A DNA stretch of 64,000 nt from Basidiobolus meristosporus CBS 931.73 (lineage: Eukaryota; Fungi; Basidiobolomycota): NCBI GenBank assembly GCA_002104905.1, contig MCFE01000424.1, positions 13,587 through 77,586 on the forward strand, in the 5' to 3' direction. A model generated the notes under the pieces. The model had not been told where the DNA came from, did not search any database, and was given only the letters and a program-made list of their open reading frames with translations. How positions within the stretch are numbered: position 1 is the first letter of the stretch; every line of letters begins with the position of its first letter. Shown here piece by piece: positions 1-64,000 of the stretch. The translations under genes were made by a program, and so were the position numbers.

Positions 1-1130
1 ACAACACAAGATTTTTGGCCAATGGATACTCTTAAATAAAAGGACTTACTATACTGGGACCTTTGCACCAATAGCCAAGTTTAATTCCATCTGATTAATA
101 TTGGCTATTACAGCCAAATATAGGTTTTTATACATCAAATGATTTCAAAACCTGCAATTTTGAAGGGAGAAATTTATGAGGATGTGTATATGGATCAGCC
201 TGATAGGCTTGCCAGCCAGGATAGCCCTCATTCAGTCTACAAACTTAAAAAGTCTCTACATAGTCTCAAAAAATCACCAAGAGCCTGGAATTGCAAGATA
301 GAATCTGATTAGGAATATTTGGGGTTTGCAAGGAGTAAACCTGACTATAGTATATACTTTAAGCTAAGTAAAGCAAATCCAGTTCTACTAGCTCTTTATG
401 TGGTGGATCTTACTATAGCTGCCAATAACCTTGAAACATTGGAAGAGTCTAAACTCAGCCTATTCAAGGAGTTCAAGATGTCCAATCTAGGAGAACTTAG
501 TTATTACTTTGGGATAAGGTTCTCCATGGATAGAGGTACCCAGACTATAACCCTAAGCCAATCTAAGTATGCTAAGATATACTAAAGGAGTACAAAATGG
601 AAGACTGTATATTGGCATCTACGTCAATAGAGACAAACATTAATATGTTTGAAACTCAACCAAATCAAGAGAGCTTGGTGCCATCTAAAAGCCCTAGCTT
701 TCCTCATCAGTCCATGGTTGACAGTTGGCTGTAATTCATGCTTTGAACATTTCCTTATATCTCATATTCAGTGGGAGCTGCCAACTAGCATATTCAGAAC
801 TATAGAACTGATCATATTGCAGCAGTTGAGCAGATTTTTACACACCTAAAAGGAACTGCTTATATCTGCTCAATAAATACTTTATGGATTCAGTACAGGA
901 CTTTGTGGGATACTCTGATGCTGAGTGGGGACAGAACTTAGAAGACAGAAAATTCACTACAGAATACACCTTTCTTTACTGTAAAGGAGCAATTTCATGG
1001 GATTTAACAAAGCAATCAACTGTAGAACTTTCTACCACAGAGGGAGTGTATAGGGCAGCCTGTGAAGCTACAAAAGGAGCAATGTGGATAAGGAAGCTTC
1101 TGTAAGATATATGCATTTGTCAAAAAACAC
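1..1130 (+). mobile_element. Decayed Ty1/copia pol remnant (RT and RNase H), same family as the copies at 7.9-12.4 kb and 49-58 kb
   Basis: Broken ORFs 319-585 (LLALYVVDL = YVDD region) and 884-1105 (VGYSDAEWG..EDRK.TT.YTF..CKGAISW, STTE) align by eye with the fuller copies at 52.9-54.0 kb; many stops and frameshifts. Confidence 0.92.
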
Positions 1131-1199
1131 TTACTGGTTTGCCTATGAATAAAAATTTGATCCTGCAGGTGGATCTGATCTAGATTAGTCATCATGATC

Positions 1200-4100
1200 C
1201 CATCAGGAGACCACAATAATATCAGCAGGTTGGAATTAATGATTATCTACATAATCTTATGATGGGATCACAATGGCATTTTGCTAATATCACAGCCAAA
1301 CAAAGTTGATAAAATCTAACAGTGTTTGCACTGCATTTTGCCAAGGGTGGCATGGCATTGTTGTGGTCTTAGTGTGCTCTACAACTATTTGAGTAGATCA
1401 AACTGGCTAGTACATCCAATTGCCTTATATGGCAAGAAACTTAATGGTGTTTTAATGGTCACAAATTCAGCATCTCATGGCACTATTACAGCGGTATAAC
1501 AGCCTACAGCTGGTTCTGTATGATGCTACCATACCAATTTACCAAATAATATTTCCTTTTTCTACCTTACATTGCACAGTTCATATAATCCACTGTAGAG
1601 TCACCCCACTTTATTTGCTACCCACTACTACCTTGGATATTCCACATATAGTTTGAATGACAAAATACTATGACCTCCTGCTTACTAACCTCTAAAAACA
1701 CACACACCTAACACAAATGACATAAATCTATCACCTCAACTTTACAGCTTTTTAGTGTGATACTTGCAAAGTTGCCATATACCTTGTATGGCTGGTAACA
1801 CATACATCTTGCAAACATATGCTTGGTTGCCACCACTTCTGCCATCAATACCTCCAGAATATTTGCAAAGAACTATTTGGTATTTAGCCAATATATTCCT
1901 TCTACCTGCTGGATTCTAGTCCCCTTATATATGCATTCTGGCTCTTGTTTGTGTGAGCTCTGTATAAAATGGTGTTGAACTTGGCTTGTGACCAAGAGAA
2001 ATCTATCATACCTTGGTGGAGTTTTCCTAAAAAAATTAGTTGCTTGTTGCACCCAACCCAACCTTGCATTACTTAACTGATCACCCATGCATTGGGGCTG
2101 CTTAGCTTCTTTATGCTATAGGCATAGGTGTCTTCATATGCACATCTGTTCTCAGTATTTTCCAAATCTTCCTGGCTGTCCTCCATGTGCAAACTCATCA
2201 CAACCATGGCAGACCTGAAGGTAATATTCTGGATGAGATTAGGATATTGTGGTATCTGCAACCTGACTTGTCTTGTGGTCTCTGTGCACACCCACTCCAT
2301 AGGAAACTCCCAAAAGGTGAAGTAAGGTCCAATATTCCCTAGCAAGATGGAGTAATAAATGGATACCGTGGTGGCAGAGATCTACATGTTCAGCCTCATG
2401 CTTGTAGGATAGCCACTCAAATCCCACCACAAACTGTGCACATAAGCTGAAGATCCATCAAGTTGGCATTGGTGATCTGCTTTTGTATAAATATTCTTAC
2501 AATGTCCACATATGTCTCCCAATGCTTCTAGTGTACTCTTGGTAGAAATGGCTTCACAAGGCCACTTGAATAAATACATATCCAGTTCATCCAGTCCTTG
2601 CACTTGTGTTGTTACATATGCATATGCATGCTGATTGGAGCCTGTGAGAAGTACTTGGGGTAGCAGTACACTGTAATGTCCTGCCAATTCTTCCAAATCT
2701 CTCCAGTATCTCAAAGGGCTTGTTTAGCTTGAAATGCCCCACATACAACTTGATCATCAGTATAGGGACACTGTTGTGTTGCATTATGATTATTTTAGAG
2801 CTTGTTCTACAATGTATAGGCTAATCAACAATATACAACAACTACCAGTATGCTAATACTGAAATAGTTTGTTGGGAATTTGATATGCCAATAGAAGATA
2901 TAACTTCACTAGTATCCTCAATCTTAGGCTCAAAATATACTATAGGCAGTATTTCTCACTTCTACAGCAGTGTTCTGACCCTCTGTTGACTAATGGGCTT
3001 ATTTACTTTTATAGTAACTTTCCTTATTTGAAAGGCACTTTCCTTTCTGAGAAAATATTTCTTAATATGGAAATTCTGAACTCCCTTTTAACCTAAAGGG
3101 GTGTGTTGTAGAAGTCTCTAAAGGGGTCTTCAGACCTAAAGGGGAGTCTCAAAGGGTGTCTTTAGAGTAAAGGGGTCTCTAAAGTGGACTTTAGACTGAA
3201 GGGGTGTCTTTAGAGCAAAGGGGCTTCTTAGAGGGGACTTTCCAACAGAAAAATGGTAGTTTCTTGTAGAACTTAGATTGGATTCTTGTGAGCTTTGCAG
3301 TCTCTTTACTGATGTAGTACCAATTAAAGTCAGAATACTCAACAGTGCAAGTGATGCAGGGGAAATCTATTACCTTCAAACCTGTAATCATAGTGTGAGG
3401 ATTCTAGAAAGAGAGGCTCTCTTTTATTTTTCAGCTGGGGAAGTCATATATATGAAATTTCTGAAGGATCAAAGTTTTTGGGCAATTGCGCATGCAATAC
3501 ATGTGATACAAAGCTAAAATCTTGCAGTGGCGCAGATTGGACATTGGCGCAGCACCTGTGCAAATATCACATGATTTGACTGGCTGGCTCAAAGGTTAAA
3601 TGCAATCAAAGTAACCATAGTAGTCCTAGCAATAGAGACCTAGTATATATAATATTTGGACTCTTTTGGTTGTAACTCCTTAAGTAGTGCTTCAAATGAG
3701 CTGAAATATGAAACATATGTTGGCTACTGTGTGTTTTGTACAACATAATAATTGCAGGTGGATTGCTTGTCAGGGTCTGGAGTATTTATTCTTCGAAGCT
3801 GTAAATTCTTGATCTTTAACCTGTGTGTTACATTAGCAAAAAGCAAAATAAAGAAATGAGTTCAATATTGGCTTTGAGATATTGTAGTAATGGAATACTT
3901 CCCATTACCACAATTCTTAGGGAAAAAAGTTGAGAAATGGCCAGCAAAATACCTTCATAGTATTAGCTGAATTACAGGTTTCTCAAAATTGACAACTCTC
4001 AATATCTCTGTTCTTAGCTGATGGGCACGCAAGCAAACAGGCTCTCCAGGAGAAGACTGGGCAAACTAGCAACCATACCAAGTTTGGTAATTAGTTGCCC

Positions 4101-5830
4101 ATTACTTCCATCAAAAATTGCATTTGAACTTTTGAACCCAAAACACCAGCTGAATACCAGCAAAATACCATTAGAATAACAGCAGAATACCAGCAGAATA
4201 CCAGCTAAAAATCAGATGAATTCCAAGTTTGAGATTCTTCATAGGGGATATTGTTGAGAAGCAAATGCATTGCTCTCAGTGGAAAGCTTTTACTCCAACA
4301 GATACCCTCTATCTTAGGTATCTCCAGTTTCTGATTAATTCAATATTCTGGCCAATGACTTAGAGCTTGCCAACTTTGCTGCAATTGCATGCTGACTTCT
4401 GTATGTTCTCTCTGTGGCAAGATAATATTCCTAGTGTTGTTGTGGGTAATAGTAATGTGTACAAGTTATGGAGTAAGTCCCTTGGATCTCACACATTTGA
4501 CAGCAATATCTTCCAAGGTGCCCAGAAAAGCTGGCTATCTTACTGATGGCTGGGGTATATCCAATGCAGATATTAATATGCACTTTTACATGACAGCCAC
4601 CTACTGTCATCCTGCTGGAAAGCAGACAAAGCTCATCCAGCAATGGATACAGGTAGCTATCCAGGTTGGATGGTGATTTAGGCCCAGATATCAGCAAGAC
4701 TACCATCAGATTTCTTCTCTGATACTGTACAATAGACAGCAGATTAAGCTTGATGAGAATCAGTGGCCAGCAGGATTTACTGGTGGAGTACTTGTTTAAT
4801 GAGTATCCATCAAGTGCCAAGGCAAGGGCATGGTCATACATACCTTCAAAGTAGCCCTTGCTTCTTAGCAGCTTGTAATGCTTGCCATCAAATATATCTG
4901 ATATGTTTGTGCTTGATTGATACTGAGTGCAGTACTATATAGCTTAACAATATTTGTTGGACTGCATGAGCTTCTTTAGATGGGGTACTATTGGAATATA
5001 TCTGGAGTGTGAACAATGTTTTCCCCAATGGTAGTGGATTCCTGACAAGTTGGACACCTTGCAATAGTGGCATTTTCTGATGTGAATGCCATGCAACTGT
5101 TAACACATGCTGATATCAGGACAGTCTCTGGGTTATATGTTGCCAGCCACATGACAGTTTTCCTTTTATCCATGTACATGGTAGGTTGCATCCTGGGATA
5201 ATTTTGGCAAGAAGTAGTAGTAAATCATCAAACCCCTATTACTGATACTAATGGAAACATGCTACTTCTCTATCCACAACATCACATCATTCACCAGTGG
5301 ATGGATTACAAGGCCCACTTGACTCTATAAAGTATCCTTGGCATTTTTTTCCATGGGTGTTGTCTCATTGCATAATGCAATTTTGCCAGGCTTATGCAGG
5401 GTACTGTTGTTAGGGAAGGTAGGCTCACAATCTGTCAGTGAGCCTGCTTCTTCAGAGCTTGCACTCTGTATGCTATATTCAGAAGGCTGGGGTGAGCCCA
5501 AAGGTGTCACAAATTCACCTGACTCAGTTTGCACAAGGTGACAATTACAGCCTGATGCTATTATAGAAGTATCAAGTGGCCAGCAAGATATTGCTGGTAT
5601 GGTAGTGACTGGTGAATGGTCAAATATGACTTGCATGGCAAAACACTGGCTGTGATCCTTATAATACTTCCTATGCTATCTTTGTGCTTCATGGCTGAGA
5701 GGCTTGCTGCAATAGTGACATGGTCTTTTTCTCTTCTCTTTCAGTGTTGAATGAAAGAATTCTTGTCCATGGGGCAAACAGCTTGACACTCAACAATGTA
5801 ATGCTATTATATCACTTTTTTGTCAATACT
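1200..5830 (-). mobile_element. Decayed CACTA/EnSpm (CMC) transposase pseudogene, split by about 1.3 kb of non-coding DNA (~2890-4205)
   Basis: Minus-strand ORF fragments carry CACTA transposase motifs: ACVNSCMAFT..RCPTCQE (4988-5191); LALDGY..SCWPLILIKLNL..LLISGPKSPSNLDSYLYPLLDEL..GHLGRYCCQMC (4431-4841, Transposase_21/Tnp2-like); HLLLHL and GPYFTFWEFPMEW..YPNL (2073-2430, DUF4218-like). Ends are approximate; no terminal inverted repeats found. Confidence 0.8.
3092..3240. repeat. Degenerate minisatellite, about 9 copies of an AAAGGGG-type core spaced 11-25 bp apart
   Basis: ctaaaggggtgtg, ctaaaggggtcttcagac, ctaaaggggagtct, caaagggtgtctttagag, taaaggggtct, ctaaagtggactttagac, tgaaggggtgtctttagag, caaaggggcttct, tagaggggacttt read directly. 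Confidence 0.7.
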
Positions 5831-5992
5831 CATGTGAGTTTAAGACAGTCTTGTATTTGAGATATTGCACCTACATGTATATAAGATTCAATGATGATAT
5901 ACCATAGTAGGCATTATAAATAAAGTTGTGGCACCACATACACATGTATCTGTAACACCATTCCTGCTTTGATTTGACTTGCTTCCCAATGT

Positions 5993-7800
5993 ATGCAACC
6001 AAAAAATAAAGCAAAGTTGTCTGGTTCCCAACCAAACCCCACTGCTAACAGCAGCAGAAGAGCAGTTGGGCCACAGCTTGCTTTGACATTCAGTGCAACA
6101 AGCAGGGCTACAACCAAAAAAGGCCCTGTTGACAGTGTGCTCACTGAAGGGAATAATGCAGACTCCTCAGGCTCTCAGGCAAGTAGGCAATTGGAAATCT
6201 CTGCAGAGCTGAAAGCTGACCATAATGCTGAGGCATGTAAATGTAGCAAAAGTAGTACCTTCAGTTGAAGACCAGCAAGTAGCCCACACAACATCACCAC
6301 CACCTGTATTGGCAAGTTTGTTGTCAGCTCATATCAAAGCATTAATGAGGCAATTAGGTGCAGTGGCTGATAGGATAGATGCAATGGCCCAGAGAAATCA
6401 GGAAATAGTCCTGAGACAGGATGAGTGGATAAAAGGTGTAGAGTAAACAATATCCCCAGTAGAGAAAGCAGTATCATTGCTGCAAAGAACAAGCTCAAGT
6501 AGCTCAGTATTGTGAGTACTAAATGTAGTACTCTCTCTTTGCCCAAGTTTTCTCCCCAGAGTCCTACCCAAAGTCCCCCAGTATCCTCCCTATGATTCCA
6601 CCACACATCCTCCCTCCTATCCCTGCCCTTTTCTAGTTGAACACTTACCATAAAAGGAAGGTGTTCACACCCCTATTTTATAATACATTGTCTATTATCT
6701 AAGCCCCCCCCCAAGTGATATATATATATATCTATCCAATTGAACCAAGTGAGAGGACAGGAAGATTTGGACAGAATAAACACAAGTCTTTATTACCTTG
6801 CTACCTTCTATTGGAAGCTATTCTGAACCTAGTGATACTGACTTGACCTACAAGCTCTCCCACTCACAAAGTACAGTCAGCAATAACCCACAAATGTTGT
6901 AGCCAAGAATTGAGCCATTTCCTGATGTAATAGCAGAGGAACACTGTGCAGTATTTGAAGCACAACAACAGTGCCCAAAGAAAAAGCTCACAGAAAAACC
7001 TATCACAGCATGGGAGGGAGAAAATGTAGTGTTTATACCAAAGCCTAAAAATCAAAAGACATTGAAAATCTGTGAAGCCATTGAGTGCAATGATGAAGAG
7101 TGGGCTAGTATTCAAGAGGCTGTTAGAAGTCTAGCACACCAACACCTTAAGGCTAGCATACCATGGGACCATCAGGAACTCAAGGCCAAGTAGAATGTGC
7201 CTGGGTTGTTCCATAAGCATTATCCTTTGATTTAAACAAGCAAATGGATTTTGGGCAAGCATTGGTATGCTAAGAAAGTATCTCAAGAATAGCAGAAACT
7301 ATCAGAGGCAGAAGAATAAGGGTGCAGTGGCAAAAAACCAGCGGCTTCCTCTAGAGCCTGTCACAAGCAGGGTCAAAAGCTCTAAACAAGAGTCAAAGAG
7401 ACATCAGGTAGCTGGAAGAGTGCCAATAAGGCAGGCAGACATAGATGCACCAGCACAACACTTAACAGAGAAAAAGTGTAGCTCCACTTGAGAAGCACTC
7501 AGTTAAAGTAGCTGTGAAGGACCTGGCAGTGATAAAAACAAGCAGCTACCTCAGGAACCTGTCACAGCATGGGCTGAGAGCTCAATACCAGCAGGAAAGA
7601 AGAGTCAGGTGGCCTGCAGAGTGCCAGCAAGGGGCAAGCAGACCAAGACAGATGCATCAGAGCAGCATTTATCAAGGAGAAAACATAGTTCAATACAAGA
7701 AACTCTCAGACAAAGTAGCAGTGAAAGACCTGACAGTGTTAAAGGAAAAGGTCAAGGGGAAAAGTCTACCCATGCCATAGACTGGGAAGTGTGAGAAAAA
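5993..7800 (+). pseudogene. Decayed coding region of unknown function, divergent from the CACTA transposase; probably transposon-associated
   Basis: Chain of broken + strand ORFs (5993-6268, 6225-6446 with a coiled-coil-like stretch, 7267-7491, 7514-7780) in CpG-depleted sequence; no domain recognised. Confidence 0.35.
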
Positions 7801-8860
7801 AGCTGCAGTTCTTGCCAATTGATGATGTAAGCCTGGAACAGACTGAATCTCATCATAGCCAAGAAGAATCACCAACAAGAAAACAGCTGTTTTCACTGGA
7901 GTTGGAAGTTTTGTAAAAATTTGTATTTCCACCTAACTTAGTCACTTAGATCATTACCCTCAAATCTTAGAGAATACTGACCAAATTCCTTGTCAGGATT
8001 TACTTAGAATATTTTCACCAAAATACCAGGTACCCAGAACATGAAAATTCTCAAAGTTGTCCAAACAGCTCCAAACTTTGCACACATGTTCTTGGGACCT
8101 TCCTTAGCCTATTCTACATGCTTGTTGTGCCAAGACCAAGTAAAAGTACAAATACTACTTTTACATTCAGTAAATCATTAAGTGAAAACCACATAATCTA
8201 CTTGTTCTCCCAATCACTTCCAATATCTCCAAGACTCTTACAACAGGTTATGAGCCCCAAGCTGTCACTCTCTGCAATGTCTACTACTGCTATTAATGGA
8301 ATTTGTCCCTTTGCTGAAAAGCTGAATGGATCTAACTACCAAGTGTGGAAGTTGAAGATGAAGATGCTGCTATAAGAAAGAGGCCTGTGGGATATTGTCA
8401 TGGGAGAAGAATGCCCTCCTAAAAATGTGGGAGAGGAAGCCTTGAAGTACCAGAAGAAAGAACAAAGTGCCTTTAACTGTATTTGCCTTAATGTTAAGGA
8501 CAAATTGCTAATTCAATGCTCAAGAGCAAAAACAGCAAAGAATGCCTGGAAGGCATTAGAAGACACCTGCCAGTCATGTTCAGCTGCTAAGAAAATGTAT
8601 CTGAGACAAAAATTCTTTGCTACAAAGATGCTGCCAGGAGAAGAAATGAAATATCTAATTAACAGAATTATGCTGCTGGTAGATTAGATAAGATCTGTGG
8701 GCATACCAACTACTGATGAGGATGTGATAGTTACCATCCTGAATAGCCTGACAGACAAGTTTCAGGGCCTTGTATCAGCTCCAGAGTCCAGAACTGAATA
8801 TTTGACCTTAAATTACATATATGGAAGGCTCCTGGATGAAGAATTAAGAAAATCAAGCGC

Positions 8861-9930
8861 TGTAGTGGGGTGACAGTGACACTCACTAACAGATGTGCTC
8901 ATTCCCTTATTTTCTACTTCCCTATATCTCTACTACACTTATTTTAGTTTTATCCCATTTGTCTTACCCAATCAGTACTATCCCATAAGCCGTTTGACTA
9001 TCACACCTGCTTACCTTATTGCATAAGTTATCCCTCACTTTATGTAAGATTACTAGCTATAAGTGCTTTGATATTAGGCAAGTACTCGCGCCAGTACCCT
9101 TGACACATGATCAACCCATGTCACCATCCCTATCATTTCCATGCCATATATGGTAACCCTATGTTACACAGGTTTCAGAATATTGATTCCTGATTGGTTG
9201 GATGTGCTGTGCCTCTTAGAACCTTCTAGCACCTACTCAGAACATTCTTAGGTCACTCTGATGTCATTAAGATTTCTACTGATATCCAGAACCTTCTAGA
9301 ACACCATGATTAGTAATCACTTAGCTAGTAAGAAAAGTATATAACAGAGGCTATCTCTCAACAATAAATCATCATCTCTTTTATCAATATACTGATTTGT
9401 TGATTAGTGTGATCACTGATACCTGCTGCTACCTGAACTTCTACCCCAGACCACAGGACACTCCTAGGAAACTGTGCTGACAGCCAACTGACCTTGGAGG
9501 CACTACTTGTGAGTAATACTCAGAGTAGGTATCTTTTATTATATTTGATTCTTTCCCAGGTTTGTTCTTGTACAGGCAAAGATACTTTTCTGTCTTTGTA
9601 ACTATTGACCATAGCTGCATTCTTATCAAGTCCCTGCTGGTGGAGTTTACAGTTGTTTTGACTTTGGAAGCTTTAGTACATTGTCATCTCAAAGGACACT
9701 GAACCCAGCACATACTTTTGTTAAGACACCATCTATGTTGGGGATTGTAGCTCAATAGTTTTCCCTTGACAAGCTTGTGGCTTTATTCCCCTTCACATTA
9801 GATTAAAGACAGAACCCAAGTATTCCTAGCAAGCTTTTGCCAGAGGTTATTGCACCCAGTGAACACTCCACACACAAAACACTTGAGAAGTGTTAGACAT
9901 ATCTCTCCCTTGGACCTATTCACCACCACA
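8861..9930 (+). mobile_element. Solo LTR (1070 bp) of a second LTR family, probably Ty3/gypsy-type, inserted in copia gag
   Basis: Starts TGTAGTGG, ends CCACCACA; flanked by 4-bp GCGC (8857-60) and GTGC (9931-34); copia gag resumes in register; internal TATA-like and AATAAA motifs; homologous to 10221-11024. Gypsy assignment is inferred only from the 4-bp TSD. Confidence 0.8.
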
Positions 9931-10220
9931 GTGCCAATAAGAAGGAAGAAGAAAATGCTTTAATAAGCAATGATAACCAATAAAGGAGGTACTCAAGACC
10001 CTACAAAGGCAACAGCAACCTGTTTTGTAACTACTGCAAAAGGAAAGGACACACATCAGACCATTACTTCAAAAAGAAAGATAATCAGCAAAAGAAGCCT
10101 GAATATGGAAATGCTGTAACAACTGAAGATAGACTATTCATATCAGCACTAAATATGACCACAAACAAGGATTCTCAGATGTGGTATATTGACTCTGGAA
10201 CATCTCAACACTTTACATGC

Positions 10221-11024
10221 TGTGGTGGTGTTGAGGTACTCCTGGGAGAAGCTACACAACTCAAGGTGTGTGAGGTGTCTGATGGGTGCAATAACCTCTG
10301 TGTCTAAACTGCTGGTGTCTTTGTCAATATGTCACTATGGTAAAAGCTCCTGCTTCTCTAGCTTCCTAGGTGCTCCAAGTGTCTCCAAAGGCCTCTGTGT
10401 GTCTTGTGCACTACCCTGAAAAGCTCCTTGATGGCAGGTCTGAGATGTACTGTTGAAGGCAGGTGCAGTGATCAACTGCTATTCAATAAGGGAGAAGTGT
10501 TACTCATAGAAGGGATGATTTATTGATGAGGGATTGCTTTCCCTTAAATACTTTTCCTGATTGCCAAGTGATAACTAATGACAAGGTTCTAGAAGAATCT
10601 AGGGATCAGTGGAACTCTTGATGACATCACTATGAGCTAAAAGTATGCCAAGAATGTCCTGGAAGGTTCTAAAAGACACAGCACATCCAACCAATCAGGA
10701 ATCAGTAGTCAGAAACCTGTGCAACATAGAAATACCATATATGGTATTGAAATGGTAGGGATGGCAACACAGACCTAGGTCATGTGTCATGGGTAATGAT
10801 GCGGGTACTTGCCTTATGTAGATACATATACTAATCACAGAGCTGAATAACATCTGGGATAACCAATGCTAATAACTAATCAGGGTAAACATCATATGGG
10901 GATAATACTGATAATATGGGCAAAAGAAGAATGGGATAATATTGATAAGATAAAATATGGATAAGTATATCATATTGGCTATATGAATAAACTTGTCTGT
11001 GGGAGGTATGTTTACCCATCCACA
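10221..11024 (-). mobile_element. Solo LTR (804 bp), diverged relative of 8861-9930, in inverted orientation
   Basis: Reverse complement shares AGGCAAGTAC, CCATATATGGTA, GATTCCTGATTGGTTGGATGTGCTGTG, CAATAAATCATC, CAGAGGTTATTGCACCCA and terminal CACCACCACA with the first insert; 4-bp flanks ATGC (10217-20) and ACAC (11025-28); copia sequence resumes in register. Confidence 0.8.
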
Positions 11025-12954
11025 ACACCAAAAAGAACTTTTTACCCAATATCAAGAAATTCCAATTAAGAAGGTTTTCATGGGTGATGAAAGAACATTT
11101 ATGCAGTGGGAGTAGGAACTATCCAAATGAACCTAAGAATCAGTGAAGGAAGCCATACACTGACTTTCAAAGAAGTACTCTATGCATTTTTGAATGGAGA
11201 ACTTGATGGGGATGTGTATATGGTCCACCCTGATGGTTTTGTTGACCAAGATAACCCCCATTTGGTCTGCAAGCTTAAAAAGTCACTATATGGTCTCAAA
11301 CAGTCACCAAGAGCCTGAAATTACAAGATCAACTCTTATTTGGAATCTTTGAGTTTCAAAAGGAGTAATGCCAACTATAGTATATACTATAAGCCAGATA
11401 GAGAAAATCCAGTTCTATTAGCTCTATAAGTTGATGATCTTATTATAGCTGCCAATAACCTAGAAACATTGGAAGAGACTAAATCCAGCCTATCAAAGGA
11501 GTTCAAGATGTCTGATCTAGGAAAACTCAGTTACTACTTAGGGATTAAGTTCTCCATAGACAGAAGTACCCAGATTATTACCCTAAGCCAATCCAAGCAT
11601 ATTCAAGATATACTAAAGAAGTACCAAATGGAAGACTGTAAACCAGCAGCAACCCCAATGGAGACAAACCTTAACTTGGTCAAAACTCAACCAAATCAAG
11701 AGAGCTTGGTGCCATCTGAAAGCCCTGACTTTCCTTATCAATCTATGATTGGCAGTCTGATGTATATCATGCTTGGAACATGTCCTGATATCTGATATTC
11801 AGTGGGAGTTGTCAGCCAACATAATCAGAATTATGGATCTGATCATATTGCAGCAGTTGAGCGGATTTTTAGATACCTAAAAGGAACTGCTGATATCTGC
11901 TTAAGATACACTTATAAGGATTCTGAACAGGATCTTGTGGGATATTCTGATGCTGATTGGGGACAAAATTTGGAAGACAGAAGATCTACCACAGGATATA
12001 CCTTTCTTTACTGCAAAGGAGCAATTTCATGGAATTCAAGAAAGCAACCAACAGTAACACTTTCTACCACAGAGGCAGAGTACATGGCAGCCTGTGAAGC
12101 TACAAAAGAAGCAATGTGGCTAAGAAAGCTTTTTACAGATATAGGCCTATGTCAAAAAATGCCTATTACTTTATTTCAAGATAATCAAGGATGTATACAA
12201 CTAGGTAGAAATCCAACTTTTCATGCTAGAACCAAGCACATGGATATTAGACATCAGTTCATATGTGAAGCTATAGAGAATAACTTAGTTAGCTTAGTTT
12301 ACTGTCCTACAGATGAAATGAGTGCAGACATATTTGCCAAACCATTAGCTAGAGACAACTTTGAATATCTTAGGTCAAAATTAGGACTATATGTATTCCT
12401 CAGTCTGATAAACACAGGTCTTGAATAAGCAGCCTTGCCTTGGAAACATGTCTTGCCTTGTTGATCTACACCTAAGTCATTTCCTGGTCCTGCCTTGCCC
12501 AGCTTTACTCTCCTGCCTTGTGTCTATTCATAACAGTAGATGTGTTTGCAGAGAAAGGCAATTTGTCTACCACAGCCTCCACATTGTCCATTGTTGACAG
12601 AGTGGAGATCTCACTGACAGACAAAGTAACATCTTTAAGAGCTCAATAGGTTATCATGATGTCTTCAGTGCAATTTTGGAACATTAATATGCACACCAAG
12701 AGGTTGCAGCACTTCAAGAGCAGTCATCAAGAAAACACACTTGAATATTGCAAGGATTTATTGCAAAGACTAGCAGATGAGGAGCTAAACCTTACAGTGC
12801 TGGCCAAAGACTGGAACATATGGGAACCAGTGAATGAACAGTGGCATAAAGCCACTGGGTTCCCTCCAAAGCCATGGAACCAGAGCATTAGAGCAGAAAT
12901 ACTTATTAAGTGGTGGATTTTAATGGAGTTACATGGCAATCATATAGCTTATGC

Positions 12955-13164
12955 TTAGGAATGTCTTCAGTACACATATGCAAAGCTTGGGGCTGTTTGG
13001 GCAACTTTGAGAATTTTCATGTTCTTGGTACCTGATGCTTTGGTGAAAATATTCTAAGTAAATCCTAACAAGAAATTTGGTGAGTATTCTCAAAGGTCTG
13101 TAGGTAATGATCTAGGTGACCAAGTTAGGTGAGTATTTAGGTGGAATTACAAATTTTTACAACA
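12955..13164 (-). repeat. Partial copia-family LTR (inverted, diverged)
   Basis: Matches the reverse complement of the 349-bp LTR (…ttaggtgagtatttaggtggaattacaaatttttacaaca). Confidence 0.85.
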
Positions 13165-13256
13165 GTCAAAGGCACTTGATATAGGGAACTTTTGGAAAAA
13201 TTCCAGTAACAGCATAAGTAGACATTCCAGAGAGTGACAGCCTAGGGCTCACGGTC

Positions 13257-13599
13257 TGTGGTACAAATCTTGAAGATATTGAAAGTAATAGGGAGTACTA
13301 GTAGATTATGTTGTTCAACCTGATGATTCAATGAATGCAAAAGTAACATTTGTACCTTTACATGGTCTTGGCAAAACAAACACACAAAGTATGCTTAGGA
13401 AGGCCCCAAGAGCATGTTTGCAATGTCTGAGGCTGTATGGACAGCTCTGAGATATTTCATGCTCTAGGTTTCTGATGTTTAGGTGTATTCCAAGTAAATC
13501 CTGAGAAGGAATTTGGTCAGAATTCTCTTTGATTTGTACACTATGATACAAGTAACTAAGTTAGATCAATATTTAGGTGCAATTACAAAGCTTACAACA
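13257..13599 (-). repeat. Older, strongly diverged copia-family LTR (inverted)
   Basis: Collinear similarity to the LTR reverse complement from tgtggtacaaatcttgaagatattg to cttacaaca; no TSD seen. Confidence 0.7.
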
Positions 13600-14228
13600 A
13601 AATTATGGTGTAATACAAATTTACAAGACACAAGTTGAGTGAAATATTCTGCAGGAAGATTTTGAGGACCTTTGAGGGATTGGGAGAGCTGTATGATTTG
13701 CCTATCCACATGTAGGTTTTTTACAACTACAAGAAGCACTTGCACTTCATTGAGTATTAATGATAAGAATGTTACCAAATGATTACAAGAAGTGATGTTT
13801 GTTACTTGGATCTGACTGAAAACTCAATGAGCTACTATGGACTTCAACAATTCAAAGGGTAAGCTGGCATCAAACCACATCTATCATCAATCATGGAGAA
13901 TTTTGCAAGCAGTAGAAACGCATACTGTTGCCATGGTTTGGTCTGACAACCAAGTGAATGAAATACGTATGCTGCACTGGCGATTTTTGTTGCCTGATGG
14001 CGGACCCCATTTCATTCCAGCAGGAGTATACGTAACAAACCAACAGCGCGCACTGATTCGAGGATTGATATGGCAGCTTAGTGGGATGGAGATGATTTCG
14101 GGCCAAGCCAACGCAATTTCCAGACGAATTTGGAAACAAAATTTTACCCATGAGGAATGGCTGTGGACAAGTGGCTTGTAACTGTTTTTCTTGCCGGAGG
14201 CTTGCGACCAGATTCTTAGTCATCGGAT

Positions 14229-16925
14229 ATGCAGTTGTTGAAAACATTTCTTCTGGCGTTTGGTCTCCAGTCCATCAGTGCACTGAATCTCACACCAGAC
14301 ACCTACGAGGAGAACGTCAGCTCGGGCATCTGGTAAGTCCACGTTCCCCACCTCTCCTCCCCGTCCCATCCATTTACTCACGGCGAGATTGGCTTCCTGG
14401 GGGTGGTAGGTTCGTTCAGTTTTATTCCCCGTACTGTCGATACTGCCGAGAATTAGGTATTTCTCAGCCAGCTGGACACTTCTGTGTGCTTTCTTCTAAT
14501 CACCTCGACAGCCCCCTTGTGGAACGAGCTTGATCTCAAATTGGCACCTAAGGTTGAAGGGAAGGATTTCCACCTTGCCCGCGTGGATTGCATCGAATTC
14601 AAAGGTACCTAGGACCAGCTCCATACCAACTGTCTTACGTCATCTCACCTTGTGAAACCCCGGCCATGACAGAATTTTGCGAGCAGCGCGGCGTTACCGA
14701 GTATCCCACCCTCCACCTGTAAGTAGCCTATTTTTGGAACAAGTGAGCGTGACGGGTGAGCTGAAAGTTGCTCTGCTTCAACAGATTCAAACAAGGAGAA
14801 AAAGTTGATCAATTCACCGGGGTTAGAAGCTACGACAACTTCGAACAATTTTTATTGCCTCGCATTGGAAACGCCCAGCTGGTAAGAGTCCTCTACAACC
14901 CACCAGGGCATCCGTCCAAGCACTTCGGCTAACAGCGGCAAAAGTCGGAAGACGCCCCCGAGTCTGTCCCTGCGGAACAGGTGGTGATTAATGCCCCTAC
15001 CGAACAAGGCCCTCCGATCAACCCCGACGGTGAAGTGGTTATATTGGACTCCGACTCATTCGACAAGGTAACCCAGCCCCATCGTCTGTTGTCGCTGCCG
15101 ACCAATACTCACCAGCATATTCCTTAGCTCACTGGGCCCTGGTTTATTGTAAGCTTTGAGTAATCTAGTGTGCATGTTGCCTGTCTAACCGACCCCAAGA
15201 AATTCTTTGCTCCATGGTGCGGGCACTGTAAAAAAGTAAGTATCCTGCACCTCTGCCCTGTTGTAATCCCATGCTAACCGGGAGCAGTTAGGTATGGTTC
15301 ATTTGAAGCGAATTCTTCCCCTGCAGGCAGCCAACCATCTCGTAAATAGCGCCCACCTGGGAAGAACTCGGCTCGAAACTCAAGAACACGATCAACGTAG
15401 GGTCTGTGGACTGCACTGACCACGAAGGTACATCTTGAGCATTTACCGATTTCCTGGCAACATTTGCTAAAGCCTTCAGCCAGGCATCTGCAAAAGAAAT
15501 GAGATCAGAGGCTACCCCACTCTGAAATTGTATCCTTGAAGCCATGTTCCCGCTAATGCGCATCTCCAAATCTCTTACCCGTCCTTAATCCACTCGAAGC
15601 CTCCAGGACGGCAACTCCATATCTTACTCTGGGCCCCGCACCCTGGAAAAGCTCTCAGACTTCGCCCTCAAGGCCTCGAAGTAAGAACCCGCATCTCCCT
15701 CCCTCATGTCGCATCAGGATACTCAGCCAATTCTACCAGCTCGAAAATCGAAGAGGTGAACCCCAACCAGCTGGATCAAATCAAGTCTGGAAACGTTACT
15801 TTCGTTTATTTCCACAGCGAGACGTCACCAGAAGAACCTTTGGTAATTTGCTCAGTGCAGTGTACTACAGAGGCCGGGACTAACACTGCTACTTAGAACA
15901 CCGTCAAGAGCGTGGTAAACACACTTTTCATCCATTCATTTTTCTACACCTCCAGCAACCCCAAGATTGCCGAGGAGTTGGGCATTCGCCAAACACCAGC
16001 ATTGGTCGTCTTCAAAGAGGGTCTTCGCCGACAGTACGAAAATCCCCTCGACGACAAAGCAGCGGTGCAAGAGTGGATCACCACCGAGCAATTCCCTCTC
16101 CTCACCCAGATTGAATCACAAAACTCCGAGGCGTTGCTGAGGTCTCCTCATCTGGTTGTTATGGGGGTTTTGGACCCATCGAGCGCCGATTTCCCCCAGT
16201 CGTTGCAGCAACTCCATGACTCCGCCAGCGAATACTACATGCAGGAAACTACGAAATCCTTAGAGCATGTTACTTTTGTTTGGATCGATGGGGTTCAGTG
16301 GGCCAGATATGTATCGAAAGTATTCTCAATCACGGAGAAGTCCATGCCATCCGTTATCCTCGCACATCTTAAGGTGGAAGCCGAAAGGCCACTCAACGCG
16401 CATTTCCCAACATCTACTCACATTCGTTTATTGAGCCAGGATGACACCTATTACGACGCCGACGCTCAGGAAGTACGCCTCTTAGTCCAAAAAGATGGCA
16501 TCTTGAAAGCGATCTCGGCTGCCCAGAATGGAGAGCTAAAGGCAAGGCTCCTGGAATGGTCTCTTGTGGAAACCTCGACTAACTGAATAGATTCTAGGGT
16601 AAGAGCACGCTGGATTTCTTCTCCAGAGGCACCAAGGTTAGTACATCCAGCGAACCTGCACGAGTGAGGCCGACGCTAACTCACCATCCCCCTCTTGTAG
16701 AGAGTTTACGTATTTCTGAGCCCCGTTGTGGTAACTACCGAGTTGTATGGTGTAATCCACGCGTCTTGACGTATTCACATTTGTCTCCGCTAGGTGTTCT
16801 TCAAGAACTATCCGCTGGCGATCGTTGGTGTGCTGCTCGCAGCCATTGCTGCCACAGTTTATTTAGTTATCAGATGTCTTGACGACGATTCAAGCACGTA
16901 TGAGGAGCATGTGAAAGAGGAGTAA
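14229..16925 (+). CDS. Multi-exon, membrane-anchored protein disulfide isomerase-like protein (Eps1/TMX-type thioredoxin-domain protein)
   Basis: Spliced by eye: signal peptide MQLLKTFLLAFGLQSISA; Trx domain 1 WFVQFYSPYCRYC..ARVDC..GVTEYPTLHL; Trx domain 2 KFFAPWCGHCKK..GSVDC..IRGYPTLK; inactive Trx-like region (ORF 15912-16586); C-terminal TM (YPLAIVGVLLAAIAATVYLVI) and tail ..HVKEE, TAA at 16923-16925. Many short introns with CTAAC/CTAAT branch sites. Confidence 0.9.
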
Positions 16926-17069
16926 GCCCGACTGGCGCGTGTGGCCGTATTCCTCCGGATCGCCTATCCCCCCCCCTATCCTCATCTACCCTTGATTCTT
17001 GTTTCACGAGAGGCTCAGCATCTTGAATTTATTAAATGTTTGTTTATGTTTGCACAATGACATTGATGG

Positions 17070-17121
17070 GATCACGTGATCACGTTGACATTCGCCGTGT
17101 TTGTTTGCGGGCAGCACGTGC
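17070..17121. promoter_or_regulatory. Cluster of bHLH E-box motifs upstream of the nucleoporin gene
   Basis: 12-bp palindrome GATCACGTGATC (17070-81), CACGTT (17081-86) and GCACGTGC (17114-21) within 52 bp; function is inferred. Confidence 0.35.
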
Positions 17122-17462
17122 CGTGGTGTCGATGGCCAGGAGGGATGGAGATATCCAGGCCATATGCTTAGTCACGCCATGGCCGAACATATAATGATGG
17201 AGACAGATCTGAAGGACTAAACAAAAGTGAGATATCGGTGGGCAGGACGAATAAAATCTGGTTTATGGTGATAATAAGAAAAATCATCATAATATTCCAG
17301 TGGAAATCGCAGCAGAGCGACTCCCAAATTTTAAATGCTGTCACGAAAAAAAAAACCCCTCTCATTCGTGAACGAGAGTACCATCCATTCTGAGGAACTG
17401 TTCGTTTCTTTTTTGCGGTCCCATTCATATATCGAAGGAATCCGTTTGTGAATTGTATTTCA

Positions 17463-20400
17463 ATGTTTGGTAGTAGCGGATTTGGAAGCTCAAGTTTCGG
17501 AGGAACCTCAGGTTTTGGCCAACAAGCAAATCAAAATCAGAATCAGAATCAAGGTTCGATGTTTGGTCAGACCTCGAACACTTTCGGGGGTTCAAGCGGA
17601 GGTAGTTCGGTTGTTCGTGTTATTCTCGGCTACAAATCGTTAAATTCATCTTCGTTCTTACAGGCTTCGGACAACAATCCAACACTGGTGGTTTTGGCTC
17701 AACCTCTACCTTCGGCCAACCACAGCAACAATCTGGCTTTGGCTCCACCGGTAGATCGCGCTTAACATAATCCCGCCGATTCTAGCAACTGACTCCAACT
17801 TTTGACAGGTGCTTTCGGAGGAACATCAACCGGCTTCGGATCGCAGCCACAACAATCTGGTTTCGGCTCAGGCGGACTTTTTGGTTCCAGTAAGTTTCTC
17901 TTTTCCCACAGCTACTTTTGCCAGATCAACTCATCCGATCGATAGATACCGCTGCTCCAGCCTCAAACACAAGCTTTGGTTTTGGCAGTATGACTAATAT
18001 CTAGTTGCAGAAGTATCCAAACACCAAAACACGCATACTGAATGATATTTATTATTTTAGATTCATCGACCACCCCAGCTTTTGGCTCAACACCAAGCTC
18101 CACGGGTGTGTTTGGACAAAGTTCGAACACTGGAAATACCTTTGGCTCTACCACCACCAGTGGCGGTTTGTTTGGCAACACTAACACAAATGCCACTGGC
18201 GCATTTGGCGGAGCCACGTCTGGTTTTGGGAGTGGAATGGCCAATACTGGAAATGGAACCGCTTCACCGGCTTATAGTGTTACCCAGGAGAAGGATTCTA
18301 GCACAGGTGTGATCACCCTCTTGCAAAGTATCAGTGCCATGCCTGCCTATCGAAACTTCTCATTTGAAGAATTGAGAGTGCAGGATTATCAGCAAGGTAG
18401 GAAGACAGCCGGCCAGGCTGGAACTACTGGAGGGGCATTTGGCTCCACTAATTCTACCACGTTTGGCGGAAGTACCTTTGGAAGCAATACAAATAGTACC
18501 GGATTCGGATCTACACCTACATCCACCGGAACATCTCTCTTTGGTAATACCACCGCAAGCACAGGCTTTGGGCAGCCATCAACTGGGTTTGGCAGCACTT
18601 CAGCCCCCAGCTTTGGAGCGACTACCCCCTCAACAGGTAACTCCAGCAGCAACCTATCAAGGGTTGTTCTTGTACTAAAGTTTTGACAATACTAATAGGA
18701 TTGTTTGGCTCCAATGCCACCACCACCGGTACCTCCGCCGCCACCACCTCTCCTTTCGGCCAACCTGCCAATACGGGCGGGTTTGGAAACACCACTTCAT
18801 TCGGTCAAAACACTAACAACTCAAGCTTTGGGGCCGGAACCGGCTTTGGCAATACAGCAGCCAAACCCACATTTGGTTTTGGCTCCACCAACACCACACC
18901 AACCTCAACTTTTGGCGCAGCACCATCGACCTTCGGAAATACCAACACTAATCAAAGCACCGGCTTTGGATTTGGAGGCACATCAACCGCCACCACTACT
19001 CCAGCATTTGGAGCTACAAACACCAATACAGGCTTTGGATTTAACGCACCAGCGTCTACTGCTCCCGCCACCTCCACTCCATCATTTGGGTTTGGTAATA
19101 CCGCTGGATCCACCTTTGGTGCTGCCAAACCTGCCGCCAACAGTTTCTCGTTTGGTGCCAACACTAACACCACTGGAACCACTCTAGCAAAGCCATCCTT
19201 TGGGGGCTTTGGCAATGCTACCTCAACCACCACCACCACTCCTAGCTTGTTCGGTAATACTAATGCCTCGAGCACCCCTAGTTTATTCGGAAATACTGCC
19301 ACCTCCACTACCACTACCCCAAGTCTCTTCGGCAACACCGCCTCAACTGTAACTTCTAATCCATTTGGGGCATCCACCGCCGCATCCGGCACCACCGCTG
19401 GCAGTAGTTTGTTTGCACCAAAGCCTACCCTTGGTGGCTCCTCTCTATTCTCGAACCCATCCACTACAGGCACCGGACTGGGCTCATTTGGCACCAATAG
19501 CACAGCTGGTGGCCTTTCAACTCTTTCAAGTGCCGCTCCAAACGCCACACCTGCCAATCAAACCGGACTACAGGCCGCCATCGACAAGAATCCTTACGGA
19601 AACAACCCACTCTTCTCCTCGCTCCCAGCCACCAGTTCACCTTTGCCGGCCGCACCATTGCGAAGCAGTGTCGCCACGGAAAGCGCACCCACCAACGGGC
19701 AAGCCACACAGAAAAAGAAAACCGGATCCACCTTGCACTTCAAGTCTGCCCCACGATCAGTCGCCAAGATCAAGCTTCGTGGATTCAGTTCTCAGTCTCC
19801 CCTTAGAGCATCCACCCCCAAATCAAATACCGTATCTGAGAATGGCAACAACGACCCACTCTTGAGTCCGGATGCTTACACCCCCAACTCTAGCGTTAAG
19901 CGGTTGAACATCTCTCGCTCTAACCCCACCACTCCGCTCAAGGAGCTTCAGACGGACAAGATTCTTGGAAACCACTCGCCTCTCAGTGACCTCAACCATA
20001 CCCCCAAGAATGGAACCTTGGATCAAGTGCTCCACAGCCTGTCTACCACGCCTCAGAAGTCCCCGTCTCAACCCATTTCTTCTGCACGCTTGAACGAATC
20101 CACCCGTAGCTATGGGGACGAAAGCGTCGCGACCACCCAGCCGGACGGGGAATACTGGGTCTCTCCCTCGATAGCTGAGCTCAAGAAGATGACCCCCGGA
20201 CAACTCAAGAGAGTCGAAGATTTCGAGGTGGGACGTACCGGGTACGGAAAGGTTCGATTCCTGGAGCCAGTGGATTTGTCGGATATCGCCTCGTTGGATA
20301 GCATCCCCGGGGAGATTGTGATCTTCGAGAAGAAGGTGTGCATCGTGTTCCCAGACGAAGCCAACAAGCCGCCCCCAGGCAAGGGATTGAACGCCCCAGC

Positions 20401-20578
20401 AGTGGTCACATTGAACAACTGTTGGCCCATCGACAAGGCCACGAGACAGCCCATACGCGATATGAAACATCCCAAGTTACAGCAACATGTGAAGAAGCTG
20501 AAGGCCATGGCCGAGACTCAATTCTTAGATTTCAACTACGAGACAGCCACCTGGTCGTTCATGGTGAATCATTTCTAA
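17463..20578 (+). CDS. NUP98: Nup98/Nup116/Nup145N-type FG nucleoporin (FG repeats, GLEBS, autoproteolytic Nucleoporin2 domain), no Nup96 part
   Basis: ATG 17463 (MFGSSGFG); FG-rich exons; GLEBS motif QSISAMPAYRNFSFEELRVQDY; C-terminal YWVSPSIAEL..VEDFEVGRTGYGKVRFLEPVDL..GKGLNAPAVVTL..WSFMVNHF then TAA; about five introns. Confidence 0.95.
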
Positions 20579-20640
20579 CGGAGGTGGTCTGCATGAAGAT
20601 TCCCTGGACACAGCGGGTTCACGCCCCTGCTTCTGCCCGT

Positions 20641-20690
20641 TCCCTTTCCTTCCTCCCCCTCCCCTCCCCTTCCCTTCCCTTCCCTTCCCC
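20641..20690. repeat. Polypyrimidine microsatellite (CTTCC/CCCCT-type) just 3' of NUP98
   Basis: ttccctttccttcctccccctcccctccccttcccttcccttcccttcccc read directly. Confidence 0.8.
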
Positions 20691-23600
20691 GACTATTTTT
20701 CATTTCTTTTATTCATTTTCCCGAGTAGGATAGACCCGAAGATATGTTCACCAATTGCTAAATGATTAAAACGGCCAAGATTTCCTTAGATCGGTGGTTT
20801 GAGAATTCCTGGTGCGGTTGTTACGCTACGGTCCGTTTAGACCAGCTCAGGGACTATTTGCGCGCGGTCAAGTACCGGTGGGGTTACAGCCAACCAACAG
20901 GACTCGAGTGGCCTGTGCAGAACTCTAATTTCATTCCACAGCATTCATGGGATTTGGTTGGGGGGAATGGGCCTCGATAGTCCCAAATCTCGTCCGCCAA
21001 CCATGCCCCGCATGAATCGGGATAGGTGCGGTCGACGCAGCTCCACTACTCAACATGGGTATGATTTGCGGTGGCATGGTTGTGCAGCAGGTTGGCGTGA
21101 GTATGCATCAACAAACCGGGCCGTCTCGGTTCCAGCAGAACGAAATCGGGCATGGGTGGGCTACGCAACGGGAAATATGCTGGTGGATCAAACCGATCCC
21201 CGGACTTGGCGTTGTTCGAAAGCACATGCTCATTTGAAACACCCATGGAAACGGTTGGCCATCACATCCTCGAATCCGGCCAGATTTTCTCACCCAAGGG
21301 GTATGAGTTGGGCTGTGGAACGCTGCCCTCTGCCGTTATGGGTTGGTGCACCGCCTGACGCCTCCAGAGCCATGTGAAAAAGCCATGAATCCCTCTCGTG
21401 AACGCTACACGAATTGCCGAACTCCAGGCGAAACTCGCTGGCTTCGCTCGCAACATGTCGATCCCATTTCCGCCACGAGCAGGAAATGGCGTGGTGACGG
21501 CTGAAACTTGGGATTGCTACGTACTAGGGAATCGACTCAGGCCATTGTCAGCATTGGGTGTGGGTCGCTGGGCCATCGGTGCCACAGTCGAGGATTCGTC
21601 GTGTTGTGGAAGATTGGTTCCAACCCGACTACTCATTTCCCCGATTTGGAAATGGTCAGGCTGCTCTATGGACGATGGGATGGATGGTGGAATCTAACAA
21701 ATCCAAGTTGGAGGCCTGAGGGATCCCAGGATCATCCGGAGAGCCTTTCCATTGGCTAGGGCATTTCCCTCGAAATTGGTGGCATCCCGTCGCATCTATC
21801 GAGCACCAAGGTTAAGGTGAAGCAATGTGAGCTAGATCTGGGTGAGCTGGCCCGTCCGTGTAACCTGAATGCTCGACTGGAACTTCCTGATGATTCATCG
21901 AGAGTCAGTCAACCCATGGTCCTACGACCAGCACTACGATTTCTACACTCCAGGAGACAGCGGCCAGCCCGCCCAATAACGCTCATGGGATCAATCCCTC
22001 CTCTCCAGGCCTGTGCGTGCAACCTCTAAACGGCCCGGTTGCTGCCCAGCGACTCTAGATGCCTGATGGGTGTGCCAAACCACCTGCCGACACGGGAAAC
22101 TTGGGAAGAAATCGCCATCACCAATTTAACTCTTTTTGGAAATATTTATCAGCATTTGCTTAACTATGTTTGGACAATCCCGACGCGGGTGGACGAAAGT
22201 GGAAATCGAGCGCTGCTTCGAGTAAAGTAGTACGGCTCACCTTTTCATTTAAGGATCCATGTGAATGAAGGGTTCAGCAGATCCATCGATACGCTAGCAA
22301 GGCATCTGCGGACCAAATAAGGATGGGTTAGAGTGCGTTAACCTTACCAATAACCAAAGCCTTCTAGAAAGGGCCCAAATCAAGTTGCTGGGAGCCAGGA
22401 TCCAGCAGCCCCTCTGATGCCACCTCCAACAAAGCACCTTTCGGGCCGCATAGAGCGCAGAGGAATAAGGGCCGGGAATTGGATTCCCACCACCATCATC
22501 TAACCAGCCCGCTTGGATCAAGAGCCCCTCTGGTGCTCACCAAACGAGATAGCGCGCAGAAGGATGGTAATTTCTCCAAAAGATTAGAAATGCCGTGGTT
22601 GCGGCGGCCACTTCAAAACAAATAGATAATGATGTGACAGATAATCGGAAACCTTGTGGCATCTGGCACTTGAGATATTTTACATATATATACAAATGAT
22701 GTTACAGGTGCGCATTCTGGTGACCACAATCCCCAAACCCTTGAGTCATATCTATTGATCAGGAATGCATCTAATCCAGCGCCTTCTCATCTGCCTTGGC
22801 CTTGACAGCCGCACGCACATACACACACACACACACACCCATGCACACCAAAAATGACCATCTTGTCTTACACCGTACTCATCAACCACCGTGGTTTATC
22901 ACGGGTTCTTGGACAGCATCAAACCGATGTCTGAAAGCACCGTGTTGGCCGTCAGCTGATGCTGCCAAGACTGACAGACTGGTCAACCCACCCAAACCTG
23001 TTAGGAAAATATGCCAATGTCCTTGGTGGATGTCATCAAGGGTGATCTCGAAGCCCATCTTCGCGCTGACTTCGATCCCTAGGATCGTCCATATTGGGAA
23101 TTGTATTCGTGGTGATGTTACCTTCATCGCAACATCGCGCTAATGGGAATGTCATGTCTTTCCATTTCAAGTCCAGTTTGCGCTGGCTGATTTGAGATTT
23201 ATTAAACCACCGCTAATACGCCTGGCTGCTTTCCACCAGGAGTTTTGGGGTGAAGGGACCCTTTTGGAAACCATCGATTCCACCTGCTCAACCAAAGCGC
23301 CTGGGGAGGCATGGAGCGTACGTTCAGTATGGGCATAGCCACCTCTGAGGTCAAAAGGGACCCATCTCACGCCATGGGTGATCAGATCAACATCTAGGCC
23401 GCTTTGCTTCGGCTCGCCTATGAACAAAGGGGGCCATTTCCTGATGCTCAGATGGGCCTAACGGAATTCTAGAATTTAATAATCAACACCAACCTGAACC
23501 GGATTCCGCTCGAGAAAACAATCCTGTTCTAAAGTCAGGGCCATGTATGTGTACGACTTGGAATCTGGAATTGTGGTCCGCTCGATTCCACACGTGCCCC

Positions 23601-23920
23601 TATGATTGGTAAAGAGGCGGGAAACGTAAGGAGGAATAATTCCCTCTGAATAGAAAGTACTACCAAGCTTATATCCGAAACCTGTGCTCCGTGGCTTTCT
23701 CCTTCTTGAGTTCATTAGCAAAGTGTAAAGTAATCAAACTTGGGATGGCGAGATTTTTTTCCCTCGACCAGTTGAGACCAGCCTTTTTCGGGGGATTAGG
23801 TTTGTAGATAGACACTGATCAACAAACATCCCCGATGCTTATAAAAAGCGCGCCCTCCCCCGCCCTTATGCATTCATTAGTCCATTCCCCTCCAATACCT
23901 GAAAAGCCACTCCACCAGTT

Positions 23921-24586
23921 ATGCTCAACACCCAAATAATCAACCAAATATCGAGAATGTCGCGCGACCAACTGGAGCTTGCTCTCCTCAAGGCCAGCTC
24001 GCGCCACGATGACGTCTACAACCAGATAGTCTTCACCTCACAGTCCCTTGATAAGGCCCAGCAGACCTCGAAGAGCTTCGACCAAGTAGTTTACTGGTAC
24101 GAGAAGCTCGAATCCAACTCACTGACCATGAACCAGAGGTTCTATCTCTTGAGCGCGATCACCTCCTCGCTGGCCGAACATATCACCCGGTTCAGACTGA
24201 ATGACCCCACAAGCTACTTCCAGGTCTGGTCCGAGAAGGGGATCTACCAAATGAAGCGCTCGAAGTTTACCAGCAAGGTGGGCGAGCGCTGGAAGAGCCT
24301 TTTCCTAGACTTCGGCAAAGGAGTTAGCCAGGAGCTGGGCTACCAGAAGTCGGATTGGCGCAAGTTCAAGAAACTGGTCGACCACTGGGAGGCCATCTTC
24401 CGTGCTGAAGACTTGACCTTGGGGCACGCGTATGAGATCAAATTGCTCGTTGAACGGGAGATCAGTGGCTACCACTCGTACTACTTTTCTAAGGATCTGG
24501 TGAACGACTCCTCCTCAGAGTCGATATCGGCCTACTCAGCCGAATCCGAGGCTGTGTCCGATCTGTCGTGTCAGACGCTCATATAA
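23921..24586 (+). CDS. Intronless 221-aa hypothetical protein
   Basis: Uninterrupted ATG-TAA ORF with C/G-rich third positions; TATAAAA at 23840-46; no domain recognised. Confidence 0.7.
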   Translation: MLNTQIINQISRMSRDQLELALLKASSRHDDVYNQIVFTSQSLDKAQQTSKSFDQVVYWYEKLESNSLTMNQRFYLLSAITSSLAEHITRFRLNDPTSYFQVWSEKGIYQMKRSKFTSKVGERWKSLFLDFGKGVSQELGYQKSDWRKFKKLVDHWEAIFRAEDLTLGHAYEIKLLVEREISGYHSYYFSKDLVNDSSSESISAYSAESEAVSDLSCQTLI

Positions 24587-25807
24587 GGCGGACCAGCCTG
24601 CCCAGTATGCCCATCCCTCACCACCATTCTTATTAATTTGGAGAAACTCCTTAGCTGACTCGCATATAGAACATTTTTGTCGATGTATTTATTCCAACCC
24701 CTAAGATTTAGCATATTCCTATCGCCTTCTAAACTTGCTATAAACATGATGTTTACACTACGCTATGGTGCGATTGCCAACTCGGAACCTTCGTCTTCAG
24801 GTGGGTAGGGTGTGCTGGATTCGATGTAGTCCTCAAGTACCAATCGGATGATCGCCTCTATCTTGGTTTGGCATGGGTTGGAATCCGCCTTCGATCGGAC
24901 TCGGAATGGCTTGAAGCGACGATAAGCTTTTATCGCATCGTGTCACCATCAGTCTATCTTAAAAGATGTCTTTGTTTTTGGAATGCAAGATCACTGGTGA
25001 CGATAGGTTGGCTATTCACAGATCCAGGGATTAGAGGTGGGCTAATGATCACCGAATTGGGAGGATGATTTTCCGACCGACCGCAGATCCACACAAATCA
25101 ACAGTGGCCAAGGTGGTTTGAGCAGTGCATTCGGTCCCCTTTATCCTCTCTGCGCCGTGGAGCTTTCGTAGGGACTTTTCAGCTGGGGTGTCGTGTCTGC
25201 TTCCATCGAATAATGCGATATTGGCAGCACGGTGGTTGTTTATGGCCAATGTGGGTACTGCTCGAGTGTCCATTACACAGCTGACGCCACCTTGGAGCCA
25301 AGTAACGAATCAGAAAAATACAGTGGCAATACAGGCTAGGCATTATCGGAACCCGAGGGCGGGAATAGGATCGTTCTGGCCTAGTGTACTTGCTTCACGA
25401 ACCCAGGTGATCCGTGGTCACGCTCGTCGAAAATCCCTGTCGTTTTCCATGCCCATCTCTTCCCAAAGGTTGATGAGCCACCACACTGTCTCGAGGCTAC
25501 CCCACAACAGACAGCCCCTGGTGCGCGGCCATATTCCAGGTGTTCCCCACTGGGCAATTCATACCGCTGTGGCAAACTGGAACTGAACTCCGGCACCATT
25601 GCCTGAACAGTTCGCTGAAAAATCACTCAAGGGTAGGATCACTCAGCCAAATGAAAGAACCCCATTGGTGGATAATTGAAAGTCCTGGAGAAATATATTT
25701 ATAGGGTCGAATGAATGGGTGTCTATTAATTAATGTCTATACTATGATGGGGTTTGGAAGCACGACTTGATGCGATAATTAAGCAACCACCAGTAGATGT
25801 CAGGAAG

Positions 25808-27895
25808 CTAATAATAACTGCCAACTACACAATGGCGCGGGAAATACCCTTTAACGTTAGGGTTTCTGGTCCGATTGTAGCCTATGAACCACTGATCGCT
25901 AACTTCCTCGGTGATGATCAGCTCATCGTCCGGTTGCACCAATAATTCATTTGGTCTCTCGGGCATGTATGGCTCGATGGCGGTCATGATGAACAGCGGC
26001 TGCTCTGAGTTGGGATTTATCTCCTTTCGGAGGTACAGAGCCGGATTCAGGTTCGGCTGAGGGCGGTTAACATCGTTTCCATTCAAACCTACTATCAGCG
26101 TTTCTAAATAGGTGGAATATCAGTATCAGATCAATGCTATAAATGTCCACGGCAATTACCTTCCAGGTCGTCCTCCCTGATCCCGGTTCCAGTGCTTGAG
26201 GAAGTGACTGTGCTTCTTATGGTATTGTTTCTATCTAGATTGGTGTTGTTCATCAATTTGGTATCTTGACGGGCTGGTATCTGTGATGTGGCAAGCCTAT
26301 CAAGCTCCGGGTTCCTCTGGGGACAAATCGGTGATGCCGTAAATTCCCCAGGGGCAGGCTTTGGAGCAGGCGGCGGCATGGATGTTGGCATCTCCTGGGA
26401 AGACAAGGCTCTGCCAACTCCTTGCGTCAATTCTGTAGGCTGAGGAAGAGCCTGCCTTTCCTGTCCCAGTGGTGGGGTATCTGGTCTACTTCTGGAGTGC
26501 TCCAGGGAGTAACGAATATATTGATGCTCCAAAGCATTCGTGGGGCTAACAATGGCATCTGTGCTACCAAAGCTGGGATGCGAGCTCACTCGAGAAGTGG
26601 CGGCCGATCTCTGAATAGAGTCGACTTGGGACTCGGTGGGAGAGGGGGATCGGTAGAAAGATTCACTATATCTGTGCAGAACCGGAGTTACTGCCTCGGC
26701 ATTAGCAGCACGCTCAATATCAAAACTAGGATCATTCCGTTGCGCGGTTGGGGTGATTGCCATGGCATTCATGCGGGAGCCACCACGATACCCAGGGGTG
26801 GGTGCTGTCGACATAGCAGTACTATCAGCTCCGAAATCAACGGTGGTGAATTGCTTTCTCTTCCTAGAGTATTGATACCAAATCAGCCCGGCTATTACAG
26901 CAAGACCAGCCGAACCTCCCACAACACCGCCAACAATGGCGCCAGTATGATTACTATGCGATTTTTCAGTAGATGGCCCTGAGCGTGCCATTGGGACGGT
27001 TAATGGGCTTGGACTTGAACCTGCACTTTCCGAAATGGAGGAATCACCTTTGCTGGAGCTGATGGCGCCATTAGTGGGCAAGGAGTGGGCAACATCATGT
27101 GTAGGTGTGTGCACATTGTTGGCAGAGCTCTCAGCCTTCGAGACACCGCTTGGTTTGACGGCAGATGCCAAAGATTTGGTTGGCTCTACAGGTTTATGAG
27201 ACTCCTTAGGATGTGCTTCAGTAGGCTTGTGGTCTTCGGTTGACGTCTTGGATTCATGCGTGACTTCATGTGTTTCAGATGGCTTGGGAGTATGGTGCAC
27301 TTCAGTGTGTTTACTGGGCGAGTCGGTAGGTTTATGTGGCTCAGTTGGCTTAAGGCTTTCGCTGGGCTTATGGGTTGGTTCAGTCTCTTTCTCAGGCTTC
27401 TCTGCAGGCTTATGCGCCTCGGTTACTTTGGCTGGAGGCGTTGAAGGCTTTTCTGGTTCCGTGTGGTGTTGAGTTGACTTTGGTGGTTGAGCTTCTGCTT
27501 TGTGAGATTCGCCAGATTTGTCGTCTGTTGGCGACTTCTTGGAGTCATCGTGGACATCTTTATCTGGAGTAGCATCGTGATGTGCTGGATTTTTTTGGGA
27601 GAAGATATATTAACGATGCAATGCAGATGAGGTTCCACAAAATCACAATATACCTTCAGGGGGATCAGAATCGTGTTTGCTATCCTGCGGTGGGGGAGTC
27701 TGTGCTGACAGCTCAAATCCTGAATGTGTTGTTAAGTTTGGTCAATCGACATAGGAAAGAAGACAGTTATTTCCGACCTTGCTGGCACTGGGCACCCTCG
27801 CAACGGCTCAAATCGAGTACTGGGTTGGCTGAACTCTGTATGGCTGAACATGAGATGGCGGTTAGCGCCAAAAGCACTGTTGTCTTTATTTGCAT
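25808..27895 (-). CDS. Type I membrane protein: signal peptide, H/K/P/S/T/E-rich ectodomain, single TM, C-terminal SH3 domain (Fus1-like architecture)
   Basis: ATG at 27895 (MQIKTTVLLALTAISCSAIQSSA); three GT-AG introns read by eye; TM GAIVGGVVGGSAGLAVIAGLIWYQY then SRKRK; SH3-like TAIEPYMPERPNELLVQPDDELIITEEVSDQWFIGYN..KGYFPRHCV. Confidence 0.85.
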
Positions 27896-30313
27896 CCCTT
27901 TCGCTTTTTAAACTATATATGAAGGCGGAGGAACAACGTGGCAACGTGATATGAACACGCTTCAAACAGATTTGGACGGGTCTTCGGGTTTGGGGATGTA
28001 CGACGGATGAAGGCAGCGATGCGATGTCGCAGGCCTTTGATTACAATTACAGAGTATTCGGTACAAGTGCTCGATCACTTTTTGCTCAAGGCCAAGGCCA
28101 GAATGCAGTATCTTAAATATGAATCCGGCCCTGCATTGCGATCGGATAAAGATCCTATCAGATGACCAAGTTTAGGTAAAAAAGCTGTAAGAATATTTTA
28201 AGAAGTAAAGTCCAAGCCACTTGGGATCTCCAAGTTCCAAATCTGATTCTATAATGGTTCTGTCCGTTGACCAAAATGGAACTCAAGCTAAAAATAAAGA
28301 GTGGTGCTAACTATTAAGCGTGAAACAAACTCCAAAGCTTGTCAAGGAGTCAGGTGAACGCGATCGAATACTTCGCGCTGCTCAACTTTATTTGAAGAGT
28401 GCTCTGGATTGGGAGGAGAAGTACGCAGCCACGCTTCACTCTTTGTGCCACCAATCATTGCCGGTAACCAATAAGTTCAATCGATTTTCTTACGCATCTA
28501 CAAGCATGATGACAAAGTGTGTTGAATGCGCCTGGCCTAGTGTCAGCAAACCACGGGCTCAGGTCAGTTCAACTAGCCATTCACTTAAATCACAGAATGG
28601 CCATGTGGAAAATAGGAAGGCTTGTTTCGAAAGTTCTCATATATTTAACATGTAGTTGAATAGAAATGATTTACTACGGTATAAAAATTTCGACCATTTT
28701 GGATATTTTCTATATTTGAGAGATAAGAAATGGAATATCGAAAAAATGTACGCGTCGATGCAACTAGACTCTCAAGTGAAAATCCAATCTGTCGATGGCC
28801 CACCAACAGCTAAAGTCCATTGGCGGAGTAGATATCCTTTGAAAAAGGAATTCCGTGTTCCAATGCTAAAACGGGTCCGCTCGTTGCTGAAGTTTGGTTC
28901 GCATAAAGGTTGCCCGAGTTTAAAATAGCTTACTACTTTACCCTTCGAGGAAAGTTGTTTCTATTGTGATGCTCCCAGTGCTGTGTTCCAGATGTTGTAA
29001 ATGGTATCATTGTACATGTGAGTATCGCTATGTAGATTAGCTAGTAATTCTTCAGCACTTTATTTGCAGCGTCAAGATCAATCACTAGTATTATCAGCGA
29101 GCAGCTATTATGCATAGCCACGTGGAGCAAATAAGCACAACTGTAGTGTTTAGTTATTGGAAAGAAGAAAGCAGATTAAGCACGGTAACAACCAACTGCT
29201 AGCTGTGATCAATGGAGGACTTGCTGAGTAATTTCTACGATATTCCACACTGCTTTTAGCGTTTTTGCGTTCTGCGTATTTGAAAGCCGACGTGTTGATC
29301 TTTTTGATTCTTTTTCCATGCCAAATAATATTTCCGAGGTATGACGCCATTCATACCCAACGTGACCGTCAGTACTCAGGTACCAAGAAAATCGTAGAGC
29401 CATAGAACAGATATCTAGAACTATGAAACTCCACGATTCTTTCAAACCAACCAACCATGGGTGAGATATGCCTAATTGGATCAGAGAATTGATTTATGCC
29501 GACTTTCATCTGTTTTAGGTTGGAAGGGATCTCATTGGAGCTGGGGCTCAAAAGCCCATATTTTCTTGGTTTCCGATTGAGAACACGATATTATCCCTAT
29601 GCTGTAATTTCACCCACAGATTCGCGGCATGGCAGCAGTCTATGCTTCCACGAAACGGTTGTACAAGTGCAGCAAATACAATATTATCTATGGATCTGAC
29701 CCGTATGAATTTGAGATTAGCCCTATAATCAACTGAGTTTTGAATGCCATAACCGATCTGTTGTACATCATCGAATGTGCTACATTTAATATTCTTGTTC
29801 TCCACAGTACTCCCATGCCACTAGTGATCCATCCGCTTAGGAGCTAATCTCATCTCACCGTGTATCTGATACGTTCGTGCTGGCATTTTGTGCTCGTGAT
29901 AATGATCACATGGGTTCGACGGGCGAATTTTGCTTTGGGTGTCTGACCGAGTGTCCACTTGGTATTTTCAAGTGATCAGTGACTAAATAAAGCATACCAC
30001 ACATATCAAGTCGAGAGACAAGGCAAACCAAACTATATGGCGCTGGGGAGGTTGCCGCTATGAGGTGTATAGTCGCTGCTGAGATACCCACATCAAAGAT
30101 TGGGTGGTCGAAAGCCATCCTTCTCATAAGTGCGTGCTTTAAATGTGGCTGATCCAGGAAATTCATTTGGGTTCAACTCCTTTATTTTTCACTACCATAT
30201 CGAATCAACACAGGATATCACTTCAGGTGCGATTGCTCTTTTCCATACTGGCTAGTTATTGATCAAGGTGAACAGGCAGCGGAGGTTACTCCAACTCAGA
30301 TCGATAAGATGGC

Positions 30314-30562
30314 TTAAACGTGGGCTTGTAATCGAGCAGTCTGCTTGGACTTGGAGTATTGGATCCGTGATTGCTCCAACATGGAACGCATCGTTCCAAA
30401 TCCAGTGATGGACGAATGCTTACGAACTTTTGAGTGAGCAGAGGGAGTGGAGTTCGCCATGAACTTTTTGATAATTTCTCTCTTGCGGAGTTGACTTGCC
30501 TGAAGTTTCTGCGAGTATTCATTAAGGTGTAGGTTTTGAATGATTCTGGTGGGGTTGGTCAT
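30314..30562 (-). CDS. Small basic 82-aa hypothetical protein
   Basis: ATG-TAA ORF (MTNPTRIIQNLHL..); TATAAATA on the minus strand at 30683-30690; no homology recognised. Confidence 0.35.
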   Translation of the reverse strand: MTNPTRIIQNLHLNEYSQKLQASQLRKREIIKKFMANSTPSAHSKVRKHSSITGFGTMRSMLEQSRIQYSKSKQTARLQAHV

Positions 30563-31477
30563 GATATTATTGTTGGCTAGTTACAAAGAAAGCTGGATGA
30601 ATCGATATTTCCAGTCGGCTTGGTGTTGTAGAATTGGAGAAGCGAGAGTGGTTTGTGTGCGGTATTCTTTAGTCCGCTGCCATATTTATAGATGGGTGTC
30701 GCTGTGTATGCGGGCGCTGGGTCATGTGGCTGATACCAGATGATCTCTGTATCGCAATTCAGCAATCAAACGAACAATGCTCGGTAAGAAACGTAGCCAT
30801 CCAGAGGCGTTCTTATGAATTTTCATTTCGTTGTGGGTTTATTCCTATCTACCAAGCTCTGTATCCGATACGCAGGAGTAGAGTGAGCTGAATGAATGTG
30901 GGAATGTGCGCCACTGTGTTGATGGTGGTTTTATCTAGGCAAGCAAGTCATAGGATTACACACAAATAGGTGCATGTGATATCGACAAATGCCTAGCATC
31001 CCCTATTCCGCGCTAATTCGCCAAGCACTATTCCCACCATTCATTAGCCACTCGGTGCATAGCGACCCCTAGCAATTCCGTCTCGAGGCCACCCATGCAC
31101 CTCGATAGTTGCATAAATAAAGCTGGTTGCTATTCATTTGGTTTATCTATGGAGTGGTGGATCTAGCGGTTGTGACTAGGGATCCTTGAACCGAGATCAT
31201 ATCCACACAAGTCTGAGCTCAGTGTCCGGATAAAATGTATAGCATCCGGAGAACAGTCCAATAGTGGAACCAGAAATGACCGAACCAGGTCCTCAACCAA
31301 CCATTGTTCTTCACAGCATTCGTCTATTCCGGATGAAGTGAATATGTAAGCAGAAAAAAATAAAGGTGTATTGCATTTATACTTTTCTTAGGTTTCGACC
31401 GCTTTATTTGTCTACTTGAGACTCACCTTCTTACCGTCTAGTAGGAGTGTCATCACCGATACCCATCAAATTCACCA

Positions 31478-31869
31478 TGGCCAAGCGTCGAAATACAACC
31501 GGGAAGAGGAAGAGAGTTAGTACGATTCAAACCGCCAATAGCAGAAAAACGACCAAAACAAAGCCCGACTCCTGTGGCAAAGAGCCTCGAGAGCACCGTC
31601 GTAAGGGGATTCCTACCCGTTCGCCCTCGAAGGACGATCCTCGTAGGGGTATTATCTTCTCTTTCGTAACTTTACCAAACCTGGATACAACCGTACATAT
31701 CATTCGTAGACCCTCGGACTTCGATGCGGTAGAATCACCCTCTTCCACTAGCGCCCCTCCGAGTCAACGTAGTGGGCTTGTAAATAAGGTACCGCTCAAG
31801 GAACTTCCAGAAACTCCAAACATCACTTCCGCAAAGCGAGATGTTTCACTCCCTCAAGTTGTATATTGA
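31478..31869 (+). CDS. Small Lys/Arg-rich hypothetical protein with an NLS-like N-terminus
   Basis: ATG in ttcaccATGgcc context; MAKRRNTTGKRKR; about 130 aa open frame; no domain recognised. Confidence 0.3.
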
Positions 31870-33282
31870 GTGCTATCGAGTTTCCGGGGGGTTTAGACGG
31901 ACCTCCAGCATGTTTAAAATTACCGCTATTGGTTCTATCCTGCTTGTCCTGCGAAAAGCATTCGGGTGAACCAAGGCCAAAATGCTCCACGCTCCATGAA
32001 TAGAATATTGGTTGTTTTTGTAGTTTTGATTTCACAAGGGCTTATTTTTCTGGAAAGGAGTTCTCTTTAGTTTACTCCTTTCAACAAGTTCTCTTTAGAC
32101 AGTTTGCCTGTAAGCTTTTACCAAGTAAATTTATTTTGGTGTCTAGCATGTGCAATCAGAACGTGATACTGTTGACATAGGGGATTATTAGGGTTTAGTG
32201 AGTAGATATTTGATGATTGGGGGGAGTTCCCAGGGCTTCGAGTACAGTGTATGTTGATTTGGAAACAAAGAGCGACTCTGTTTCTTACCCCCGAAGGAGC
32301 GTTGTGTGCTTGACTTTGGGAACGAGAACCTCTAGGGTTTTCGACATTCTAAAATGAAGCTTGACCTCAAAATAACCCAAGGCAGTATTAAGTATATTCA
32401 TTAGCTGATTGGTGGCTTTCGAGTTGTCGAAAACACCGATCGAAATCGGCTGTTTATCTATCCTGCACAATCATCGTCAAGTAAGGTAACGGCCTTATTT
32501 GTGGTGGACGATGGAGCCTTGTGGGCAAGCAAAGTAACTTGTCCCAGCCAGTGCAATGGACTTGAGTGATTATGAGAACAGTAAGCAAAAGTTCTTCTGT
32601 GCTTCAGACTTGCACTGCCATCTAGTCCTGAATTTCGACATTATTGGAAGGGACAACTTCTACCAATCAAGGTATTTGGAGTGTTGGAGTCTACGTCAAA
32701 TGATGAGTGGTGCTATTTGGTACCCTCTTGACAAATCTCCTTACTGGGAATTTGGGCGTATTTACAATCATCAAATTCACCTCGAGTTGATTACAACTTC
32801 CACGAATGTTATGGAGAATACGAGAATCCATTGTGCTGAATTTAACTACGAAAATAACCAGCTACTGAGGCGATGCATTGTATGGTGATTTATCCAGAGT
32901 CATACGTCAGAAGGCTAAGCTTGATCAATTCTAGAGTGCGATGCTTTCTGGTGGCAAGATACTTGGTGCCTGTGAGATGCTTCAACTGACGACTGTTCCT
33001 GTGAAGATGGCCATCCAATTACCACTCGAAAAATGCATACAATTACCATTGTTTCAACTGCTTCATGTGGATGATATGGAGCCAAGTGCACCGTTTCCTA
33101 TCATAAGCCTCTACTCCAAGCCAAAGAACGGTTTGCCAGCTGGGTGTGTGGGTACTTGGGTGTAGAGCCACTTGCTCCTCTAATTTATTTATGCAAACTC
33201 CATCGATTTGATTCTAATCAGTGTTTTAGTGACCGATTTCGCACGAAATATTTTTTTATATTCTTGATGATATTTTGATTTA

Positions 33283-36200
33283 ATGGGAGAATACATGACT
33301 TGTATGCTTCGAAATAACCTGTGATATCTATAGCTGTACAGCACATGGATTATACTTCAGTCAATATCTTACAAATACTAGAAGAGTTTGGGGCACAAAG
33401 GAAAGACTTGAATAGTTCAACCTTGATTTCCAAAGGTGAAGTAGATTCTTCATCACTCAAGGTATGTAAAAGTGTAGTAAATCTGCATGGTGGCTCACCA
33501 TTGACCGTTTGTTTTGACCCGATTACGGCAAACTCAAAGACTGAGGGCGAACGGGCAGCCCAGCAATTTAGAGAAACAGAAGATCCTGAAGCCCGAGTCA
33601 GGCACGATTTTGTAATTGCTTTCTTCGATTATTACAATGCCAGCTAAACTTTACAAAAATACAGACTAGTGGTTCAGGAGCTGGGACTTGTTTTACTCTG
33701 TAGCGCCTGCTTTTTGGATAGGAGCATAGAGAGCACGCAAGACGAAAGGAAAATCCATCATTTATACATCCAACATCGATTTGGTTTGTTCATAGCTCCT
33801 GATAATGTCCCCGAGCTGGAGAAGATATTGAGATTTGTATTGGAAACACCCAACCAGTGGCTGAATGTGCTGGTATGAAAAAGAGATATGTCTGTATCAA
33901 TGACCCCGAGCTTACCGACCTTGATTATAGGATATATGCAAGTCGTTCACGCTCATACAAGCCACGGAGCTGGTGTCAGTGATCGTGAAGGAGAAGTTGA
34001 TTTTGAATGAGGTGTGTATCGGTAATTGACTAGCGATCTGCGAACGAGCAATATTTAACCAGTCAGCGTAGTTCGTTAAAGGACTGCTAGTGCACGAGTC
34101 ATACCTGCCGGAGTTTTACAAGGAACGGATTAGGTACGATTTTATCCGTCGGCAACATACCGTTGAAATCCAACCTTGACACTTTCCCGTTTTATAGCAA
34201 ATCAATCCTGACCATATGCCAGGCAATCCCTCACCGAGCACTCGCTATAAGATACTTGCTAACCACCGCCGAACAGCTACCTGACCTAGCACTTCGGATC
34301 ACGCTTGACTACTGTAACGATGAGGTAGGTCTCCATCAAGGTGTATTACCTTATTCTCCGGAACCTAGTGGCCCAGCTGATGACCCGTGTACTTCTAGAT
34401 TTCTTACTTGAATGCCATCTTCAACGGCAGTACCACATGGGTGATCCATTCGCTAAACAAGATGCAGGATGTATTGCTGGGACTCCAGAAAAAGCTCTTC
34501 AGCCACTTAGAAAGCGTGACGTTATCAAACGGCAGAACATCCCAGATCGACATGTGCCTGATATTGCGTGTGATATGTGCATTTGGTGGGCTACTTGCTG
34601 TCAAGATCCCCGAACAAGATGTGTTCAAATGTCTGGTATTGATCAAGAACGCCAAAACCCAGCGGTAAACACGCAGTATCAATTCCAAGATCCTTGAGAC
34701 GTGACTAACATGTACATTCTGTCATTTCCCCGTAGGCTGGTCAAATTGGCCTTGTGTTTTATCACAATATGCTACGAAAGCATCGTACGCTATTCGAAGG
34801 TATGGGTCCATCTCCGGTCTCATCAATAGCAGCTTCGTTCTCATGTATTCTCTTTGCCTGCCAATCACACAGAATACTCTCCTGGATACTCTTACGGAGA
34901 TCACCAAGATGGAGCATTCAGATACTGCATTGCTCTATGCAATCTATTTTCGCACAAACCAATTTGACCAGATAGAGAATATTGTCAAAACGACTCTTCA
35001 AATGGAGGTTTCTGTGTGTATCTTTTTTGAAATTCCTCATTGTTGAGCGCTTGAAGCGATGAATGGCTGGACTTGATGTTGAGCTTCCTTGACTTTCCCT
35101 CAAAGCTAAACTAGGCCTTGTAGAATTGAAGGAGATCTTCGCCAAAACCCTTTTTCCAGCAGATGCTCTGGCTCGACACGCTTTAATGCTCAAGCCTGCC
35201 AGCTTTGCCGACCTGGGGGTAACCTTGCCGCGATTCATTATCCATCCAGCCATGTTATTCACATTTCTTGCACAATTTCAATCAGACCATCGCTGAGGCG
35301 GAATCTTTAGCGTTAACGTGTTTTAATCAGTTACTTAACAGCCGCGTATTTCAAACATACGGGTTTGACATTCGGAGTTGGGTGTTTCAACGAATTATGG
35401 AGGCATCGCTTCCTATATCACCGCTTCTTGTAGAACTGATTCAAGAATACTCCTCCAGGTATTCTCTACTGTTGACACAGCCTCTTCAATCTCCATGTAT
35501 CTAACCAGGGCCATATTGCAGCATTCTATCCACAACAACGATTTCCAAAATTCCCGAGAAAGAGCTACAAGACATATTTTCCGAAACCGGTCCTATCTCG
35601 CAAAAGCAGATCCTTCTTTTGCTATATTTATTGAGCTACAATCAGAATGTCATCAGATTCAAGAAAGAGACTGGACAAATATCCGAACGTTCGTAGTGCT
35701 ACAACAGAATAGACAACCCTCGATGTACTCTGCTGACCTCTTGCATTTTGCAGAATATTCGGATAAATTAGTGGATTCCATTCATGTCATGCGGATGCTG
35801 ACATATACAGCGAACTTTCAGGGAGGTCTCGCTTATAAGCATCTATATCCGGATTTACTGGCCTTGACTTCGTTTCACTTTCCGTATCTGTTCAATGTAA
35901 CAAGCCTGCTGGTGGGAGAAGAAAGATTACTACAGTATGCAACCACTAATAATCATTGAAATCACACACCATACTAACAAACCCGTCAAGCTCCACTTCC
36001 GAAAGCCTGTCAATTGAACATCTTGAAAGCGCCATCACCTCGGCTCAATCAAACCCTGGGAAAATGCTTGCAAGTACGTTGGATTCTTTTCTTCACAGAT
36101 TGAAACTTTTTGAAAGAAACTGACACGTGGACTTGCAGTCATTAGTTCCTTGAATTCGAAAAGTTCCCAGGATTTACTTCCTCATTCCACGTCTTTAATG

Positions 36201-37702
36201 AAGCTTTTACTTCCATACCTTATATCAGAGAAGTATACTACGACTGTAAAGATTGATTGCCCAACATGTCGTTAACTCATTGTTTGTATCGGATGCAGTG
36301 TGGAGCTTAGAGTTTTAGAGGAATTCTACCAGCTATGGGAGAAACTGAATTCACTGATTCCTGAAGAACTTAGTTTGCTAACAATCAACCTGCTGAGCTC
36401 TACACCAGATTATGCATCGTAAATACACTGTGAATCTGGTAAATTGGCTATAGCTCACCTTTGTCTACAGGGAATGTACACCCCAAGACCTGTTCCGAGA
36501 CCCGTTGATCTTACTCAAGGTGCATACATCTGTATTCCGGAAACCTCCGCTATACCAGATTTTTGTAAGAGTATGTATTGACTGTCATTATCGCTCTTGG
36601 CGTGTATATATACTAAGCAACGACTACCCAGATCTTAGGTATATATATGTCCGCTTCACGTCAAAAATATCGCCGGCGTTTCCAAATGTATCATATCAAT
36701 AATGGCAAGGTGCGTATTCCTTCGAGCCCTTCGTAGATCCACTCCCGTTCACTTACGAGGTTCTGTAAATCAGCGTGTGGTATTCACTGAGGCCCATCTT
36801 ACGTCAATGTTGTATATCCAAGATACTGCTATCATGCAATATCTCTTAGACGCCTGTCAGAAAAGAATGGAAGACGAATTGCAACCAGGTAACCCTTCTG
36901 TCATTCGCTGGTGGATATTTCTTGCTCATCACTGACCGCTCCATTCCTGCTAGATGTTTTGGACGAGATTCGAGTAATCACTTGTGGATTTTTACACCAG
37001 ATTTTCCTTGACAACAAGCTATATATCAAGTTGATTCATTTCCAAACGTATAGCACGGAGCTGCTGCCAGTCACCACATTAGGAATCCCATCAATGCGTA
37101 TCCTTCTCCATCTCACACGTGCCCTTGGCTCGTCTTTTCCTGAACCCTCCTTAACTCAGCTAACCACAGATGTATGCATGGAATTTATTCCGGAACTATT
37201 GGCTCAGCCACAGGTTGACAAACAAATGTTCGGGTTGAGGCTATCTGGATATCTGTTCAAACGGTACCCGTTAGCATCTAGGTAGGTTCGCCTTTCACCC
37301 CCCCCCCGAGCAACCCTTTTTTGACTTAACCAACCTTTGCCCTTAGCTTCGGTTTGGCGAAAGATACGGTGATCCCCAAAATCCAAAGTATCGTTCTTAC
37401 CATCAATGCGGTACCGGAACAAATAGCAGGTCATCTGCCTAACATTGTGGAAATCACGGGAATGGTGGCTGAAGCGTTCCCTAATACGGTTGATCAATGT
37501 GTTGAAATTCTAACCGGTAGGGCCAATGTGCAATCACTCGGAGAGTTTGTCCCCGTTTTAACGAATCTCCATCGCTCAACCAGATATCCGAAACCAAACC
37601 AATCACTTGTCCTTCCCTAATGATGAAAATGAGGGTCAGAAAATGAAACTTAAAGAGTCTATCTCCGCAGTTCTCAAAGCCTTGGGACGGCCGGATAACT
37701 AG
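33283..37702 (+). CDS. INTS2: Integrator complex subunit 2 homologue (multi-exon; start approximate)
   Basis: Exon peptides match INTS2 motifs as I recall them: QF.ETEDPEARVRLVVQEL; FQGGLAYKHLYPDLL..FPYLF; CGFLHQIFLDNKLYIKLIHFQTYSTELLPVTTLGIPSM|HVCMEFIPELLAQPQVDKQMFGLRL..RYPL; AEAFPNTVDQCVEIL; stop TAG 37700-37702. Confidence 0.85.
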
Positions 37703-38443
37703 TGCCTCCAATACGAAGCCAACTTTCTAGGCTTACACAAGCCACGTATCCACAAGAACCATGTCCGAAACTATTCTAAGAGAAACTGAACATCCCTCAA
37801 GAGGTCAGCCATCATAGATGGATGCACCTATTCAATTCACCTGCTCCTAGATGTAATATAGCTTTCTTCTTACCAACCATATAAACGACTTTATCGCCAA
37901 GAGACGCGACCTTCACGAGAGTGCCTCGAAGCTTTGATTGTCATGCTGCCGTGACATAGCACCCCCCCCTCAATCAATAGTTGAAAATGTATGTGTGTGG
38001 ATAGATGCTATTTGTTCTACAAAAATTTCAAAGCTTGGTTGCAATCAAAGGACTCATCAACCAAGTAAATGAAACGATTCACGTGGCTACTGGATTTCAG
38101 TTAGCCAGCATTCGCGCGGTACGACCATTCGGCTCCAAGGCGGAACATCCGAGAACCAATACTGTAATAAGGGCCATCTCGAAAAGCATCACTCCTCGGG
38201 GGGGGGGAGCAAAATGGTTTCTCACCCAAAGCAGGCAGCTGGGGAAAAGTAAGAAGCGATGATCGATATGACTATTGCATTGGAAAGCAAAAAGGGGACC
38301 ACAAAAATGGATGCCATGCTAATGCACCACATCTAGGAGCTCTCTGATGATTAATGGGGATGAAATTGGATCAATCTTACTCCAGATACTTTTTATTCCA
38401 AATTGCGTGCTATGACGCTATGCAAGAATTCCGAAGTTGATTA

Positions 38444-38716
38444 TTAGAGCGAATCGAAAGAGCCACCAGCTTCGAGGTGCATGCGAATATGGCCACTTAT
38501 TGGGTCTCTGCTATACTGGATCATACAATTCGGCTCGAAGAAACATTTGAGAATGATTAGCGTTATGTAGGTTGGAACCAGTAGAATACAGAATGCTAGT
38601 GGTAACAAGATGTATTTTCGGCAAAACGGCGAAGTGCGAAATGCGACAATCGATATGACTATTGCTGTCAAAAGTGTAAGGTGGATAGAAGGAAAGGACA
38701 GCATGATGCTACCCAA
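38444..38716 (-). CDS. Small hypothetical membrane protein (two hydrophobic segments)
   Basis: ~86-90 aa ORF with hydrophobic IHLTLLTAIVISIVAF and YILLPLAFCILLVPTYITLIIL; no homology recognised. Confidence 0.35.
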   Translation of the reverse strand: MGSIMLSFPSIHLTLLTAIVISIVAFRTSPFCRKYILLPLAFCILLVPTYITLIILKCFFEPNCMIQYSRDPISGHIRMHLEAGGSFDSL

Positions 38717-41700
38717 CTTTCATGATGGAGATTTTTAAGCTGTCAAATGACTATTGGATGTTAAAGTGAATTAATCTTACCCCATTTTTCTATTCCAGAT
38801 CGAGTCCAGACCAATGATTGGCTTGCTGGTGAATCTGGTCGAGATATTGAAGTTCAGCCACTCGACGTAATTCCACAATCCATAAGGTTACGGAGAGAGG
38901 AGTTCACAAACTTCCAGATGAACACAAATCGTTCCATTAGGCGAATAAATTAAAGCCAGAGTTGCTGGCATCCCTACAAATTCCAATTCCACGTTGTTCC
39001 CACTGCTTTTGAGATTTGGGGGCAACCTCATGGACCAACTAGCGCATGCTCAGTGAATGATTGGCTAGTGTGGCAAGGCCTGCTAGCACCATATTAAGTG
39101 TTCAGCCTTTCGCATGAACCACTGAATATGGGAAACGCTTTCACGCCATGTGATGTTTGGTATGTCATAAAGGCGGCGATTGAAAGTTACGTTGATATCG
39201 TTTCAGAAGATGATCACCAACAAACCAGTATACATATGACTATTTTATCCTCTTTATATTACCCCCTGGACATGTGAGCAAGCAAAAGTATTAATATTCA
39301 CGCCCTCGCCTACAGAAGTATTCCAACTGCCTAGCATTGAGATCACCATTCTTGTTGAAACTCCACCTCCTATTGATACTCTGTAGATTGTCATCAGTAG
39401 TATACACACATCTAACCCAGCATCATGGCTGATATCATATTTCATCACATGGGTCGCAACACCTTTCCTAACCTTGGCACCGGTACAGAAAGCCCCAAGA
39501 TTCATAGCAAGAACTGCCCATTTTATGGACAAGAAGTATCCAGAAACCACTCTTGTCGAAGGAGAAAGAGTAGCAAATTCCTGTCTGTGCGTAAACGGAA
39601 CCGACACGATGTACGAGATGGCCAGCCATGTATGCATCAGGATGCAACCAAATCAATAAGCCTCACCGAGTCGAATACAAATCTGATAGAGAAGGATGCA
39701 TCATCAAATCACCATTTTGAGACCGGCCAGAACAATAGGCCATTTCTAAAAATTCACCAAAGCGTAAATTGGCTGAGGAGGCTTTGTCATTTTGACAGGC
39801 TGAGACTGAACGCTTCGTAGCACCCGCTTCTCACACCCTTGTATCCTTCAATATTTCATTCTTAGTCTGCTAATAACTTGCGCACTGTTATGACTTTGGA
39901 TTCCTTCACTGTAATCACAACTCTAATACATGTACCACAGAATATAGCCACTCTGTTAAGGTTGTGGAGTAGCGAACTACCATAACGGTGCTATCCCTAG
40001 AACCATGAGTATTTTCGGATGATACCACTGGATCACCACCTGCCACAACTAGCTCATCTTGGCTCACTGATAGCTGTAGATTTTCTTGTCTCAACATGGA
40101 GATAAATATGGCTTCATTGATTCTTCATAATCTTGCCAACATTGCGCATTTTCATGCTTTATATCAGACCAACATTGAAACTCTACCGTTGATTACGCAA
40201 GAACTGCATGTGGAAGCTGCACTGGCTTACTGGCATAGATATTTAGTAGTTTGTGCGAGCAAGTTAACAAGGCACTAAACAAGTGCATCGGTGAATAACA
40301 CGGCCTTAATAGCACTAATATACATCATAACAGAGGCCATTCATATATCGGACATTCCCAGCCAGATTTATGTTCTGATGTTGGTAAAGTGCAAGTGATA
40401 GACAGGGTAGAAATTCACCCATGCAATGTTTTATGTATTGGTGAGGTCTTGAAAATTAGATCTGAGCCAAAATACCAACCTATTAGTTAGTCTCCATAGT
40501 CATGATTCTATGAAATGTAAGTTGATTTGCCAGGCATAGGCTATAGGTGAAGCTAAGGAGTTTTCTGTACCAAGAACTTTTAGACTTGAGGTTTGGTAAA
40601 TTCATCTACTGAAGTCATCCAACATGACAAGTGAGGTGACAATTATGCCCTCAGTCTCGCCTGTAATTACTGGACCCCTCACGGCAAGATGTTTTGTATT
40701 AAATAGTAGTGTCCTGCACATTGATCACTGCTAGCCATCCGGCATACCACAATCAATGGCGTGTATCTACTGGATAAAACGTACACCGGTGCAGATGATT
40801 CGACCATCAAACTCGTCATATGGAAGTGTGGCACCCTTCGTTCTCATCCTCCCTCCTGAACAATGCCATCAATTGGGTGACTGCTGGCAAATAAAATACA
40901 CATGGCTCGGAAACCGATCCAATCTTGATTTTGATGAGGGCTATGTTTGGACGCTGCTAAGAATGCCAAGGTCGACTAGTAGTGAAATGCGGGTAGATCG
41001 AATTTCCCCCCAACATGTTAAATTAACGATCGGAGCTATGTTAGCAATAAACAACTCGCTAATGCTCCGAACATAAACGGGGAGACGCGGTGGTACCGCC
41101 TGATACCTATACCTCAACCTGCCAACATATGACATATGGTGCAAAGCATGGTTGAACGATGTCATGCTGCGTCTAATGTCTTAGCCATTAAATCAATTAG
41201 CTATATGTGGAAACCGGATATATAGACCCATACCAATATCCGGATCATTGTAAGGTGCGATATGCTCTGAAGGGAACGGTGATCCCAGTCACACGTGATG
41301 CATCGTGTAGCTCACTGTGTAAGCCGGAGAACTATTATTAGACTGCATTTATTGTGGTGCGCATTAGAAAATCGTATGGCAGCGACTCCATATTGCATTA
41401 CTACTAAAGAATATGGCTCGTGTTCGTCATTAACCATTTCCTCAAATCCATCAACCGGATTGGCTATGCTGTTGGGGAATAATATTGCACCAACGCTCGC
41501 ACATAGGGAAAATAAAAATACATGTAATGCTATGCGAACTCATAGACACCAATGAGGTAATAAGCATCGCTAAGGCAACTGTCTATGCAGCGGTAGTGCT
41601 TCATCAGATGTATCCTTCAATCCAACGATTAATCGATACTACAGACGCTCACTGCCGGCTACATGTGTAACATACCACTCTGACCTAACACCAATCAAAA

Positions 41701-44164
41701 CCCCCCGCAATAAGCGCCTAAGCCATTGATGTGTAAGCAGCAAGCAAGTGTCTGAATCCAATTAAACCTAGATCAGGTACCCTCATATTTGGGAATGTGA
41801 TACGGCTGTCTAGTGTGCAGTGCTGGTCATCAAGCTCAAGTGCTAAGAGAGAAGTCGAGGAAAACCTCCGATAAGCAATAGGCTCCACATATACCGAATA
41901 GGCCAAACGATGGCGTAGGTACGAGCGCAAGGAAGATTGGCTGTGGAATCGATTTGGCTCGTTGGAGACACGCGTATTATTACGGTGGCATGACCTCCAC
42001 CATGCAGCCATGGACCCGCCAAGTTGGCAAAGATATTTCATAGCGCTCACGTTATCTGAGCGCATTATGATTTGCAGAATGCAAACGAATTATGTGGAAG
42101 TCCATCTAAACTTCATCTCTTCACCGTGATCAATCTGAACTGGTTGGAATTCGCAGCTTCGGTTGAAAAATCGCCTGGTTGTACTGTTTAGTACGTGATG
42201 ACGTGGTGCTCACATATTTTTAGCCAAGTAGGACCACTTAATGGCGTGATTCCGGTATATCTCCCACCTGAATTAGGCTTGAAACCTGGCATATCATGAT
42301 TACTAGTGGCCCCATCTGACTCCTAGTGTACATGGGTCGAATCCTATACTGATCTCCACTCATATGCCGCGAATTTGACACGTCTCTTATTGTTGTCATA
42401 TCAATATATGGAGTGAGTAGAAGCGCACCATTGGTTTCACAGATATAGGGTGCGTAATTGCAAGCTTGGTAACACCGGTGCTCCATCCTGATTTATTCAC
42501 CTCCCTCAATGACCAATTATCAACGGCACATTCTTGAGCAATATATCTTCATCAGAAGCATTACATTAGAAAGAAGCGCAAACTTAATTTAACAAACAAA
42601 CACGAATACTACCCACAGTGACTGCCCATATGAGAAGCTGTCCTTTCCAGTACTTTCGCCGTACTCTGTGTGGTGCACTAGGATTCTGTGGACATTCCAG
42701 ACACCGCGGCTGAGCGCACGCGCGCCGAACGTAAGGCCAGGGATGGTAGGCTCCGAAGCGACGCAAAGCTCCAAGGGCACGAGGTAGCGAGCAATTCGAT
42801 GGCTGTTCTGGATTCGGCGATGGGTGGTGTGCTACATTGTGGATATTCAACAGACTGAAGCAGCCCGTAAATACCTGTCGTAGCAAGGATGAGATCTCCA
42901 TGTAGGAGCCTGTATTCAGGGCTAACTTTATTCAGGATCATTTGTGGAGTGTACCGATTAAACAAACTTTAAACTCTTGAGGAGTCTAGAGTAGAATCGG
43001 AACTACACCACCAAGCTGCGAGCTAATGGCCGGCCGGAGACAGACAATTGGGGAACGCGCTATCATTCCAAGATGGATATCGCAGCAAGCCCTGTATGAT
43101 CGCCATACCAATCTATCGGCCGTTTCAGGCGAAGGAGCCCTACAATTGCCAATATATGTGACAGAGGCTCATCACTTGTCACGCCGTGGGTTTGGTGTGG
43201 TCTTTGATGGTAGCGTGAAAGTATCATTCCAATACTGATCCGTGCCAAATATGTTGTTGCCAATTCGATGGTATTCCCTGGTGTTCTGACTAATAGTTAC
43301 TAATCCCAATGACGGTTTCGGAAATTCCTTATCATCTTGATTTGAAAAGTGCGCTGAGAAAATAGGGGCAATTGATTTTGGAACCTTCCATTCATCTAAG
43401 CAAAGATTATCCAACCTCTGTTCCAAAATGTTGCGTATGTATCCCGCACATAAATTGGCGGGTTCTTGGAAGAGCCATTCCAAGGACCTAGCCCTGTTTG
43501 GCTCGCTGGTGAATCCATTTGTTTGAGGCATCCTTAGTGGCTATGCAATCTTGCCTCAGTGTTCCTATTTTGGATTATGGATATTATGAGAATCCTTGAT
43601 TAGGGCAATAGTTTGGGCCCTTAATGAGAAAATCCTGGATAGTATGTAAGCGTGAGCCCTGATGGTTGGCCTACATCATCCCCGAGTATTTGTGATCAGT
43701 ATTGTTCGTTTGAGGCAAGTGATCAATGACCCTGGTTGATCGAAGCGGCTGCGCTCACTCATTGGCCTGGTCTGGTTATTCGCAGGTGGATTTTTTTCGA
43801 TGGAACTGGGATCACGGTTGGATTTACAATAAATACCCTCCTCCCGTCGTAGCGCTAAATCGTAGGTAGAGCGTAGCGAATAATCTCTCCTAACCTTCCC
43901 CTCAATTCCTATCCAAGCCCGCTTTGGTTCTCCTTAGCACATTAGCTTGTATTTATCTCCCACCCATCTATCTCCAAACTGTTCTGCATACTTCCGCGAA
44001 CTTTTCGTATCTCGCCTGAGTACGTTGTAAATATTTCGATTTAACGTCGAACCAACGTCATAGAAAAGCCCATCCACCAGGAAGTGCGACGAACACATCG
44101 CTGTACATACTTCAATCATTCATTTTTGTCCTCCACTCCATCCGGAAGTTAGTTCCGCACCGCA

Positions 44165-45199
44165 ATGCAATCCTTCGACTTTGCTGCTCACCCCGTTTCT
44201 GAAACGGTAGCATTGCTTGCCGAGTATCTTACCAGTATCGCCCAGCAGAACGATTCGAATATCGTCCATCTATATGACCCAGCAACAAATGCCCCATATT
44301 GCCCTGCATACACACCTTTCCACGCACGTGGAGTCCCCTCCATCGACATTCAGGCGTATCTTACTCGCATTCTCAAGTACTGCTCTTGCTCAAACGATTG
44401 TCTCATCGCCATCATGGTGTACTTCGATCGTTTGACACGCGGGATGGGAGCCAAGGGGCCGCGCAAGTTCGCCGTGGACTCGTACAACGTCCATCGACTG
44501 GTCATTGTTGCCATCATGGTTGCCACCAAGTTCTTCTCCGACGTGTTTTATACCAATGTTAGATACTCTAAAGTTGGGGGGCTCTCTGTCTCCGAGTTGA
44601 ACTTTCTAGAAATGCAATTTTTGGCCCTTCATGAGTTCAATGTCCACATCAACCCCAGTGAGTTGCAGCGATATGCTGACGCGCTGCTGAATAACATCAG
44701 CCCAGTGGCCAGTCCTGCTCCTGCTCCTGCTCCCAAAGCTAGCGAGACTGAATTGGCCCGATTTACCGCGCCAGATACCCAGCCAGCTACGATGCAGACC
44801 TGGACGCCCCCCTCAACACCAACTCCTTCTGGTGAATCCACCCCGATCATCGTGAACTCCAACGAGTTCAAGAATGCCTGTCACTTGAGCAAAAGCTTTT
44901 CATCCGCGGATATTACTATCCCGGTGAAGAAGAGCTTTGTGGAATCCAGGATTGGGACGATTCCTCGCTCCACCCCCACAAGGGCCGACCTCACAAGCCA
45001 CTACTCGTCCTCTGTCCCGCTCAAGTCCCAGCCAAGGAGTAGTGCGCGAAGCCGAGTAGTAAGTACAGAAATGGGGAAATCTATAGATTTGTTGTTTAAG
45101 AAATCAAGTATTCAAAGTGGTAGAACATACGACTCCAATCTCAGTAACATTTTGGGTACAAATACGAGTCGGAATGTTCACGCGTTGAAGTCTTGGTAG
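44165..45199 (+). CDS. Pho80/Pcl-family (Pho85) cyclin, intronless
   Basis: FHARGVPSIDIQAYLTRILKY, VYFDRL, NVHRLVIVAIMVATKFFSDVFYTNVRYSKVGGLSVSELNFLEMQFL; P/S/T-rich C-terminal tail. Confidence 0.95.
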   Translation: MQSFDFAAHPVSETVALLAEYLTSIAQQNDSNIVHLYDPATNAPYCPAYTPFHARGVPSIDIQAYLTRILKYCSCSNDCLIAIMVYFDRLTRGMGAKGPRKFAVDSYNVHRLVIVAIMVATKFFSDVFYTNVRYSKVGGLSVSELNFLEMQFLALHEFNVHINPSELQRYADALLNNISPVASPAPAPAPKASETELARFTAPDTQPATMQTWTPPSTPTPSGESTPIIVNSNEFKNACHLSKSFSSADITIPVKKSFVESRIGTIPRSTPTRADLTSHYSSSVPLKSQPRSSARSRVVSTEMGKSIDLLFKKSSIQSGRTYDSNLSNILGTNTSRNVHALKSW

Positions 45200-47749
45200 A
45201 TTATCCATACATCAATCAAATCTGTTGACCATTTTTGTTCAAATTACTGGTTATTTTCCAACTATGACTAACCCTTAATACATGGGGTTTTCTCGTCACT
45301 TCTTCTATGCTTATTCTAACTAATAAAACCATTGGATCCTACGTACGCGGTGTGGGTATAGGAATCATGGGATTGTTGGCTTTAGGGTAATTGCTGATCA
45401 AGTTGACGATTGTGTACCCATGTGCTGATTGGAGGATGGTGATGGCTCATAGGGTGGGAGTGGCACCTCATTACTGAAGCATATTACGTCGCATTGTTTC
45501 CGTCGGAGGACAAACCTCATTCAGCACAAGCACTTGGATCCCATCAGCGGTGGGGTCTCTGCTACGCTTGATGCGTAGTTGACTGCTGCACACAAGCAAT
45601 TGGTTGCGTATGTGTTGTACAGAGGCACCTGTATAAACCCAAATCGACTTCGGAATGGAATGCCGCAAATGCAGGCCGATGCACCAAGAATGCGTTGGGC
45701 TGGTATATGTCATCGGATTAAATATGGCCAACGCATGATGGAGTTATGGTTAATTGAACCGACACTCCGCCCTGGTATGACCAACCCTCAGCATGTACTG
45801 AAGATTCTTGCGCGTTTCGAAGGAGTTCTCATTTGGCCCCCACGCCTACTGTTTAGCAAGCATTCATTGAGCATCGTGTATAGGACTGCACAATTTGTGC
45901 ACCACAATTGGTAATGCCGGCTTGAGCTCGCCAATAGTCATTTCGAATGAGTATCGGATGATTCTTGTATCGGCTCATGTATATTCGTGAATATTACCCC
46001 ACGTCCTTATGTTCGCTGTACAAATCCATTTCGGTCGATATCCCGACTACTGACTACTTTCATGTGCAAGTTGATTGGGTGTGTAAATATTCAAGTAAAT
46101 AGCCACCAAGGCGGATGTTATGCTGAGGTAGGCCTAGATTATCCACAACAATTTGTTCCCGTTTGGTGAGGTGCGATGGGCTATGTACTCTTTCTGTCTT
46201 AATCGTAGCGCTGTTTCCGGAAGGCTGGTAATCTTCAAATCGATTGCCAAACGTGTGCAATGAGAAGAAATTCGGCACTGGTCGCTTACGTACTTCACTT
46301 CCGTAACAGAAGTGGTACTCTTGCGCATGTCATCTTCGAATGGCGCTAGCCACTCAGGTTTGGATATTGACGCTTGGTAGCATAAACTGTGGAGATGCCT
46401 TGGGTTGATCTTGTATTAGTTATGGCTCAGACGATTGAGGGAGAAACACATGACAGATGAGGGAGCCAGCAGGGTATCCGAGTCAAAGCCACTAAATGGA
46501 ATCTCTAGCTCGAGATCCCAAATGTGGTACTCAGCTAAGTGTGGTAAAAATACGGCTGTCGCAAGGTGCATACTGATGAGAATATCGCCACATTCGCGAG
46601 CCATTAGCAAGTCGTCCACAAATGCTACATCTGGGATTTATTGTAGATTGCAATCTAGGTTGTTTCTGAGATAAAGCTAACAGCAACATGATAAGCATGT
46701 GGCAAAACCTGACGGCCCCATGGCAGAAATAAATATATATGGGTCGATAGTAATTCCTTCTCGGCTTTTCACGTTTCACACCTGTATATATATATATACA
46801 TATTAGTGTCTCACCATAAGGTCGATTTATTTTATCTATCGAAATCCCCAACCTCGAGATCGGCATTGTATGTTTATTGGTAGGGATTGTGACCTCGCTC
46901 ATGATTTCCTTTATCCTGTATCCAGACGTTTTCGAGGAATTGAGGATAAAGAATCTGGGGTGGTGGCTCTGAGAGGCTGCATGTATTGGGCATATTTGGT
47001 CTTGTCGATTGGAGTTCGCGAGAATCCTGTTTGGTAATTGACAGTGAGAAAGTTTGACATGGCATAGGGTGGGGTGTTGCTTTGAGGCCCCCTTACATAC
47101 ACTACGAATCATGGCCGTGGGAGCTTATGCCTTCGAATTGCACCTATAGGTGTTGACTATTAGCTATGGATATTGGATTTTTAGGTTGCATAAGGGAGTG
47201 TGATCAGCATAATGGTATTAAAGGCGAGTCTACTATGTTGCGCCATCTTGCTCACCAACACGCCCTGCTGAGCTCAGGCTGTGTTTCTCTGCATCGTTGC
47301 TAACGCACACATCCAAGAGTCTCCCTTAGCTAGACGAGTTTTTGCCGAATTAGGTATGCTTTTTGCACTTTCATTGTTACTGTGAAACCAATTAGTCTGT
47401 ATGAGAGTCGTTTCTATTCTTATTGGCTCCATACATCAACATCTCGGCATTCCCTCATGCTAAGTATCCATAATGATCAGGTCAAGTTACAATTCTTACA
47501 CTTCATATTATTGAAAAGATATAAATGCGATATTGCACTGTATAATGCCAACAGATGTCGACCATGTTATGGCCTTTGTAGTAATTCGCTGTCTGTATAC
47601 ACTTCTCTATGTTCTGATAGCTTATCGACTTGACTCTAGTGATTAGATATGCTTATTAATTTGCCAATTTTTGAGATATACTGATTTTGATGAAGTTGAC
47701 ACCTGACTAGAAACTGATCTAGATATCTAGCCAACTCTAACCCGGTCTT

Positions 47750-49119
47750 AATGTAAGAGTCTAGGAGAAACTTGATGTGATTCCTACAATATAAGAGGGG
47801 AGACAAAGATACAATTATGGTGATATCTTTATATCGCCAAGTAGTTACTAAAATTGCTTGAACTAAAAAATGAAGAAACCAACTAAGAGTTTTTAAATTT
47901 CCAAAGTAAATAATCTAACTTAAGCTTTGTTTCTTGGGTGATGTCATATAGAATTAGTTGAAGTTTTTCTTGAGAACAGAAAATTGATGAGTCTGGGGGA
48001 ATCACAAATTGTAAGCAAAGCTTATCTATATTGTTGTAATCATTATGCTGTCACCTAAGTACTCATACTAACTCAGGCACATAAATCTAAATTGGTGATT
48101 AGCAATCTGTCATGAACAAATCTCTTGTTGGGATTTACTAAGAGTATTTAGACTAAATTAATGTTGTAAGAGTCTTGGAGATATTGGAAGTGATTTGGAG
48201 AACAAGTAGATTATGTGGCTTTCACTTGATGATTTATTGAATGTAAAAGTAGTATTTATACTTTTACCTGGTCTTGGCATTACAAACACCTAGAATAGGT
48301 TAAGAAAGGTCCCAAGAACATGTGTGCAAAGTTTGGGGCTGTTTGGACAACTTATCTAATTTTCATGTTCTGGGTAAATATTCTAAGTAAATCCCGACAA
48401 GGAATTTGGTCAGTATTCTCTAGAATTTGAGGGTAATGATCTAAGTGACTAAATTAGGTGAATATTTAGGTGGAATTACGAATTTTTACAACAATTTATA
48501 GGTGCACAGACTAAGACCCTTCTCACAGTAACCCAAAAGACCCCAATATTTGCATGCATATTCTTGGTGTTGTAAGACTCTGGGCTGAAGTACAGTCAAG
48601 TAATTGCAAGGTGTAGCTATTGAGCACCATATATTATGTCTTGCAGAGCTCAGAATATCTCATAGCTCTACACTACAGATTTTTAAGATTTAATTATACC
48701 AATGTCATCTTGACGCTGATACTTATTATCCTTGCTATAACATTGCAAGATTGTACTTCTTTGATATTTATTTTTTGGGTAAAGAGTGTGAAACCATTTG
48801 GGTGAGCTTTTCTAAATGAATATCAACTTGTCACACTGATAGATATAAATTTGACTCTATATCTACATCATGACTGCCCACAACAATATGTACTGAACAC
48901 CTGTACTTTTCATGATATATTCAAGGCATATCCTAACAAAGCATATAGGCAGGCATAGTTAAGTTCATAAGCTATGATAAGATTAGATTAATATATGTAT
49001 ATAGTGTTGTAAGAGTCTTGGAGATATTGGAAGTGATTTGGGAGGACAAGTAGATTATTTGGTTTTCACTTAATGATCTATTGAATGTAAAAGTAGTATT
49101 TATACTTTTACATTGTCCT
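47750..49119. repeat. Cluster of nested copia-family LTR fragments, including an inverted solo LTR at 48162-48493 and an inverted partial LTR at 49005-49119
   Basis: Solo LTR TGTTGTAAGAGTC..TTTACAACA with flanks ATTAA/ATTTA sits inside an older + strand LTR (starts ~48033, resumes at 48494); a further diverged LTR start lies near 47753. Confidence 0.8.
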
Positions 49120-52100
49120 TTTTGTAAATATGTGTATTTCCACCTAAATGCTCACCTAACTGAGTCACTTGGATCTTTACCTTCAAATCCTAGAGAATAC
49201 TGACCAAATTCCTTGTTGGGATTTACTTAGAATATTTTCACCAAAATACCAGGTACCCAGAACAGGATAATTCTCAAAGTTGTCCAAACAGCCCCAAACT
49301 TTGCGCACATGTTGTTGGGACCTTTCTTAACCTATTCTGTGTGTTTGTAATGCCAAGACCAGGTAAAAGTATAAATACTACTTTTACATTCAATAAATCA
49401 CTAAGTGAAAACCACATAATCTACTTGTTCTCCCAATCACATCCAATATCTCCAAGACTCTTACAGCAGGTTATGAGCCCCAAGCTGTCACTCTCTGCAA
49501 TATCTACTACTACTATTACTGGAATTTTTCCCTCTGCTGAAAAGTTGGATGGATCTAACTATCAAGTGTGGAAGGTGAAGATGAAGATGCTGCTACAAGA
49601 AAGAGGCCTTTGGGATATTGTCATGGGAGAAGAATGCCCTCCTAAAAACATGGGAGAGGAAGCCTTAAAGTACCAGAAGAACGAACAAAGTGCCTTTTGT
49701 TATAAAAATTTGTATTTCCACCTAAGTATTCACCTAACTTAGTCACTTAGATCATTACCTTCAAATCCTAGAGAATACTGACCAAATTCCTTGTTGGGAT
49801 TTACTTGGAATATTTTCACCAAAATACCAGGTACCCAGAACATGAAAATTCTAAAGTTGTCCAAACAGCCTTAAACTTTGCACACATGCTCTTGGGACCT
49901 TTCTTAACCTATTCTAGGTGTTTGTAATGCCAAGACCAGGTAAAAGTATAAATACTACTTTTACATTCAATAAATCATTAAGTGAAAACCACATAATCTA
50001 CTTGTTCTCCCAATCTCTTCCAATATCTCCAAGACTCTTACAACAGGTTATGAGCCCCAAGCTGTCACTCTCTGCAATATCTACTACTGCTATTACTGGA
50101 ATTTTTCCCTCTGCTGAAAAGTTGGGTGGATCTAACTACCAAGTGTGGAAGGTGAAGATGAAGATGCTGCTACAAGAAAGAGGCCTTTGGGATATTGTCA
50201 TGGGAGAAGAATGCCCTCCTAAAAATGTGGGAGAGGAAGCCTTGAAGTACCAGAAGAGAGAACAAAGTGCCTTTAACTGCATTTGCCTTAATGTCAAGGA
50301 CAAATTGCTAATTCAATGCTCAAGAGCAAAACGGCAAAGAATGCCTGGAAGGCATTAGAAGACACCTACCAGTCATGCTCAGCTGCCAAGAAAATGTATC
50401 TGAGACAAATATTCTTTACTACAAAGATGCTGCCAGGAGAAGAAATGAAATATCTAATTAACAGAATTACCCTGCTAGTAGATGAGATGGAATCTGTGGG
50501 TGTACCAACTGCTGATAAGGATGTGATAGTTACCATCCTGAATAGCATGACAGACAAGTTTCAGGGCCTTGTATCAGCCCTAGAGTCCAGAACTGAAGAT
50601 TTGACCTTAAATTATGTATATGGAAGGCTCCTGGATGAAGAATTAAGAAAATCAAGCGCCAAGAAGAAGGAAGAAGAAAATGCTTTAATAAGCAATGATA
50701 ACCAACAAAGGAGGTACCCAAGGCCCTACAATGGCAACAGCAACCTGTTTTGTAACTACTGCAAAAGGAAAGGACACACATCAGACCGGTGTCTCAAAAA
50801 GAGAGATTATCAGCAAGAAAAGCCTGAATATGGAAATGCTGCAACAACTGAAGATAGACTATTCATATCTGCCCTAAATATGATCACAAACAAGGATACT
50901 CAGATGTGATATATTGACTCTGGAGCTTTTCAACACTTTACACACCAAAAAGAACTTTTTACCCAATATCAAGAAATTCCAATTAAGAAGGTTTTCATGG
51001 GTGACAATAGAACACTTGATGCAGTGGGAGAAGGAACTATCCAAGTAAACCTTAGAAGCAGTGAAGGAAGGCATACACTGACCTTTGAAGAAGTACTCTA
51101 TGTACCAGAAATAGCCAAGAACCTACTCTCTGTAAGCAAGGCCACAGCAGAAGGACTCAGTTTCAGTTTTGACAATTCTGGATGCAGGATCACTGATCAA
51201 AATGGTGCCCATACTGCTTTGGGCATCAGAGATTACAATCTATACAAGTTGACTTATATTCCATCATATTTGGAAGCCAATATAAGTAACTTAAATGAAG
51301 AAACACCAATGCTTTGGCACAGGAGATTTGGACACATCAATTTGATTATTTGAGCAAAATGATCAAAGATCAGCAAATTTCTGGAGTGAAAATTGATCTC
51401 CCAGCTAATTTGGAGCACTGTGAAGCCTGCATATATGGGAAACACGCCAGACAACCGTTCAAGAGCTCTGGGTTGATCAAAGCTAAGAAAAAATTAGATC
51501 TAATTCACTCTGATCTGTGTGGACCTATGCAAAATTTATCCTTGGGTGGGATGAAGCATTTAATCACTTTTATTGATGATTATACAAGATGCACATGGGT
51601 CTACTTCATGGAGAGAAAGGAAGAAGCTCTGTCTAAGCTCAGGGAGTTTAAAGCCATGGTGGAGAGAGAAACTGGTGAAAAAATCAAGAAAATACGCTCT
51701 GACAATGGTGGAGAATATACCTCAAAACTCTTCATCCACTTCAGCAAAATTCATGGGATAAAGCAAGAGACTACTGTACCATACTCCCCACAGCAAAATG
51801 GAGTAGCAGAGCAAGCTAACAGATCAATAATTGATATGGCAAGATCTATGATCCATGATCAAAAATTATCCTATGATTTTTGGGCAGAATCAGTTGCCAC
51901 TGCTGTATATCTTAAAAATAGGAGTTATAACAGAATACTTTGTGATTCTACTCCATTTTAAGCATGGTATGGATATGGACCAAGTGCAGAACATCTAAGA
52001 ATATTTGGGTGTACAGCATATGCCAAAAAACTGCCTGGAAATCAGTAAAAATTTGAGCCAAAAAGTGAAAAATGCATATTTTTGGGCTACTGCCATGAGA

Positions 52101-55100
52101 GTAAGGCATATAGACTCAACAATACCAAAGTAAAGAAACTGATCAAGTCCAGGGATGTGTTGTTTGATGAGAATTCAAAATTTTAACAAAAAATGACATC
52201 AGATGATGACAAAAATTTGATCTCAAGTCCACCAATTGTCAGGATTGAATCAGAGCAAAACAATGAGAATTTTTTCACTCCAGAGGACTGTACAACCATG
52301 GTTCAGCCAGAATTAGTGCCCAGGAATATCCCAGAAGTAATCATTCCAGTATCAAATGCCCAGAGATCCAATCAGACAAGAAATAGCCCAAATCACTATA
52401 TCAATGAGGGTACAAACTTAACCCATGCCTATTCAGTCCATATTGATGAACCCCAGACTGTAAAAGAGGCCCTAAATAGCCCTCAGACAAAGTTTTGGAG
52501 ATTTGCAATGACTGAGGAATATCAGGCCTTGATGGAAAATCAAACTTGGGACTTAGTCAAATTACCAATCAACCAAAAATCAACTGGATGCAGATAGGTC
52601 TTCAAGACAAAATACAAGGCTGATGGTACAATTGAGAGATACAGAGCAAGACTTGTAGCCAAAGGATACTCTCAAACAAAAGGACTTGACTATACTGAGA
52701 CCTTTGCACTGGTAGCCAAGTTTAATTCCATCAGATTAATTTTGGCTATTGCAGCCAAATATAAGTTTTTTATTCATCAAATGGATGTAAAAACTGCATT
52801 TTTGAATGGCAACTTCATGAGGATGTGTATATGGACCAGCCTGATGAGTTTATTGACCAAGATAACCCCCATTTGGTCTGCAAGCTTAAAAAGTCACTAT
52901 ATGGTCTCAAACAATCACCAAGAGCCTGGAATTGCAAGATAGATTCTTATTTGTAATCCTTGAGTTTCAAAAGGAGTAATGCTGACCATAGTATATACTA
53001 TAGGCCAGATAGAGCAAATCCAGTTCTATTAGCTCTATATGTGGATGATCTTATTATAGCCACCAATTACCTAGAAACATTGGAAGAGACTAAATCCAGC
53101 CTATCTAAGGAGTTCAAGATGTCTGATATAGGAGAACTTAGTTACTACTTATGGATTAAGTACTCCATAGACAGAAACACCCAGACTATCACCCTCAATC
53201 AATCCAAGTATATTCAAGATATACTAAAGAAGTACAAAATGGAAGACTGTAAGCCAGCAGCTACCCCAATGGAGACAAGCCTTAACTTGGTCAAAATTCA
53301 CCCATATCAAGAGAGCTTCATGCCATCTGAAAGCCCTGACTTTCCTTATCAATCTATGGTTGGCTGTCTGATGTATATCATGCTTGGAACATGTCCAGAT
53401 ATCTCATATTCAGTGGGAGTTGTCAGCCAACATAATCAGAACTATGGATCTGATCATATTGCAGCAGTTAAGCGGATTTTTAGATACCTAAAAGGAACTG
53501 CTGATATTTGCTTAAGATACACTTATAAGGATTCCGAACAGGATCTTGTGGAATACTCTGATGCTGATTGGGGACAACATTTAGAAGACAGAAGATCCAC
53601 CACAGGATACACCTTTCTTTACTGTAAAGGAGCAATTTCATGGAATTTAAGAAAGCAACCAACTGTAGCACTTTCTACCACAGAGGCAGAGTACATGGCA
53701 GCCTGCAAAGCTACAAAAGAAGCAATGTGGTTAAGAAAGCTGTTTACAGATTTAGGTCTATGTCAAAAAACGCCTATTACTTTATTTCAAGGTAATCAAG
53801 GATGTATACAATTAGGTAGAAATCCAACTTTTCATGCTAGAACCAAGCACACAGATATTAGACATCATTTCATACGTGAAGCTATAGAGAATAACTTAGT
53901 TAGCTTAGTCTACTGTCCTACAGAAGAAATGATTGCAGACATATTTACCAAACCATTAGCTAGAGACAAGTTTGAATATCTTAAGTCAAAATTAGGACTA
54001 GTCAGTATGAGCATTTAGCTGAGCAGGAGTGTTGTAAAAGTTTGTATTTCCACCTAAATATTCACCTAACTTAGTCACTTAGATCATCACCTTCAAATCC
54101 TAGAGAATACTGACCAAATTCCTTGTTGGGATTTACTTAGAATATTTTCACCAAAATACCAGGTACCCAGAACATGAAAATTCTCAAAGTTGTCCAAACA
54201 ACCCCAAACTTTGCACACATGTTCTTGGGACCTTCCTTAGCCTATTCTACGTGTTTGTGATGCCAAGACCAGGTAAAAGTATAAATACTACTTTTACATT
54301 CAATAAATCATTAAGTGAAAACCACATAATCTACTTGTTCTCCCAATCACTTCCAATATCTCCAAGACTCTTACAACACCTTGAGCTGCATTTGCCTTAA
54401 TGTTAAAGACAAATTGCTAATTCAATGCTCAAGAGCAAAAAACGGCAAAGAATGCCTGGAAGGCATTAGAAGACACCTACCAGTCATGTTCAGCTGCTAA
54501 GAAGATGTATCTGAGACAAAAATTCTTTACTACAAAGATGCTGCCAGGAGAAGAAATGAAAAATCTAAGTAACAGAATTGCCCTGCTGGTAGATGAGATG
54601 GAATCTGTGGGTGTACCAACTACTTATGAGGATGTGATAGTTGCCATCCTGAATAGCCTGAAAGACAAGTTTCAGGGCCTTGTATCAGCCCTAGAGTCCA
54701 GAACTGAAGATTTGACCTTAAATTATGTATATGGAAGGCTTCTAGATGAAGAATTAAGAAAATCAAGTGCTAATAAGAAGTAAGAAGAAAATGCTTTAAT
54801 AAACAATGATAACCAACAAAGGAGGTACCCAAGGCCCTACAATGGCAACAGCAACCTGTTTTGTAACTACTGCAAAAGGAAAGGACACACATCAGACTGG
54901 TGTCTCAAAAAGAAAGACAATCATCAAAAGAAGCCTGAATATGGAAATGCTGCAACAACTGAAGATAGACTATTCATATCTGCACTAAATATGACCACAA
55001 ACAAGGATTCTCAGACGTGGTATATAGACTCTGGAGCTTCTCAACACTTTACACACCAAAAAGAACTTTTTACCCAATACCAAGAAATTCCAATTAAGAA

Positions 55101-58100
55101 GGTTTTCATGGGTGACAATAGTACACTTGATGCAGCGGGAGAAGGAACTATCCAAGTAAACCTTAGAAGCAGTGAAGGAAGCCATACACTGACCTTTGAA
55201 GAAGTACTCTATATACCAGAAATAGCCAAGAACCTACTCTCTGTAAGCAAGGCCACAACAGAAGGACTTGACTTCAGCTTTGACAATTCTGGATGCAGGA
55301 TCACTGATCAAAATGGTGCCCATATTGATTCAGGCATCAGAGATCACAATCTATACAAGTTGACATATATTTCATCATATTTGGAAGCCAATATAAGTAA
55401 CTTAAATGAAGAAACACCAATGCTTTGGCACAGGAGATTTGAGCGCATCAATTTTGATTATTTGAGCAAAATGATCAAAGATCAGCTAATATCTGGAGTC
55501 AAAACTGATCCCCCAGCTAATTTGGAGTACTGTGAACCTGCATATATGGGAAACATGCCAGACAACCGTTCAAGAGCTCTGGGTTGATCAAAGCTGAGAA
55601 AAAATTAGATCTAATTCACTCTGATCTGTGTGGACCTATGCAAAATTTATCCTTGGGTGGGATGAAGCATTTAATCACTTTTATTGATGATTATACAAGA
55701 TACACATGGGTCTACTTCATGGAGAGAAAGGAAGAAGCTCTGTCTAAGCTCAGGGAGTTTAAAGCCATGGTGGAGAGAGAAACTGGTGAAAAAATCAAGA
55801 AAATACGCTCCGACAATGGTGGAGAATATACCTCAAAACTCTTCATCCACTTCAGCAAAATTCATGGGATAAAGCAAGAGACTACTGTACCATACTCCCC
55901 ACAGCAAAATGGAGTAGCAGAACAAGCTAACAGATCAATAATTGATATGGCAAGATCTATGATCTAGGATCAAAAATTATCCTATGATTTTTGGGTGGAA
56001 TCAGTTGTCACTGCTGTAGATCCTAAAAACAGGAGTTATAACAGAATACTTTGTAATTCTACTTCATTTGAAGCATGGTATGGATATGGACCAAGTGCAG
56101 AACATCTAAGAATATTTGGGTGTACAGCATATGCCAAAAAACTGCCCGGAAATCAGTCAAAATTTGAGCCAAAAAGTGTAAAGTGCATATTTTTGGGCTA
56201 CTGCAATGAGAGTAAGGCATACAGACTCTACAATACTAAAGCAAAGAAACTGATCAAGTCTGGGTATGTGTTGTTTGATGAAATTCAAAATTTTTACAAA
56301 AAATGACATCAGATGATGACAAAAATTTGATCTCAAGTCCACCAATTGTCAGGATTGAATCAGAGTAAAACAATGAGAATTTTTTATTCCAGAGGACTCT
56401 ACAACCATGGTTTGGCCAGAATCAGTGCCCAGGAATATCCCAGAAGTGATCATTCCAGTATCAAATGCCCAGAGATCCAATCAGACAAGAAATAGCCCAA
56501 ATCACTATATCAATGAGGGTTCAAACTTAGCCTATGCCTATTCAGTCCATATTGATGAGCCCCAGACTGTAAAAGAGGTCCTAAATAGCCCTCAGACAAA
56601 GTTTTGGAGATTTGCAATGACTGAGGAATATCAGGCCCTGATGGAATATCAAACTTGGGACTTGATCAAATTACCAATCAACCAAAAATCAATTGGATGC
56701 AGATGGGTCTTCAAGACAAAATACAAGGCTGATGGTACAATTGAGAGATACAAAGCAAGACTTGTAGCCAAAAGATACTCTCAAACAAAAGGACTTGACT
56801 ATACTGAGACCTTTGCACTGGTAGCCAAGTTTAATTCCATCAGATTAATATTGGCTATTGCAGCCAAATATAAGTTTTTTATTCATCAAGTGGATGTAAA
56901 AACTGCATTTTTGAATGGCAAACTTCATGAGGATGTGTATATGGACCAGCCTGATGGGTTTGTTGACCAAGATAACCCCCATTTGGTCTGCAAGCTTAAA
57001 AAGTCACTATATGGTCTCAAACAATCACCAAGAGTCTGGAGTTGCAAGATGGATTCATATTTGGAATCTTTGAGTTTCAAAAGGAGTAATGCTGGCCATA
57101 GTATATAATATAAGCCAGATAGAGCAAATCCAGTTCTATTAGCTCTATATGTGGATGATCTTATTATAGCCACCAATAACCTAGAAACATTGGAAGAGAC
57201 TAAATCCAGCCTATCTAAGGAGTTCAAGATGTCCAATCTATGAGAACTTAATTACTACTTAGGGATTAAGTTCTCCATAGACAGAAGTACTCAGACTATC
57301 ACCCTAAGTCAATCCAAGCATATTCAAGATATACTAAAGTAGTACCAAATGGAAGACTGTAAACCGGCAGCTACCCCGATGGAAACAAACCTTAACATGG
57401 TCAAAACTCAACCAAATCAAGAGAGCTTGGTGCCATCTGAAAGCCCTGACTTTCCTTATCAGTCTATGGTTGGCTGTCTAATGTATATCATGCTTGGAAC
57501 ACGTCCTGATATCTCATATTCAGAGGGATTTGTCAGCCAACATAATCAGAACTACGGATCTGATCACATTGCAGCAGTTAAGCGGATTTTTAGATACCTA
57601 AAAGGAACTGCTGATATCTGCTTAAGATACACTTATAAGGATTCCGAGCAGGATCTTGTGGAATACTCTGATGCTGATTGGGGACAAAATTTAGAAGACA
57701 GAAGATCCACCACAGGATACACCTTTCTTTACTGTAAAGGAGCAATTTCATGGAATTCAAGAAAGCAGCCAACCATAGCACTTTCCATCACAGAGGCAGA
57801 GTATATGGCAGCCTGTGAAGCTAAAAAAGAAGCAATGTAGTTAAGATAACTTTTTACAGATTTAGGCCTATGTTAAAAAACGCCTATTACTTTATTTCAA
57901 GATAATCAAGGATGTATATAATTAGGTAGAAATCCAATTTTTCATGCTAGAACCAAGCACACAGATATTAGACATCATTTCACACATGAAGCTATAGAGA
58001 GTAACCTAGATAGCTTAGCTTACTATCCTACAGATGAAATGATTGCAGACATATTTACCAAACCATTAGCTAGAGACAAGTTTGAATATCTTAAGTCAAA

Positions 58101-58488
58101 ATTAGGACTAGTCAGTATGAGCATTTAGCTGAGCAGGAGTGTTGTAAAAGTTTGTATTTCCACCTAAATATTCACCTAACTTAGTCACTTAGATCATCAC
58201 CTTCAAATCCTAGAGAATACTGACCAAACTCCTTGTTGGGATATACTTCGAATATTTTGACCAAAATACCAGGTACCCAGAACAGGATAATTCTCAAAGT
58301 TGTCCAAACAGCCCCAAGCTTTGCACACATGTTCTTGGGACCTTCCTTAATCTATTCTACATGTTTGTATTGCCAAGACCAGATAAAAGTATAAATACTA
58401 CTTTTACATTCAATAAATCATTAAGTGAAAACCACATAATCTACTTGTTCTCCCAATCACTTCCAATATCTCCAAGACTCTTACAACA
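49120..58488 (+). mobile_element. Outer Ty1/copia element (~4.68 kb without the insert), decayed; LTRs 49120-49468 and 58140-58488
   Basis: Paired 349-bp LTRs share diagnostic CAGAACAGGATAATTC; PBS GGTTATGAGCCC 49469-80; PPT GAGCAGGAG before the 3' LTR; gag-PR-IN-RT-RH order ([58 protein letters not shown]); stops and frameshifts; flanks GTCCT/GTCTT. Confidence 0.95.
49698..54378 (+). mobile_element. Inner Ty1/copia element (4681 bp) of the same family inserted in the gag of the outer copy; LTRs 49698-50045 and 54030-54378
   Basis: 5-bp TSD CCTTT (49693-97) / CCTTG (54379-83); outer gag resumes in register; LTR pair shares CAGAACATGAAAATTC; PBS 50046-57; PPT 54021-29; full gag-pol with several stops and frameshifts. 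Confidence 0.96.
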
Positions 58489-58716
58489 GTCTTGAGGAAG
58501 CAGGAACCGACTTTCTGACAGCTTCAGAGTAGGAAGAGTAATCAGGAGCAGATGATTCTTGGGGAGTCTTGTTGGCAGGAAGAGTTGACACAGGGACAAT
58601 AGATTCTTGCAGATCAGAGAAGGCAGAAAATAGCAATTGAACTAGTTTCTTGAGTAGAGCATTTTCAGCTTCAACAAGTGCAAGCCTTTCCTCAAGGACA
58701 GATATCTGAAGGGAAT
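58489..58716 (-). mobile_element. Fragment resembling non-LTR ORF1 (coiled coil, linker, SYSEAVRK)
   Basis: Open minus frame HSLQISVLEERLALVEAENALLKKLVQLL..PDYSSYSEAVRKSVPASSR; its stop comes from the adjoining LTR; same strand as the LINE array. Family membership is not provable in this window. Confidence 0.4.
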
Positions 58717-58782
58717 GGGTTAGGGGGAGGAAAGTCACCAAGTGGTGAAATCTTTATTTACTTATGACAAGTATCTAAAGAA
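58717..58782 (-). mobile_element. 66-bp 3'-end stub of a related but distinct non-LTR family
   Basis: Minus strand ..AAGTAAATAAAGATTTCACCACTTGGTGACTTTCCTCCCCCTAACCC; shares the terminal ~45 nt with the main family but differs in the hairpin loop and upstream. Confidence 0.7.
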
Positions 58783-59126
58783 GGGTTAGGGGGGAGACAG
58801 TCACCAACAGGTGAAATCTTTATTTCAGTTGAAACAAAGAAGCCAGCGCTACTGTTGTAGCTTTGATACAAGAGTGTGTAGCTGAGGGGAACTTGTAGGT
58901 AAGTTAATAGGAAGTGATGATAGTTCTTCAGCGCTCAAGACACTGTTCAGTGGGAAGGGGGGTAGCAAGAGAGGTAAGAATGACTTGTGAACAACATTAA
59001 TGAGGGGAATGTGATAAGGATTGATATTCATCATAAAGGGAATGTGCTGCTGCAGATATTGCTGCCAAAGGTCTGTCAAGTACTTCAGGTAGGCCAGCTT
59101 GGGTTTTTCTGAGTGCAGAATATAGT
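58783..59126 (-). mobile_element. 5'-truncated LINE copy (344 bp)
   Basis: Near-identical to the 3' 340 bp of the longer copies; starts GGGTTAGGGGGG on +; 4 extra bases (TAGT) at its 5' junction. Confidence 0.95.
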
Positions 59127-61404
59127 GGGTTAGGGGGGAGACAGTCACCAACAGGTGAAATCTTTATTTCAGTTGAAACAAAGAAGCCAGCGCTACTGTT
59201 GTAGCTTTGATACAAGAGTGTGTAGCTGAGGGGAATTTGTAGGTAAGTTAATAAGAAGTGATGATAGTTCTTCAGTGCTCAAGACACTGTTCAATGGGAA
59301 GGGGGGTAGCAAGAGAGGTAAGAATGACTTGTGAACAACATTAATGAGGGGAATGTGATAAGGATTGATATTCATCATAAAGGGAGTGTGCTGCTGCAGA
59401 TATTGCTGCCAAAGGTCTGTCAAGTACTTCAGGTAGGCCAGCTTGGGTTTTTCTGACTGCAGAATAAATTCAGCAAACTTCTTGACTTCAGGATCTCCAA
59501 GTATAGTTCTCCAGCAGGAGCCAGGTGTTGTGTGGTGTGTTCTCTTCCAGGCCTTAATCAGTGGGTTATTGCAGTTGTGAAGTCTGAGGTATAATCTGGT
59601 TCTAAGGTAGAGAAGTCTGATCTTATAGGGCATAAACCCAAAAGCACCAAGAATGGCATGTCTGTAGGGGCATTCAGGCAAATGAGGCACCAAGGAGGTA
59701 ATGCACCATACTGCAAACTTGTCAAGCTTAGTGCAGTCTCTAGAAGTAAGAGAGAGAAGTGGTAAGCCAAATTCCAGGACAGGGAAGACAAACTGCTTGA
59801 GTAGAAGAAGGCAGCTGGGAGCTGAAGTTGTAGGAGGAGTAACAGCCAGTAGCTTGTGGAGTGCCTGTCTTGCCAGGATAATTCTCTTCTTCAGGTGTGC
59901 TCCAGAGTCTAGTCCAGTAGGAAGGAAAGGAAAGCCAAGATATGTAGCAGAAACCTGAGCAGGTAGAGTGGAGTTCTCCAAGTTGATGGGAGAGCCCAAA
60001 GGTACTGTCTTTGCAATGGAAAGCTGGAGATTATTCTTCTGCAGATACTGGTGGATGGTCTGGGAGTCTTGTTGCACATTGGAGGAGGATATTCTGATGT
60101 CATCAGCAAAGAGAGTAACCAGGCAGTCAGCTGAGAGTCTTGGGAAATCATTCAGGAAGATGGCAAACAGTATAGGACCAAGCACAGAGCCTTGAACCAC
60201 TCCATTAGGAACTGAGAATACAGCTGATTGCTCACTTGGGTGCAGAATTCTTGCTTGTTGATCCAGAAACAGAGACCTGACAAGGAGGGTGAGAGAGGTA
60301 CTGGAGAAGCATTGCAACTTGGACCAAAGCAGATTTCTGTCAACTGAATCAAAGGCCTTAGTAATATCAAACAGAACTGAGGGATACTTGCACTGGAGAG
60401 AGTGATCTTGGCTAAGTATGACTGCATATTCCAAGGAGAGGCCAGGAACAAAGCCAAGCTGTGCAGGATGAAACTTGAGGGAGTCAGAGTAGAGCTCCTG
60501 AGTAAGCAGAAGCTCAAACACCTTTCTGCAGGTGGGCAGCAGAGATATTGGCCTGTAGGAGCTCGGATCCAGGTGCTTTCCTTTACCCTTGTACAGTGGC
60601 AGAACATTTGCAAAGGACCATTCCTCAGGAGTAGAAAGCTGGGCTGAGCATTGCTGAAACAGTGGAAGCAGAAGTGCAGACATGGCCTTGGTACTAGTCT
60701 TCAGAGGCTCATAGGAGATTGTGTCCACACCTGGGGCAGTAGAGTTGGGAAGCCTCTTGAGCACATTATGGATTCTCCTTTGATCAAGTGCAAGTGGGAT
60801 GGGCAGAGTCTTGAAGGCAGGATGAAAGCCAGGAGTTGAGTACTGCTTTGTAGAGAAGAAGATGTTAGCCAGCTGTTCTGTTGAAGGTGACTTCCTGGAA
60901 GAGGGCCTCATTGCCCTGTAGAGTCTTGATACTGTTCTTGTTATAGAGTTGGAAGATTGCAGAGGCAAGGAACTCATAATATGATCCCAGAGCTGCGTAT
61001 GCAGAGTGTGGTGAATTGCCTTGGAGTGGTGTATTGCTGTCAGGAGGAGTTTCTCTGTTTTTGGGTTAGGGAAACTCAGGTAGCTTTGTTGCAGGGCTGA
61101 AACAATGGATTCCCATTTTCTTGAGGTAACAGCAGTAGTCTTGCATGGCAGTGAGAGGGAGGCAGACACCAGAATCAGATGCTTCACAAAGAGCCAGGCA
61201 TAGTTGAGATTGTCTGGCAGAGAAAGTAGCAAACTGGCAAGCTTCAAGTAGTTCCCAAAGTCTTTCTTCTGATTCTTGGTAGCTTTGTGGGTGAGCACAG
61301 CAAGTTTTGGCAGCTTCTTCTTCACAACTGGTTGCATAGAAAGGGACCAGGCTGGGTGGTCAGAGGCTCTCAAGGATCCTAGCTCAGCTCCAGAGAATTG
61401 CTTA
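59127..61404 (-). mobile_element. 5'-truncated LINE copy (2278 bp) with intact RT frame, most of the endonuclease lost
   Basis: Open frame 59193-61404: SDH, STAPGVDTI, LYKGKG..YRPISLLPT, QLGFVPG, FDITKAFDSV, GVVQGSVLGPILF, LFADD, TYLGF; about 99% identical to the distal copy by eye. Confidence 0.96.
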
Positions 61405-61426
61405 GGGTTAGGGTTTAGGGTTAGGG
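61402..61426 (+). repeat. Interstitial telomeric tract TTAGGG TTAGGG TTTAGGG TTAGGG between two LINE copies
   Basis: Read directly: c-ttaggg-ttaggg-tttaggg-ttaggg-ggg-agacag. Confidence 0.95.
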
Positions 61427-64000
61427 GGGAGACAGTCACCAACAGGTGAAATCTTTATTTCAGTTGAAACAAAGAAGCCAGCGCTACTGTTGTAGCTTTG
61501 ATACAAGAGTGTGTAGCTGAGGGGAATTTGTAGGTAAGCTAATAAGAAGTGATGATAGTTCTTCAGTGCTCAAGACACTGTTCAGTGGGAAGGGGGGTAG
61601 CAAGAGAGGTAAGAATGACTTGTGAACAACATTAATGAGGGGAATGTGATAAGGATTGATATTCATCATAAAGGGAGTGTGCTGCTGCAGATATTGCTGC
61701 CAAAGGTCTGTCAAGTACTTCAGGTAGGCCAGCTTGGGTTTTTCTGACTGCAGAATAAAGTGAGCAAACTTCTTGACTTCAGGATCTCCAAGTATAGTTC
61801 TCCAGCAGGAGCCAGGTGTTGTGTGGTGTGTTCTCTTCCAGGCCTTAATCAGTGGGTTGTTGCAGTGGTGAAGTCTGAGATATAATCTGGTTCTAAGGTA
61901 GAGAAGTCTGATCTTATAGGGCATAAACCCAAAAGCACCAAGAATAGCATGTCTGTAGGGGCATTCAGGCAAATGAGGCACCAAGGAGGTAATGCACCAT
62001 ACTGCAAACTTGTCAAGCTTAGTGCAGTCTCTAGAAGTAAGAGAGAGAAGTGGTAAGCCAAATTCCAGGACAGGGAAGACAAACTGCTTGAGTAGAAGAA
62101 GGCAGCTGGGAGCTGAAGTTGTAGGAGGAGTAACAGCCAGTAGCTTGTGGAGTGCCTGTCTTGCCAGGATAATTCTCTTCTTCAGGTGTGCTCCAGAGTC
62201 TAGTCCAGTAGGAAGGAAAGGAAAGCCAAGATATGTAGCAGAAACCTGAGCAGGTAGAGTGGAGTTCTCCAAGTTGATGGGAGAGCCCAAAGGTACTGTC
62301 TTTGCAATGGAAAGCTGGAGATTATTCTTCTGCAGATACTGGTGGATGGTCTGGGAGTCTTGTTGCACATTGGAGGAGGATATTCTGATGTCATCAGCAA
62401 AGAGAGTAACCAGGCAGTCAGCTGAGAGTCTTGGGAAATCATTCAGGAAGATGGCAAACAGTATAGGACCAAGCACAGAGCCTTGAACCACTCCATTAGG
62501 AACTGAGAACACTGGTGATTGCTCACTTGGGTGCAGAATTCTTGCTTGTGGATCCAGAAACAGGGACCTGACAAGGAGGGTGAGAGAGGTACTGGAGAAG
62601 CATTGCAACTTGGACCAAAGCAGATTTCTGTCAACTGAATCAAAGGCCTTAGTAATATCAAACAGAACTGAGGGATACTTGCACTGGAGAGAGTGATCTT
62701 GGCTAAGTATGACTGCATATTCCAAGGAGAGGCCAGGAACAAAGCCAAACTGTGCAGGATGAAACTTGAGGGAGTCAGAGTAGAGCTCCTGAGCAAGCAG
62801 AAGCTCAAACACCTTTCTGCAGGTGGGCAGCAGAGATATTGGCCTGTAGGAGCTAGGATCCAGGTGCTTTCCTTTACCCTTGTACAGTGGCAGAACATTT
62901 GCAAAGGACCATTCCTCAGGAGTAGAAAGCTGGGCTGAGCATTGCTGAAACAGTGGAAGCAGAAGTGCAGACATGGCCTTGGTACTAGTCTTCAGAAGCT
63001 CATAAGAGATTGTGTCCACACCTGGAGCAGTAGAGTTGGGAAGCCTCTTGAGCACATTATGGATTCTCCTTTGATCAAGTGCAAGTGGGATGGGCAGAGT
63101 CTTGAAGTCAGGATGAAAGCCAGGAGTTGAGTACTGCTTTGTAGAGAAGAAGATGTTAGCCAGCTGTTCTGTTGAAGGTAACTTCCTGGAAGAGGGCCTC
63201 ATTGCCCTGTAGAGTCTTGATACTGTTCTTGTTATAGAGTTGGAAGATTGCAGAGGCAAGGAACTCATAATATGATCCCAGAGCTGAGTATGCAGAGTGT
63301 GGTGAATTGCCTTGGAGTGGTGTATTGCTGTCAGGAGGAGTTTCTCTGTTTTTGGGTTAGGGAAACTCAGGTAGCTTTGTTGCAGGGCTGAAACAATGGA
63401 TTCCCATTTTCTTGAGGTAACAGCAGTAGTCTTGCATGGCAGTGAGAGGGAGGCAGACACCAGAATCAGATGCTTCACAAAGAGCCAGGCATAGTTGAGA
63501 TCATCTGGCAGAGAAAGTAGCAAACTGGCAAGCTTCAAGTAGTTCCCAAAGTCTTTCTTCTGATTCTTGGTAGCTTTGTGGGTGAGCACAGTAAGTTTTG
63601 GCAGCTTCTTCTTCACAACTGGTTGCATAGAAAGGGACCAGGCTGGGTGGTCAGAGGCTCTCAAGGATCCTAGCTCAGCTCCAGAGAATTGCTTAACTTC
63701 ATCCACAAAGTAGAGGGCAGCAGCAGAAGGGCAGATCCAGTCAACACATCTTTTCTCAGATTGAGCACCTAGTGCTAGCAGATGGCTTTCTCTCAGGAAG
63801 TTCAGTAGGAATGTAGACCTTGGCTTCATTCTTGCAGTCAGAGTAGTCTTGTTCTCAGGATGGGGAATGTTGAGATCTCCAAGCAAGATAATAGGTGTTG
63901 ATATAGATTGCTGGTATTGCTGAACATTCTGGCATATAACTTGCACTTCCTGAAGGGGGAGACTTGGAGGCAGATAGCAGAGCACCAGACTAATAGTTGG
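61418..64000 (-). mobile_element. Distal APE-RT non-LTR retrotransposon copy, running past the window edge
   Basis: Same 3' end as the other units; ~66-nt 3' UTR with AATAAA (61454-59) and TCACC-N4-GGTGA hairpin (61436-49). Confidence 0.96.
61484..64000 (-). CDS. LINE ORF2: apurinic-like endonuclease (partial in window) plus reverse transcriptase, uninterrupted
   Basis: Frame open to the window edge (PTISLVLCYLPP); APE motifs LCYLPP, IILLGDLN, VDWI, SDH; RT motifs as in the proximal copy; no C-terminal CCHC knuckle or RNase H recognised; TAG at 61484-86. Confidence 0.95.
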   Translation of the reverse strand, partial: PTISLVLCYLPPSLPLQEVQVICQNVQQYQQSISTPIILLGDLNIPHPENKTTLTARMKPRSTFLLNFLRESHLLALGAQSEKRCVDWICPSAAALYFVDEVKQFSGAELGSLRASDHPAWSLSMQPVVKKKLPKLTVLTHKATKNQKKDFGNYLKLASLLLSLPDDLNYAWLFVKHLILVSASLSLPCKTTAVTSRKWESIVSALQQSYLSFPNPKTEKLLLTAIHHSKAIHHTLHTQLWDHIMSSLPLQSSNSITRTVSRLYRAMRPSSRKLPSTEQLANIFFSTKQYSTPGFHPDFKTLPIPLALDQRRIHNVLKRLPNSTAPGVDTISYELLKTSTKAMSALLLPLFQQCSAQLSTPEEWSFANVLPLYKGKGKHLDPSSYRPISLLPTCRKVFELLLAQELYSDSLKFHPAQFGFVPGLSLEYAVILSQDHSLQCKYPSVLFDITKAFDSVDRNLLWSKLQCFSSTSLTLLVRSLFLDPQARILHPSEQSPVFSVPNGVVQGSVLGPILFAIFLNDFPRLSADCLVTLFADDIRISSSNVQQDSQTIHQYLQKNNLQLSIAKTVPLGSPINLENSTLPAQVSATYLGFPFLPTGLDSGAHLKKRIILARQALHKLLAVTPPTTSAPSCLLLLKQFVFPVLEFGLPLLSLTSRDCTKLDKFAVWCITSLVPHLPECPYRHAILGAFGFMPYKIRLLYLRTRLYLRLHHCNNPLIKAWKRTHHTTPGSCWRTILGDPEVKKFAHFILQSEKPKLAYLKYLTDLWQQYLQQHTPFMMNINPYHIPLINVVHKSFLPLLLPPFPLNSVLSTEELSSLLISLPTNSPQLHTLVSKLQQ

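Follow-up and report, generated by a model that had tools for sequence, protein, structure and literature searches.

What assembles retroelements into an oriented array at the edge of a fungal contig, and does such an array mark a chromosome end? The question is raised by the window, a stretch of 64,000 nt from the 89.5 Mb assembly of a Basidiobolus fungus, in which positions 58717–64000 hold four like-oriented retroelement units with their coding sequence on the minus strand (66, 344, 2278 and >2583 bp). Our data make it probable that the window contains the inner portion of an array formed at a chromosome end by a telomere-dedicated LINE of the APE type, which is primed terminally from the 3′-OH of the G-strand. 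From fungi, no APE-type LINE dedicated to telomeres has been described so far.

Table 1. Features at the array end of the window
Feature	Position	Strand	Remarks
Family C fragment (further array-associated element)	58489..58716	-	cut on both sides; proximal array edge in the window
Family B 3′-terminal unit, 66 nt	58717..58782	-	family A-type 3′ module, different sequence downstream
Family A unit, 344 bp	58783..59126	-	5′-truncated at reference position ~348; BLAST to L031 97.6%
Family A unit, 2278 bp	59127..61404	-	5′-truncated within ORF2; BLAST 98.8%
Imperfect telomere-repeat tract	61402..61426	+	TTAGGG TTAGGG TTTAGGG TTAGGG; merges into the G-run of the next unit
Family A unit ended by the contig end	61418..64000	-	BLAST 99.3% to L031
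3′ module, family A	61418..61459	-	copies 58783-58824, 59127-59168; family B version 58717-58763
GGGTTAGGG sites	58717, 58783, 59127, 61405, 61418	+	plus 61063 and 63354, both within ORF2

BLAST comparison with L031, a natural full-length copy of family A, returned three units (58785–59122, 59129–61404 and 61420–64000; 97.6–99.3% identity) that share one orientation and all begin at the 3′ end of the element, and no family A copy elsewhere in the 64 kb window. The four like-oriented units of the initial annotation are borne out by their coordinates and by BLAST, but the 66 nt unit belongs to another family, B. It resembles family A (88%) only over its first ~42 nt, the 3′ module, and is 100% identical to units in L014, L017, L026 and L030. 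The 344 bp unit was also picked up by the tandem repeat finder (period 344) and is followed by the 4 nt filler TAGT. In the 2278 bp unit an open frame (59193–61442) encodes a complete reverse transcriptase (RT) domain (59928–60566; RVT_1, E = 1.3e-24), and the truncation point of this unit has TTA in common with the telomere-like tract that comes next. The unit at the contig end comprises the 3′ UTR and the C-terminal region of ORF2, with the RT (62219–62857; RVT_1, E = 5.9e-25) and endonuclease residues ~85–215 (63743–64000; Exo_endo_phos_2, E = 0.002), and lacks ~84 N-terminal ORF2 codons, ORF1 and the 5′ UTR. Open RT frames are therefore present in two copies, as originally claimed, and the distal one carries the C-terminal two thirds of an APE endonuclease. 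The family C fragment matches L021, L029, L007, L028 and L013 (80–93%), where its sequence extends in both directions; besides this fragment, a copia-like element is among the other subtelomeric repeats.

A full-length family A element is ~4.57 kb long and consists of ORF1, a conserved in-frame stop (UGA-CU) and ORF2, which codes for an AP-endonuclease and a LINE RT and is open in 24 of 28 copies. There are no LTRs, and copies are variably 5′-truncated with a common 3′ end. The RT matches Pfam RVT_1 (E = 2.6e-25), carries an FADD motif and has L1 ORF2p as its closest solved structure (E = 6e-13). Outside its own family it shows ~30–36% identity at most, to arthropod and Mucorales LINEs. Matches in the ESM Atlas were resolved to 'APE+RT LINE' at finest, and RT-related clusters bear the names of arthropod and Parasitella 'hypothetical proteins'. 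The assignment to the APE type was confirmed, since alignment with 24 other LINE endonucleases recovered every one of the motifs N, Y, GDxN, D and SDH, and an AlphaFold model (pLDDT 86) was matched by Foldseek with probability 1.0 to ExoA, APE1, L1 EN and TRAS1 EN. The metal-binding Glu is replaced by Asp in every relative of the family, and the Pfam endonuclease match taken alone is sub-threshold. A motif scan of ORF2 for the REL endonuclease (CCHC ... RHD/N ... E ... K/RPD, as defined in PMC12857005) found none. The dN/dS ratio was 0.12 for the endonuclease region versus 0.08 for the RT. By this measure the endonuclease is under purifying selection, which agrees with a step requiring the endonuclease no less well than with end-priming alone.

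For ORF1 a Zn-ribbon-like motif, a coiled coil and an RRM-like fold are predicted. The model, which is of low confidence over its entire length, combines a helix of 64 residues with a beta-alpha-beta-beta-alpha-beta domain, whose matches to RRMs have Z values of only 6.6–8.8; ORF1 matched no Pfam family, and no CCHC knuckles were found in it. We also considered a separate SINE as the origin of the ~150 bp at the outer edge of the full-length copy. This was rejected, because the leader is contiguous with the 5′ UTR in relatives; in family A of the Basidiobolus genome an insert of ~21 nt with two CCCTAA repeats lies at this border.

Families A and B end in a common 3′ module, which reads in RNA sense AAUAAAGAUU, a 5 bp hairpin (UCACC-loop-GGUGA), a pyrimidine stretch, C5-7 and UAA(CCC). 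It is present in at least five families of the Basidiobolus genome and in relatives from other samples. The hairpin is predicted in all four families that were folded (z −1.5 to −3.9); covariation is not demonstrable, as the stem is invariant and the loop alone varies. Relatives from other samples with 48–80% identity have kept the module, the telomere-complementary tail and the head-to-tail stacking, while the closest LINEs outside the family have poly(A) 3′ ends. A telomeric habit was rejected for the top-scoring relatives from arthropods (Tribolium, aphid), fungi and metagenomes, whose tails are poly(A) or of other kinds and which lack telomere repeats in their vicinity. Since the best-scoring relatives are not telomeric, we dropped a link to TRAS/SART.

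The last base of the window is also the final base of its contig (C729, 77,586 bp), so no telomere is visible rightward in the window. The opposite end of C729 showed neither telomere nor array, and C729 is therefore not demonstrated to be a whole chromosome. Evidence for the position of the element comes from its other copies. At least 40 long family A copies were found (40 of 873 candidate matches were scored); they are ~99% identical, which points to a young element. On contigs of known size, all 12 copies lie 0–2229 bp from the contig end with the 5′ end outward, a count that leaves out C781:56708-59290 (-), which is unplaced relative to its contig end. Six contig ends (L005, L007, L014, L022, L025 and L031) finish in 136–240 bp of (TTAGGG)n, corresponding to 23–40 repeats. 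Five of these terminal tracts sit directly on a family A 5′ end, either truncated or full-length, and in L014 a ~780 bp unit of another family lies between the tract and family A. At the contig ends the 5′-truncated units are stacked head to tail and all face one way, the sense strand of the element being continuous with the C-strand. The presence of the same element directly under the TTAGGG telomere of other contigs marks it as telomere-dedicated. The telomere association claimed in the initial annotation is thereby supported, and its placement of the chromosome end to the right of the window agrees with these six contigs, although the contig itself stops at 64000. The proposed polarity holds as well: with the G-strand on plus, the 3′ ends of the elements point inward and the cDNA extends the G-strand.

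Each of the four units in the window starts on the plus strand with GGGTTAGGG, as was originally noted; this string occurs seven times on that strand of the window versus 0.33 times expected, and none of 100 shuffles reached seven. To say that the units are joined by it proved too simple. Throughout the genome the length of the joint varies, with TTA + G5-7 as the constant part and a variable leading GGG. At 44 junctions the in-phase telomere repeat in front of a G4-11 run measures at most 24 nt (four repeats), with degenerate tracts of up to ~45 nt, and poly(A) was found at none of them. The (TTAGGG)n tract that had been reported for one junction in the window exists but is imperfect and includes TTTAGGG. 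At A-to-A junctions the mean microhomology is 2.2 nt versus 0.74 nt expected (P = 2e-4). In L027 priming by a telomeric end took place at a C6 run within the 3′ UTR, and for the TTA at this junction an origin from the template is impossible. Part of GGGTTAGGG may be borne by the element or by the primer, and TTA and further repeats may come from template or primer. Resumption of an interrupted copy beyond an inserted unit was seen nowhere.

Most junctions are unique and the truncation points differ. Some are common to several contigs, namely the B-to-A junction in the window and L007 and one in L006, L026 and L030, so that part of the array structure was spread by recombination or duplication and not by new insertions. 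Contigs from sequencing runs contain many more joints between a truncation and a 3′ end, with short fillers. The element occurs mainly in runs X1 and X2. These derive from the same sample and study as X3 and X4, possibly the very sample that was assembled; X1–X4 are available as short contigs, in which joints are visible but array and long repeat tracts are not spanned. None of the RNA runs contains the element.

Terminal addition would proceed as follows. The element RNA would end in the conserved module of AAUAAA, a short hairpin, a C5-7 run and UAA(CCC...). The G-rich 3′-OH of the chromosomal G-strand, either at a naturally eroded end or at a nick set by the element endonuclease, would pair over a few nucleotides with the C-run or the telomere-complementary tail, and would be extended by ORF2p, so that the first-strand cDNA becomes the new G-strand. 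Units would be added terminally and not nested, onto ends with zero to about four telomere repeats, and could also arise when reverse transcription switches from one RNA template to another. Telomerase would then re-cap the new end with a fresh tract. A further-reaching and more doubtful idea is that the family acts as a working second telomere-maintenance system beside active telomerase, in which the C-run serves as a telomerase-like alignment site for any end terminating in G and repeat-less ends are healed; the families sharing the module would then make up a guild, cooperating or parasitic, like that of Drosophila.

Terminal addition has to be weighed against insertion of the TRAS/SART type, in which the endonuclease nicks a defined position in intact duplex (TTAGGG)n, reverse transcription sets out from this nick and telomere repeats persist on either side. 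An APE with all catalytic positions and under purifying selection (dN/dS 0.12), the TRAS-like orientation with CCCTAA on the sense strand, and a telomere phase that is kept at every normal junction would all suit this mechanism. We nevertheless regard it as rather unlikely, since random nicks in tracts of 23–40 repeats would leave ~15 repeats on average, while the inner tracts have 0–4 repeats (degenerate to ~45 nt) at 44 of 44 junctions. Many units moreover adjoin a truncated older unit with 1–4 nt shared, an internal C-run served as priming site for one copy, and neither a poly(A) tail nor CCHC knuckles in ORF1 are present.

It is even less probable that the element has no specificity for ends or targets and that the subtelomere is just a safe haven, whose arrays owe their shape chiefly to recombination, break-induced replication and segmental duplication among chromosome ends. 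Identical junctions and flanks on different contigs, and the copia-like element and the family C fragment in the same subtelomere, fit such a scenario. It does not account for units that always face the same way with respect to the end and without exception begin precisely with the 3′ module, for mostly unique junctions with different truncation points, for significant microhomology to the telomere phase, or for a telomere-complementary tail that is conserved across families and samples when the closest LINEs outside the family have poly(A). That repeats were wrongly joined at a contig end by the assembly is hardly credible. The contig does end inside the last unit, and the high repetition makes a local collapse or expansion of unit number possible, but the same architecture was found on at least 30 separately assembled contigs and in independent samples of related organisms, and the joints are visible in contigs from sequencing runs.

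With HeT-A, TART and TAHRE the Basidiobolus elements have in common terminal head-to-tail arrays of variably 5′-truncated units with centromere-facing 3′ ends, the presence of several families in one niche, and an APE that is retained despite terminal additions. Drosophila lacks telomerase, and the junctions of its elements, which belong to the Jockey clade, consist of poly(A), whereas the Basidiobolus arrays are capped by TTAGGG tracts (136–240 bp at six ends) and joined by telomere-phase nucleotides and a G-run. Athena and Coprina, Penelope-like elements on which Gladyshev and Arkhipova reportedly wrote in 2007 (cited in PMC10088271), are said to carry telomere repeats in reverse complement at their 3′ ends, whose presumed pairing with the G-overhang gives terminal addition. 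A telomere-complementary 3′ end is the sole trait shared with them, as they possess a Penelope-like RT without endonuclease, while in the Basidiobolus element the RT is of the LINE type and accompanied by a conserved APE. Endonuclease-independent insertion of L1 at dysfunctional telomeres, reportedly observed by Morrish et al. in 2007, is similar in that a LINE RT extends an uncapped chromosome end. There it is an accident of a generalist in mutant cells; for the specialised Basidiobolus family it is apparently the normal and the sole observed mode.

TRAS1 and SART1 of Bombyx mori and their relatives in Tribolium and aphids belong to the R1 clade (overview in PMC10088271). Like the Basidiobolus element they are two-ORF, APE-type LINEs that are confined to telomeres in one orientation and coexist with telomerase-type repeats, and the predicted fold of our endonuclease matches TRAS1 EN (1wdu, TM 0.62–0.69). 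Sequence identity to TRAS1 EN is 15–16%, no closer than to L1 EN or APE1, and the arthropod LINEs that score best against the element RT are ordinary poly(A) elements and not telomeric. The Basidiobolus element further differs by a tail complementary to the G-strand in place of poly(A), by inner tracts of 0–4 repeats with variable phase, microhomology to truncated units and no fixed cleavage position, and by an ORF1 with a predicted coiled coil and RRM-like fold instead of CCHC knuckles.

The fungal telomere LINEs MoTeR1/2 (Pyricularia), FoTeR (Fusarium) and Cnl1 (Cryptococcus) are grouped with the site-specific CRE/SLACS elements (PMC12857005, PMC7367193). FoTeR and MoTeR1 have a restriction-enzyme-like endonuclease, which is C-terminal in FoTeR proteins, past the RT (PMC12857005, PMC7367193). 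The initial annotation, which knew of no APE-type telomeric element from fungi, is supported in this, as the described fungal telomere LINEs are of the REL type and not of the APE type (PMC12857005). They share with the Basidiobolus element the fungal host and stacked, truncated units in telomeres with very short TTAGGG tracts in between, but differ from its N-terminal APE, its separate ORF1 and its lack of a REL motif. Because MoTeR, FoTeR and Cnl1 all carry a REL endonuclease, the Basidiobolus element is a novel variant.

Telomere-specialised retrotransposons occur in insects, Giardia, Chlorella, rotifers, an anole lizard and a few Dikarya fungi. The element described here would mean that the telomere habit arose independently, from APE-type LINE ancestry, in a fungus of an early-diverging lineage. 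How priming occurs can be tested directly thanks to the telomere-complementary tail, the nearly repeat-less inner junctions and the single copy that began at an internal C-run. The same chromosome ends bear both retrotransposon arrays and tracts made by telomerase, and coexistence of this kind is the intermediate state usually invoked for the loss of telomerase in Drosophila. As a side observation, the assembly suggests that the host has very many chromosome ends.

The motif GGGTTAGGG was found 7 times on the + strand of the window, against 0.33 expected occurrences. As listed in the table, five of them coincide with the start of a unit or with a junction tract. The site within ORF2 is present in every family A copy (family A being the telomere-end LINE) and is no insertion hotspot, as 0 of ~25 truncation points fall there. 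The retroelement units of the array have their coding strand on minus. BLAST comparison to a natural full-length copy revealed 97.6-99.3% identity for the three family A units, and each of them starts with the 3′ end of the element. The initial annotation had counted four units of the same orientation; this is confirmed, with the correction that three of them are family A units and the 66-bp unit belongs to another family, B. Both long units contain open frames with reverse transcriptase (RT), and the outer one an endonuclease domain, as had been read initially; of this domain the C-terminal two thirds are present. The 2278-bp unit ends in TTA, which is common to the adjoining tract, and the 344-bp unit carries a 4-nt filler at its end. 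The remainder of the 64 kb window contains no further element copy and no further telomere repeat.

Positions of array features in the window
Feature	Position	Strand	Remark
GGGTTAGGG, unit starts or junction tract	58717, 58783, 59127, 61405, 61418	+	5 of 7 sites
GGGTTAGGG in ORF2	61063-61071, 63354-63362	+	one internal ORF2 site, in two copies
Piece of third array-associated element	58489-58716		
Family B unit, 66 bp	58717-58782		only first ~42 nt common to family A
Family A unit, 344 bp	58783-59126	-	BLAST vs natural full-length copy
Family A unit, 2278 bp	59127-61404	-	BLAST vs natural full-length copy
Family A unit, cut by contig end	61418-64000	-	BLAST vs natural full-length copy

A genome search with the element gave 873 first-look candidates, including at least 40 long copies with ~99% identity (40 candidates scored). 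For all 12 contigs whose length is known, the distance between copy and contig end is 0-2229 bp and the 5′ end points outward, which supports the proposed association of this LINE with telomeres. Six contigs terminate in (TTAGGG)n tracts of 136-240 bp. Five of the six tracts lie directly on family A, where they adjoin either a copy truncated at reference positions 2656-3263 or precisely the 5′ end of the full-length element; at the array locus L014 a ~780-bp unit of another family is located between tract and family A. Since these tracts were added de novo to truncated coding sequence, telomerase is presumably active. A chromosome end had also been predicted to the right of the window. The telomeres on six other contigs are in agreement with this, but the assembly of the window's own contig, C729, ends at base 64000, inside the last unit. 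Contigs 40-260 kb long terminate in telomeres (the assembly comprises 89,489,060 bp in 1366 contigs), and the genome may have very many chromosome ends.

We analysed 44 3′ junctions of family A. In all of them the + strand passes from upstream DNA through 1-24 nt in phase with the telomere repeat and 4-11 consecutive G (mostly 5-7) into the element. The inner tracts comprise at most four perfect repeats or ~45 nt of degenerate repeat, while terminal tracts have 23-40 repeats. At joints with an older family A copy upstream, the two sequences have on average 2.2 nt in common versus 0.74 expected (P=2e-4). One unit (L027) lacks its last ~172 nt, so that its first bases are a G6 run from within the 3′ UTR. 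Directly before this run stands GGTTAGGGTTA, at a place where the template reads AA; a true telomeric end therefore paired with the internal C6 of the RNA. At L014, a complete 5′ end is joined to a 102-nt copy of the 5′ leader with an overlap of 2 nt, a joint resembling a template jump. An interrupted copy that resumes past an inserted one was never seen in the array loci compared, so that additions appear to be terminal and not nested. Contigs assembled from sequencing runs contain many further joints of truncation to 3′ end with fillers of 1-30 nt; these contigs are too short to span long tracts, and the two main runs, X1 and X2, may represent the sample the assembly came from. Some junctions are common to different contigs, showing that recombination or duplication also spreads array segments.

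Given the polarity of the elements, first-strand cDNA is an extension of the G-strand. Priming would occur when a G-ending 3′-OH base-pairs with the C-run or tail of the RNA. Four findings support this: G-runs of variable length, nucleotides in phase with the telomere, the microhomology and the internal C6 case. Elements would be added to ends nearly devoid of repeats, or concatenated by template jumps, and telomerase would then re-cap the new end. This is the most economical scheme, since inner tracts are nearly absent and terminal tracts long. Random nicking in intact telomeres does not fit, since many repeats would be left on the inner side, and the same applies to priming that starts at the overhang of a telomere of full length. 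The endonuclease is conserved and under selection, which argues for nicking at one of the steps; if the nick lay close to the end and the distal stub were lost, the same products would arise. Leaving the origin of the 3′-OH apart, we consider the core model of G-end priming with terminal addition and re-capping moderately probable.

The complete copy of ~4.57 kb (L031, on contig C1074) lies directly beneath a terminal telomere. Its ORF1 encodes an N-terminal CxxC...CxC motif, a long helix predicted with good confidence, a beta-alpha-beta-beta-alpha-beta domain with only a moderate match to RRM (Z 6.6-8.8, predicted structure), and a conserved helical tail. ORF2 is in frame with ORF1, separated by a single UGA (L031 3324-3341, minus strand). 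The context GC(C/A) UGA CU(A/C/U) is conserved in 6 of 6 diverged family members (L031, L034, L036, L040, L041, L043), and the endonuclease starts five codons past the UGA without an AUG, which suggests fusion of both ORFs by programmed stop-codon readthrough. To our knowledge, readthrough is not a usual route to LINE ORF2 expression. In an alignment with LINE endonucleases, ORF2 residues 1-215 match at all catalytic positions but one, the metal-binding Glu being Asp in all family members. The AlphaFold model of this domain (pLDDT 86) matched AP endonucleases, L1 EN and TRAS1 EN with probability 1.0. dN/dS was 0.12 for the endonuclease region versus 0.08 for the RT, with dS near saturation. 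A motif scan of ORF2 found no REL-endonuclease motif, a C-terminal zinc knuckle was not found in ORF2 either, and Pfam reported no RNase H family. As ORF2 is open in 24 of 28 copies, family A is young and probably active. The 5′ UTR of family A (L031 about 4917-4930) contains a ~21-nt insert, comprising two CCCTAA repeats, which the 5′ UTRs of the relatives L036 and L040 lack; a (CATC)n-like run in the leader is conserved in relatives.

The last ~45 nt of the deduced RNA consist of AAUAAAGAUU, a hairpin and a pyrimidine stretch, followed by at least four C and UAA(CCC...). This 3′ module is common to at least five families in the genome (seen in the left flanks of L006, L007, L014, L015, L018, L019, L022, L023 and L028), with wholly different sequences upstream. 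It also occurs in elements 48-80% identical in ORF2 on contigs of other public samples, where these form head-to-tail stacks with short CCCTAA joints. The hairpin, (U/A)CACC, a 4-6 nt loop and GGUG(A/G), was predicted by folding in 4 of 4 families tried; its stem is invariant, so that covariation is not demonstrable. A further family in the arrays has a different 3′ end and begins on + with CTAGTGCTTTATTGGG after telomere repeats (L014 4356-5137, L016 4783 onward). Outside the family, the nearest LINEs belong to arthropods, Parasitella and metagenomes; they share only 30-36% identity in the RT core, have poly(A) or other tails and are non-telomeric. Only five family members were present among 1.84 billion representative proteins.

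Telomeric retrotransposons reviewed to date include SART/TRAS, GilM/GilT, Zepp1, MoTeR1, Tx1-1_ACar, Athena and the Drosophila elements (PMC10088271). The element resembles HeT-A/TART in terminal stacking, Athena in its telomere-complementary tail and TRAS in enzyme type and orientation; as far as testable, it lacks the defining features of each comparison family. The view that no APE-type LINE is known from fungal telomeres was upheld: FoTeR, MoTeR1 and Cnl1 are grouped with CRE/SLACS-type site-specific elements, and the REL endonuclease domain was aligned across them (PMC12857005), and our full-text literature search turned up no report on telomeric retrotransposons of Basidiobolus or further zygomycete fungi.

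Two ordinary host genes lie 15-45 kb from the array, encoding a Nup98/96-type nucleoporin (18683-20578) and a Pho80-type cyclin (44165-45199; product 71% identical to a Basidiobolus ranarum protein, next matches also Basidiobolus). The gene-bearing part of the contig thus extends close to the chromosome end. Just inside the array are remains of a Copia-type LTR retrotransposon (RVT_2, 50316-58344) with strong A-over-T skew, and a second copy, 86% identical, is found at the other end of the same contig (L033 364-3705).

The full-length element (L031 496-5075), 4580 nt long, contains 10 CpG, an observed/expected ratio of 0.044. Of these, 7 fall into the 5′ UTR within its first 170 nt. GpC has a normal ratio of 1.16. 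Observed/expected CpG was 0.088 in the neighbouring copia-like region (window 50000-58480), compared to 0.60 in window 1-50000 and 0.75 in the genic part. At the few CpGs that remain, run contigs show polymorphism to TG/CA (59191/59192, 61482/61483). Together with the extreme depletion, this suggests long-standing cytosine methylation of transposons.
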